NCBI GenBank assembly: GCA_046705745.1 | Contig: JBJKQC010000260.1 | Span: forward strand, 1-40,189 | Direction of reading: 5' to 3' | DNA: 40,189 nucleotides | DNA from: Dehalococcoidia bacterium | Lineage (GTDB): Bacteria; Chloroflexota; Dehalococcoidia; Lucifugimonadales; Australimonadaceae | Part shown: positions 1 through 40,189 of the stretch, piece by piece | How the letters are laid out: every line of letters starts with the position of its first letter | Position numbering within the stretch: position 1 is the first letter of the stretch | Made by a program: the position numbers and the translations under genes | The notes under the pieces: generated by a model | What the model was told of the DNA's origin: nothing | Seen by the model: only the letters and a program-made list of their open reading frames with translations | Database searches by the model: none

Positions 1-1266
1 GCCCAGGGTGGACAACATGCCGACGGCCGCGATGGCGATGCCGTAGAGCCCCGCCAGGTGGTAAGAGCCGATGACCGCGGCAGCGATGACGAGGATGGGG
101 ATCACTGTGCTCAGCATGCCAGTGGCGAAGCCGCTGATGATAACGGTGGCTGGGCCGGTCAGGGAGCGCGCCGCGATGTTCTTGGTGGGCTGGTACTCGT
201 AGCTGGTGTAGTACTCCGTGCTAAGGCCGATGATGACGCCAGCGCCAAGCCCCACGGCCACGGCGCCGAAGACGTTCCAGACGACAGTCATGGAGAGGCT
301 GTTGGCGACCGTGAAGAGCCACCAGCAGGCCACGAAGAAACCTCCCACGGCAAGAATAGCGGCGGTGAAAATGCCCCGGCGCAGTGCCCACAGCAGATTG
401 CCGATGTCCGCGCTTTCACCCGTGCGCACGACGAATGTCCCGATGATGGACGCTACGATGCCCACGGCTGCGAGAAGGAAAGGCAGGATAAAGAATGGGC
501 TGCTCGCCCCCTGCGATGCACCGTAAGCTTTGGCGGTGACGGCACCCAGGGCCAGTGTGGCGATGATGGAACCAACGTAGGACTCGAAAAGGTCGGCTCC
601 CATACCAGCCACGTCGCCGACATTGTCGCCGACGTTGTCCGCGATAACCGCCGCGTTGCGTGGGTCGTCTTCCGGAATGCCCGCTTCCACTTTGCCGGCA
701 AGGTCTCCGCCAACGTCAGCAGCCTTGGTGTAAATGCCGCCGCCCACGCGGGCGAAGAGCGCGATGCTGGACGCGCCGAAGCTGTAGCCGGCCACGATGG
801 ACGAATCCTTGAAGATGAGCCATAGAATGGCGGCGCCTAGGACACCGACGCCCACTACCGTGATACCCATGACACCGCCGCTGGAGAACGCGATGCGCAG
901 GGCTTTATTGAGGCCTTCACGGGCGGCGGAAGCTGTGCGCATGTTGGCCTTCACCGCGATCCGCATGCCGATGAAGCCTGTCAGGACCGAACAGGCTGTG
1001 CCAACCAGGTAGGCGTAAGCGGCCTTCGGGTTCGCACCGCTCTGCAGGTAGCCTAGGAGCAGCAGGGCGCCGAAGGCGACAAGCACGAAAATGATGAGGA
1101 CGGAGTATTCCCGGCGGAGGAATGCGTTGGCACCTTCTTGGATAGCGGCGCCGATCTCCCGCATGCGCTCGGTCCCTTCGTCCGCTTTGAGCACACGAGC
1201 CATGAGAAAGCCCGCGAAGAGCAGAGCAAGGACACCTGCTCCAATGGCCGCGTACAGGCCTGTCAT
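1..1266 (-). CDS. hppA: Membrane-bound proton/sodium-translocating pyrophosphatase, N-terminal 422 codons; the 3' end runs off the window
   Basis: Hand translation of the minus strand from the ATG (complement of 1264-1266) gives MTGLYAAIGAGVLALLFAGFLMARVLKADEGTERMREIGAAIQEGANAFLRREYSVLIIFV. The same frame at the window edge reads HLAGLYGIAIAAVGMLSTLG, a conserved V-PPase motif. GGAGG lies 6 nt upstream. The ORF is absent from the track because it has no stop inside the window. The plus-strand ORFs here are antisense shadows. Confidence 0.9.
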   Translation of the reverse strand, partial: MTGLYAAIGAGVLALLFAGFLMARVLKADEGTERMREIGAAIQEGANAFLRREYSVLIIFVLVAFGALLLLGYLQSGANPKAAYAYLVGTACSVLTGFIGMRIAVKANMRTASAAREGLNKALRIAFSSGGVMGITVVGVGVLGAAILWLIFKDSSIVAGYSFGASSIALFARVGGGIYTKAADVGGDLAGKVEAGIPEDDPRNAAVIADNVGDNVGDVAGMGADLFESYVGSIIATLALGAVTAKAYGASQGASSPFFILPFLLAAVGIVASIIGTFVVRTGESADIGNLLWALRRGIFTAAILAVGGFFVACWWLFTVANSLSMTVVWNVFGAVAVGLGAGVIIGLSTEYYTSYEYQPTKNIAARSLTGPATVIISGFATGMLSTVIPILVIAAAVIGSYHLAGLYGIAIAAVGMLSTLG

Positions 1267-1473
1267 GCACTACCTCCTAAGCCGCCGCCCCCAACTGGGG
1301 ACTCCGTTTTGCCGCATTGGCCGATTATTCTCAGGCAGGGGACATTATCATCGGGTGTATAGGCTGGTCAACGACGCTGTCCTGAATGCTCGTACAGCAT
1401 TTCAGTCACTCGATAACGGTGAGACGCTGCGGAACTCACAACTTCTGAGCGATTCCGGCATGACGGGCTCACC

Positions 1474-2109
1474 CTATGGCTGCTCCCGCTCTGCCAGCAG
1501 TCTCTCTAGGCGCCGTTGTCGCATCGTCATGGTCAGATCGCCGCGGGTCCTCTCCAAGACAGCGCGGAGTTGGTCGGTGGTACGCCGAAGCGAGCCTGTG
1601 AGCGCGTCAGGGAAGTCCATGACCACCATGACATTGTAGACATCATCCATTTGCTGCATGAGCTCTTCGGACCGCGAGTCGTCGTCCCGCCGGAGCGAGT
1701 CGAGAATATAACGGCGCATCTCGCTCGCGGCCTCGGCCATACCGTTCAGATAGGATGACATTTCCGCGCCGATTTCTTCGGGCGAAGGTATGCTTGTTCG
1801 AGCGATAAATGCGTAGACGCAGCACGCTTCGGCGTACTCCTTCTGAGCGTCCAGCGTGTAGCCAGTGTAGTAAAGCTCCGGGTGGTCCTTGAGCAAGTCC
1901 GCGGTCTCTCGCACGAGCGCCTGCGCCGCCGCGATCTGGGTCTGCGCCTGTTCCAACTCGTTACGGTGCACAGCACGGATGGCATTAGCGGAAGTGCGGA
2001 TGACCTCCCGTGAAAGCGGGATAGCGCGTTCGCGGGCAGCATGCTTTTCCTTGAAAAACTCCAAGGCCTTGCCAGTAATTGCCTCGTAGCGGTTGCGTGG
2101 GTCGCTCAT
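1474..2109 (-). CDS. Translin-family protein (bacterial translin/TRAX homologue)
   Basis: 211 aa, all-helical. N-terminal RE..IPLSREVIRTSANAIRAVHR pattern, and SSYLNGMAEAASEMRRYILD matches the translin YL.G..D..GEL.R signature. Recognised by pattern only. Confidence 0.6.
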   Translation of the reverse strand: MSDPRNRYEAITGKALEFFKEKHAARERAIPLSREVIRTSANAIRAVHRNELEQAQTQIAAAQALVRETADLLKDHPELYYTGYTLDAQKEYAEACCVYAFIARTSIPSPEEIGAEMSSYLNGMAEAASEMRRYILDSLRRDDDSRSEELMQQMDDVYNVMVVMDFPDALTGSLRRTTDQLRAVLERTRGDLTMTMRQRRLERLLAEREQP

Positions 2110-2249
2110 GAAGGTCCTACTCGATTCAGGAGTGAGGGGCTTTCCGGTAGCAAAGGCTATCAGACTCGAGGACTGAGGAGCGGTGTGAGGGTGCAGTAGG
2201 GCATATACTCAGTTGAACCAGCAGAACAGGATGTGAGGGCACATCGTAT

Positions 2250-2714
2250 ATGGAAGTGACACTTGTGGTGACCGGCAGGGTGAGCGACCCTCGGACCTAT
2301 GACTTCGAGGCGCTGGCGGCGATGCCCGAGCAGATAGCTGATGTATCCGTCCTAATGCCTGAACGCGCAGGTGGAGCGGTGAGACTATCGACGCTCCTCC
2401 AAGCCGCCGGGCCCGCTCCAGACGCAAGGTTCATTACCATCGAAGCGTCCGAAGGCTACAGCGCCAGCGTTCCCCTAGAGGCCGTGGCGGACCAAGCGAT
2501 CATTCTCTATCGGAACGGCGATAGCCCTATCGCGGCTGACCAGGGCGGGCCGCTGCGCTTTCTCATACCGGACGTTGCTGCCTGCCAGACGGCCGAGGTG
2601 GACGCCTGCGCTAACGTCAAACACCTGTCCCGAATCACCCTAAGCCAGGAGCGCGGCAAGGACACTCGTCCGGCCACTATGCGCCAGCACACAAGGCTTC
2701 ACGCCGTGGAATAA
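2250..2714 (+). CDS. Small stand-alone molybdopterin-binding (SUOX/YedY-fold) oxidoreductase-domain protein
   Basis: 154 aa. LVVTGRV..PRTYDFEALAAMP ... GYSASVPLEAV...AIILYRNGDSPIAADQGGPLRFLIPD matches the Oxidored_molyb domain pattern (G.V..p..l....L..lp, GgPlRlvvP). Confidence 0.6.
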   Translation: MEVTLVVTGRVSDPRTYDFEALAAMPEQIADVSVLMPERAGGAVRLSTLLQAAGPAPDARFITIEASEGYSASVPLEAVADQAIILYRNGDSPIAADQGGPLRFLIPDVAACQTAEVDACANVKHLSRITLSQERGKDTRPATMRQHTRLHAVE

Positions 2715-2919
2715 AAGCTCAGCGCGGGGGATTGCACACGGTCCCGCCGGTCCACTGCTCCGCTGGCGCATATTCATCTGCCCGAGCGATTGTGCTTTGT
2801 TTCACTTGTGGCGTTCTGGGCCCTATGCTATCCTGACTTCGCATGGCCCGGAAGGACGAATCCGCCATGTCCGGAGGCTCTGTAACGGACCACGAGGGCC
2901 TTGATAGGAGCATCCACTG

Positions 2920-3579
2920 ATGTCCCTCCCGTTAAGAAGTTCACAAGCCGTCGAGTCGGACGCCGCTCGCTCCGCCTACGGGCAGACCCCGCCAACTCCA
3001 CTCATCGACTGGGACCCTGACCGGGTGGAGGGGGAAACCATTGAGCAACTCAAGTGGAGCGCTCAAGAGGCCTTCCCCGAGCCGGTCATCCAAGTCCCAG
3101 ACAACCTCAAGCAGAACCTTGCCGTCACCTCTGTGGACGCTCTCCTCAACTGGGGAAGGCGATCAGCCGTCTGGCCTGCGCAGTTCGGTCTTGCGTGTTG
3201 CGCATTCGAGATGATAGCCGCTGCGATGTCTCGTTTTGACATCGCGAGGTTCGGTATGGAGGCCATGCGCGCTACGCCTCGCCAGGCCGATCTCCTCATC
3301 GTCTCGGGGACTCTCACTTGGAAGATGGCCCCGGCAGTCCGCCGTATCTATGACCAGATGGCAGAGCCAAAGTGGGTTATTGCCATGGGGGTGTGCGCCA
3401 CTAGCGGGGGCCCCTACTACCAGACGTATAGCGTCGTGCCGGGCGTGAATCATATCGTGCCAGTGGACGTGTACGTCCCCGGATGTCCGCCGCGGCCTGA
3501 CGCGCTGCTCTATGGCATCATGCAGCTTCATGAAAAGATTAAAAAGTACAGCATCGGCCGGAATCCGGCGGGAGCATGA
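2920..3579 (+). CDS. nuoB: NADH-quinone oxidoreductase subunit B
   Basis: [20 protein letters not shown] and VPGCPPRP are the N2 cluster ligand motifs. 219 aa. The exact start is uncertain. Confidence 0.95.
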
Positions 3580-3582
3580 CGC

Positions 3583-4059
3583 ATGACCACGGCCGTGACC
3601 GCCAATGAGCTGGCGGAAGTAATCCGGCGGCGCTTTCCTGACGCGATGACTGCGGTTGACGCAGGGGCGGTATGGGTGAAGCCCGAGTCGCTGCCAGAGG
3701 TCTGCGCATTCTTACGCGATGACCCCGCCCAGGACTACCAGCTTCTCAATTCGCTAACGGCCGTGGACTATGTTGAGCATTTCGACGTCATCTACCACAT
3801 GACCTCCATCCGCCGGAATGCTCGGACGGTGTTAAAGACGCGGGTGTATGGGCGGGAGCAGCCGACGGTCCCGTCCGTGGTCTCAATCTGGAGAGGCGCC
3901 ACCCTTCAAGAGCGGGAAGTTTATGACCTTCTAGGCGTGGTCTTCGAAGGACACCCAGATCTGAAGCGTTTGTTGACTTGGGAGGGATTCAAGGGCCACC
4001 CGCTCCGGCGGGACTACCTGGAGCCACCTCTTCCCTATACATGGCCGCATGGGGGATAA
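3583..4059 (+). CDS. nuoC: NADH-quinone oxidoreductase subunit C (30-kDa subunit)
   Basis: 158 aa. The ATG lies 3 nt after the nuoB stop. The ERE(V)YDL.G..F.GHPDLRR.L motif is typical of NuoC. Confidence 0.9.
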   Translation: MTTAVTANELAEVIRRRFPDAMTAVDAGAVWVKPESLPEVCAFLRDDPAQDYQLLNSLTAVDYVEHFDVIYHMTSIRRNARTVLKTRVYGREQPTVPSVVSIWRGATLQEREVYDLLGVVFEGHPDLKRLLTWEGFKGHPLRRDYLEPPLPYTWPHGG

Positions 4060-4185
4060 AGGCGATGAACCTGTCTCCTTCGATGGCAAAGGGACGGAGC
4101 GAAGCTGAAATGCTCCTCCCGAAAAGGTAGACGCCTGGCAGGCGAGGGTTTCTCCCTCATCTCTTCGGCAAGCTTGGGGCAGGCT

Positions 4186-4217
4186 CTACCCTTCTCCCTC
4201 AGGTAGAAGGGACAGGG
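4186..4217. repeat. GC-rich hairpin repeat (CTACCCTTCTCCC-loop-AGAAGGGACAGGG), member of a dispersed family
   Basis: CTACCCTTCTCCCTCAGGTAGAAGGGACAGGG has an inverted-repeat core CCCTTCT/AGAAGGG. Related copies lie at 26803-26837 and 39037-39069. Confidence 0.45.
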
Positions 4218-4268
4218 CGGCAGGAGAAGGAAGAGCAGCGGGAGGAAAGGACTGAGGCAAGGACAGGC

Positions 4269-5372
4269 ATGACGTTACGGACGGAGCCGGTCGTCGTCAA
4301 CATAGGCCCTCATCACCCAAGCACGCATGGCGTGTTTCGGATGCGTCTTACCTTCGATGGCGAAAACATCGTCGAAGCGGAGCCGGTCATCGGCTACTTG
4401 CATCGCGGCACGGAAAAGCTGGCTGAGGAGCGTCAGTATACCCAGATCATTACCCTCACGGACCGCATGGATTATGTCGCATCCATGACCAACAATCAGG
4501 GTTTCGTGCTCGCGTGCGAGAAGCTGATTGGCATGGAAGTTCCGGAGCGCGGGAAATATCTGCGGGTCATCGCGGCGGAGCTCCAGCGCATAGCCAGCCA
4601 CCTGGTGGCCACAGGCTTCTTCCTGCAAGACCTAGGCGCTTTTGCCACGCCGCTGATGTATTGCATGAACGAGCGCGAGCGGATCCTCGATTTGTTCGAG
4701 ATGCTATGCGGCGCACGTATCACACTTTCTTACATGCGGGTTGGAGGGGTCTTCCAGGACGCACCAGACGAGTTTTGGCCCGCGCTTCGGCGGGTGCTTG
4801 ACGAACTGCCTCGCTACGTGGACGAGATAGAGTCCCTAATTACGCGGAATGAAATCGTTCTCGCCCGGACCAAGGGTGTGGCCGTCCTCACTGCTGAACA
4901 AGTGATCAACGCCTCCATCACCGGTCCTATGCTCAGGGCGTCAGGTGTCCCCTGGGATCTGCGAGTGGCCGCTCCCTACGAAGTCTACGACCGACTCGAG
5001 TTCGACATTCCCCGTCGGACAGCCGGCGACAATTTCGACCGGTACTACATCCGGGTCCTGGAGATCCGGGAGGCCATGAAGATCATCGAGCAGTGCATCG
5101 AGCAAATCGAACCCGGTCCGGTCCGCACCACTACATCCATGCTGTTTCGTCCGCCGGTTGGCGAAGTGTACATGGCCATCGAAGCGCCGAAGGGAGAGTT
5201 GGGGTATTACCTGGTTAGCGACGGCTCCATCGCTCCTTACCGTTGTCACGTAAGAGCTCCTTCACTGCTCAACCTAACCCTGCTGAGGGACATGCTGATC
5301 GGTTGGAAGCTGCCCGATGCCATCGCATCCTTTGGGAGCATTGACGTAAACATGGGTGAGGTCGACCGCTAG
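4269..5372 (+). CDS. nuoD: NADH-quinone oxidoreductase subunit D (49-kDa subunit)
   Basis: NIGPHHPSTHGVFR, GYLHRGTEKL and C-terminal DVNMGEVDR. 367 aa. Confidence 0.95.
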   Translation: MTLRTEPVVVNIGPHHPSTHGVFRMRLTFDGENIVEAEPVIGYLHRGTEKLAEERQYTQIITLTDRMDYVASMTNNQGFVLACEKLIGMEVPERGKYLRVIAAELQRIASHLVATGFFLQDLGAFATPLMYCMNERERILDLFEMLCGARITLSYMRVGGVFQDAPDEFWPALRRVLDELPRYVDEIESLITRNEIVLARTKGVAVLTAEQVINASITGPMLRASGVPWDLRVAAPYEVYDRLEFDIPRRTAGDNFDRYYIRVLEIREAMKIIEQCIEQIEPGPVRTTTSMLFRPPVGEVYMAIEAPKGELGYYLVSDGSIAPYRCHVRAPSLLNLTLLRDMLIGWKLPDAIASFGSIDVNMGEVDR

Positions 5373-6562
5373 TGAGCGACGCGCTAACCAACAATTACAT
5401 CTTTCACTGGGTGTATGTAGCCGTACGTAATCTCGTCGGCGCCGAGTGGTCATGGCTGGCCTATGGGCTCGGCGCTATTGCAGTCGTCCTGCTCGTGGTC
5501 AATGCATTCCTGCTCCTTGGGACACTGTTTACATGGGCCGAGCGGAAAATCGTGGGCAGGGCCCAGTCTCGCGTTGGTCCCAACCGGGCAGGTCCCTTCG
5601 GACTGCTCCAAGCGATCGCCGACGCGATCAAGTTGCTCTTTAAAGAAGACATCGTTCCCCGTCGAGCAGACCGGCTCGTTTTCAACCTAGCGCCCATCGT
5701 TATGTTGGCGCCGTCGGCTTTGGCGCTGGCAGTTATTCCCTTTGGGCGCGGCGGCTTCGTTGCCGACCTAAATATAGGCGTGCTTTTCCTCGTAGCGATG
5801 AGCAGCCTTGCAACCTTGGCGGTGTTGATGGCCGGATACTCGTCGGCCAACAGACTGGCCATGTTTGGGAGCATGCGGGAAGTAGCCATGCTGGTGTCCT
5901 ATGAGATACCCATGGTGATGTCCCTACTGGGCATTGTGATCCTGGCCGGCTCCATGTCGCTGGTGACGGTAGTGCGGAACCAGCACATTCCGTATCTGCT
6001 GGTTACGCCCATCGGCGTGGGTGTCTTTATCGTTGCCATGTCGGCGGAGCTCAACCGAGCGCCCTTCGATATAACAGAAGCAGAGTCTGAGCTAGTGGCC
6101 GGCTATCTGACTGAGTACAGCGGAATGAAGTTCGGTGTGTTCTATCTTGCCGAATTCGCCAACGTGATTCTTGCCGGCGCGATCTTCGCCGTGCTCTTTC
6201 TGCAAGGCTATCGCTGGGCGTTCCTGCCCTCCTATGTGTGGTTTCTTCTAAAGGTGATGGGCTTCGCCTTCGTGGCTTCTTGGATACGGGCAACGCTGCC
6301 CCGGCTAAGGGTGGACCAGGTCCTGACCTTCGCCTGGAAGTTCTTGTTTCCGCTCAGCCTCGTCAATGTCATCGCGCTCACGGTGGAGGTCCTGGTGTGG
6401 CCCGCACCCTCAGCAGGCCAGCTCTGGATCATGGCTGCAATTAATTGGGGCATTGGTGCACTCGCCTTGGTAATCATGTCGCGGTTCATGAAGCTGGGCG
6501 GCGCGGTAGTCCGGCAGATGGTCGTGTCGATAGCGCGGCCGGCGCCGGTGGAGGTGCGGTAA
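5372..6562 (+). CDS. nuoH: NADH-quinone oxidoreductase subunit H
   Basis: The GTG overlaps the nuoD stop by 1 nt. Motifs: WAERK..GR.Q.R.GPNR.GPFGLLQ..AD..KL and NRAPFD..EAESELVAGY..EYSG. 396 aa polytopic protein. Confidence 0.95.
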   Translation: MSDALTNNYIFHWVYVAVRNLVGAEWSWLAYGLGAIAVVLLVVNAFLLLGTLFTWAERKIVGRAQSRVGPNRAGPFGLLQAIADAIKLLFKEDIVPRRADRLVFNLAPIVMLAPSALALAVIPFGRGGFVADLNIGVLFLVAMSSLATLAVLMAGYSSANRLAMFGSMREVAMLVSYEIPMVMSLLGIVILAGSMSLVTVVRNQHIPYLLVTPIGVGVFIVAMSAELNRAPFDITEAESELVAGYLTEYSGMKFGVFYLAEFANVILAGAIFAVLFLQGYRWAFLPSYVWFLLKVMGFAFVASWIRATLPRLRVDQVLTFAWKFLFPLSLVNVIALTVEVLVWPAPSAGQLWIMAAINWGIGALALVIMSRFMKLGGAVVRQMVVSIARPAPVEVR

Positions 6563-7146
6563 TGTACGGGCTAGGCCTCCTGAAGGGGCTTTCCGTCACG
6601 CTGAGGAAAATGGGACGCAGGCCGTTCACGGTCCAATACCCTGAAGAGCGGCTTCCGCAGCATAGCCGGTTCAGGGGCCAGGAGTTCACCTGGTACGAGG
6701 AGCGGTGCACCGGCTGCGCCAGTTGCGCCAAGTACTGTCCTCTAGGGATCATCCGGATCATCACAGATCCCAAAGGGGGCAACGAACAGGAGGGCGGCAG
6801 CTACCGGGTCGATGTGTTCGACATTGACCAGGCGCGTTGCATGTACTGCGCGCTATGTGTTGAAGCTTGCCCGTACGATGCCCTCCACATGGGGAGCGGC
6901 TTCGAGGCGTCGCAGTATCGCCGCGAAGATCTCGTTATTAAAGTGGATGTCCTGAAGCGGCGGGAGAAACACCCCAGCACCTGGTACCGTCCTCAACTGG
7001 ATCGTGAAGACTACGATCCGTTCAAGGGCGGGTCCAAAGATTGGGAGACGGCTGGCCGGGAACCTTATTATTGGCATCCGAAACGGCCGAACCTCATCCC
7101 TGACTCGATGCGCAAAGAGGCCACTGCCGACGGCGAGTATGACTAG
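6562..7146 (+). CDS. nuoI: NADH-quinone oxidoreductase subunit I (2x[4Fe-4S])
   Basis: The internal ATG at 6562 overlaps the nuoH TAA. MYGLGLLKGLSVTLR is a canonical NuoI N-terminus. Two CxxCxxCxxxCP motifs are present (CTGCASCAKYCP, CMYCALCVEACP). The track ORF from 6445 is an upstream extension inside nuoH. The protein also has an unusually long acidic/aromatic C-terminal tail. Confidence 0.9.
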   Translation: MYGLGLLKGLSVTLRKMGRRPFTVQYPEERLPQHSRFRGQEFTWYEERCTGCASCAKYCPLGIIRIITDPKGGNEQEGGSYRVDVFDIDQARCMYCALCVEACPYDALHMGSGFEASQYRREDLVIKVDVLKRREKHPSTWYRPQLDREDYDPFKGGSKDWETAGREPYYWHPKRPNLIPDSMRKEATADGEYD

Positions 7147-7326
7147 CCGAGCAGTGTCCCTTGGGAGACGGACTGGCAGGGGACTTCACGTATTCGTGGT
7201 GCCCTCGCCCAAGGGCTGGTGGGGCAGAGGGGCGCCGACCTGAGAAGGGCGTCTACCAGATATGAAGGGCGTACACAGCACGGCTGTATAGGCAGGAGCG
7301 GACTATCCTCGCCTTAGGACGATGCC

Positions 7327-7839
7327 TTGGATAACGTATTCCAGCAAATAATATTCTGGCTGCTGGTTGCCGTCACTGTAGGCGGCGCACTGATGGTTGT
7401 TCACACGGCCAACATGTTCCGCGCGGCGCTGTCTTTGGTGGTATCGTTCATGGGCGTGGCCGGGATATTCGCGTTCATCTACGCACCATTCCTGGCCGTC
7501 GTTCAGGTCCTGATCTATGCGGGCGGCATCGCGGTGCTGGTCATCTTCGCCGTGATGATGACCAGAGACCTGGAGCACGGGAACCAAGACACGCCTGTCC
7601 AACCGGTCGCATTGACCGTCGGCGCCGCGTTGCTGGCGGTATTCATCTACGCCATAGTGGAAGCTCAGTGGCGGTTGTTGCCGGCCAATCTTCCGGCGCC
7701 CCTTGCCGCTGTCTTCGTGGATACGCCTGCCATCCTGGGACGGCTCCTTCTGAACGATTACGTGCTGGCTTTTGAGATTGCCGGCGTGCTCTTACTTGCC
7801 GTGGTCATCGGAGCGTTGGCCCTCGTGCGTGAGCCATAA
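7327..7839 (+). CDS. nuoJ: NADH-quinone oxidoreductase subunit J
   Basis: 170 aa with a TTG start. FYILAA-type TM pattern, with VQVLIYAGGIAVLVIFAVMM typical of NuoJ. Confidence 0.85.
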   Translation: MDNVFQQIIFWLLVAVTVGGALMVVHTANMFRAALSLVVSFMGVAGIFAFIYAPFLAVVQVLIYAGGIAVLVIFAVMMTRDLEHGNQDTPVQPVALTVGAALLAVFIYAIVEAQWRLLPANLPAPLAAVFVDTPAILGRLLLNDYVLAFEIAGVLLLAVVIGALALVREP

Positions 7840-7855
7840 GGACTGGAGCGCTAAC

Positions 7856-8200
7856 ATGCTAGAGCGCCTATTTATTTTGTCGGCGGTGGTGTTTGTCATT
7901 GGCTTTTATGGGGTATTGTCCCGCCGGCACATCATCGCTGTCCTGATTTCCCTGGAGTTGATGTTCAACGGGGTTAACCTGGCCTTGGCGGCCGCTTCCC
8001 GCTATGTGGTCCCTGCGGCGCTCCGACTGCCAAACGCTCCAGCAGATGCCGAACGCTTCTTGCTCACCGGCCAAAGCTTTGCATTGTTTGTCATCGTCGT
8101 GGCCGCCGCGGAAATGGCCCTAGGACTCGCCCTGGTCATCGCGCTTGTTCGCCGGAAGGACACCGTGGATATCACCGATATCAACCTGCTTAAACATTGA
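7856..8200 (+). CDS. nuoK: NADH-quinone oxidoreductase subunit K
   Basis: ATG at 7856 (MLERLFILSAVVFVIGFYGVLSRRHIIAVLISLELMFNGVNL). The upstream part of the track ORF overlaps nuoJ. About 114 aa, with a short insertion relative to typical 100-aa NuoK. Confidence 0.9.
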   Translation: MLERLFILSAVVFVIGFYGVLSRRHIIAVLISLELMFNGVNLALAAASRYVVPAALRLPNAPADAERFLLTGQSFALFVIVVAAAEMALGLALVIALVRRKDTVDITDINLLKH

Positions 8201-8300
8201 TGTGGCTGCAGACAAATGCTGATGGGCCTCTTTAGCAGGCCGTCGGCGGCATCTGGTCTTTCTCAATGAACGGATAGGAGACCTCAAAGGGAACAGGCAT

Positions 8301-8495
8301 ATGTGGGTCGATTACAAGAAGGCGCCCAATTTGCTGGTGGCGGAGATTTGGAAGGATGTCCTGGAAGGCGAGGGCCTTCCCGTTAGGCTGCTGCCGGAAG
8401 GCGACATCCTCGATTATGGCGAGTCCATACCGTTTCGGGTGATGGTCCCGAGGGGACGTGAGCACGTTGCGGATGAAATCCTAAGGAAGCTGTAG
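8301..8495 (+). CDS. Small DUF2007-like (putative signal-transducing, PII-like fold) protein embedded in the nuo operon
   Basis: 64 aa. APNLLVAEIWKDVLEGEGLPVRLLPEG...FRVMVPRGREHVADEILRKL fits the DUF2007 pattern (A..lk..Le.eGIp......g.....v.V.v.......A.e.L). Its TAG is followed immediately by the nuoL ATG. Confidence 0.5.
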   Translation: MWVDYKKAPNLLVAEIWKDVLEGEGLPVRLLPEGDILDYGESIPFRVMVPRGREHVADEILRKL

Positions 8496-10550
8496 ATGTT
8501 CCCTGAAGTTGCTGCTTGGTTGATTATTTGGTTGCCACTGGCCGCGGCGGTGCTGGCCGTCGTCATCCGCCTTCTTCCGCCTAAGGCTTGGCCGTTTAGT
8601 GGCTACGTCGTGATCGTTGGTGTCGGCGCTACCTTTATCCTGAGCGTATGGGCGCTGCAGGCGACACTATCCAACGGGACAGCCAATTACAGCCCGCATC
8701 CTTGGTTCACAATCGGTAATGTTGCGGCGGGCACGGGCTTCGCAATGACCGTCGGCGTCTTCTTGGACCCGCTGACGGCGATCATGGTGGTAATCGTATC
8801 CGGCGTCTCTTTGCTCGTGCAAATCTACTCGCTCGGTTATATGCGCAATGGCGTAGTAGCAGCTTCCCCAAATGCTGATGCTCACGCCGCCACGACCATC
8901 CGGCATGACAGCAGCCAAAAGTGGGGCGATTACCCCCGTTACTTCACTTACATGGCTATCTTCACGGCAGCCATGCTGGGACTAGTGCTTTCCTATAACC
9001 TCATTGAGCTCTTTGTTTTCTGGGAACTCGTGGGCTTGACCTCCTACCTGCTGATCGGCTTTTGGTACCACCGGCCGGCTGCGGCGGCCGCCGCCAAGAA
9101 GTCGTTCATCGTCACCCGTCTTGGCGACTTTGGGTTTCTCCTCGCCATCATTTACCTATTTTTCAACCGTGCCCAGTTTTCCCAACTGGGCCTGAATCCC
9201 TTTTCGATTCCGGACATACTCAAGGCAGCCCCGGTGCTCTCGGCCGGACTCGTTACGTGGGTATCGCTGGGCATGTTCGCCGGTGCCGTGGGCAAGTCCG
9301 CCCAGTTCCCGCTAAACACCTGGCTGCCCGACGCGATGGAAGGCCCTACGCCGGTTAGCTCGTTCATCCACGCCGCGACAATGGTCGCGGCTGGTGTGTT
9401 CTTAGTGGCGCGCATGTTCCCATTGTTCCAGCACAGTGCCGCTGCATTAAACACTGTGGCCATCATCGGCGGCGCCTCAGCGTTCCTTGCCGCCGCCATG
9501 GGCCTCGTCTCCAACGACATCAAACGAGTCCTGGCCTTTTCCACCGTAAGCCAACTCGGTTACATGTTCCTGGCCCTTGGCGTCGGCGCTCCGGTGGTCG
9601 CTATCTTCCACCTCTTCAATCACGCCTTCTTCAAGTGCTTGCTCTTCCTCGGAGCCGGCAGCGTTCATCACTCCGCGAATACCTTCGACATGCGCTATAT
9701 GGGCGGCATGCGAAAGTGGATGCCCGTGACTTATGCCGCGACCCTCATCGCCGGGCTCAGCCTCGCGGGCATATTCCCGTTCTCGGGTTTCTGGAGCAAG
9801 GATGGGATCCTTGCCGCCGCTTGGTCGGGTCATGCCGCGGCGAACGTTGGCGTTTCCCAGTTCGTGTTTTGGCTGGGCCTCATAGCGGCCTTCCTGACGG
9901 CTTTCTACATCATGCGGCTGATCATCCTGACGTTTCACGGGGAGTTCCGCGGAGGCATCGACGCCATACCTCAAGATGAGCGCCTGCCGGACGAGGCGCA
10001 CGCGCATGTGCACCGCAGTGAGTCGCCGGTAGTTATGGCCTTCCCCATGGTCGTGCTAGGAGCTTTGGCGCTTGGCTCCGGGTTCTTCGCAAATCCCACC
10101 GTGAGTCTTGGCGTGATCCCTTCCTATTGGTTCTCGCACTTTCTCCAAGCGGCGCCGCCCAGTTTCAATATCGCAATCTCTAGCCTGTCCACCGGGGTAG
10201 CCTTCGTGGGACTGGGCGTTGCTTTTTACCTATATGGCGTGAAGCGGAGGATATCTGTGCCGCTGTCCAAGCCGGCCGCGCTGGTGCATCAGGTGCTGGC
10301 CCGCCGGTATTACATGGACGATTTTTACGAGGACTTTCTCGTCCGGCGTGTGGCCTACCGCGGGTTGTTCTTGGCCGCGGACTGGGTCGACCGACGGATT
10401 GTAGATGGAATTATGGACCTCATCGGATGGCTGGGCCGCAACACCGGCAGAGCCGTCGCGCAACTTCAGACAGGGCAGGTGCAGGTGTATGGCGTCGCCG
10501 TCTCTATGGGGGTGATCGTCTTGCTCATGCTTTACCTGTTCCAATGGTAG
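8496..10550 (+). CDS. nuoL: NADH-quinone oxidoreductase subunit L
   Basis: 684 aa antiporter-like subunit. Motifs: WELVGLTSYLLIGFW, GKSAQFPL..WLPDAMEGPTPVS..IHAATMV, plus a C-terminal lateral-helix region. Confidence 0.95.
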   Translation: MFPEVAAWLIIWLPLAAAVLAVVIRLLPPKAWPFSGYVVIVGVGATFILSVWALQATLSNGTANYSPHPWFTIGNVAAGTGFAMTVGVFLDPLTAIMVVIVSGVSLLVQIYSLGYMRNGVVAASPNADAHAATTIRHDSSQKWGDYPRYFTYMAIFTAAMLGLVLSYNLIELFVFWELVGLTSYLLIGFWYHRPAAAAAAKKSFIVTRLGDFGFLLAIIYLFFNRAQFSQLGLNPFSIPDILKAAPVLSAGLVTWVSLGMFAGAVGKSAQFPLNTWLPDAMEGPTPVSSFIHAATMVAAGVFLVARMFPLFQHSAAALNTVAIIGGASAFLAAAMGLVSNDIKRVLAFSTVSQLGYMFLALGVGAPVVAIFHLFNHAFFKCLLFLGAGSVHHSANTFDMRYMGGMRKWMPVTYAATLIAGLSLAGIFPFSGFWSKDGILAAAWSGHAAANVGVSQFVFWLGLIAAFLTAFYIMRLIILTFHGEFRGGIDAIPQDERLPDEAHAHVHRSESPVVMAFPMVVLGALALGSGFFANPTVSLGVIPSYWFSHFLQAAPPSFNIAISSLSTGVAFVGLGVAFYLYGVKRRISVPLSKPAALVHQVLARRYYMDDFYEDFLVRRVAYRGLFLAADWVDRRIVDGIMDLIGWLGRNTGRAVAQLQTGQVQVYGVAVSMGVIVLLMLYLFQW

Positions 10551-12056
10551 GTGGCGCACATGCTCAGCGCGATCATCTTCGTTCCCGCATTCGGCGCCTT
10601 GCTGGTACTGGCGCTTGGTAAAGACGCACGCGTTTCGAGGGCTATCGCCGTAGCCACTGCTACGGCAGAGTTGGTCCTGACGCTCATCGTGTTCGCCGTC
10701 AACCTTCACCGCGGAGTCATGGGATACACGTTTGTTGAGCGGGCGAATTGGATCTCCGCCTTCCACATTCAGTACCTGGTAGGTGTCGATGGCCTGAGTA
10801 CGCCGTTGGTGCTCCTCAATGGCCTCTTGGGGCTGGCGGCCGTCCTGGTGTCTTGGCGCGTGACGTTTCGCCCGCGCGAGTACTTCATGTGGCTGTTGAT
10901 GCTCCAGACGGCCGTCATGGGCGTGTTCATTTCGCTGGACTTCATCCTGTTCTTCTTTTTCTGGGAGCTCGAGCTCGTTCCCACGTTCTTCCTCATCGCT
11001 CGGTGGGGCACGGGACGACGTGAATACTCGGCTATGAAGTTCTTCATCTTCACGTTCTTGGGCTCCGCGTTCATGTTCGCGGCGATCATCGCGCTGTATT
11101 TCTCGTTCCCCGGCCCCGAGCGTACTTTTGACATGATCCAGCTTGCTGGCAGGCCAATGACCAACCTCATTGTTCCGGCCTCGCTGATTTTCAGCGGCTT
11201 CCTCATCGCCTTCGCGGTGAAGCTGCCCATCTTCCCGCTGCACACCTGGCTGCCGGATGCCTACACCGACTCCTCCACGGCCGTGAGCGTCATGCTGGCC
11301 GGTGTCCTGGGGAAGATGGGGGGCTATGGCCTGCTGCGCGTCAGCGCCGGCATGTTCCACGTGGAATTGGCCCGTTTTGCGCCGCTTCTAGTGGTGCTGG
11401 CCGTTATCAATGTGCTGTACGGCGCGTTCATCGTCATGCGGCAGACCGACCTCAAGCGCATGGTGGCCTACAGCAGCTTCAGCCACATGGGATTCGTGGT
11501 CCTTGGCCTTGCCTCCGTTGGCGCGGTGGCGGGACAGTTCAATGGCGTTGGCCTCAACGGCGCCGCGCTTCAGCTCTTTTCTCACGGCGTCATCAATGGG
11601 CTGTTGTTCGTGATAGTTGGCCTTATCTATGACCGGACGCACACGCGGTCAATTCCCGACATGGGTGGGCTGGCCAGGCAAATGCCCCTCATCGCCGTTG
11701 GGCTGCTCCTGGCGGGCTTTGGCGTCCTGGGACTGCCAACCACCAGCGGCTTCGTCGCTGAAATCCTGGTCTTTCTCGGCTCCTTCCCCGCCTATGCTTG
11801 GGCAACTGGCCTAGCGGTCTTTGGCGTGGTATTGGCCGCGGGGTACATGCTGTGGGTCGCGGAGCGAACGATGTTCGGTCCGTCCCTCCCGCGATGGGAA
11901 TTCCTCAGCAAAGCCGAGTACCGGGTGAACCTGGCAGAGGCCGGTGCGATGGCGCTGCTCGTCGTGCCCATCTTCGTCGTCGGTATTTACCCGAGGATCG
12001 TCACCGATCTCTTTAACCTCGGGCTCACGCCCATTATTCGGGCGTTTGGAGGCTGA
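10551..12056 (+). CDS. nuoM: NADH-quinone oxidoreductase subunit M
   Basis: 501 aa. Motifs FFFFWELELVPTFFLI, AVKLPIFPLHTWLPDAY and YSSFSHMGFV. Start is the GTG at 10551 directly after the nuoL stop, or the ATG at 10560. Confidence 0.95.
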   Translation: MAHMLSAIIFVPAFGALLVLALGKDARVSRAIAVATATAELVLTLIVFAVNLHRGVMGYTFVERANWISAFHIQYLVGVDGLSTPLVLLNGLLGLAAVLVSWRVTFRPREYFMWLLMLQTAVMGVFISLDFILFFFFWELELVPTFFLIARWGTGRREYSAMKFFIFTFLGSAFMFAAIIALYFSFPGPERTFDMIQLAGRPMTNLIVPASLIFSGFLIAFAVKLPIFPLHTWLPDAYTDSSTAVSVMLAGVLGKMGGYGLLRVSAGMFHVELARFAPLLVVLAVINVLYGAFIVMRQTDLKRMVAYSSFSHMGFVVLGLASVGAVAGQFNGVGLNGAALQLFSHGVINGLLFVIVGLIYDRTHTRSIPDMGGLARQMPLIAVGLLLAGFGVLGLPTTSGFVAEILVFLGSFPAYAWATGLAVFGVVLAAGYMLWVAERTMFGPSLPRWEFLSKAEYRVNLAEAGAMALLVVPIFVVGIYPRIVTDLFNLGLTPIIRAFGG

Positions 12057-12060
12057 ATAC

Positions 12061-13572
12061 ATGGGAGTAACGCTCCGGGATCTTTACCTCCTGTCGCCCG
12101 AGCTGGCGATGACGGCCTTGGCCGTCTTCGTCGTCTTGGTGGACCTGGTGCTCAAGCGCAAGCATCTGGTGCAGGTCATCGCCATTGCTGGACTGGTAGT
12201 GCCGGTTGCCTTGGCAGCCGTACTCTGGGCTGATGTCAGCAGCCATGGCTCCCAGGTAGCCTTCAACGGCTCGCTCATGGTGGACGAGTTCGCCGTCTTC
12301 TTCAAGTTCCTCATCATCGGAATACTAGCGTTGGTTTTGCTCGCCGGTAGCGATTATGTGGAACGCTTTCGGCCCTATCAGGCGGAATTCACCGGCCTCT
12401 TGCTGTTCTCGGGCACCGGGCTCATGTTGCTTGCCGCAGCCTCGGACTTGATCACCGTCTACCTATCGTTGGAGTTGGCCTCGTTGCCCGTGGTAGCCAT
12501 GGCCGCGTTCATCAAGACCCAGCTCCGCTCCACGGAGGCTGGGCTCAAGTACTTGGTGCTGTCCGCCGTGTCGTCGGCGGTCCTTCTGTATGGCTTCGCC
12601 TTTCTCTATGCCGCGACGGGCTCCATACGCCTCGTCTCTGCCGGTCCCGGCGGCCCGTCCATCGCCCAGATGATCCCGATGAACAACCCTGCGCTGCCAT
12701 TCGACGGATTCGCCGTCATGGTAGGCGCGGTGCTGGCCGCTGCCGGCTTCGGGTTCAAGCTCTCCATGGTGCCGTTTCAGATGTGGACCCCAGACGTCTA
12801 TGAGGGGGCTCCCACTCCCGTCGCTGCCTTCCTGGCGGTGGCCAGCAAGGCAGCCGCCTTTGCCGTCCTATTGCGCGTGTTCTACTCCGCTCTCGGTCCC
12901 GTGAGTCCGGACTGGTCCATAATGTTCGCTGCCCTCGCCGCTGTAACCATGACTGTCGGCAATGTGGTCGCCATTGCTCAGACCAACGTGAAGCGGCTGC
13001 TGGGGTACAGCACCATCGCTCACGCCGGTTACATCCTCGTCGGCGTTGCCGCTATCGCTGCCCGTAGCCAGGAGGCTGCGGACGCCTCCCTTGGCATCAC
13101 CAGCGTCCTGTTTTACCTCGGCGGCTACGCGGTCATGAACCTAGCGGCCTTTTTTGCCGTGTTGGCTATCACCAACCGGACCGGGGACGAGCGCATTGCG
13201 GGGCTTGCCGGCATGGGAAGGCGGGCGCCGCTGCTGGCGTTCGTGTTCGCCTTCGCGTTGGTCTCTCTAACGGGAATACCGCCCACGGTCGGGTTCATGG
13301 GTAAGTTGTTCCTTTTTAACGCTGCCATCAACTCCGGCCTCACGTGGTTGGCCGTTCTCGGCCTGGTCAACAGCGCCGTCTCCGCGTACTACTATCTTGG
13401 GATCGTTCGCATCATGTACCTCAAAGAGCCGGATGACCCAAAGCCGGTGGGCGCCGCAATCCCGGCCCGAGTGGCTTTGGCCCTCACCGCCGTGGGCGTC
13501 CTAGTTCTCGGCCTCTGGCCCAGCGGACTCTTTGCAGTCGCTCACAGCGCGGCCGCGGGCCTCCTACCCTAG
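12061..13572 (+). CDS. nuoN: NADH-quinone oxidoreductase subunit N
   Basis: ATG at 12061 with GGAGG 8 nt upstream (MGVTLRDLYLLSPELAM...). Motifs KLSMVPFQMWTPDVYEGAPTPV and LLGYSTIAHAGY. The track ORF from 11944 overlaps nuoM. Confidence 0.9.
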   Translation: MGVTLRDLYLLSPELAMTALAVFVVLVDLVLKRKHLVQVIAIAGLVVPVALAAVLWADVSSHGSQVAFNGSLMVDEFAVFFKFLIIGILALVLLAGSDYVERFRPYQAEFTGLLLFSGTGLMLLAAASDLITVYLSLELASLPVVAMAAFIKTQLRSTEAGLKYLVLSAVSSAVLLYGFAFLYAATGSIRLVSAGPGGPSIAQMIPMNNPALPFDGFAVMVGAVLAAAGFGFKLSMVPFQMWTPDVYEGAPTPVAAFLAVASKAAAFAVLLRVFYSALGPVSPDWSIMFAALAAVTMTVGNVVAIAQTNVKRLLGYSTIAHAGYILVGVAAIAARSQEAADASLGITSVLFYLGGYAVMNLAAFFAVLAITNRTGDERIAGLAGMGRRAPLLAFVFAFALVSLTGIPPTVGFMGKLFLFNAAINSGLTWLAVLGLVNSAVSAYYYLGIVRIMYLKEPDDPKPVGAAIPARVALALTAVGVLVLGLWPSGLFAVAHSAAAGLLP

Positions 13573-13750
13573 CTTCTTCATTTGCCGCTTCCCCTCCGTG
13601 CACGCTGCCCCTCAGGGTCTTTCGTTTGTCATGCAAGCCCTTGCCCGGCGCCCGGTCTCGCATCGAACGCCGTGGCTAGCCGGACATACATCGAAAGCCC
13701 CTGGGCCTCTATCTCACCCTCTCACCTTTTCCTTCGGCCACCTTCCTTCC

Positions 13751-13775
13751 GCAATCTGGCGTCCCATGTTATAAT
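13751..13775 (+). promoter_or_regulatory. Candidate sigma-70 promoter with extended -10 (TGTTATAAT) in a local AT-rich patch
   Basis: TATAAT at 13770-13775 is preceded by TG at 13767-13768. A weak -35-like TTCCGC lies 17 nt upstream. GAAC-N4-GTAC (13777-13788) follows immediately. No canonical gene lies downstream. Confidence 0.3.
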
Positions 13776-13908
13776 AGAACAAATGTACTTTCACGGATAC
13801 CCCACCACCTACCACTCACCATCGCAGACTTCCCGGCTCGCAACTCGCCAGCTAGTGCGCTTCAAAAACAAATTTTGCGCCAGTGCTGCGAGTCGATTCG
13901 CCAGTCTG

Positions 13909-14315
13909 CCAGGCCGTGGCCACGCGGAACCCGTTTCGCCGCTGCGCTTTGCTGCGGGTGATTTTCGGGTTTGCTTCGGCCTCGCTTCGCCTCTGCTGCG
14001 GCCTTGCTGCGGCTTGCTTCGCTTGCCTGTCCGGCCCTCACTGCTCGCCGCTTACTGCTTACTGCTCACCGCTTACCGCTTACCGTTCACTGCGGCGTGC
14101 CGGAGAAAATCTACGCGAATGTTGCACCCCACAATACCCCGTACGCCAGGCCGTGGCCCGCTGGAGAGGATTTCGGTGTCGCGCGCGTTGCGGGTTATTT
14201 TCGGGTTTGTTGCGGGTTTGTTGCGGGTTGTTGCGGGTGATTTGCGGGTTGTTGCGGCTAGTGTTGCGGGCCGGGAACCGATCCAGCCCTCGGAAGCCGG
14301 GGCGCAACACCAGGC
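13909..14315. repeat. ~237-bp direct duplication, each copy carrying an array of eight ~11-bp phased T/G-rich units (consensus ~YTTGYTGCGG)
   Basis: GCCAGGCCGTGGCC occurs at 13909 and 14146. ATTTTCGGGTTTG occurs at 13962 and 14198. The C of the unit-terminal CG(G) falls at 13956, 13967, 13978, 13989, 14000, 14011, 14021, 14033 in copy 1 and at 14192, 14203, 14214, 14225, 14235, 14246, 14256, 14268 in copy 2. Copy 1 also has CGCTTAC heptamer repeats at 14049-14096. Confidence 0.7.
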
Positions 14316-14375
14316 CCCGGCCTGGCCCGCCGTCCGGCCGCTCTGCCCCGTAGCACTTGGCGGTGACACCCATGA

Positions 14376-14460
14376 CTGAGAATCGAAAGGCCCTGGGCAT
14401 CCGCCAATAGAGTGTTTGACAAGCTCGCGGAAGCGGTAGTAGCCTTCCGGCGTCTTACCT
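14376..14460 (+). pseudogene. Possible relic of the C-terminal tail of an IS5-family (IS427-like) DDE transposase
   Basis: The frame reads LRIERPWASANRVFDKLAEAVVAFRRLT. DKLAE...AF resembles the conserved ATRYDKLAxxFxAF tail of IS427-group transposases. No upstream DDE body or inverted repeats were found. Confidence 0.2.
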
Positions 14461-14762
14461 GCGGACCGCGCCGTCATAGGACGCCCCGGTCCCAACTTCC
14501 AACGAACAGCGGTGGCCCTGTGCTAACTGGCCGACGAACCAGTGCAGCAGAGCCGGCCTTTCGGTATTTGCAGGAGGTACGTAGGCCCCACGATTAGCAA
14601 GGGGCATGCCCGAGCGTTCAGCAATCGAAACCACCGAAAGACTCGCAGGACGTGAGGCTGCGGCCTCGGATGGCTGGGCCATCTGGTGGAGCCCATAGCC
14701 GAGCGACTGCGCGAGAAACATGGTCTTCGCCCTTAGGGCTCTAGACACAAGGAGGGCTCCAA

Positions 14763-15962
14763 ATGAACGGAACGCGACTGTCTTGGCTGATAGTGCCCAT
14801 CATGGCACTGGTGCTGTTGGTGGCTGCGGCATGCGGAAGCAATAGCCCCTCCCAGGCCAGCGGGCCCACGGCGACGACTCCGCCGACGCCGACCCAAAGC
14901 ACCCCCTCTACATCCGCAAGCCCGACCGCCACGCAGGCCGCCGCGCCCACCCCAACGTCGAGCACGCCCTACTTCCAAGGGAAGACCATCCGGCTGGTGG
15001 TCACCTCCTCTCCCGGCGGTGGAACCGACACTCAGGCCCGCTATCTAGCGGCCAAGTGGGGCCAGTTCATCCCCGGGCATCCTCGTATCACGGTGAGTAA
15101 CATCAGGCGGACCGCCGGCACGAATTACGCCTGGAACGCCAAGCCTGACGGGACCACGATCTTGTTCCAGGCCAACTCGAACATCTCCAGGGCGGATACG
15201 GACCCGCAGTCGCAGATGGATATCTCCAAAGTGCAGTACATAGCCGGATGGACGAGCAGGGTGCCTGCCCTGATGGTCTTTGACTCTGTCCCCTATAAGA
15301 CCATCAACGACGCCATGGGCAAAACGCAGCCCGTCATCCGTTACCCCGCGGAGGCGCCTAACGCGAACAGTATCAGCAGTACCGACCTCTCGGTCATGGC
15401 GATGGCCACCTATCTGAACGTTCCCATGAAGTTCGTGGCCGTGGCTGCGGCGAGCACCTCGGACGTCCTGCTCATGTACCAGCGTGGGGAGGCGGACGCC
15501 ATGGCCAAGGGCGGCCTGTGGCAGGAGTTGCCCGGGCTGGACCCGGGATGGGAGTCCCAGGGCAAGGTCAATTGTTTCGCTGTGCTGGGGCTTGCCGGAG
15601 CAAAGGTTGGCGCCAGTCCGGAGGCGCCGTGTAATGCCCCGTCTGTCGGCGACCTGGTGCCCGCATCTGACAAGGCGTTGTGGGACGCGCTGGCCGGACC
15701 CGACACGGTGGTGGGCAAGAACATATGGGTGCCGCCGGACACGCCCGCTTCGGTCGTCCAAATTCTGCGGAATGCCGCGCAACAGGCCGTACAGGACCAG
15801 ACTTTTGCCGCAGGGTACGCGAAGATAGCCGGAGAGGCGGTGGACTTCACTCCAGGTGCCCAGCTGCAGACGGAAATGGAGCAGACCAACACAGCCTTCC
15901 TCCAGCAGAAGGATAACGTGACCGCGTTCCAGCAGCAGATGTTTAACCAGTGGTTCAAGTGA
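14763..15962 (+). CDS. tctC: Tripartite tricarboxylate transporter (TTT) substrate-binding lipoprotein, TctC/Bug family
   Basis: GGAGGG RBS. Signal peptide with lipobox LLVAAAC. A Thr/Pro/Ser/Ala-rich tether of about 50 aa is followed by GKTIRLVV.SSPGGGTDTQARYLA, the TctC signature (PGGGTD). Confidence 0.85.
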   Translation: MNGTRLSWLIVPIMALVLLVAAACGSNSPSQASGPTATTPPTPTQSTPSTSASPTATQAAAPTPTSSTPYFQGKTIRLVVTSSPGGGTDTQARYLAAKWGQFIPGHPRITVSNIRRTAGTNYAWNAKPDGTTILFQANSNISRADTDPQSQMDISKVQYIAGWTSRVPALMVFDSVPYKTINDAMGKTQPVIRYPAEAPNANSISSTDLSVMAMATYLNVPMKFVAVAAASTSDVLLMYQRGEADAMAKGGLWQELPGLDPGWESQGKVNCFAVLGLAGAKVGASPEAPCNAPSVGDLVPASDKALWDALAGPDTVVGKNIWVPPDTPASVVQILRNAAQQAVQDQTFAAGYAKIAGEAVDFTPGAQLQTEMEQTNTAFLQQKDNVTAFQQQMFNQWFK

Positions 15963-16063
15963 GGTGGCGCGAGCGGCTATCGGTTAGCTACCAAAAGATG
16001 CAGCCTGCCGCGACATCGAGCACTGCTTGGCCCCGAAACCACAACGAGCAAGGAGGATGCGAG

Positions 16064-17275
16064 ATGGACAAATTGCGTCACCACCGGCTCTTGGCGTCAG
16101 TCCTTATAGGAGCGCTTCTGCTCCTCCTGGCCGCGGCTTGCGGTCAACCTGGCGCGGCCCAGTCGAATCAGCCGACGGCCACTCCAACCCCTACGCAGGC
16201 CGCCGCTCAGCCGACCGCTACAGCTACGCTGAGCTCGGCTTCGGCTGCTTCGCCAACAGCCACGCCCACGCAAGGTACGCCCTATTTCCAGGGCAAGACC
16301 ATTCGGCTCGTCGTGACTTCCTCGCCGGGCGGGGGCACCGACACCCAAGCGCGGTACTTGGCGGCCAAATGGAGCCAATTCATCCCGGGCCATCCCCGCA
16401 TCACCGTCAGCAATATCCGTCGGACTGCGGGCAGCAATTACGTCTGGAACGCCAAAGCCGATGGGACAACGCTGCTGTTCCAGGCACTTTCCGACATTGA
16501 TCGGATGGTGACTGACCCCCAGGCTCAGTACGACCTCCGCAAGGTCCACTTCATCGGCGGCTTCACGGTGGTCCAACCGGTGTTTATGACTTTCGACTCA
16601 GTGCCGTACAAGAGCGTGAATGACGCGATGGGGAAGACGCAGCCGGTTATCCGTTACGCCCTGGAAGCCCCAAGCGCGCAGAACATCAGCAGCGCTGACC
16701 TATCGGTCATGGCAATGGCCACATTCCTGAACCTTCCCTTCAAGTTCCTGCCGGTAGCCAAGTCCAGCACCGGTGACGTCATGCTCATGTATCAGCGGGG
16801 CGAGGTCGACTCCATCTACAAGCCCGGACTTTGGACCCAGATCCATGACTTGGACCCGGGATGGCAGAGTCAAGGCAAGATCAAGCCCTTCGCCATCATG
16901 GGGCTGCCCGGCGCTACCGTCGATCCCAATCCGGAAGGCCCGGCCAACGTGCCGTCCGTCGGTGACCTGGTGCCCAAGGACAAGCTGAGCCTCTGGGAAG
17001 CCATCACCGGGCCGTCTGTCATCATCGGCAAGAACATGTGGGCCCCTCCCGGCACGCCCGATTCCGCCGTCCAGATCTTGCAGAATGCCGCACAGGCGGC
17101 CATGCAAGACCCCACGTTCCTCGCCGGCTATCAGAAGCTCGCCGGCGCCGATACCAAGTTCACGCCCGCCTCGACATTGGAGCCGGAGATACAGCAGGGA
17201 GTCGAGGCGTATGTACAGAGCAAGGATGCCGTTACTGCTTTCCAGCAGCAGATGTTCAACCAGTGGTTCAAGTAG
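16064..17275 (+). CDS. tctC: Second TctC/Bug-family substrate-binding lipoprotein (tandem paralogue)
   Basis: ATG at 16064 with GGAGG 8 nt upstream (MDKLRHHRLLASVLIGALLLLLAAAC). Same tether and the same PGGGTDTQARYLAAKW core. The C-terminal 14 aa are identical to the upstream paralogue. Confidence 0.85.
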   Translation: MDKLRHHRLLASVLIGALLLLLAAACGQPGAAQSNQPTATPTPTQAAAQPTATATLSSASAASPTATPTQGTPYFQGKTIRLVVTSSPGGGTDTQARYLAAKWSQFIPGHPRITVSNIRRTAGSNYVWNAKADGTTLLFQALSDIDRMVTDPQAQYDLRKVHFIGGFTVVQPVFMTFDSVPYKSVNDAMGKTQPVIRYALEAPSAQNISSADLSVMAMATFLNLPFKFLPVAKSSTGDVMLMYQRGEVDSIYKPGLWTQIHDLDPGWQSQGKIKPFAIMGLPGATVDPNPEGPANVPSVGDLVPKDKLSLWEAITGPSVIIGKNMWAPPGTPDSAVQILQNAAQAAMQDPTFLAGYQKLAGADTKFTPASTLEPEIQQGVEAYVQSKDAVTAFQQQMFNQWFK

Positions 17276-17387
17276 GGAGACAGGTCACTAGCGCAGACCC
17301 AGGTGTGGAAGACAGTGCTTCGGGGCGCCGTTGCAATAGCAGTATGGATGGGGCCCCGGAGCACACGTTGACGAGAGGAAGAGGCAG

Positions 17388-19478
17388 ATGCTTCACGCCA
17401 TTGGGCAGTCGGTAGGCTATCTGGGCAACCCAGTCTATTGGGCGGCCGTGCTCATCGCAGTGGCGTTGGCCGTTCACGGTCTCATTCCCGGCGTCGGGTC
17501 GCTGACCATCCAGGCGCTGGCGATCCCGTTCATCCTTTTTCAGATCAAGGACCCCGCCATCGGCCTGGTCATGTTGGCGACCCTGGGCGGTACCAACAAT
17601 ACCCTGGACACCATCCCCTCCGTCCTGGTGGGGTTGCCGGGGGCGGCAACGCAGGTGACGTTCCTGGAAGGCCACCAGTTGGCGCGCCGAGGGCAGGCCG
17701 CCTTCACCATGGGGGCCATCTACGGCATATCCGCCATTGGCTGTGTGATTGGGGCCGTCACCTTGGCCGTAGTGATCCCCATCATCAAGCCGTTCATCCT
17801 CAAGTTCGGCTTTGCGGAAATCGCGGTCATGGCGCTGTTCGGCGTGGCGATGGTCTCGGTATTGAGCCACGGGGCCATGATCAAGGGCCTCGCCGGAGGC
17901 CTTATCGGGATGTTCCTGGGCAGTGTAGGCATGGAGACGCTGACCGGCATCCAGCGTTACACCTTCAGCCAGGACGCCCTAGTGACGGGGCTTCCATTGG
18001 TGGCGACGGTCCTGGGAGTCTTCGCTCTTCCCGAGCTGATAGACCTGACTGTCAGCCGGACAGCCGTCGCGCCTGAAGGGGCGTCGGTATCCATACGAGA
18101 GGTCTGGCGGGGGGCCGGTTACTCGCTGACGAAGAAGTGGGGGCTGGCGGTCCGCCAGTCCCTGTTTGGCGTGCTCATGGGCGCCATCCCGGGAATTGGG
18201 TCCGGTGTCGTGGACTGGCTGGCCTATGCCTTCGGCATCGCCTGGGCCAAGGATAGATCGCAGTTCGGCAAAGGGGCCCTGGACGGAGTGCTGTTTGCCG
18301 AGGCCGCCCAGAATTCCAAAGAGGGCGGGCAGGCGATTCCGACCCTGGCGCTGGGCGTGCCGGGCGGCACCGGATGGATCATGGTGATTGTGGGGATGCT
18401 TGCTTACGGCATTGCGCCGGGGCCGCAGATGGTGGGCCAGTACGCCTATATCACCATGCTGATGGTGTATACGCTGGCGATAGGGAACCTGGCGGTGGTG
18501 CTCATCGGTATGGTGGCGACGGGGCCGCTCGTGCGTTTGACGCGGCTCCCGTACCCGGCCATTGCTGGGGTCGTGATACCCCTGGCGCTGGTCGCTTCCT
18601 TCATCAATATGGAGGACTGGCTCGCGATTCCCATCGCGCTGGTGATGACGGTCCTTGGCCTATTCATGAAAGCATACGGGTGGCCCCGGCCGCCCCTGGT
18701 GCTTGGGTTCATTCTGGGGCCGATCATCGAGGAGAACCTGTTCACGGCGCTTTCGGTCTATGGAGTGGTGGGGACTATCACCCGGCCGGTGACCATCGTC
18801 ATGTTCATCTTGGTCGTTGCGTTCACCTTCGGCCTGAACCGGGCCATGCGCTCGTCCTCGAAGTCCGTTTCCGAGCTGACGGCGGAAGGGTCTGCCGGAG
18901 AGTTGCCTGCCGTAGGCGGGGCGGCGCCGACGGATTCGCCTGAAATGGTTGGGCCTTCAGGCGCTGTCTCTCGGGTGTTTTCGGGCTTCACGTGGCGCCG
19001 CCGGAACTTCTTCACGCTCTTTCTCATTGTTGGGTTTGGCCTCGCCGCCTGGCAGGCCGCGGGGTTCCCGTCGTTCAAGGCGGAATTCTTTCCCCTGGCT
19101 GCGGGCATTGGCGTGATGGCGCTGGCGGCCGTCCAGCTCATCATGGACAGCCGGAGCAAGGGCGGCAAGCAGGGCGACATCATGGATCTGGCGCTGCGCA
19201 GCGCGGGAGTTGCCGGGTGGCGACAGGGCGCGCTGCTCGTTTTGGGCCTGTTCGCCGCCTTTGTGTTCATATCGTACCTGTTCGGGCTGCAGTACGGGGC
19301 CATCGCCTTTGGATTCCTGGCGCCGATGCTCCTGCTGGAAGGCCGCCGGCGCTGGGTGGCCTCGGTCATTGCCGGGGCGGTAGTCGCGGCGTTCGTATTC
19401 GGCGTCGGGGACAAGCTCATGGTGATGATTTGGCCTCAGCCGGTGTTGGGCCACATGCTGTTCGGGCTGAATAACTAA
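17388..19478 (+). CDS. tctA: TTT transporter large permease TctA fused to a C-terminal TctB-like 4-TM module
   Basis: 696 aa. The N-terminal ~500 aa fit the TctA/DUF112 pattern (GLIPG.G....A...P..., FAEAAQNSKEGGQAIPTLALGVPG). A polar linker at about aa 505-540 is followed by four hydrophobic segments (FTLFLIVGFGLAAW..., FFPLAAGIGVMALAAV...) like TctB. Confidence 0.85.
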   Translation: MLHAIGQSVGYLGNPVYWAAVLIAVALAVHGLIPGVGSLTIQALAIPFILFQIKDPAIGLVMLATLGGTNNTLDTIPSVLVGLPGAATQVTFLEGHQLARRGQAAFTMGAIYGISAIGCVIGAVTLAVVIPIIKPFILKFGFAEIAVMALFGVAMVSVLSHGAMIKGLAGGLIGMFLGSVGMETLTGIQRYTFSQDALVTGLPLVATVLGVFALPELIDLTVSRTAVAPEGASVSIREVWRGAGYSLTKKWGLAVRQSLFGVLMGAIPGIGSGVVDWLAYAFGIAWAKDRSQFGKGALDGVLFAEAAQNSKEGGQAIPTLALGVPGGTGWIMVIVGMLAYGIAPGPQMVGQYAYITMLMVYTLAIGNLAVVLIGMVATGPLVRLTRLPYPAIAGVVIPLALVASFINMEDWLAIPIALVMTVLGLFMKAYGWPRPPLVLGFILGPIIEENLFTALSVYGVVGTITRPVTIVMFILVVAFTFGLNRAMRSSSKSVSELTAEGSAGELPAVGGAAPTDSPEMVGPSGAVSRVFSGFTWRRRNFFTLFLIVGFGLAAWQAAGFPSFKAEFFPLAAGIGVMALAAVQLIMDSRSKGGKQGDIMDLALRSAGVAGWRQGALLVLGLFAAFVFISYLFGLQYGAIAFGFLAPMLLLEGRRRWVASVIAGAVVAAFVFGVGDKLMVMIWPQPVLGHMLFGLNN

Positions 19479-19780
19479 TGGCGATGCCGGGCAGGGGAGG
19501 GCTGACGAGGGCGCATTCCTGCCACCCAAAGCCGGCCCACCCGCCGAATCGGCGCTGAGGCTGCGCAGACCGTCCTGGTCTTGGAATTGCTGTGCCTGCT
19601 TTCTGGTGAGTCCTCCTTCTCGGGGAGTTATCTCCGACCGCATCCTCAGTACCGCGTAGCCTGCTACTCCGTGCGAGCAATGTCCGCTTGCCGCTGCCTT
19701 GGTACACTGACACCAAGAGCCTGTCCGAAAACCGGTTTGCCCTCAGTCTGTCGAAGCTTGTCTTGGGCGCGGTCGAAGCA

Positions 19781-20116
19781 ATGTCTCTGCGGCGGTTTTC
19801 AGATAGCGGCGAGGAGGTGGTGATCGTGGAGCTCTCCGAGACTGCCCTCAGCGTCTTGCACGATGCGGTCCGCGAAAGTGGGCTGGAGGGCGGACGGGCC
19901 GTCCGGCTGGTGCGGGACGGCGATCAGTACGCTCTGACCATTGACGTCCCAAGCGGATGGGACAAAATCATCGAATACGACCACGTCCCGGTTCTAGTTC
20001 TCTCGAGAGACGTCGAAGATTCGCTAGGCCCGGCCGTTATTGAGGTCAAGGAGGATAGCGGCGCTTACCAGTTCATTGTCTACCGGACCTCGGCTGAGGC
20101 GAAGGGACGTCCTTGA
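19781..20116 (+). CDS. Hypothetical protein with an IscA/HesB-like sequence pattern but no Cys ligands
   Basis: Probable ATG at 19781 (MSLRRFSDSGEEVVIVELSETALSVLHDAVRESGLEGGRAVRLV...). The I.LTE.A...L......g...g..lRl pattern is HesB-like. Its stop overlaps the next gene's start (TGATG). Confidence 0.45.
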   Translation: MSLRRFSDSGEEVVIVELSETALSVLHDAVRESGLEGGRAVRLVRDGDQYALTIDVPSGWDKIIEYDHVPVLVLSRDVEDSLGPAVIEVKEDSGAYQFIVYRTSAEAKGRP

Positions 20117-20637
20117 TGCCACCACGTCATGTGCTGACGGGCATGGCCTCTGGCTTCATGGGCACCTTTGCATTGCGATGCACGACCGCATGGCTCTATA
20201 GGCTGCAGGGGGAGAGATCTAAACGCCGCGAGCAAGAGGTGCGACCGCGCCAGGCGATGGAAGTTTTTGCCGAGCGCATTGTTGGTCCATTTCCGGTTAG
20301 CGACGCTCGACGGCTTGGGGACCGATTGGCCGTCCCGCTCCATTGGGTATTCGGTCTCGCGGTCGGGGCCACCTATGGAGCCCTATACGCCAGATCTTCT
20401 AACCTAACGCGCTGGGCAGGTCTGCCCTTTGGGGCCCTGCTCTGGCTCGTCAATGACGAGGGCATGAACACCGCTCTCGGCCTCACGCCTCCGCCACAAA
20501 AATTCCCGCTTATCACCCACGTGCGGGGGCTGGTGGCGCATCTGGCCTTCGGCGTTGCTACCGCCGCCGTCTTCAGAGGGATTGAGCAGCGAATCAGTTC
20601 CAAGGGCTGGGAAGGACCTGCGTCTCGGCAAGCGTGA
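20116..20637 (+). CDS. Small membrane protein, DUF1440-like
   Basis: 173 aa with 3-4 hydrophobic segments (HWVFGLAVGATYGALYA, GLPFGALLWLVNDEGMN, GLVAHLAFGVATAAVF). The ATG overlaps the upstream stop by 1 nt. Family assignment is tentative. Confidence 0.45.
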   Translation: MPPRHVLTGMASGFMGTFALRCTTAWLYRLQGERSKRREQEVRPRQAMEVFAERIVGPFPVSDARRLGDRLAVPLHWVFGLAVGATYGALYARSSNLTRWAGLPFGALLWLVNDEGMNTALGLTPPPQKFPLITHVRGLVAHLAFGVATAAVFRGIEQRISSKGWEGPASRQA

Positions 20638-20754
20638 ACTCTATGGACTGGGCGGAGAACAGCGCGTCTACCTCGGCCACCCCTGAGTACAAGCAGGCAG
20701 TCGAGTGCTCCTCGGCCTTCAATTATGCGAACTGGAATACGGCCTACGGTTGCC

Positions 20755-21069
20755 TCAGGCAGCCAAGCCTTCATCCGTCACCACCGGCACCTCCACCTGC
20801 AGGCGCCCGGCCCGACTAAACTCCCTCAGCACAACATCCGCCAACTCGTCGTCCATCTCCACAATGTCGGGTTCGCCCTGCTCGACGAGCACCCGCTGGA
20901 ACTCCTCGTCCGAGTCAGCCAGGTGCGCGAAGTAGGCGTTCCCGTTCTGGTCCTTCATACGCTCATACCACCGGGACCGGTCGGTAACGAAGACCCGTCC
21001 CTCCAGCGGCGCGCCATGCTGTACGGCGAACACCCGAGGCTCCAATGCGACGAACAGGGGCTTTTCCAT
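20755..21069 (-). CDS. Hypothetical acidic protein, co-transcribed with the DUF2267 gene
   Basis: 104 aa. The start lies 2 nt after the upstream stop. Composition is protein-like. No motif was recognised. Confidence 0.45.
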   Translation of the reverse strand: MEKPLFVALEPRVFAVQHGAPLEGRVFVTDRSRWYERMKDQNGNAYFAHLADSDEEFQRVLVEQGEPDIVEMDDELADVVLREFSRAGRLQVEVPVVTDEGLAA

Positions 21070-21071
21070 CC

Positions 21072-21515
21072 CTATGCCGCCTGCGGCCAGAGCTCTTTGA
21101 CTTCGCCGGGCAAGATGCCCACGACGTCGGCTATCTCACCCTCGGTGACGTGCTTGGACAATACGCGGAAGACCGCCCGGGCCGCCTCCTCCGCGTCAAC
21201 TACCATGCTGCGGTTGCGCAGCTCACCGTCTATGCGGTCCAAAAACTCGCCCAAGTGGCGCTCGTGCACCGGCTTGCCTGACGGCTTCCAGCCCTGGTAG
21301 TACATGCCTGCAATCAGCATGGGCAGTTGAGCGCCGAGGTCCGCCGCTTCCTCCACCGTTAGCCGGTCACGCAGGGCGTGCAGCACCGCGCGGAGCGCAG
21401 AATAGGCGGCCTGGCGGTCCTCTTCCCCCAATTCGTCCCTTAGCTCCTGTAGCCAGATATGCGTCTTTTGGAGAGTGGTGTCAAAAGCATCAACGCCCGT
21501 TTCCGGCATGGCCAA
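21072..21515 (-). CDS. DUF2267 domain-containing protein
   Basis: 147 aa. A..ALRAVLHALRDRLTVEEAADLGAQLPMLIAGMYYQGWKP is the characteristic DUF2267 motif, followed by a second half-repeat (AARAVFRVLSKHVTEGEIADVVGILP). Confidence 0.75.
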   Translation of the reverse strand: MAMPETGVDAFDTTLQKTHIWLQELRDELGEEDRQAAYSALRAVLHALRDRLTVEEAADLGAQLPMLIAGMYYQGWKPSGKPVHERHLGEFLDRIDGELRNRSMVVDAEEAARAVFRVLSKHVTEGEIADVVGILPGEVKELWPQAA

Positions 21516-21750
21516 TCACCTTCACCCCTTGGTTTGTCTCGGGCCAACGTAGCGCGAGCGCCCATAGGGAAATTCCCCCTAACGTGCTATTCCAAGGGGC
21601 TGACTTTTGGCGCGCCGGTTAACACGGCCAGACATACTGGAAGGCTAGATGGCGAAGGAAAAGGACAGGCTACCCTTCGCCCCACCTCCGGCGGGGCTAC
21701 TCCGTCAACGGGCACCTTGTTTGCGAGGGCAAGAGACCGGCATCCGTACC

Positions 21751-22884
21751 CTACTTCGCTGCCAGGAAGCCTGTCAGCAGCGCCGCCGCCGCTTCGCGTG
21801 GGTTCTCTGCCTGCGTGACCGCGCTGATGACGCAGATGCCATCAGCGCCGGCCCGCGCAACGTCCCGAACGTTCCCTGCCGTGATGCCGCCGATGCCCAC
21901 GATTGGCGGACCGTCCGCCGGGATCACCTCTCGGATTTTCTGCAACGTCTCGGGCCCCGCAGGACGCGTATTGGACTTGGAGCTCGTCTCGAACATGCGC
22001 CCAACGGCGATATAGTCCGCTCCGAGCCGGTAGGACGCCGCGGCCTCCTCGACCAGGGCGTTGGAGATCCCTGCTATTTGCCATGGCATCAACACGCGCC
22101 GCGCGGCGTAAACGGGCAGGTCGTGCTGGCCAAGGTGTACGCCGTGGGCCTCTACGGCGACTGCCACGTCCGGATGGTCGTTGATCATGAGCGTGACGCC
22201 CGCCAGATGGCAGAGGTTGGCTAGCTGCTGCGCCAGGGGCAGGCCGTCGCCCTTCTCACGGCCCTTGTCTCTGAGCTGAAGCGCCGTCGCTCCTCCTACG
22301 ATGGCCTGCTCCGCTACCCAGACGGGGTCCCTCCCGTTAGTCAGCTCCGGGTCGATGATCACGTATAGCCCGCGCAGGTTCTCCGCAGCCCGCTGCCGAA
22401 ATCCAGACCCCGCCGTCCGAAAGACCTGAGTTAGCGCTTCCGCTAGCCCGACGAGCTGTGCCCGGCCTTCCGCCGCGGCCAACTCGCGCGGGATCAGGCG
22501 GTGCGTCTCCGCCACCATGGCCAGGGCCCCGCTCATAGCCATTAAGCGAACCTCCGGGGCCACCGGGCCGGAGAACATGCCGCGCATCGGCGCCATTTCC
22601 TCGATGGCCGCATCGATCACATCGATCACATCGTCCGACAGGCCCCCGAGGCCGATGGCCCGCGCCGCCGCCGTGACCCGGTTGGTGGTCTCTTCCGTGT
22701 CTTGGGCCAGCCGGAGGTCTTCCCGCAGCATCTGCAGGCCGCTGAACACCCAGCGCATCGCGGGGTTCGTGGACTCTGGGCTTGGCGGTGGGTAGTTGGG
22801 CGTGGTCAATGTGCGTGTCCTCGCTGAAGTAAGCACTGCGGAATGATTGCCTGTATTCTGGGACGCACGGAGTTTACCTCCCAT
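21751..22884 (-). CDS. thiE: Thiamine-phosphate synthase (ThiE) with a ~165-aa N-terminal extension of unknown function
   Basis: The C-terminal ~210 aa carry LYVIIDP...GGATALQLRDK...LMINDHPDVAVAVEAHGVHLGQHDLP...AVGRMFETSSK...IVGIGGIT, the canonical ThiE TIM barrel. The maximal ORF starts at 22884, but an alternative ATG at 22758 (MRWVFSGL...) is at least as plausible. Confidence 0.85.
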   Translation of the reverse strand: MGGKLRASQNTGNHSAVLTSARTRTLTTPNYPPPSPESTNPAMRWVFSGLQMLREDLRLAQDTEETTNRVTAAARAIGLGGLSDDVIDVIDAAIEEMAPMRGMFSGPVAPEVRLMAMSGALAMVAETHRLIPRELAAAEGRAQLVGLAEALTQVFRTAGSGFRQRAAENLRGLYVIIDPELTNGRDPVWVAEQAIVGGATALQLRDKGREKGDGLPLAQQLANLCHLAGVTLMINDHPDVAVAVEAHGVHLGQHDLPVYAARRVLMPWQIAGISNALVEEAAASYRLGADYIAVGRMFETSSKSNTRPAGPETLQKIREVIPADGPPIVGIGGITAGNVRDVARAGADGICVISAVTQAENPREAAAALLTGFLAAK

Positions 22885-22989
22885 GGGCTTCCCGTTGGCA
22901 ATCCATGTGGACCGCTCGGACTATTCCTGTGCCTATCCTCCCTTGCCCGCTAGGCGGTGCTCCGCGACAATGCCCCCGTGATTTCGCCT

Positions 22990-23565
22990 ATGCAGACCCG
23001 CTTTGGTGAAGTGGTGGAGGCGTCGCTGGAACGTCTGGTGGGGCAGTGCCATCGTCTCTACGATGCGCCGCCCCTGGGCAGACTCGTACGCGCTGGCGAT
23101 ACCGTTTACGGCGTGGTGCAAGATGTCGCCACGACGGCCTTGGACCCCACGCGTCGGGTGATCGCGCGAGGCGCGGATGCAGCTTCCGAGGATGAAATAT
23201 ACCGGGAACACCCTCAGCTCGAGCGCCTACTCCGTACGGACGTGGCCCTGGCCGTCGTAGGCCATCGCGAGGGGGGCGAGGTATGCCAGTACCTCCCGCC
23301 GTTGCCGCCGCGCATTCACACCTTCCTGCACCTCTGCCCGCCGGAAGAGATCCGCGCTTTCATGACCAAGTTCGACTTTCTGCCCCTGCTGGTACGGGTA
23401 GGCCAGCCCGGCGCCGATGACCTTGTTGCCGCAGTCCTGCGTCAGGCGTCCATGGCCTTCGACGCGCCGCACGATTTCCTGATCTCCGGCGGCCGCGCCC
23501 TCGCCGCATTGCTGTCGCGCGACACCGTCCGGCTGAACGCCGTCCTACGGAGGCTGCCGCTCTGA
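22990..23565 (+). CDS. HAS-barrel-like domain protein without an ATPase domain, paralogous to the N-terminus of the downstream HerA-like gene
   Basis: ATG at 22990 (the track ORF begins at GTG 22957). FGEVVEASLERLVGQC...LGRLVRAGDTVYGVVQDV and LAVVGHREGGEVCQYLPPLPPRIHTFLHLCPPEEIRAF parallel LGVVVGGSLSRGLDV...VGTFVTVLGSAHRYFGIITDL and ILAIGIGENNPQPARSLPGHFARVYRATNEDVQAVF in the next gene. Its stop lies 2 nt before the next ATG. Confidence 0.5.
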   Translation: MQTRFGEVVEASLERLVGQCHRLYDAPPLGRLVRAGDTVYGVVQDVATTALDPTRRVIARGADAASEDEIYREHPQLERLLRTDVALAVVGHREGGEVCQYLPPLPPRIHTFLHLCPPEEIRAFMTKFDFLPLLVRVGQPGADDLVAAVLRQASMAFDAPHDFLISGGRALAALLSRDTVRLNAVLRRLPL

Positions 23566-23567
23566 GC

Positions 23568-25178
23568 ATGGACTGGTTGGATGATGCTGTTGGGCCCTTG
23601 GGCGTCGTCGTTGGCGGCTCACTGTCGCGCGGGCTGGACGTCCGGCTGTTGTCGCACACGGCGGTCGAGGACGCCAAGGTCGGCACCTTCGTCACCGTCC
23701 TCGGCTCGGCCCACCGCTACTTCGGCATTATCACGGACCTGGTATTGGAGAGCAGCGACTCCCGCCTGGCGGCCGCTATGGACGCCGCCAACGATGCCGT
23801 GGCCCGCGTCCTGTCCGGCACCGCCGCCTACTCCCTGGCGCGTGTCACACCCATCCTGGCCATCGGAATTGGGGAAAATAACCCTCAGCCGGCCCGCTCC
23901 TTGCCCGGCCACTTCGCGCGCGTGTATCGCGCGACCAACGAGGATGTCCAGGCGGTCTTTGGCGGCGAGGATGCCCGCCATATCTATGTTGGCAGCCCGC
24001 TGGATATGGAGGACACCCGCGTCTGCTTGGACCTAGAAGAGCTGGTCAAGCGGTCCAACGGTGTCTTCGGCAAGAGCGGCACCGGCAAGAGCTTCCTCAC
24101 CCGTATTCTGCTGGCGGGCATCCTCCAGCGTGGCGTGGCCACCAACCTCGTGTTCGACATGCATAGCGAGTATGGGTGGCAAGGCACGCACGAGTCCGGC
24201 TACGCAGCCAAGGGTCTGAAGCAGCTCTTCCCCAGCCGTGTAGCGGTGTTCACCTTGGACGAGCAGTCCTCCCGCCGCCGCGGGGTCTCCACCGACTTCG
24301 TCGCTCGCATCGGCCTCAACGAGATCGAGCCGGACGACATCACCATTCTGGCGCCGACCCTCGGTATCACGGACCTGGGGGTGCAGGCCTGCTACACGCT
24401 GGAGCGCCACTTCGGTGACGACTGGATGCAGTCCTTTCTGGACGTGCCATCGGCCGAGGTGGCGACTTTGGCGGACTCCATCGGCGAGCACGCCGGTACG
24501 TTGGACGCGCTGCGGCGACGGCTGCGGCCTATCGAGCGGCTGGAGTTCACAGTGCACCGGACGCCGGCAGGGCAGGGGACCGTTCAGAAGGTCCTGGAGT
24601 ACTTGAAAGACGGCCGTCACGTGGTGCTGGAGTTCGGCCGCCACGGCGACAACCTCACCGCATACCTTCTGGTAGCGAACCTCCTGACCCGGCGCATCCA
24701 CGCCGAGTACCGGCGGCGCACCGAGCAGGCCCTGGCCGACAACACCAAGCAGCCCGGTCCCCTCGTTATCACCATCGAGGAGGCCCACCGCTTCCTGGCC
24801 CCAGGAATTGCTGGTCACACCATATTCGGCACCATTGCCAGAGAGATGCGCAAGTACCACGTCACCTTGCTCGTGGTGGACCAACGACCCTCCGGTATCG
24901 ACGAAGAGGTGCTCAGCCAGATTGGAACGCGCATCGTCTGCCAGCTCGACAACGAGCGCGACGTGGACGCCGTGCTTACCGGCGCGCCTGGCTCGCGAGA
25001 GCTTAAGGCCGTCCTTTCGCGCTTGGAGGCGCACCAGCAGTCGCTTATGTTCGGCCACGCCTTGCCCATGCCTGTTGTCGTCCGTACTCGCGACTACGAT
25101 GACGCTTTTTATGGGGACATGACGTTGCCTGGCTATGGGACAGCAGCAACGCGGGATAAGCAGGACCTGTTTAGGTGA
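23568..25178 (+). CDS. HerA/DUF87-type P-loop ATPase (FtsK-HerA superfamily) with an N-terminal HAS barrel
   Basis: 536 aa. Walker A is GVFGKSGTGKSFL and Walker B is LVITIEEAHRFL. REMRKYHVTLLVVDQRPSGIDEEVLSQIGTRIVCQLDNERDVDAVL is the HerA C-terminal signature. Confidence 0.85.
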   Translation: MDWLDDAVGPLGVVVGGSLSRGLDVRLLSHTAVEDAKVGTFVTVLGSAHRYFGIITDLVLESSDSRLAAAMDAANDAVARVLSGTAAYSLARVTPILAIGIGENNPQPARSLPGHFARVYRATNEDVQAVFGGEDARHIYVGSPLDMEDTRVCLDLEELVKRSNGVFGKSGTGKSFLTRILLAGILQRGVATNLVFDMHSEYGWQGTHESGYAAKGLKQLFPSRVAVFTLDEQSSRRRGVSTDFVARIGLNEIEPDDITILAPTLGITDLGVQACYTLERHFGDDWMQSFLDVPSAEVATLADSIGEHAGTLDALRRRLRPIERLEFTVHRTPAGQGTVQKVLEYLKDGRHVVLEFGRHGDNLTAYLLVANLLTRRIHAEYRRRTEQALADNTKQPGPLVITIEEAHRFLAPGIAGHTIFGTIAREMRKYHVTLLVVDQRPSGIDEEVLSQIGTRIVCQLDNERDVDAVLTGAPGSRELKAVLSRLEAHQQSLMFGHALPMPVVVRTRDYDDAFYGDMTLPGYGTAATRDKQDLFR

Positions 25179-25481
25179 GCCTAACCAATCTCCTTAGCTC
25201 GTAACTAGGCTCTCTTCCGCTACTGCAATGGAAGCTTGAAGGCAGGACACATTCGCGTGCGGCATTGTCTTGCCCCGAGCTCTGGATACTCGAAGGGCAA
25301 ACGGTCGACTATCTCCAACTGCGGCTTGTTCCGCCCATGTTGTTGTTTGCGTTCGCCTCGCTGCTTACTCCTTCCCATTCACTGCTAACCACCCACTTTC
25401 GCATCGACTATTGGACACACCAGCGGTCGGCCGGTGTATGATGCGCCGAGAAACGCGTGATTCGTCGCGAGGAGCTTGCAC

Positions 25482-26798
25482 ATGCTCGATGAAAAGCAAG
25501 GCGCGCAGGTACAGACCGTGGAGCGACCAGACGGCCATGCGGCACCCATGCCGTACCTGGGCCGCAGCGTGCGGGTCGTCGGCGATTGGCGGTCTGTCGA
25601 TGCCTCGCAGACGCCGCACGAAAAGAACAAGCGAGGCGAGCTGGGCCAAGCCCTCAAAAATTGGTACTTCAATCGGGCCTCGCGGGAGCCCCTCAGCCGT
25701 GTGGCCACCGTCAATAGCTCGGCCGATAGCCACAATGTCTTGGAGCACCTGGTCAGCCAGCTCCCCAAGGGTAAGGTCAACCCCACTAGAACTGAGGTCA
25801 AGGACCCTGCAATCATGGCCCGCCACATCAAGCGAGTGGCCAAGTTCCTTGGTGCATCCCACGTGGGCATCATGCGGGTCCAGCCCCAGTTCCTCTACGA
25901 GGGTGGTCGCTATCCGGACGATGGCTCCGGCGGTGCGGGATCCATCGACCACAAGGCCGTGGCGGAAGAGACAGCCCGCCGCTACCCCTACGCCATCGCT
26001 TGTGCCCTTGCCTGGGACTATGACATGGGCCGCGCGCACCGCCATCGCATCGGCGACGCGGCGTACCACTTTAGCGCCGAGGCGCTCCGCGAGATCTACG
26101 CCAACCTGGCTGCGTACATTCGCGAGATGGGATATTCCGTTGTGACCCGTATGACGACCCCTATGCCCGTGGCGCTGGCCGCTGGCATCGGCGAGCTGGG
26201 CCGCCTTGGCATGCTCATCACCGAGAAGTACGGCGCCCGTATACACTTGGGCGACCCTATCCTCACGGACATGCCGCTGGCGGTGGACGCGCCCATCGAC
26301 ATCGGCGTGGAGGACTTCTGCAAGGTCTGTAGGAAGTGCGCCAATACCTGCCCGACCAACAGCATCACCACCGAGGGCAAGTCTGTCGTCAACGGCGTCG
26401 AAAAGTACAAGATCAACTGGCAGACCTGCTACCGGCTCCGCCCCCATGTCATGGACTACTGGGACACCTGCCTCACCTGCGTGACCGTCTGTCCCTATAC
26501 CAAGCCCAACACCTGGTGGCACACCTGGGCCGTGCATGCCATGAAATGGACGCCCATACCGCTTAGGTCTTTTACGGCGAGGGGGCTGAAATGGATCGAC
26601 GATACTTTCTGGGGCAAGGTTCCACGCAAGCGCGTGCGCTGGATGAGCTTCGACACGGGCCGCCTCAAATTGCCAGACGGCACGATTATGCCGGAGAAGC
26701 CGGACATGGGCTACTACTACCCGCTGAAGGAGAACTCGCGCCGGTTCGACTTACTCAAGGAGAAGCTTAAGACAAAGAGCGACGCTCCGAGCCGGTAA
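25482..26798 (+). CDS. Reductive dehalogenase-family (RdhA-like) corrinoid/Fe-S protein, cytoplasmic type (no Tat signal)
   Basis: ATG at 25482 with GGAG 7 nt upstream. GELGRLGMLITEKYGARIHLGDPILTDMPL..D.PID.GVEDFCKVCRKCANTCPTNSI ... W..C......YWDTCLTCVTVCPYTK mirrors the PceA-type core plus two Fe-S motifs. There is no RRxFLK twin-arginine leader and no rdhB-like anchor gene nearby. Confidence 0.8.
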   Translation: MLDEKQGAQVQTVERPDGHAAPMPYLGRSVRVVGDWRSVDASQTPHEKNKRGELGQALKNWYFNRASREPLSRVATVNSSADSHNVLEHLVSQLPKGKVNPTRTEVKDPAIMARHIKRVAKFLGASHVGIMRVQPQFLYEGGRYPDDGSGGAGSIDHKAVAEETARRYPYAIACALAWDYDMGRAHRHRIGDAAYHFSAEALREIYANLAAYIREMGYSVVTRMTTPMPVALAAGIGELGRLGMLITEKYGARIHLGDPILTDMPLAVDAPIDIGVEDFCKVCRKCANTCPTNSITTEGKSVVNGVEKYKINWQTCYRLRPHVMDYWDTCLTCVTVCPYTKPNTWWHTWAVHAMKWTPIPLRSFTARGLKWIDDTFWGKVPRKRVRWMSFDTGRLKLPDGTIMPEKPDMGYYYPLKENSRRFDLLKEKLKTKSDAPSR

Positions 26799-26802
26799 AG
26801 GT

Positions 26803-26837
26803 CTACCCCTTTCTCCATTGCCGGCAGAAGGTCAGGG
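26803..26837. repeat. GC-rich hairpin repeat, same family as 4186-4217
   Basis: CTACCCCTTTCTCCATTGCCGGCAGAAGGTCAGGG shares CTACCC-TTCTCC ... AGAAGG-CAGGG with the nuoC-nuoD copy. Confidence 0.4.
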
Positions 26838-26934
26838 CCTGTCCTGATCGGAGCCGAAGGAATGAGGAGGAGACTTCATTATTCTGCGAGGAGTTCGCCT
26901 TACTCCATGCCAATTCCTTCGACAGAGGGAGGAT

Positions 26935-27549
26935 ATGAGTTTGCTTCAGCGATTGCCTTTTCGCCGTGAGAGCGACCCCTACTGGGACGGGTTTGTTAAC
27001 CGCCCGTTAGCGGATCCTGCCCATGACCTGGCCACTGCCATACGTAATGCCCACGAGGGCAAGGTGTTCCCCGTTGAGAGCGATGTCCCGCCCCCTGACC
27101 GCATGGCTCGTGATCTGGCCGAGTTGGCCCGCTTCTTAGGGGCTGCGCGCTTCGGCGTCGCGGCCACGAGCGCGGCTTACCTTCGACTTCGGCCTTCAGA
27201 GGACGGAGGCAAGGTGGAAGACGAAGAAGCCTTGGCAGCTGCGCACCCGTTCCTCTTGGTCTGCGTCGTTCCTGCCCAGTACGACCCGGCAGAAGCCCAA
27301 GGCATGGCCGGGCGTGCCGTAGCCCAGAAGTCCGCTAGTGTTTGCTTTACTCTCGCCGCCTATATCCGCGAGCTCGGCTACCGGGGCATGGTGACGCCTA
27401 TCGATTCGTGTGCTGCCGCGGTTGCGGCGGGCCTAGGGAACTTGGCACGGGACGGACGCTTGTCGGTGCCCGGCTACGGGTCGAAAGTCTACGTGGGCGA
27501 TGGCGTCCTGACCGACCTCCCGCTGGTCCCAGGGTGCCCGGCGATATGA
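26935..27549 (+). CDS. RdhA-like core-domain paralogue lacking the C-terminal ferredoxin (2x[4Fe-4S]) domain
   Basis: GGGAGG RBS. 204 aa. DRMARDLAELARFLGAARFGVA and AAYIRELGYRGMV...AVAAGLGNLARDGRLSVPGYGSKVYVGDGVLTDLPLVPG align with PAIMARHIKRVAKFLGASHVGI and AAYIREMGYSVVT...ALAAGIGELGRLGMLITEKYGARIHLGDPILTDMPLAVD of the upstream gene. The ORF stops exactly where that gene's Fe-S motifs begin. Confidence 0.6.
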   Translation: MSLLQRLPFRRESDPYWDGFVNRPLADPAHDLATAIRNAHEGKVFPVESDVPPPDRMARDLAELARFLGAARFGVAATSAAYLRLRPSEDGGKVEDEEALAAAHPFLLVCVVPAQYDPAEAQGMAGRAVAQKSASVCFTLAAYIRELGYRGMVTPIDSCAAAVAAGLGNLARDGRLSVPGYGSKVYVGDGVLTDLPLVPGCPAI

Positions 27550-27703
27550 CCTCTCCTTCAGCGTTGTCTCCGAAAGCTCTGCGTAGAGCGGAGGGCAAGA
27601 GACCCGTTCATCCTGAGCGCGGAGCAGTCGAAGGACGAACGAGCGTTGGTCTAGCGTCAAGGTTTGCTCCTCATTCAGACGGTCACGAAAGTGGTGTGTG
27701 CTC

Positions 27704-28393
27704 ATGACCACGAAACATGCCTTTGCAACCTACGTCATCACGGAGCCGTGTGTCGATGTCAAGGACGGCACATGCGTCGAGGTCTGCCCTGTCGATTGCA
27801 TCGAGACTGCATCTAGTGAGCCTCAGTACTACATCAATCCGGACCTGTGCATCGCATGCGAGCAGTGCGTGCTCGTTTGCCCGGTAGACGCCATCTTCCT
27901 CGAAAACGAAGTGCCGGAGAAGTGGCGAGGCTATGTCGAGAAAAACGCCGCCTTCTTCCAGCAGGCTGCGGCTGCGGTCCCTCCTGTAGGCAATGAGGAG
28001 GCGGAAGCCCTGCTCACCGGCGCGCGACAACGAGCTTTGGAGCTTGGCCTCTCGGTCAGCATCGCCGTCCTAGATAAGCAGGGCCAACTGGTGGGCCAAG
28101 AGTCTGTGGGCGCGCCGGACGCGGAGCGGCAAGTGCGCGCCCAGAACAAGGCCTATACCTCCGTCATGCTGGAGCGCGCCACTCTGCACGTGAACGAGCG
28201 GATGGTCCGCGGCGCGCTCTCCTCTGCCGACCAGGGCCGCATGGTGCTGGAGGCCGGAGGACTGCCCTTCGGCAGGCCCTACATTGTTGGCGCCATAGGC
28301 GTCGCTGGCGGTACGTGTGACCAAGACCAAGAGTGTGGGCTCGCCGCTCTCGCAAGCTGGAACCGCTGGGAAGCCGAGCGCGCGGCCGTGTAG
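27704..28393 (+). CDS. 7Fe-type ferredoxin fused to a GlcG/HbpS/PduO-C (DUF336) domain
   Basis: N-terminus: YVITEPCVDVKDGTCVEVCPVDCI ... CIACEQCVLVCPVDAIF, the FdxA-type [3Fe-4S][4Fe-4S] pattern. C-terminus: ALELGLSVSIAVLDKQGQLVG...KAYTS...GGLPF...IVGAIGVAGGTCDQDQECGLAAL, the DUF336 pattern. The ATG at 27704 is preferred over the GTG at 27698. Confidence 0.8.
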   Translation: MTTKHAFATYVITEPCVDVKDGTCVEVCPVDCIETASSEPQYYINPDLCIACEQCVLVCPVDAIFLENEVPEKWRGYVEKNAAFFQQAAAAVPPVGNEEAEALLTGARQRALELGLSVSIAVLDKQGQLVGQESVGAPDAERQVRAQNKAYTSVMLERATLHVNERMVRGALSSADQGRMVLEAGGLPFGRPYIVGAIGVAGGTCDQDQECGLAALASWNRWEAERAAV

Positions 28394-28525
28394 CTATCAC
28401 GGTGTTGCGGCAAACCGGCATGCGGGAACCAGCACATCCTAATGGTGTCGGATCCGCCCCTTCATCGGTCATGGCAGCGGGACTCACCTAGCATCTCTAA
28501 GTTCTCCTGCGACGCAGACATTCTC

Positions 28526-29638
28526 TTACCCCCACACCTTGCGGGCGGTGTCCACCACCAGTTCCAGCTTGCGCCATTGCTGCTCCTCTGTCAGCATATT
28601 GCCGGCCGCCATGGACGCGAAGCCGCACTGCGGGCTCAGGGCCAAGCGTTCCAAGGGCACGTACTTGCTGGCCTCGTCTATTCGTCGCAGCAAGGCGTCT
28701 TGCGATTCCAGATCGCCGGTCTTGCTGCTGATGAGACCAAGCACCACCATCTTGTCCTTGGGCATGTGCTGCAGTGGCTCGAACGTGCCGGCTCGCTCCG
28801 TGTCGTACTCCAGCAGCCACCGGTCTACGTTCAAGCTATTGAACACCTTCTCCGCGATGGGCCCGTACCCGCCCCGGGCATACCACATGCTTTGGTTGTT
28901 CCCTCGGCAAATATGGAAGGCGACGGTCACACCGGGTCGCCGCAACCCTTCAAGGCAGGAGTTGTCTGCCGCGATGGCCTCGTCCAGCGCTTGCTCCGGG
29001 TCGTAGCCGAGGCTCTGCAGGTGTTCGCGCCACTTGGGGTCCACGTAGTAGCTGTACCGCGGCGCGTCGATCTGCACGTAGGGAACGCCGTCGTCTTCCA
29101 CCAACGCCTTCAGCTCCGTCTTCACGATATCCGAGATCGCCCATAGCAGGTCGGACCGCGTTTTGTAATACTTGTCGGTGAGACCTTGCTGGTAGCTGAC
29201 TGTCGGAAATTGGTTGGCGCTCGGGACGGTCATCTTGAATGGCCCCGGCGCATGCTCCTTGAGAAAGGCGGTTTGAACGTCGGTAAATCGGCCGTGCGGC
29301 TTGAGTGGCCCGGCCACGATCCGGAGCGCGCCGCCCTCCTTAGGTTGCTCCGTGCCACCTTGCCATATTCGTGCCACAGCCGGTGTCTGGGAGTAAATGA
29401 AGCCTTCCACTGCCTCGGCGATATCGTTTTGGAACCCACTGCGTCGGAATTCTCCGTCGGAGAATACCTCGATGCCAATCTCTTTCTCGCGCTCCAGGGC
29501 ATCGAGGATGGCGTTGTCTTCAACCTCCCGGAGCTGGTCACGGTCTATCCGGCCCTGCTGGAAAGCCTCTCGCGTGTCCTTCACTTTCTGCGGGCGCAGC
29601 AAGCTGCCCACTTGGTCGGCCCTGTATGCTTCTGCCAT
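28526..29638 (-). CDS. Cobalamin-independent methionine synthase (MetE C-terminal, Meth_synt_2) family protein
   Basis: ATG at 29638 with GGAGG 7 nt upstream (MAEAYRADQVGSLLRP...). Motifs G..VFSDGEFRR, YVQIDAP, HICRGN and LSPQCGF (zinc ligands His/Cys/Cys) are typical of single-domain MetE-like (YxjG/H-type) enzymes. Confidence 0.8.
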   Translation of the reverse strand: MAEAYRADQVGSLLRPQKVKDTREAFQQGRIDRDQLREVEDNAILDALEREKEIGIEVFSDGEFRRSGFQNDIAEAVEGFIYSQTPAVARIWQGGTEQPKEGGALRIVAGPLKPHGRFTDVQTAFLKEHAPGPFKMTVPSANQFPTVSYQQGLTDKYYKTRSDLLWAISDIVKTELKALVEDDGVPYVQIDAPRYSYYVDPKWREHLQSLGYDPEQALDEAIAADNSCLEGLRRPGVTVAFHICRGNNQSMWYARGGYGPIAEKVFNSLNVDRWLLEYDTERAGTFEPLQHMPKDKMVVLGLISSKTGDLESQDALLRRIDEASKYVPLERLALSPQCGFASMAAGNMLTEEQQWRKLELVVDTARKVWG

Positions 29639-29688
29639 TGCTTTGCCTCCTAGCCAATCATGGCACATCATGTTCTGGAGACGCACGT

Positions 29689-30123
29689 ATGCCGTCAATT
29701 AGCTTCAGCGGAACCATAGCACGCCCGGTGCACGAAGTGTTCGCTCTGGTGACGGATCCTGCGACGCACCCACGGTGGCAAAAGAATGTGATTGAGAGTT
29801 CCATCGTCTCGGAGACGGCCGAACACGTCGGCTCCGTCGTTCGAGAGGTGCGGCAGTTCATGGGCAGGCGGGTGGAAACGACCTATCGTGTCACGGTCTT
29901 TGAGGCGGACCGCCTGTTTAGGACGGAGAGCGTTTCCGGTCCGGTGCCTGGCGAGGTTGGAGCTGACTTCGAAGCCCTGGAAGGTGGCAAGACGCAGTTG
30001 ACGCTCCATGCGACCTTTCACCTAGGCGGAGCGTTCAAACTGGCTGGACCCATCGCTAACCGCATGATGCGTGGCGAGATGGAGGATAACTTCAAGGCGC
30101 TCAAGGCCCTGATGGAAGCATGA
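29689..30123 (+). CDS. SRPBCC (START/polyketide cyclase-like) family protein
   Basis: ATG at 29689. SISFSGTIARPVHEVFALVTDPATHPRWQ is the canonical Polyketide_cyc2 N-terminus. 144 aa. Confidence 0.7.
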   Translation: MPSISFSGTIARPVHEVFALVTDPATHPRWQKNVIESSIVSETAEHVGSVVREVRQFMGRRVETTYRVTVFEADRLFRTESVSGPVPGEVGADFEALEGGKTQLTLHATFHLGGAFKLAGPIANRMMRGEMEDNFKALKALMEA

Positions 30124-30211
30124 GGCGCCTTCCCTTCGTTGATGCCCCTTAGGCGCGCTGATAGGATGCTTTCTGCCTTCGGCCCCACCACTTTCTCCAG
30201 GAGACGCTTCA

Positions 30212-31273
30212 GTGCAATTTATTGAATACATGCAGGCCAACGGACACGAAGAATTGGCAGTCTGGACGGATCCCGCAGTTGGCCTGAAGGCATTCATCGC
30301 CATTCACGACACCACCTTGGGCCCATCTCTGGGCGGGACTCGGATATGGCCTCACTCCACTGATGATGAAGCCATTATGGACGTCTTGCGGCTGTCTAGG
30401 GCCATGACCTACAAGTCGGCGGCCGCTGGCCTCCCCTTGGGCGGTGGGAAGGGATTGATCCTAGCGGACCCGCGGACCCAAAAGACGGAAGCAATGTTCC
30501 GCTCATATGGGCGGTTCGTGCAATCCCTGGGCGGGCGCTACATCACCACAGAGGATGTCGGCGCGACGGCGCAGGAAATGGAGTGGATATCCTACGAGAC
30601 GGAATATGTCGTGGGCCTTTCCCAAGCAATGGGCGGTAGCGGGAATCCGGCTGTCGTGACGGGATTCGGCGTCTTTCAAGCAATGCGGGCCTGCGCCGAG
30701 GCAATGTGGGGCAGCGACTCACTCAAGGGTAAAAGAGTGGCTATTCAGGGTTTCGGGAATGCCGCTAGTTCCTTGGCCGGCCATTTGAAGGAAGCAGGGG
30801 CTAAGCTGATCGTGACGGACATTAGCGATGCGGCGCGCAAGCGTGCCGAGGCATTCGGTGGCGTCACCTGGGTGGACCCAGATGCTATCTTCGACGTGGA
30901 GTGCGACGTCTTGGCCCCTTGCGCCTTGGGTGGCGCCGTGAACGAAAAGACTATTCCCCGCCTCCAGTGCGCGATTGTCTGTGGTGCCGCAAACAACCAG
31001 CTAGCCGAGATTGCGGATGCCGACCGCTTGCAGCAGCGCGGCATCCTTTATGCGCCGGACTTTATTGTCAACGCTGGCGGGGTCATCAACGTTTACTTCG
31101 AGCTCGACCGCGAGTATAACGCCGAAGCCGCTTTGGAGAAGGCGAGCAAAATCTACGACACTATGCATCGCGTTATCCAAATGGCAAAGGACCAGCAGAT
31201 CACGACGGCGCAGGCCGCCGAGATGATCGCCGAGCAGCGGATTGAGTCCGTCGGCAGGGCTCGTGTCGTATGA
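30212..31273 (+). CDS. ldh: Leucine (branched-chain amino acid) dehydrogenase, Glu/Leu/Phe/Val dehydrogenase family
   Basis: GTG start with AGGAGA upstream. [44 protein letters not shown]...LPLGGGKG closely parallels Bacillus LeuDH ([35 protein letters not shown].RMW). The GFGNA Rossmann motif is present. Confidence 0.9.
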   Translation: [353 protein letters not shown]

Positions 31274-31551
31274 AATGCCCCTGCTATGGCATCCGGAAGC
31301 CCCATGCGCAATGTGAGAAATGGGGTGTACCATACGGGTTGGAAAGCTGTGTTACTGGCTGCGTCACCTGGAAGAAGGGAGGACGTATGGCGGATAGCAG
31401 TCATAGACGTCTACCCACCTCCGAACCGAGAACAATCTTACTTGCCAGAGGCTGCACCATCGGCGAGCCGGCACGGGCCATGCTGGGTTTGGTTCCTGCT
31501 TTCCCGTAGTTGTGTCCCCGTGTGACGGCCTCTGGGTCCGTGAGGCTCGTC

Positions 31552-33126
31552 ATGCAAACTCCACTGCTCGAACTGGTAACTGCGCACGATCTTCCTGAGC
31601 TTCAGAAATCGCTGAGTAAGGCTCAGCCTGAGGACATAGCCCAGCTGCTCACGTCATTGCCCGAGCCCGAGCGGCTGCTCGTCCTTCAGCTACTGGACAG
31701 CCAAACCGCTGCAGCGGTTTTCGAGTTGCTCACCAAGCGAACGGAGACGGGCGGATCCAGTGCGCTATCGCCGAAGGACTTCTTAACGCCCGAAACGGTT
31801 GATTTGCTCCTCGCTGAGCGCCAGTTCCGCACGCTCCATGAGCTCTTTGTCCAGACCAACCCCGTCGACATAGCCAGGCTTTTGAGCAACCTGCCCCCGG
31901 AAGAGGCAGTGGTTGCGTTTCGCCTGTTGCCAAAAGACTCGGCGGTCGGAGCGTTTGAGCAGTTGGAAAGTGGCCGGCAGCAGGCCCTGCTGGAGGCGTT
32001 TACGGATCAGCGGGCGCGCACCCTCGTCAGTGCCATGTCCCCCGATGACCGCACCCGCTTGCTGGACGAAGTTCCGGCGATGGTTGCCTTCCGGCTACTC
32101 CGCCTCCTTCCTCCTCACTTAAGGGAGACTACGCAAACGCTCTTGGGCTACCCCGACCAAAGCGCGGGGCGGCTCATGACACCGGACTTTGTCGATCTCC
32201 GCCGTACCATGACCGTGGTCCAAGCACTGGAACGGATCCGCAGCCTGGCGCTGGACAAGGAGACCATCTACTACGCTTACGTGACCGACTCGGAGCGCCA
32301 CCTTCTCGGCACCGTCTCTTTGAAGGATATCGTGCTCGCGCAGCCGGAGGCCATTATTGGCGACATTATGAAGCCCGAGTCCAAGTCGGTCTCGACCCTA
32401 ATGGATCAAGAGCAGGTCGCGCGGGTATTTCGAGACTACGACCTCTTGGCAGTGCCAGTGGTGGATAGCGAGGACCGCCTTGTCGGAATTGTCACGTGGG
32501 ATGACGTCCTCGACGTCATCGAGGCAGAAGCCACGGAAGACATCCATCGCATGGCTGGCCTAGGAGTGAAGGAAAGGGCTAACACCCCAATCCTGGAATC
32601 CGCCACTCGCCGTGTCCCATGGCTGGCTTTCAACATGGCATGGGCCTTCGCTGGCGCGGCCATCATCAACGTGTTTGAGGGCACCCTGTCGCAAGTCGTC
32701 GCGCTGGCCGTCTTCATGCCGATGATCGCTGGTCAGGCCGGCAATGCAGGCATACAGACGGCCACGATTGTTGTGCGGTCCATGGCGCTTGGTGATTTTG
32801 AACGCTTGAAGCTCAGTCGACTCATGCTGAAGGAGTGGGGCGTCGGACTCATCAAAGGCACCATATTCGGGTTTATCCTTGGCGTTGTTGTTTGGCTCAT
32901 GAAAAGGAACGTGGCGCTCGCGGAGATCACGGGCGGGGCGCTTTTTCTGAACATGCTCGTGGCCTCTACAGCTGGTGTCCTCATCCCTGTTACGCTGCGA
33001 CGGTTTGGCGTCGACCCTGCCAGCGTCGCCGGGGTCTTCGATACGATGCTGACCGACTTCATGGGCTTTCTTATCTACCTTGGTTTGGCGACGATTTTCA
33101 TCGGTGCCCTGCTCTCGGCGCGTTAG
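31552..33126 (+). CDS. mgtE: Magnesium transporter MgtE with an extra N-terminal MgtE_N-type repeat
   Basis: ATG at 31552. MgtE_N motifs (PEDIAQLLTSLPEPE.. and PVDIARLLSNLPPEE..), two CBS modules (AGRLMTPDFVDL..., LAVPVVDSEDRLVGIVTWDDVLDV) and a C-terminal TM domain (PMIAGQAGNAGIQT, DPASVAGVFDTMLTD). Confidence 0.9.
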   Translation: MQTPLLELVTAHDLPELQKSLSKAQPEDIAQLLTSLPEPERLLVLQLLDSQTAAAVFELLTKRTETGGSSALSPKDFLTPETVDLLLAERQFRTLHELFVQTNPVDIARLLSNLPPEEAVVAFRLLPKDSAVGAFEQLESGRQQALLEAFTDQRARTLVSAMSPDDRTRLLDEVPAMVAFRLLRLLPPHLRETTQTLLGYPDQSAGRLMTPDFVDLRRTMTVVQALERIRSLALDKETIYYAYVTDSERHLLGTVSLKDIVLAQPEAIIGDIMKPESKSVSTLMDQEQVARVFRDYDLLAVPVVDSEDRLVGIVTWDDVLDVIEAEATEDIHRMAGLGVKERANTPILESATRRVPWLAFNMAWAFAGAAIINVFEGTLSQVVALAVFMPMIAGQAGNAGIQTATIVVRSMALGDFERLKLSRLMLKEWGVGLIKGTIFGFILGVVVWLMKRNVALAEITGGALFLNMLVASTAGVLIPVTLRRFGVDPASVAGVFDTMLTDFMGFLIYLGLATIFIGALLSAR

Positions 33127-33201
33127 AGTAGCGGCACCTCGCTCAAGTCAGGCGCCTGGCGGAGTAGAAATAACCGGGGTGCGACGGATGAGCCAGCCTG
33201 C

Positions 33202-33567
33202 TTAGGCAACTCCCCAGGCTTTCAGTTCGGCGTCCGTGATGCCAAAGTGGTGGGCGACCTCATGGACCACGGTCTGCCGCACCTGATCCACGACCTCCTC
33301 GCGTGTGGAGCAGAGGCTCTCGATAGGTCCCTGGAAAATCGTAATGATGTCCGGCAGGACCATGTTGTAATTCTGGCGTCGCGTCAGTGGAGTGCCCTGA
33401 TAAAGCCCGAGCAGCGTCTCGCCCTCTTCCAAGCCCGCCGCCACCATCTGGCCCTTGGTAGGCCAGCGCCGCACTTGGACATCCACGTTTTGCATGATAC
33501 TGAGGAAGTCTTGGGGGATGCGGTCAATCGCTTCCCGCACCAACTCCTCGAAGTCCGCTTTCCGCAT
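33202..33567 (-). CDS. Zincin-like metallopeptidase family protein (DUF1025/MPR-like)
   Basis: 121 aa with an HEVAHHFG zinc motif near the C-terminus and FE.LV.EA...IP..F......NV.V.V pattern at the N-terminus. Confidence 0.75.
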   Translation of the reverse strand: MRKADFEELVREAIDRIPQDFLSIMQNVDVQVRRWPTKGQMVAAGLEEGETLLGLYQGTPLTRRQNYNMVLPDIITIFQGPIESLCSTREEVVDQVRQTVVHEVAHHFGITDAELKAWGVA

Positions 33568-33668
33568 GGTATTGTCTCGTCCCCCTCCCTTGTTGGGAGT
33601 GAGCTAGGGTGCGGGTCAGGCACTTTCTCGGCGCGGCCCGCCACATCAAACCGCGTCAAATGGAGAGC

Positions 33669-34526
33669 CTACACTGGCACCACGAGGCGACCTCGAATAT
33701 CCTTGAGGGTCTGCACATTCCTCGCATCAGGTCCCTTGTTTTCGTAGCCAGGCACCTCCAGGTAAAACGGGACGTCCCTGAAAGCTGGGTGGCCCAAGAT
33801 GGCCTCGAATGCGGCTAGCCCCATCTGGCCCTCGCCGATGTTCTCATGTCGGTCAACGCCCCCGCCAAGCGGTGGCTTCGAATCGTTGCAATGCACGGCT
33901 GCCAGGTGCTCGTTGCCGATCTCCTTCTCGAATTCCTTCATGACAGCCGCCACGCCCGAAGGCGTGGTGAGGTCGTAACCGGCAGCGAAACTGTGTTGGG
34001 TGTCCAAGCAGACCTGGACGCGCGGGTCGTTGACCTCGCGCAGCACTGCACCGAGCTCCGCGAACTTCGAACCTACGTGATTTCCCATACCCGCGCTGTT
34101 CTCCAGAATGAGCAGAGTGTCGTCCGGTGAATGGTCGAGCACCTCGCGGATGCCGCTGCAAATCTGGTCGAAGCAGGCTTCGAATCCGCGGCCTTTATGG
34201 CTACCCAGGTGGAAGATGACGCCCATCAGGCCAAGGTCGTGGGCCGCGTTCATGTAGTTGATAAGGGACTGTTTGCTGCGGCTCACCAGCGTCTCGTCAT
34301 CGGCCCCAAGGCTCACTAGGTAGATGCCGTGGAAGACGTTCGGACCGATATCGTGCCCCATGGCCTTCGTCCTGAACTTGGTGGCGACCAGCTCATCCAC
34401 GGGCTTGAAGGCCCATCCCTGCGGCGGCGAGCAAAAGATTTGCACAGCCTCAGCGCCGATTTCAATGGCGCGGTCGATCGCGAGATCCAAGCCTCCCGCG
34501 GTGGATACGTGCGCGCCGATCCGCAT
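33669..34526 (-). CDS. nfo: Deoxyribonuclease IV (endonuclease IV)
   Basis: MRIGAHVS.AGG, AVQIF...PQ.W, FHG.YL.NL, ILENSAG.G, CLDT.H.FAAGYD and HCNDSK...G...DRHENIGEG. All Nfo metal-binding motifs are present. Confidence 0.9.
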   Translation of the reverse strand: MRIGAHVSTAGGLDLAIDRAIEIGAEAVQIFCSPPQGWAFKPVDELVATKFRTKAMGHDIGPNVFHGIYLVSLGADDETLVSRSKQSLINYMNAAHDLGLMGVIFHLGSHKGRGFEACFDQICSGIREVLDHSPDDTLLILENSAGMGNHVGSKFAELGAVLREVNDPRVQVCLDTQHSFAAGYDLTTPSGVAAVMKEFEKEIGNEHLAAVHCNDSKPPLGGGVDRHENIGEGQMGLAAFEAILGHPAFRDVPFYLEVPGYENKGPDARNVQTLKDIRGRLVVPV

Positions 34527-34610
34527 AAATTCTCCTTTGGGGCAGTCCTAACACGTGCCCCGACGTTGCATTATCCTGAATGCCGCCGGTCAGCGTCCAC
34601 CCGTTTTGCC

Positions 34611-35027
34611 ATGACTATGTTTCCCAAAGACACGCCGCCGTCCATCGCCGTCTCCCAATCGGCCTCCGCCCGCAACGTCGGCGAGGGCTTGTGGGAGGTG
34701 AGCTTCCAGTTCGTCAACGCGACCGACGCGCCGGCTACCTTGTTGGCCGCTTGGCTTCCGCACGGGCGGTTTAGGTCCGGCGAGAGCCCGCTGGACGAGG
34801 TACCCTCGCTCGAGCCCGGCGGGCGACAGGTCCTCGGGTTCCTGGTGGCGTTCCAAGAGCCGCCGGGGACCGAGGTGGAGAACGCCTTCGTCATCCTCCG
34901 GCTGGAATGGCGGGGCGGCACGTGGCGCGTACTGGCCCGGTTGACGGTTACGGCGGGCGAGGACGGCGCGCCTCGTGCCAACACCGAGTTGGTCACGGCG
35001 CACCGTGTGGGATTCGCGGGACAATGA
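34611..35027 (+). CDS. Hypothetical protein (predicted all-beta)
   Basis: Probable ATG at 34611 (MTMFPKDTPPSIAVSQ...). The upstream part of the track ORF is antisense to nfo. No motif was recognised. Confidence 0.4.
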   Translation: MTMFPKDTPPSIAVSQSASARNVGEGLWEVSFQFVNATDAPATLLAAWLPHGRFRSGESPLDEVPSLEPGGRQVLGFLVAFQEPPGTEVENAFVILRLEWRGGTWRVLARLTVTAGEDGAPRANTELVTAHRVGFAGQ

Positions 35028-35151
35028 CGAATGCTACAATCCCCCCGAGAAACCTTTGAGGGCAGCCGTGAACGCAGACGACCGCTACGTCATGGAACGC
35101 ATGCGTGGCTGATACCGAAACTGAAGGGGAGACTTCGAAGAGACCACGGGT

Positions 35152-35283
35152 ATGGTCTCAAGCGCTCTCGGTATCTCGTTGGAAGAGCTGCTGAAAAAGC
35201 TAGAGCACTTCCGGCGTGAATACGCCGATGACCCGGAGTACAAGGCACTCCGGTCGGCGTTGCCTGACGATTTCCCACTGTGA
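35152..35283 (+). CDS. Candidate 43-aa small protein (MVSSALGISLEELLKKLEHFRREYADDPEYKALRSALPDDFPL)
   Basis: Falls below the ORF-track length cutoff. Amphipathic-helix composition that is protein-like rather than GC-shadow-like. Convergent with the TenA/PqqC-like gene. The RBS is weak. Confidence 0.3.
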   Translation: MVSSALGISLEELLKKLEHFRREYADDPEYKALRSALPDDFPL

Positions 35284-35288
35284 TTCCA

Positions 35289-36044
35289 CTACCGCGCCAG
35301 TCGCACCCGTGGCTGGAGCAGCTTCAGCGGGCGCACGCCTGCCCAGTACTCGCGCTGGCCCGTCATGGCCTGCACGTGTCCGTCCCATTCCAGGTTCCAC
35401 GCCTCCAGCCCCAGCCGCACTGCCTTCCGCACTTGCTCTTGCGTTTCTTCATCCGTGGCCAGCCTGCGGATCATGTCGATCTGATGTGAGCCGTGCCCCA
35501 CGTCCTGTTGGGCGTGGATCCGGTAGGTCTCCGCCGCGTGCTCGGAGAAGCCGTAGTAGCCGACCAGCTCTGGATAGACTGACGCCGCGGCCCCATCAGG
35601 TCCGCCATGCTGACTTTCCACGAAGGCAAGCATGGCGATGCCCTCTAGCGCCGAGCGCCTCTGGCAGTGCCCCAGGATCATCTCGATAGCCGCCAGCGTG
35701 CCGGGCGCCGGCTCCGCCCTGTCCGCCTCCTCGCGGGAGATGCCCCCCTCCTCTAGGAACTGGAACATGATGTCCACGTGGCTCTTTTCGCCCGCCAACT
35801 CCTCCATGTAGTTCTCCAGCACCACCTCCGTGAGACCGGGGATACGCTCTCGGGCGGCGTTCACCGCGATGTAGCCGAAGTAGACCGGGTTCTCCCGCAC
35901 GCGCAGGTAGTGCTGTACCTCACCCAGTACTATCTGCTCCCTTGTCCAACGGTGCTCGACGATCCCCCGGAACCAGGGGTGCTCCCGCATGGGGAACTGC
36001 GCGGCGTAGTCCCACATCTCGGCAATGAAATCGTCCACTTGCAT
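35289..36044 (-). CDS. TenA/PqqC-like (heme-oxygenase-like fold) iron-containing redox enzyme family protein
   Basis: 251 aa. HPWFRGI..H.WTREQI..GEVQHY..V, EE..GEKSH..MF.QF and E....H.Q.D.GH are typical of the Haem_oxygenas_2/PqqC-like family. Confidence 0.7.
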   Translation of the reverse strand: MQVDDFIAEMWDYAAQFPMREHPWFRGIVEHRWTREQIVLGEVQHYLRVRENPVYFGYIAVNAARERIPGLTEVVLENYMEELAGEKSHVDIMFQFLEEGGISREEADRAEPAPGTLAAIEMILGHCQRRSALEGIAMLAFVESQHGGPDGAAASVYPELVGYYGFSEHAAETYRIHAQQDVGHGSHQIDMIRRLATDEETQEQVRKAVRLGLEAWNLEWDGHVQAMTGQREYWAGVRPLKLLQPRVRLAR

Positions 36045-36206
36045 CGCCTGCCTCCCGTCGAGGCGACGCCGTCGCCTCTTGCTCCTTGCCTTGCCTACAG
36101 CAATAGTTGGAGGGCTTCATGGTACACCCGGCGGCCATGGCATCGCGTGCGATCGCCGATGCGGGATGCCTGCGATGAGGTCACTGCCCTTGGCAATGGG
36201 GCCGTA

Positions 36207-36602
36207 TCAGCCCGGAATGACAGTCAGAAGGACGTCGCGCTCCCGTGGGCCGTCCAGCTCCACCAACACCACTCGTTGCCAGGTGCCCAGTGCCAAGCGC
36301 CCACCTTGCATGGGCAGCGTCAGCGAGGCGCCGATAATGGCGCTGAGGATGTGCGATGGCACGTGGGAGGGGTCGTGGGGGTGGCGGTAACGGAGCTTGG
36401 GGACCATCTCACGGAGAGCGTCCAGCAAGTCCTCGTCCGTCCCCGGGTCCAGGTCCATCACCGTCAACGCCGCCGTGGTGTGGCGCGTGAACAAGTGGCA
36501 GATGCCGTCGCCACGAGTACTTTCGGGCAGATGGTTGGAGACGGCCTCCGTGATGTCTATGACCTGCCTGGGATGCCGCGACCGCACGGTAAGCGTTGGC
36601 AT
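36207..36602 (-). CDS. yjbQ: YjbQ/UPF0047 family protein (secondary thiamine-phosphate synthase family)
   Basis: 131 aa. VIDIT..V......S....G.CHLFT.HTTAALTV.....DP....DL...L...VP, HP.....H.PSH....I.G.SLT.P...G.L.LGTWQ....VE.DG. Canonical YjbQ motifs. Confidence 0.85.
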   Translation of the reverse strand: MPTLTVRSRHPRQVIDITEAVSNHLPESTRGDGICHLFTRHTTAALTVMDLDPGTDEDLLDALREMVPKLRYRHPHDPSHVPSHILSAIIGASLTLPMQGGRLALGTWQRVVLVELDGPRERDVLLTVIPG

Positions 36603-36672
36603 ACCCTGAAGGTAATGCCAAGCATCCCAAATGGGAACCCGTCAGCATGGACTTGATGCAGGTTTCTGTTCT

Positions 36673-37638
36673 CTACGCTGTGGCGCGCTCCCGACTTCCA
36701 ATGAACGGCATCACGCGGCGCAGCCATCGCCCCAGCTCCCCGTTCTCCCAGGACACCAACATCAGGCTGGCGATGAATATGGAGCTGTAGGTCCCCACTA
36801 CCACGCCGGCGGCTGTCACATATAACAGGGGCTGTATGGACTGGGTGGCGAAGAGGATGAGCGCGATAACCACGATGAGGACGGTGATGGACGTATTGAG
36901 GGAACGGGCCATCGTCTCCTTCACCGACAGACCGACAACCTCGGCGATGGGCGCGCCGGGGAACTTCGTGATGTTCTCGCGCACACGGTCAAAGATGACG
37001 ATAGTGTCGTTAACGCTATAGCCTATCACCAGCAGGATGCCCGTGATGAACATGGTATTGACTTCCATGTGGATGGTCTTCCCCAGTATGGAGAACAACC
37101 CCACGCTGATGACGGTGTCATGCGCCAGGGCGACGATAGCGCTCGTTCCATAGCGGAAGGGGTTGGGCACGCGCCGGAACGCCCAGGTCACGTAGAACAT
37201 GATGGCGACGGCGGCCACGAGGACGGCGATGATAGCGTTCCGCACGTTCTGCGCGCCCACGACGCCGGAAATGGTCTGGAAGTTTTGGATATTCGCCGTG
37301 CCAATGCTCGATAGCGCCTGCCGGACTTGTGACTCCTGGCCCGGTTTAATCACGTTCCCCTGCTGGTCGCGGACGTCCAGAGTCAGCACTCCTGTGCGGA
37401 TGAAGAAGCCATTATTCCCGGTCGATTGGACGATGGCGTCCGACTGGCCGACGGAGCTGAGCGCCTGCTGCACCTGCGTCGCTGTCACCGGCTGCTGATA
37501 GCTGACTGTAATGGCGGCGCCACCTGTGAAGTCGATCCCTGGGACCAGCGCCGGCGGTATCAGCAGCGAGATGATGGAAATCAGGACCAGCGTCCCAGAA
37601 AGGAGGAAGAACCATTTGCGGTGGCGGACAATCTCCAT
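36673..37638 (-). CDS. secF: Protein translocase subunit SecF
   Basis: 321 aa. GIDFTGG, DTIVIFDRVRE and six TM segments. Abuts the secD stop. Confidence 0.9.
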   Translation of the reverse strand: MEIVRHRKWFFLLSGTLVLISIISLLIPPALVPGIDFTGGAAITVSYQQPVTATQVQQALSSVGQSDAIVQSTGNNGFFIRTGVLTLDVRDQQGNVIKPGQESQVRQALSSIGTANIQNFQTISGVVGAQNVRNAIIAVLVAAVAIMFYVTWAFRRVPNPFRYGTSAIVALAHDTVISVGLFSILGKTIHMEVNTMFITGILLVIGYSVNDTIVIFDRVRENITKFPGAPIAEVVGLSVKETMARSLNTSITVLIVVIALILFATQSIQPLLYVTAAGVVVGTYSSIFIASLMLVSWENGELGRWLRRVMPFIGSRERATA

Positions 37639-39006
37639 CTAAGCACCTCGCTCCGTGGCCAAAGCCTGGCTTGCCCGTTTGGGGCTCCCTTCCGGGCTGA
37701 ACACCGGAAACTTCCGGAGAGGAGTCGCGATGACGATGGCCAGTACAGTTCGCGTCACAGCGAAGGCGGTGAACAGATTCGCGACCACGCCGATAGCGAG
37801 CGTAACGGCAAAGCCGGTAACCGCAGAGTTCGCGCCGCTGCTCCCGAAGAAGAAAAGGATGGCGGCGGTGATGAGCGTGGATACGTGGCCGTCCCGAATG
37901 GCGGACCAGGCCCTATTGAATCCTATCTGCAGAGAGAACGGCAGTGTCCTGCCCGCCCGCAGCTCTTCCTTCATGCGCTCGAAGATGAGGACGTTGACAT
38001 CCACCGCCATGCCCAGGGTCATGATGAACCCTGCGACACCCGCCAGGGTCAGGGTTACTGGGATGAGTTTAAAGATGGCGAGGACGATGGCGGTGTAAAA
38101 GGCCAGGACCAGGGAAGCCACGAAGCCCGACAGCCGGTAATACACGGTCATGAAGAACATCACGAGCGCGAGACCGACGATGCCGGCCACCAAGGCGCTC
38201 TTCAGCGAAAGCGAGCCAAGGGTGGGTGCTATGGTGCTGGAAGATATCTGCTGGACCGGCACCGGTAAGGCGCCTGACTCTATCTGGATGGCAAGCTGAC
38301 GGACCTGTTCGGCCGTGAAATTGCCCGTGATCTGCCCGCTTCCGGAGAGGATAGGCGACTGCACATCCGCCGAGACAAGGACTTGGTTGTCCAGCGTGAA
38401 GGCGAGCTGGTCCGGGTTGTTCGGTTTCGTGGTGTTCGTGGCGTAGATCTGTTGAGTGACCTCCGCGAAATGCTTCGCTGCGGCTGGTTTGAGCTGGAAG
38501 AGCAGAATCGGCTTGCCAGTCGTCGGGTCTTGCCCGGGAGACGCGCTGGACATGTCCGCGCCCGTCAAACCCGTGTCCTGGTCGGTGTAGCTCGTGCAGC
38601 CGGGGTTGTTGCACACGCGGTGGACGATCTTGAGCTGAGCGGTCTTCCCAATCTGACCTTCGGCCTGGCTAATGTTTTGAAAGCCGGGAAGTTGGATTAC
38701 CAGGCGGTCCTTGCCGAGCTGCTGAATGGTCGGCGAGGCTACGCCTAGGCTGTCAATGCGGCGGGTGATAGTGGAGATCAGTCCGTCCATCTGGTTCTGC
38801 GTAGGCGGTTGGCCGTTGACATTGCCCGCTTGATAGACGAGGTTGATCCCGCCGGCGAGGTCCAGGCCGAGCGTCAGGCCCATAATCTGATCCGAGCCGC
38901 GTTTGAAGCCGAGCACATTGACCTGCTGGGAGACAAGTGCCGCAACGGCGAGGGCGACTATGACCAGGATGAATGCCAGTGATCTAAGATGAAATCTACG
39001 TACCAA
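37639..39006 (-). CDS. secD: Protein translocase subunit SecD
   Basis: 455 aa. LGLDLAGG, periplasmic domain, GLALVMFFM..YYRLSG, LTLAGVAGFI.T.GMAVD.NVLIFER.KEE. Confidence 0.9.
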   Translation of the reverse strand: MVRRFHLRSLAFILVIVALAVAALVSQQVNVLGFKRGSDQIMGLTLGLDLAGGINLVYQAGNVNGQPPTQNQMDGLISTITRRIDSLGVASPTIQQLGKDRLVIQLPGFQNISQAEGQIGKTAQLKIVHRVCNNPGCTSYTDQDTGLTGADMSSASPGQDPTTGKPILLFQLKPAAAKHFAEVTQQIYATNTTKPNNPDQLAFTLDNQVLVSADVQSPILSGSGQITGNFTAEQVRQLAIQIESGALPVPVQQISSSTIAPTLGSLSLKSALVAGIVGLALVMFFMTVYYRLSGFVASLVLAFYTAIVLAIFKLIPVTLTLAGVAGFIMTLGMAVDVNVLIFERMKEELRAGRTLPFSLQIGFNRAWSAIRDGHVSTLITAAILFFFGSSGANSAVTGFAVTLAIGVVANLFTAFAVTRTVLAIVIATPLRKFPVFSPEGSPKRASQALATERGA

Positions 39007-39036
39007 GCTGGACCTCGAAGGGGCGGTGCCAAGATT

Positions 39037-39099
39037 CCCTTTCCCTCAGGGAAAGGGTCAGGGTGAGGGCTATTTCCCCTCCTCCTTGATAGGGGAGGG
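39037..39099. repeat. Two adjacent GC-rich hairpins (CCCTTTCCC-TCA-GGGAAAGGG followed by TCAGGGTGAGGG, then CCCCT-N10-AGGGG), same family as 4186-4217
   Basis: Perfect 9-bp inverted repeat at 39037-39057, and GGGTCAGGG as in the other copies. Located in the cca-secD spacer. Confidence 0.45.
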
Positions 39100-39191
39100 T
39101 CATGACGGGGATGGAAAGCTCATGGGGCAAAGCTATCACTCCCATCCTAACCTTTTCCCGCCAGACGAAAAGCGACTTTCCGCACACGCTT

Positions 39192-40189
39192 TCATGATTT
39201 ACGATCACCGATGATAGAACGATTGCTTGCCAGGAGCCGGTGCGCCAACTCCAGCGCTTCCTCGCGCGAGCCGATTTCGCCGGCACCAGCCGCTTCTTCG
39301 ATTGCCTTCAGCAGGCGCCCCAGAGGGGGCCCAGGCTTCAGTTGGAAGCGCTCCATGAGGTCGTGACCCGTCAGGAGGCGCGGTCTTTTCGTTTCACGGT
39401 CGCTAGACTCATTCCTGAGCACCGAAGAACAGATTGTAGCATGGCGCTGCCATCGCGGGAACTCGAAATCCGGCCCTCGTGCGCCCAGATGGTCGGCCAA
39501 GCTAAGGTACAGCGTGTCGACTGCGGCGTCGCCCAAATCACGGTAATACCGCCATACGGCCCTGCGCGAAGGCTCTTGAGGCTGGGGCGCCTCGCCGGGA
39601 GCGCCCCTTCGTGGTGATACCAGCTGAGTGGGGCGGAGGTGCTCCAGGACCATGAGCGCCACGTGGCGGATAGCCTTCCCACTGAAGTGCAGCCGCGCCA
39701 TGGTCGCTTTCGTCATCTCGGCCCCCAGCTCAGGGTGTCCCAAGAACCGCATGCGCCCGTCCTGCTCCACTGAACGCGAGGCCGGTTTCCCGATGTCGTG
39801 AAACAGCGAGGCCAACTTGACGAAGGTGCTCCGCGGGTGCTCGTGGGCGAAGGTGGTTGCGAAGTGAGTCGCCAGCGTGCCGTCCCACGGCACCTCGTTC
39901 AGGACTTCGCTGGGCAGTCCCTCGCGGCCCAGCAGCTTGCGGGCGAAACCTACTGTCTGGAGCGTGTGCTCCAGCACGTCCCAGTGGTGCTCGGGCGGTT
40001 GTAGGCACCCCCGCATGGGCGCCATTTCGGGGAAGAGGCGCATGAGCAGGCCGAGACGGTCCAAGGTGTGGAGCGCCTCGGTAGCGTCGGGCGCTTCCAG
40101 CAGCAGGAGAAACTCGTCCCGCAGGCGGTCCGGCGACACCCGCTCCACGAGCTCGGCGCTGTCGACCAGGGCCTCCTCCAGCCCGGCGT
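39192..40189 (-). CDS. cca: CCA-adding tRNA nucleotidyltransferase/poly(A) polymerase family protein, C-terminal part with HD domain; the 5' end lies outside the window
   Basis: RLRDEFLLLLEAPDATEALHTLDRLGLLMRLFPE (RNA-binding region) and HHWDVLEHTL...LFHDIGKP...GHPELGA (HD domain). The frame stays open to the window edge. Confidence 0.75.
   Translation of the reverse strand, partial: AGLEEALVDSAELVERVSPDRLRDEFLLLLEAPDATEALHTLDRLGLLMRLFPEMAPMRGCLQPPEHHWDVLEHTLQTVGFARKLLGREGLPSEVLNEVPWDGTLATHFATTFAHEHPRSTFVKLASLFHDIGKPASRSVEQDGRMRFLGHPELGAEMTKATMARLHFSGKAIRHVALMVLEHLRPTQLVSPRRGAPGEAPQPQEPSRRAVWRYYRDLGDAAVDTLYLSLADHLGARGPDFEFPRWQRHATICSSVLRNESSDRETKRPRLLTGHDLMERFQLKPGPPLGRLLKAIEEAAGAGEIGSREEALELAHRLLASNRSIIGDRKS

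Follow-up and report, generated by a model that had tools for sequence, protein, structure and literature searches.

The window, i.e., the whole stretch of DNA that we analysed, comprises the 40,189 nt of contig JBJKQC010000260.1 from a Dehalococcoidia bacterium of the Australimonadaceae (assembly GCA_046705745.1). Two adjacent genes on its forward strand are considered here (Table 1). The first encodes a small protein, which we call X, and the second encodes a 536-aa HerA-type ATPase. A GTG at 22957 is a second possible start of X. The public collection holds a protein identical to the X of the window (P0001, 191 aa). The sequence-only reading of this locus had placed the stop codon of X 2 nt before the herA ATG, and the nucleotide sequence bears this out. 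The Shine–Dalgarno-like GGAGG in front of herA lies inside the end of the X gene, 14 nt from the herA ATG. Many related loci have AGGAGG at the equivalent place inside the end of X.

Table 1. Features of the X-herA locus and its surroundings (positions in the window)
Feature	Position	Strand	Basis or remark
thiE	21751..22884	-	Pfam TMP-TENI; divergent from X
Gene for X	22990..23565	+	ORF, ATG start, 191 aa
HAS-barrel domain of X (residues 1-115)	22990..23334	+	AF2, Foldseek, Pfam on distant members, hhalign
Conserved barrel loop DPTRRVIARG of X	23143-23172	+	
Conserved barrel loop HPQLERLLRT of X	23209-23238	+	
Conserved barrel loop LPPLPPRIH of X	23293-23319	+	
C-terminal five-helix domain of X (residues 116-191), family-specific	23335..23562	+	AF2
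GGAGG, Shine–Dalgarno-like	23549..23553	+	Within codons of the conserved C-terminal LRRL of X
X-herA junction	23563..23570	+	TGA 23563-23565, 2-nt spacer GC, herA ATG at 23568
herA	23568..25178	+	536-aa FtsK-HerA superfamily ATPase
Probable N-terminal HAS barrel and linker of HerA (residues 8-144)	23589..23999	+	Weak Pfam match, hhalign with X
Walker A GKSGTGKS (residues 168-175)	24069..24092	+	Sequence
Walker B region LVITIEEAH (residues 399-407)	24762..24788	+	Sequence
Glu/Leu/Phe/Val (ELFV) dehydrogenase	30212-31273	+	Pfam
Endonuclease IV (nfo)	33669-34526	-	Pfam
SecF, SecD, CCA enzyme	36673-40148		Pfam

Judging by its sequence, the 536-aa protein is clearly a HerA, an ATPase of the FtsK-HerA superfamily. 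PF01935 (DUF87/HerA central domain) matched residues 139–377 with 94.2 bits at a cutoff of 23.2 (E = 1.6e-26), and the similarity to HerA chains in the PDB reached E = 4e-19. Besides both Walker motifs, the protein has LLVVDQRPSG...QLDNERD at residues 434–465. Thus, the DUF87 match and the positions of the motifs uphold the identity of HerA and all motifs quoted in the sequence-only reading. The HerA models of PADLOC matched partially, and so did the NCBIfam HerA model. PF09378, the HAS-barrel family, matched residues 12–62 of the window HerA weakly (18.1 bits at a cutoff of 25.2, E = 0.003). The HerA genes of three metagenome loci (L081, L082 and L092) also carry a weak precomputed PF09378 match. 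We considered whether HerA is truncated, with X as its detached missing part. This was rejected, as HerA retains its own N-terminal 140 residues, and these can be aligned with X.

Sequence searches with X itself gave little. Pfam, NCBIfam and PADLOC assigned no family to the X of the window, and PF09378 did not match it at E ≤ 1. A search of PDB sequences with X and with the X-family profile (phmmer, hmmsearch) returned chance matches only. BLASTP detected no similarity between X and HerA, since the homology is too weak for a pairwise search. The AF2 model of X (pLDDT 93.4) consists of a beta-barrel at residues 4–115 and helices at residues 118–186. When this model was compared with the PDB by Foldseek, a check that could have shown that X is not a HAS barrel, the top 50 matches were HerA chains only (E from 1e-6 to 2e-3, about 130 aligned columns). 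Of 22 distant members of the X family, nine matched PF09378 at E ≤ 0.01, and the best of them (P0355) scored 37.5 bits at a cutoff of 25.2. In hhalign, the X family and the HerA N-termini were collinear: residues 2–138 of X aligned with residues 8–144 of HerA, linker helix included (P = 0.008). These four lines of evidence (AF2, Foldseek, Pfam on distant members and hhalign) show that X is a HAS barrel followed by a small helical domain. They confirm the likeness to the HAS barrel that had been noticed by eye, and which BLASTP and Pfam missed on the window X. They also support the earlier description of X as a paralogue that has only the barrel of the HerA N-terminus, followed by a helical tail. 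X has no P-loop.

When the C-terminal domain of X was modelled alone, five helices were again obtained (pLDDT 92.3). A fold search with this domain against the PDB found no relative (best E = 3.9), and a search with X against viral structures gave no match. An Arg-rich loop, DPxRRxxARG, is conserved in X. The residues E7, P27, G30, T48, R55, A59, G61, P75, L80, T83, G91, P106 and H110 are invariant in X both in the clade where nurA is linked and in the clade where it is not.

X belongs to a large family. We found 446 homologues in the public protein collection, and clustering at 50% identity divides the family into at least 916 protein clusters. Its sources that bear names are Chloroflexota, including marine SAR202, and Armatimonadota. 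The gene-neighbourhood survey that the sequence-only reading had proposed showed that the pair is conserved in other genomes: X is followed by herA at 78 of the 80 Dehalococcoidia loci. At 46 of these 78 the two genes share 4 nt, and at a further 11 they share 1 nt (57 loci with overlapping start and stop codons), which suggests roughly equimolar synthesis of the two proteins. No natural X-HerA fusion was present among the 150 best representatives. In one locus (L006) and in Armatimonadota, X stands alone, apart from herA. The gene for a family member from Fervidibacter sacchari (P0517, E = 4e-67 to the family profile) is distant from both herA and nurA. This protein is named 'HAS-barrel domain-containing protein', an automatic domain label with no function or partner described. 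Such solitary genes show that linkage to herA is not obligatory for X. In the clade of the window, both genes are under strong purifying selection, with dN/dS of about 0.11 for X and about 0.07 for HerA.

HerA is known to work with the nuclease NurA, and we searched for NurA in and around the pair. In the 40-kb window, translated in all six frames, a search with the NurA HMM gave no match at E ≤ 10, and no NurA was found within 8 kb at about 46 loci of the window's clade. It turned out that at 32 more distant Dehalococcoidia loci, where X is at most 55% identical to the X of the window, nurA (PF09376, E = 3e-22) lies upstream of X on the same strand. At about two thirds of them it is directly 5' of X, and at the remainder it is 0.5–4.5 kb upstream; the distance is 3–4.5 kb at L044, L069 and L076. 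All nine metagenome loci of this more distant type (L081-L087, L091 and L092) have nurA upstream of X with overlapping junctions. At one related locus, L084, the gene order is nurA-X-herA-mre11-rad50 (Metallophos; SMC_N/AAA_23/SbcC). Pfam found no mre11-rad50 in the window. The sole apparent NurA-X fusion (P0346) reads as a miscalled gene. The earlier claim that the pair has no NurA or other nuclease partner thus holds for the window but not in general: in sister lineages, at these genome and metagenome loci, NurA is found near the orthologues.

The flanking genes connect the two groups of loci. In the window, thiE occupies the slot that nurA holds in sister lineages, and it lies upstream of X in 30 related loci. 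The ELFV dehydrogenase is found 3' of herA in 48 loci and endonuclease IV in 44; both are also present at L082 and L092, and SecDF lies downstream in the nurA-linked and unlinked clades alike. Because all three lie downstream in both clades, the locus of the window is orthologous to the nurA-X-herA loci. Further neighbours in the window are rdhA-like, metE-like and mgtE. No SIR2, DUF4297 or other effector lies next to HerA in the window, and the flanks of X-herA contain no other conserved partner gene. We rejected a defence system on the grounds of the housekeeping neighbours, the synteny conserved across the class and the lack of a PADLOC match for X. The sequence-only reading had likewise seen no defence island here, and the neighbours (thiE, rdhA-like, metE-like, ELFV dehydrogenase, mgtE, nfo and secDF) support this.

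These comparisons show that the ancestral arrangement is a nurA-X-herA operon. In the lineage of the window, nurA has been uncoupled from this operon or lost, and the window does not represent a separate kind of HerA system. Since the relatives keep the order nurA-X-herA, the pair looks like the known DNA-break-repair machine with an extra subunit rather than a nuclease-free system. Where nurA is not linked, X-HerA has kept its function, because both genes have low dN/dS and the same residues are invariant in both clades. The genes of the system can be dispersed, as seen from nurA at 3–4.5 kb and from solitary X.

On balance, we lean towards the view that X is a paralogue of the HerA N-terminus without catalytic function and, in stoichiometric amounts, the third subunit of a bacterial NurA-HerA machine for the resection of DNA ends. 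In X, the ATPase module of HerA would have been replaced by the small five-helix domain after the barrel and the linker helix, and X would be made in step with HerA. In the bacterial and archaeal complexes whose structures are solved, the NurA dimer docks on the HAS-barrel face of HerA (PMC9960219). X may bind the HerA hexamer at this face by barrel-to-barrel contacts. It could then form an extra tier or collar that extends or gates the DNA channel, while its helical domain may have a part in docking or regulating the nuclease. In the lineage of the window, nurA presumably left the operon, with thiE now in its place, and X-HerA most likely still works with NurA, or with another nuclease, encoded elsewhere in the genome.

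The stoichiometry and the ring position of X are our guess. In F1- and V1-ATPases, the N-terminal barrels of the alpha and beta subunits form a six-fold crown that holds the ring, and catalytic and non-catalytic paralogues share one ring. The fold of these barrels is that of the HAS barrel (general knowledge and the Pfam description of PF09378). However, the non-catalytic F1 alpha keeps a full nucleotide-binding domain, whereas X has none and cannot simply take a ring position. Therefore, an alternation of X and HerA as in F1, which the sequence-only reading had considered, is on steric grounds less likely than X being stacked on the ring or lying at its periphery. A bolder form of the stacked arrangement, which we hold to be quite improbable, is that the barrels of X form a six-fold ring of their own on the axis of the HerA hexamer, so that the crown has two tiers. 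The X-HerA core in the clade of the window would then be freed from NurA, acting as a nuclease-independent pump or with a new effector. If this were true, this bacterial type of NurA-HerA would be an obligate three-protein machine, and the new effector would be recruited via the fold-orphan helical domain of X.

It is also conceivable, though unlikely, that X is a regulator or decoy, a barrel mimic that sits on HerA where NurA would bind, or on NurA where HerA would bind. Such a protein would keep the translocase-nuclease pair inactive, or set its assembly state, until DNA ends appear. It fits with this that X copies exactly the NurA-binding domain of HerA (Foldseek, hhalign; PMC9960219), that its gene sits between nurA and herA, and that it can be encoded apart from HerA. 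However, the roughly equimolar synthesis suggested by the stop-start overlaps is more typical of a subunit, and X is under strong constraint even where nurA is unlinked.

We give still less weight to true loss of NurA in the clade of the window, with X-HerA acting as a nuclease-independent DNA translocase in which X caps or adapts the ring for another task, or recruits a different effector through its helical domain. The lack of NurA in the window and within 8 kb at the loci of its clade, the purifying selection on X and HerA alike and a C-terminal domain without a known fold relative agree with this. However, X has kept the invariant residues of the nurA-linked clade, with only two minor sites relaxed, the intermediates with nurA at a distance of 3–4.5 kb suggest that the gene moved rather than disappeared, and the flanks offer no alternative conserved partner gene.

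It is very unlikely that X is a DNA-binding small-barrel protein with just a loose tie to HerA, which by itself recognises or protects DNA ends or single strands. In favour of this, HAS-barrel-like domains have been placed among the small beta-barrels that bind DNA (PMC12839542), the Arg-rich loop is conserved and solitary X genes occur. However, X is tightly coupled to herA over hundreds of lineages and is specifically collinear with the N-terminus of its cognate HerA, linker helix included.

We compared the locus with the known systems. The HerA-NurA end-resection complexes of Sulfolobus, Thermococcus and Deinococcus (PDB 4d2i, 9x1l/9x1m and 7wrw) have the DUF87 core, the Walker motifs and probably the HAS barrel of HerA in common with the locus of the window, as well as a chromosomal housekeeping context. 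The relatives of the window also share nurA in the operon, and L084 shares mre11-rad50. In contrast, the relatives have an additional HAS-barrel-only gene between nurA and herA, nurA is missing from the locus of the window itself, and its HerA scores far under the NCBIfam equivalog cutoff (91.7 vs. 970 bits). In the anti-phage systems SIR2-HerA, DUF4297-HerA and TdpAB, a HerA hexamer likewise carries a partner on its HAS-barrel face. The window HerA partially matches their PADLOC models, and their structures are among the fold matches of X. However, no SIR2, DUF4297 or other effector is present in the window, X has no PADLOC match, and the pair is surrounded by housekeeping genes whose synteny is conserved.

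The structural literature on archaea and bacteria that we searched treats HerA-NurA as a two-protein machine made of a HerA hexamer and a NurA dimer, and a HAS-barrel-only third protein is not mentioned there. We found no paper or dedicated family model that describes X, and the literature search also agrees with the earlier statement that no HerA system of this composition is known. A passing mention of stand-alone HAS barrels is possible in Iyer et al. 2004, reportedly the paper that defined the HAS barrel.

HerA-NurA also serves as the template on which the phage-defence complexes built on HerA are understood. A conserved third protein that doubles the partner-docking domain would alter the models of assembly, of channel geometry and of nuclease control. 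The bacterial group affected is large, given the number of X clusters. Moreover, the nurA-linked and unlinked clades constitute a natural experiment, which can separate the role of X for HerA from its role for NurA.

The junction between herA and the gene of X, the protein encoded directly before it, reads TGA, two bases, ATG. The coupled reading frames, their sizes and the HerA motifs were as described in the sequence-only reading, apart from X having 191 residues and not about 192. The 536-aa protein matched the Pfam DUF87/HerA central domain (94.2 bits, residues 139-377) and, weakly, the Pfam HAS-barrel (residues 12-62). The NCBIfam and PADLOC models of HerA matched it in part. In a sequence search, nine solved HerA-family sequences resembled it (best E=4e-19). 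Walker A GKSGTGKS is found at 168-175, Walker B LVITIEEAH at 399-407, and LLVVDQRPSG...QLDNERD is also present. These sequence matches identify the 536-aa protein as an ATPase of the HerA type.

Features of the window and of related loci (L handles)
Feature	Coordinates	Strand	Remarks
Two adjoining ORFs	14763-17275		399 and 441 aa; high third-position GC; no Pfam or NCBIfam match
thiE	21751-22884	-	TMP-TENI domain preceded by an N-terminal extension of ~170 aa that Pfam does not match
X gene	22990-23565	+	ORF, ATG start, 191 aa; alternative GTG start at 22957
GGAGG, counterpart of AGGAGG	23549-23553	+	window sequence
herA	23568-25178	+	ORF, 536 aa
Reductive-dehalogenase (RDH)-like gene	25476-26798		TIGR02486 155.7 bits, just below the 160.35 cutoff
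Truncated paralogue of the RDH-like N-terminal half	26935-27549		204 aa; 32% identity, E=2e-24; without the Fe-S part
Ferredoxin fused to HbpS-like (GlcG) domain	27698-28393
ORF of 157 aa	35216-35689		third-position GC 0.46 vs 0.66-0.83 in neighbours
Solitary X genes	L006:7908-8576; L088:4691-5335; L090:8001-8591		Armatimonadota cases include Fervidibacter sacchari
nurA-X-herA-mre11-rad50	L084:6829-13972		five genes on one strand

X of the window matched no family in Pfam, NCBIfam or PADLOC, and BLASTP found no similarity between X and HerA. A collection of 5.8 billion proteins held 446 homologues of X, none of them functionally named; those with a named source come from Chloroflexota, Dehalococcoidia or SAR202. 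The AlphaFold2 model of X, built on a 61-sequence alignment (pLDDT 93.4, pTM 0.88), consists of a beta-barrel (residues 4-115) and five helices (residues 118-186). In a fold search of the PDB, all of the best 50 matches were HerA chains (Sulfolobus, Thermococcus, Deinococcus, SIR2-HerA, DUF4297-HerA, TdpAB; E 1e-6 to 2e-3 over ~130 columns). The same search of viral structures gave no match. PF09378, the HAS-barrel family, was matched at E<=0.01 by 9 of 22 distant members of the X family, one of which (P0355) reached 37.5 bits vs a cutoff of 25.2. Profile-profile alignment of the X family with the first 150 residues of the cognate HerAs was collinear end to end, pairing X 2-138 with HerA 8-144 (20% identity, P=0.008). 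It recovered the motifs previously picked out by eye, the linker helix E-[DE]-[VI]-x-x-F among them. Thus, X is predicted to be a HAS barrel, and the fold, Pfam and profile evidence together makes it a copy of the HerA N-terminus with a small family-specific helical domain in place of the ATPase module. This bears out the proposal of a barrel-only HerA paralogue. HerA appears to keep a barrel of its own, so X is best seen as an addition and not as a split-off piece of HerA. The C-terminal domain modelled alone reached pLDDT 92.3, and a fold search of solved structures found no detectable relative (best E=3.9). In X, C20 (23047-23049), H110 (23317-23319) and C116 (23335-23337) are nearly invariant across Dehalococcoidia; for C20, this conservation does not extend to more distant members. 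These residues may form a metal site or a disulfide.

The pair is conserved in other genomes. Scanning one genome per species gave 80 loci with X, all in Dehalococcoidia-type MAGs, and tblastn placed HerA downstream of X in 78. The gap was <200 bp in most loci and 0.2-1.9 kb in ~18. Where both genes were present, the herA start and X stop overlapped by 4 nt in 46/78 loci and by 1 nt in 11/78. In related loci, AGGAGG just 5' of the herA start often encodes the LRRL that is conserved at the C-terminus of X. Among 1.84 billion cluster representatives, a search run without a word-index prefilter gave 916 clusters at E<=1e-3 (596 at E<=1e-10), and nearly all of the best 150 of the 916 were stand-alone proteins of ~190-230 aa. 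Named members beyond Dehalococcoidia include some from other Chloroflexota and from Armatimonadota; that of Fervidibacter sacchari carries the NCBI label 'HAS-barrel domain-containing protein'. In L006 (a Dehalococcoidia genome) and three Armatimonadota loci, X is solitary, with neither herA nor nurA in the flanks.

When the ORFs of the 80 loci were clustered, 32 loci proved to share a 404-aa gene immediately upstream of X. It turned out to be NurA (PF09376, 79.7 bits, E=3e-22), and loci were sorted as NurA-positive or negative with an HMM built from the NurAs of X loci. In all 32 positive loci, X is <=55% identical to that of the window. nurA lies on the same strand as X, usually <50 bp away. 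In ~10 loci it is 0.1-1.2 kb upstream; in L044, L069 and L076 the distance grows to 3-4.5 kb, with other genes inserted between nurA and X-herA. No NurA was found in the flanks (most 8 kb up, 2-8 kb down) of ~46 loci whose X is >=56% identical to that of the window, and the HMM had no match in the window even at E<=10 (23 kb upstream, 15 kb downstream). The earlier interpretation is therefore supported in part: the barrel-only paralogue and the conserved pair stand, whereas the lack of a nuclease partner is a local trait of the window and these close loci, nurA being linked to the pair in the 32 loci and in metagenome loci. Among the latter, loci of more distant X show the order nurA-X-herA with overlapping junctions (L081, L082/L083, L086/L087), and L091 and L092, reached from NurA homologues, show selB-nurA-X-herA. 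In archaea, nurA, herA, mre11 and rad50 are clustered; L084, a low-GC metagenome contig, has the same four genes, with X as the extra one. A nucleotidyltransferase/HEPN pair follows this cluster.

The genes flanking X-herA in the window are housekeeping: nuo genes, tctA, a DUF2267 gene and thiE upstream; rdhA-like, metE-like, ELFV dehydrogenase, mgtE, endonuclease IV, secF, secD and CCA enzyme genes downstream. This agrees with the absence of a defence-island context noted before. Downstream of herA, related loci carry ELFV dehydrogenase (48) and endonuclease IV (44); SecDF and CCA enzyme follow herA in L082, and ELFV dehydrogenase and endonuclease IV follow nurA-X-herA in L092. In 30 loci of the window's clade, divergent thiE occupies the would-be place of nurA; the long form of ThiE is kept there. 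The window's X-herA locus and the nurA-X-herA operons are orthologous. The simplest account is that the window's clade descends from a nurA-X-herA operon and dropped nurA from it, and L044, L069 and L076 look like intermediates. Elsewhere in the window, 25476-28393 may encode a split RDH-like enzyme whose Fe-S module is carried by another polypeptide, and the 157-aa ORF may be foreign or not a real gene.

Median dN/dS in the clade without linked nurA was 0.11 for X (133 close pairs) and 0.07 for HerA (116 close pairs); in the linked clade it was 0.17 and 0.08. These values indicate that X-HerA is still in use without linked nurA. Residues E7, C20, L23, P27, G30, T48, R55, A59, G61, P75, L80, T83, G91, L102, P106, I109, H110 and C116 of X are invariant in both clades. 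Only two positions, both minor, are conserved in the linked clade and variable in the unlinked one, so residue conservation gives no hint of decay in a NurA-contact surface of the latter. It is plausible that NurA is encoded elsewhere in the genome, since genes of the system can be scattered, as the solitary X genes show.

In solved Deinococcus and archaeal complexes, NurA docks on the HAS-barrel face of HerA (PMC9960219). What is established is the fold of X, its coupling to herA, its place in the operon, the gene context and the selection on both genes; we think it somewhat probable that X is a HerA-ring subunit at this face. X would be produced at about the level of HerA, would join the ring via its own barrel on NurA's docking side, and would form an extra tier or collar whose helical domain helps to hold or control the nuclease. 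That X is instead a decoy or regulator seems rather unlikely, and a truly nuclease-free X-HerA in the window's clade slightly less likely still. An independent DNA-binding small barrel (cf. PMC12839542) is improbable, and strict F1-like alternation of X and HerA is unlikely, since X lacks any part that could occupy the ATPase tier.

Full-text literature searches turned up neither a stand-alone HAS-barrel partner of HerA nor a three-gene nurA-X-herA operon, although brief earlier mentions are possible. Pfam and NCBIfam have no dedicated model for X, and the automatic label is the sole prior trace of the family. We read the system as the known NurA-HerA with an added non-catalytic barrel protein, a putative subunit; in the sub-lineage to which the window belongs, the nuclease gene has gone from the operon. 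The finding builds on a known system and does not establish a new one. It is solid, widespread and testable, and would matter to those who work on HerA machines.

Follow-up and report, generated by a model that had tools for sequence, protein, structure and literature searches.

A conserved gene trio for an RdhA-like enzyme, a shortened paralogue of its core and a ferredoxin::DUF336 protein in Chloroflexota and relatives

The locus and its RdhA-like enzyme

The window, which is the whole analysed stretch of 40,189 nucleotides from a Dehalococcoidia bacterium, contains three consecutive genes on the forward strand. Gene 1 (25482..26798, 438 aa, ATG start) encodes a cytoplasmic RdhA-like class III cobalamin/[4Fe-4S] enzyme, the presumed catalytic subunit; gene 2 (26935..27549, 204 aa) encodes a protein paralogous to the core of gene 1; and gene 3 (27704..28393, 229 aa, ATG start) encodes a ferredoxin::DUF336 fusion protein. 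A TTG in frame with the ATG of gene 1 is located at 25476, and a GTG at 27698 lies upstream of the gene 3 ATG. The genes are separated by spacers of 136 bp (26799..26934) and 154 bp (27550..27703). An open reading frame check reproduced the three frames, boundaries and gaps given in an earlier sequence-only reading, and its domain assignments for all three products were confirmed by profile searches and by matches to solved structures, with E-values far outside chance. The first spacer has no inverted repeat, no Rfam match and no terminator-like site on the + strand; the second likewise has no + strand terminator-like site, and the alternative-frame ORF that crosses it (27342-27707) contains no Fe-S remnant. 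It is this absence of terminator-like sites that suggests co-transcription in the window, and we infer that genes 1-3 form one conserved operon.

The 'reductive dehalogenase' model TIGR02486 matches gene 1 with 155.7 bits, slightly below its curated cut-off of 160.35. Among solved RdhA structures, gene 1 matches NpRdhA (1e-28) and PceA (6e-27), and the profile of the gene 1 family has its best match in PceA (4e-37), with NpRdhA at 7e-31. Foldseek ranks RdhA structures at the top, QueG next, and then MMACHC. Along the protein chain, residues 1-60 are an N-terminal region specific to the family; the corrinoid-type core (aa 61-271) and the Fe-S domain (aa 272-345) come next, and aa 346-438 make up a C-terminal extension that is conserved. 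Eight Fe-S cysteines follow the RdhA pattern: the first motif (26319..26354, + strand) is C280-x2-C283-x2-C286-x3-C290-P291, and the second (26427..26495, + strand) is C316 ... C330-x2-C333-x3-C337-P338, containing R320, which aligns with R552 of NpRdhA. Two family alignments, of 17 and 28 members, show no variation at the cysteines of the first motif. Also invariant in the family alignments are H186-R187-H188, D192, Y195-H196 and R320, and H255 is nearly so.

The position of Y246, the conserved catalytic tyrosine of PceA, is occupied in gene 1 by Ala199, with the invariant Y195-H196 pair located one helical turn ahead of it, and PceA R305 aligns with H255. Because of these two replacements, dehalogenase chemistry is not assured, and gene 1 may catalyze either reductive dehalogenation of aromatic organohalides or another reductive reaction. 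Neither a twin-arginine leader nor a transmembrane segment was found in gene 1, and there is no RdhB-like hydrophobic ORF within 24.6-29 kb, in agreement with the earlier view of gene 1 as a cytoplasmic, RdhB-less protein.

The shortened paralogue and the ferredoxin::DUF336 protein

Gene 2 had been proposed to align with the core of gene 1 and to end at the boundary of the Fe-S domain, and this is what the alignments show. The match to residues 81-271 of gene 1 has 32% identity (E = 2e-24), profile-profile comparison with hhalign gives E = 1.4e-36 and a probability of 99.9%, and the end of gene 2 corresponds to gene 1 residue ~273, seven residues ahead of C280, the first Fe-S cysteine. Gene 2 has neither the Fe-S domain nor the N- and C-terminal extensions of gene 1. 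It is matched by TIGR02486 (1e-12), a Pfam search gave zero hits, and its profile matches both domains of NpRdhA. The AlphaFold2 model of gene 2 (pLDDT 89, pTM 0.84) has the RdhA-core fold; RdhA cores are its nearest folds, and MMACHC is outside the top 50 structural matches. The gene 2 family includes 73 clusters of 150-215 aa, all of which end directly past a TDLPL motif; this motif and AAYIRELGY are near-invariant.

The core of gene 1 has 58 invariant columns, of which gene 2 retains 15 and has lost 26. The losses include H186, R187, H188, D192, Y195, H196, E238, R241, E248 and H255 (gene 1 numbering), so that nearly all polar active-site candidates invariant in the gene 1 core are missing, which runs counter to a catalytic gene 2. 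One large gene 2 subclade has, in addition, a 12-residue deletion in the GxxGRxGxLIT loop. Across 292 pairs, the median NG86 dN/dS is lowest for gene 1 (0.155), followed by gene 3 (0.20) and gene 2 (0.28), and all three genes are under purifying selection; with an intact frame in ~40 orthologues, gene 2 is a real conserved gene and not a pseudogene. On the best reading of its sequence, gene 2 would be functional but non-catalytic, having kept the scaffold and lost the catalytic residues, and gene 1 would be the sole catalytic subunit of the trio.

A neighbour-joining tree recovers gene 1 and gene 2 as two monophyletic groups (100% each) that together form an exclusive clade (75%), which indicates a single old duplication followed by co-divergence. 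Gene 2 does not group with the vestigial domains of the NpRdhA type (0% bootstrap), and the likeness between them would therefore be convergent and not inherited.

In its N-terminal half, gene 3 has a 7Fe-type ferredoxin domain (27728..27973, + strand, aa 9-90) with the motifs C16-x7-C24-x3-C28-P ... C49-x2-C52-x2-C55-x3-C59-P. Its best solved matches are the 7Fe ferredoxins 1BC6, 1BQX, 2V2K and 1H98 (7e-27), the FdxA_Actino score is 98.7 bits, and the seven ligand cysteines, together with C32, are invariant in 24 members. The C-terminal half (27992..28351, + strand, aa 97-216) is a clear member of the DUF336, or HbpS-like, fold family (PF03928, 74.5 bits against a cut-off of 25, E 1e-20), matching 2A2L (OrfY, a GlcG-type protein), 5CX7 (PduO C-terminal domain), 6BWS (EfgA) and 3FPV (HbpS). 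Haem and aquo-cobalamin are known ligands in this family, one member of which is attached to a cobalamin adenosyltransferase. Unlike PduO, HbpS, GlcG and EfgA, the gene 3 domain is joined to a 7Fe ferredoxin and associated with an RdhA-like enzyme; there are no invariant histidines in the DUF336 domain of the gene 3 family, and His18, the haem ligand of PduOC, has no conserved counterpart. Judged from its domains, gene 3 is most likely a dedicated electron donor, and corrinoid handling by its DUF336 domain is possible.

Conservation of the trio

Starting from gene 2, a scan of 185,579 species genomes yielded 49 loci. At every related locus with sufficient flank (~40 loci, found in separate searches starting from each of the three genes), the order gene 1, gene 2, gene 3 is constant, while the genes flanking the trio vary between loci. 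In the gene 2-side scan, the full trio is present wherever a true gene 2 orthologue has sufficient flank, and the protein sizes at these loci are 426-458 aa for gene 1-like, 167-210 aa for gene 2-like and 205-235 aa for ferredoxin::DUF336 proteins. The hosts are marine Chloroflexota and their relatives. The trio is recovered from distant homologues of gene 1 (52-62% identity) as well as from those of gene 3 (42-46% identity), and the gene 2 frame is intact, with the same end point, at ~40 loci down to 35-40% identity in at least two phyla. The gene 3 family comprises 672 clusters at E <= 1e-10, and at every locus checked gene 3 adjoins gene 1-like and gene 2-like genes; the synteny with RdhA-like genes that the sequence-only reading had put forward as a test is thus strict. 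No locus checked that has genes 2 and 3 is without gene 1, and in one lineage, seen at loci L061 and L062, two gene 1 paralogues have one gene 2 and one gene 3 in common.

In the relatives, the distance from the gene 1 stop to the gene 2 start is usually 4 bp, and the gap between genes 2 and 3 is ~4-30 bp, most commonly 15 bp, with few cases above 100 bp; in the gene 2-side scan it is typically ~16 bp. Compared to these, the gaps of 136 and 154 bp in the window are unusually long.

Eight long or atypical proteins were inspected among the best 150 of 770 gene 2 relatives, and none of the eight truly joins a gene 2-like core to ferredoxin or to DUF336. One apparent gene 2::ferredoxin fusion (P0228) was ruled out as a frameshifted read-through. 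Two proteins (P0217 and P0265) have a degenerate core fused to a complete RdhA. Known fusions of degenerate cores are to complete RdhA, as in the NpRdhA type, and this suggests that the partner of gene 2 is gene 1. A literature search found no paper that describes this three-gene subunit composition, and the impression that it had gone undescribed still stands.

A possible three-subunit reductase and its alternatives

The explanation that we prefer overall, and to which we give an even chance, is that the operon encodes a cytoplasmic, cobalamin- and iron-sulfur-dependent, multi-subunit reductase of the RdhA/QueG superfamily (class III B12 enzymes), with gene 2 as a pseudo-dimer partner and gene 3 as an electron donor. 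Gene 1 would perform catalysis with its corrinoid-type core, two [4Fe-4S] sites and the invariant polar residues that surround the expected active site. Gene 2, an ancient duplicate of the gene 1 core, would most likely bind gene 1 to form a heterodimer. It may thus be the separately encoded counterpart of the second monomer in the PceA homodimer and, equally, of the fused vestigial core in catabolic dehalogenases of the NpRdhA/BhbA type; in catabolic RdhAs this vestigial duplicate of the cobalamin-binding core is unable to bind cobalamin and mimics the PceA dimer interface (PMC10463259). Electrons would pass from the 7Fe ferredoxin of gene 3 into gene 1, entering at its outer [4Fe-4S] cluster and reaching the cobalt by way of the inner one. 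The DUF336 domain would act in oligomerisation or docking, and might also bind a tetrapyrrole or a corrinoid. Little is known of the partners with which class III enzymes exchange electrons, according to PMC4646009.

Genes 2 and 3 could instead serve in maturation or reactivation, with gene 2 as a CblC/MMACHC-like chaperone that receives, processes or holds the corrinoid, and gene 3, whose DUF336 domain may bind cobalamin, reducing Co(III)/Co(II) to load or reactivate gene 1. CblC, too, has no ferredoxin domain, so that its domain content (a nitroreductase-like B12-binding core) is formally that of gene 2, and it binds cobalamin base-off, as do RdhA and QueG (PMC4646009). Aquo-cobalamin binding in vitro is documented for the DUF336 proteins HbpS and PduOC, and PduO is part of the cobalamin-recycling machinery (PMC4923194). 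No motif for cobalamin binding has been defined in the sequences of class III enzymes (PMC4646009); sequence alone is therefore no bar to corrinoid binding by gene 2, which cannot be declared B12-free on that basis, and purifying selection on gene 2 would also fit a chaperone. We nevertheless consider this reading rather unlikely. Gene 2 has no detectable sequence similarity to CblC/MMACHC and is plainly a recent-type RdhA core, in line with the structural ranking of its model; in many of its orthologues a loop invariant in gene 1 is shortened by 12 residues; the precedent for a degenerate core, in NpRdhA, is a B12-free domain; and the DUF336 domain of gene 3 is devoid of conserved histidines. 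A weaker objection is that strict one-to-one synteny and translational coupling to an enzyme are rare for chaperones across such divergence.

Still less probable, in our estimate, is the split enzyme proposed in the sequence-only reading, in which gene 2 binds the corrinoid and performs catalysis, the gene 3 ferredoxin replaces the Fe-S domain in trans, and gene 1 is an independent paralogue. Part of that proposal stands: genes 2 and 3 are conserved, under selection and adjacent, gene 3 always coming next after gene 2, usually within ~16 bp, and the stop of gene 2 coincides with the Fe-S boundary. Its catalytic part fares poorly, as gene 2 is without nearly all gene 1-invariant polar residues, the candidate Tyr/His pair included, and a counterpart of R320 is unavailable to it because this residue is located in the missing Fe-S domain. 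Moreover, the 7Fe FdxA-type module has a different architecture, gene 1 is never missing from the loci checked, one gene 2 and one gene 3 can serve two gene 1 paralogues, and inspection of the eight long or atypical relatives revealed no genuine gene 2::ferredoxin fusion. As for gene 2 being a functionless, decaying remnant of a tandem duplication, its truncation relative to gene 1, its faster evolution than that of its neighbours and the lack of a Pfam hit could be read in this way, but the idea is effectively refuted by the common end point of intact frames across phyla, a dN/dS far below 1, the two near-invariant motifs and the confident fold prediction.

The preferred three-subunit enzyme resembles NpRdhA, BhbA and JtRdhA (PDB 4RAS, 6ZXU; PMC10463259) in being cytoplasmic, without Tat leader and RdhB, in combining a corrinoid-type core with two [4Fe-4S] sites, and in its need for an external or attached electron-transfer module. 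Like NpRdhA, gene 1 retains the equivalent of R552. An active core would here, too, be paired with a degenerate copy, which in NpRdhA stands in for the second monomer of the PceA dimer. In contrast to the N-terminal fused vestigial domain of NpRdhA, the degenerate core is a separate downstream gene, of independent origin in the tree, and the fused NAD-binding/Fe-S reductase domain of that type has its place taken by a 7Fe ferredoxin::DUF336 protein. Where the alignment places the catalytic Tyr and Lys, gene 1 has Ala199 and Leu256 (with His255 adjacent), and it has invariant motifs of its own, PHEKNKRGELG and AHRHxIGDxxYHF, as well as the 90-aa C-terminal extension.

Gene 1 is short, cytoplasmic and free of a fused vestigial domain, like the 'simplified cytosolic' RdhA-like proteins described in Chloroflexota and Desulfobacterota (PMC12219181), which occur in the same phyla, and surveys would probably bin it with them. 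Those are described as single proteins without a vestigial domain, whereas here a vestigial-type core and a ferredoxin::DUF336 protein are directly downstream and strictly co-conserved. With the respiratory RdhA/RdhB systems (PceA, PDB 4UQU; RDH complex, PDB 8Q4H), gene 1 shares the Fe-S motif pattern and its best profile and structural matches, and the homodimeric core-core interface of respiratory RdhA is the one that gene 2 may mimic; unlike in these systems, there is no Tat signal, RdhB or membrane link in the window, and Y246 and R305 are not kept at the aligned positions. QueG (PDB 5D08, 5D6S) has the same class III architecture as gene 1, and its invariant active-site D-Y-H can be compared with the invariant Y195-H196. 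Yet gene 1 scores only 52 bits with TIGR00276, against a cut-off of 200, and lacks the HEAT-repeat tRNA-binding domain; QueG, for its part, is a monomer with no partner subunits. In some databases, relatives of gene 1 are labelled QueG.

Three genes in a conserved order

Three open reading frames follow one another on the forward strand: gene 1 (25482-26798, 438 aa, with an in-frame TTG at 25476), gene 2 (26935-27549, 204 aa) and gene 3 (27704-28393, 229 aa, with a GTG at 27698). The sequence-only reading had described them as a cytoplasmic RdhA-like enzyme, a shortened RdhA-like paralogue without the Fe-S domain, and a fusion of ferredoxin with DUF336, and this description proved accurate both in the placement of the ORFs and in their domain matches.

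We used the alignment of gene 2 to scan one genome per species (185,579 species), obtained 49 loci, and annotated all ORFs in them with phmmer. Wherever a true gene 2 orthologue is present with sufficient flanking sequence (L001-L031 and L034), a gene 1-like gene, a gene 2-like gene and a ferredoxin::DUF336 fusion are found in the same order on one strand, typically with spacings of 4 bp and about 16 bp; the other loci among the 49 are ordinary full-length RdhA-like genes. The trio was also recovered every time from distant relatives of gene 3 (42-46% identity) and of gene 1 (52-62%). A locus from a Bryobacteraceae (Acidobacteriota) bin, reached from such relatives, lies on a contig that stops after gene 2, short of the position of gene 3. 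Two related loci, L061 and L062, contain at 2591-6757 two tandem gene 1 paralogues (445 and 439 aa), followed by a single gene 2-like gene and a single ferredoxin::DUF336 gene.

The spacers in the window are larger than in most relatives, 136 bp vs 4 bp between genes 1 and 2 (26799-26934) and 154 bp vs about 16 bp between genes 2 and 3 (27550-27703). Neither of the enlarged spacers contains inverted repeats, other repeats or terminator-like sites on the + strand, and the whole window has zero Rfam matches, to a cobalamin riboswitch or to any other RNA element. From the lack of terminator-like sites in these unusually long spacers, the trio of the window may be co-transcribed.

Some loci deviate from the common arrangement. 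In L027, from a Chloroflexota bin, an additional stand-alone DUF336 ORF (132 aa, 3167-3565) is located just 5' of the triad. The gene 1 orthologue of L028 (3487-4936; Lake Baikal Dehalococcoidia bin) is broken into ORFs of 380 and 81 aa by a frameshift, as a pseudogene, or through an assembly error. The L033 locus (4800-6289; Deltaproteobacteria bin) has a full-length RdhA-like gene and, after it, an ORF that encodes an FdxA-type ferredoxin domain, and neither a gene 2-like gene nor DUF336 is present there, which suggests that the ferredoxin partnership may predate or exceed the triad.

An RdhA-like enzyme and its degenerate duplicate

The predicted architecture of gene 1 is a nitroreductase-like core of the corrinoid type, followed by a two-cluster ferredoxin domain. 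Residues 280-339 match the 4Fe-4S dicluster Pfam models, and eight invariant cysteines are arranged in the RdhA pattern (C280xxCxxCxxxCP, then C316, then C330xxCxxxCP). Among solved structures, the sequence matches the catabolic NpRdhA (1e-28), the respiratory PceA (6e-27) and the epoxyqueuosine reductase QueG (4e-9); the family profile matches PceA over residues 135-401 (4e-37) and NpRdhA (7e-31), and all of the top 36 Foldseek matches of the gene 1 model are RdhA structures. The TIGR02486 'reductive dehalogenase' model gives 155.7 bits, just below its curated cut-off of 160.35, and by this near miss gene 1 is to be placed in the superfamily and not among the certified members of the RdhA family. 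Judged by sequence, gene 1 clearly belongs to the RdhA branch of class III B12/Fe-S enzymes, with dehalogenation as one candidate chemistry. The gene 1 family comprises 539 clusters at E <= 1e-20, variously labelled in databases as ferredoxin, reductive dehalogenase, QueG or 4Fe-4S protein.

Gene 1 lacks both the Tat signal and the adjacent rdhB gene that mark the respiratory RdhAB type. There is no twin-arginine motif in the first 50 residues and no transmembrane segment (the maximum 19-residue hydropathy is 1.39), and between 24.6 and 29 kb no RdhB-like hydrophobic ORF is found besides the gene 3 frame itself.

In the alignment, several active-site positions are altered. Arg320 of gene 1 aligns with R552 of NpRdhA. 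His255 is aligned with the Arg/Lys partner (PceA R305, which belongs to the ring of residues around the cobalt, and NpRdhA K488), and the conserved proton-donor Tyr above the corrin (PceA Y246, NpRdhA Y426) is aligned with Ala199. Four residues before this Ala, in the same predicted helix, is the invariant pair Tyr195-His196; Tyr195 may take the catalytic position, and the pair recalls the D-Y-H motif of QueG. The scaffold of the gene 1 model has pLDDT above 85, and its most conserved segments (residues 39-84, 187-193 and 310-329) are below 50; in the model, these conserved loops may depend on cofactors or partner subunits.

Gene 2 has no Pfam match, and matches TIGR02486 at 1e-12. It aligns with residues 81-271 of gene 1 at 32% identity (E = 2e-24), and hhalign pairs its residues 7-202 with residues 61-271 of gene 1 (E = 1.4e-36). 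Gene 2 ends seven residues short of the position of the first Fe-S cysteine in gene 1. No remnant of an Fe-S domain is visible 3' of gene 2 in another reading frame spanning the spacer to gene 3. The family consists of 73 homologous clusters of about 150-215 aa with 34-59% identity, mostly from Chloroflexota/Dehalococcoidia metagenome bins, and in all 73 the TDLPL motif is found within about 10 residues of the C-terminal end. The AlphaFold2 model (pLDDT 89.2, pTM 0.84) has RdhA cores as its closest folds (the 8Q4H RDH complex, PceA and NpRdhA), then QueG, then nitroreductases.

In the joint alignment, 58 columns of the shared region are invariant across the gene 1 family. At least 80% of gene 2 sequences retain 15 of these, mainly Gly, Pro and hydrophobic positions of the scaffold, together with the AAYIRELGY helix and the TDLPL strand. 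Twenty-six of the 58 are lost, 18 of them polar or aromatic, and the losses include H186, R187, H188, D192, Y195, H196, E238, R241, E248 and H255. A large subclade has in addition a 12-residue deletion, which removes the counterpart of the invariant GExGRxGxxIxE loop of gene 1, and gene 2 is devoid of three further parts of gene 1, the invariant N-terminal PHEKNKRGELG..NWY segment, the Fe-S domain and the conserved 90-residue C-terminal extension. In alignment and model alike, it looks like a vestigial RdhA core, with the fold kept and the catalytic and conserved polar residues gone.

Whether gene 2 is a pseudogene in relatives had been named in the sequence-only reading as a check, as had the synteny of gene 3 with RdhA-like genes. 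The latter was borne out at L001-L031 and L034 and in the distant relatives. A pseudogene is refuted by the end point shared across all 73 clusters, by the conserved trio loci and by the dN/dS of gene 2: over 292 ortholog pairs, the Nei-Gojobori medians are 0.155 for gene 1, 0.28 for gene 2 and 0.20 for gene 3. Gene 2 is under constraint, though a looser one than genes 1 and 3. Taking these comparisons together, we regard gene 2 as functional, because of this constraint, the confident model and the RdhA cores as nearest folds, yet as probably non-catalytic, because of the 26 lost invariant columns, the loop deleted in a large subclade and the absent extensions and Fe-S domain.

The ferredoxin fusion and the proposed complex

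Residues 9-90 of gene 3 are an FdxA-type ferredoxin, with the 7Fe ferredoxins 1BC6, 1BQX, 2V2K and 1H98 as best solved matches. The 7Fe ligand pattern Cx7Cx3CP ... CxxCxxCxxxCP is present and predicts one [3Fe-4S] and one [4Fe-4S] cluster; C16, C24, C28-P29, C49, C52, C55 and C59-P60, as well as C32, are invariant in 24 members. The domain is not an FdxA equivalog, because it scores 98.7 bits on NF045480, below the cut-off of 125. Residues 97-216 belong to PF03928 (DUF336/HbpS-like; E = 1e-20, 74.5 bits vs a cut-off of 25) and cover profile positions 3-127 of 128. Members of the DUF336 family have haem and aquo-cobalamin as ligands and assemble into dimers or octamers (PMC4923194). The match to 5CX7 starts at residue 101, where gene 3 has a Glu opposite residue 18 of PduOC, and no His is invariant or near-invariant in the DUF336 domain of the 24 members; the alignment thus does not fit tetrapyrrole binding of the PduOC His18 type, and is compatible with binding via other residues. 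Docking, oligomerisation and corrinoid handling are candidate roles of this half. The fusion family numbers 672 clusters at E <= 1e-10.

A precedent for a degenerate core is known from catabolic RdhAs, where the vestigial core is unable to bind cobalamin and forms an interface that mimics the one between the two monomers of dimeric respiratory RdhA (PMC10463259). In NpRdhA and BhbA this B12-free core is fused N-terminally, whereas gene 1 has a single core and the degenerate copy is encoded on its own further downstream, as gene 2. The self-sufficient NpRdhA/BhbA forms also have a C-terminal reductase module of the NAD-binding/Fe-S type; there is no equivalent in genes 1-3, which contain no flavin, NAD or [2Fe-2S] domain. 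Searched with the gene 2 profile, NpRdhA gives a match in each half, one of 28.9 bits to the vestigial domain (59-220) and one of 35.7 bits to the active core (345-503). In a core-region tree, genes 1 and 2 are each monophyletic (100%) and jointly form an exclusive clade (75%), with matching internal branching. A common origin of gene 2 and the NpRdhA vestigial domain was rejected, since their grouping has 0% bootstrap vs 75% for gene 1 with gene 2, on a neighbour-joining distance tree of 203 columns.

As a Rosetta-stone test, 1.84 billion representatives were searched exhaustively with a profile, which gave 770 gene 2 relatives; from the best 150 of these, eight proteins that were long or atypical were inspected. 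None of the eight is a genuine fusion of gene 2 with ferredoxin or with DUF336. Protein P0228, a candidate for the former, proved to be a frameshifted read-through. The degenerate core is fused only to complete RdhAs in the inspected proteins (P0217 and P0265, vestigial-plus-active fusions like NpRdhA). The 685-aa P0249 is a tandem of two complete RdhA-like units, both with their own core and Fe-S domain, a different route to a covalent 'dimer'.

In the reading we prefer, the core of gene 1 would have been duplicated once, long ago, leaving a non-catalytic partner retained as a separate subunit. Gene 2 would pair with gene 1 as a pseudo-dimer, convergent with the fused solution of NpRdhA, and gene 3 would supply the electron transfer that is otherwise missing, because its seven 7Fe ligand cysteines and C32 are invariant and class III enzymes have both Fe-S clusters close to the surface, where either could take electrons from another protein (PMC4646009).

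The sequence-only reading had instead proposed that genes 2 and 3 form a split active RdhA-like enzyme. We disfavour it: gene 2 has lost the residues listed above, gene 1 is constantly present, two gene 1 paralogues can share a single gene 2 and gene 3, and the eight proteins inspected among the best 150 of 770 relatives include no supporting fusion. Also disfavoured is a role in cofactor maturation or reactivation, in which gene 2 would be a corrinoid chaperone of the CblC kind and gene 3 would reduce for it. This reading keeps some probability, because B12 binding has no sequence motif in class III enzymes (PMC4646009), but the deleted loop, the lost polar residues and the structural neighbours of gene 2 speak against it; MMACHC is absent from the best 50 Foldseek matches of the model and from the solved-structure sequence matches, so that neither in fold nor in sequence is it the closest kin.

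A more ambitious version, which we consider rather unlikely, takes the trio as an unrecognised heterotrimeric branch of class III cobalamin enzymes that is widespread among aerobic Dehalococcoidia/SAR202 of the sea and of sponges, with an independently evolved, separate pseudo-dimer partner. Gene 3 would there be both the electron donor and a corrinoid- or tetrapyrrole-binding reactivation module, and the altered active site (Tyr195-His196, the His186-Arg-His188 loop, and His255 replacing Arg305) would reduce aromatic or alicyclic dissolved organic matter without dehalogenation.

For the preferred reading, the enzyme superfamily and the principle of an active core with a dead copy are known; the genetic and subunit arrangement and the partner protein are new. 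'Simplified cytosolic' RdhA-like proteins of Chloroflexota and Desulfobacterota without the vestigial domain have been reported, with no mention of partner genes (PMC12219181), and in open-access full-text literature nothing was found on 'reductive dehalogenase' together with DUF336 or GlcG; within that literature, the composition of the trio appears undescribed. For cytoplasmic RdhA-type and other class III B12 enzymes, little is known of the physiological redox partners (PMC4646009), and a ferredoxin fusion genetically tied to an RdhA-like enzyme in hundreds of sequence clusters is a testable candidate. The separately encoded degenerate core suggests that pairing of active and inactive cores evolved more than once, and the trio is a natural split system for asking why such enzymes need a dimer-like partner. 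It may also place DUF336 in a defined biochemical context. Metagenomic surveys tally relatives of gene 1 as 'reductive dehalogenase', 'QueG' or 'ferredoxin', and hence infer organohalide cycling in the ocean; such inferences need experimental backing, because active-site residues are altered and there are extra subunits.

Surroundings of the trio

The trio is situated in an ordinary chromosomal context, with complex I genes, SecDF and MgtE nearby, and its flanks vary among lineages. Rieske/LigXa oxygenases, HpaB, Amidohydro_2, SDR and CoA-transferase genes recur loosely in relatives, and a Rieske/LigXa_C oxygenase gene adjoins the two-paralogue trio in L061 and L062. The flanks in the window are unrelated, and the loose recurrence in relatives is too weak a hint for assigning a substrate.

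In the window, a 202-aa protein without a family match and, directly after it, a 536-aa HerA-like DUF87 ATPase are encoded immediately upstream of gene 1 (22957-25178, +); the ATPase matches repair-type and anti-phage HerA models, both weakly. Convergent on gene 3 is a short MetE-type methionine synthase (28526-29698, -, 390 aa; Meth_synt_2, NF005085 275 bits vs a cut-off of 313), a neighbour that is not conserved in related loci. The 'core-MetE' of Dehalococcoides uses methylcobalamin (PMC7005905), and by analogy the short MetE might be another B12 link. A Leu/Phe dehydrogenase is also among the flanks. Farther away, respiratory complex I genes occupy 4269-14379 (+; NuoD-like, NuoH-like and three Proton_antipo_M subunits), and the strongly negative AT skew at 9-14 kb (-0.25 to -0.32) is due to the complex I membrane proteins encoded there. 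A single 696-aa ORF (17388-19478, +) encodes both TctA and TctB, two domains of a tripartite tricarboxylate transporter.
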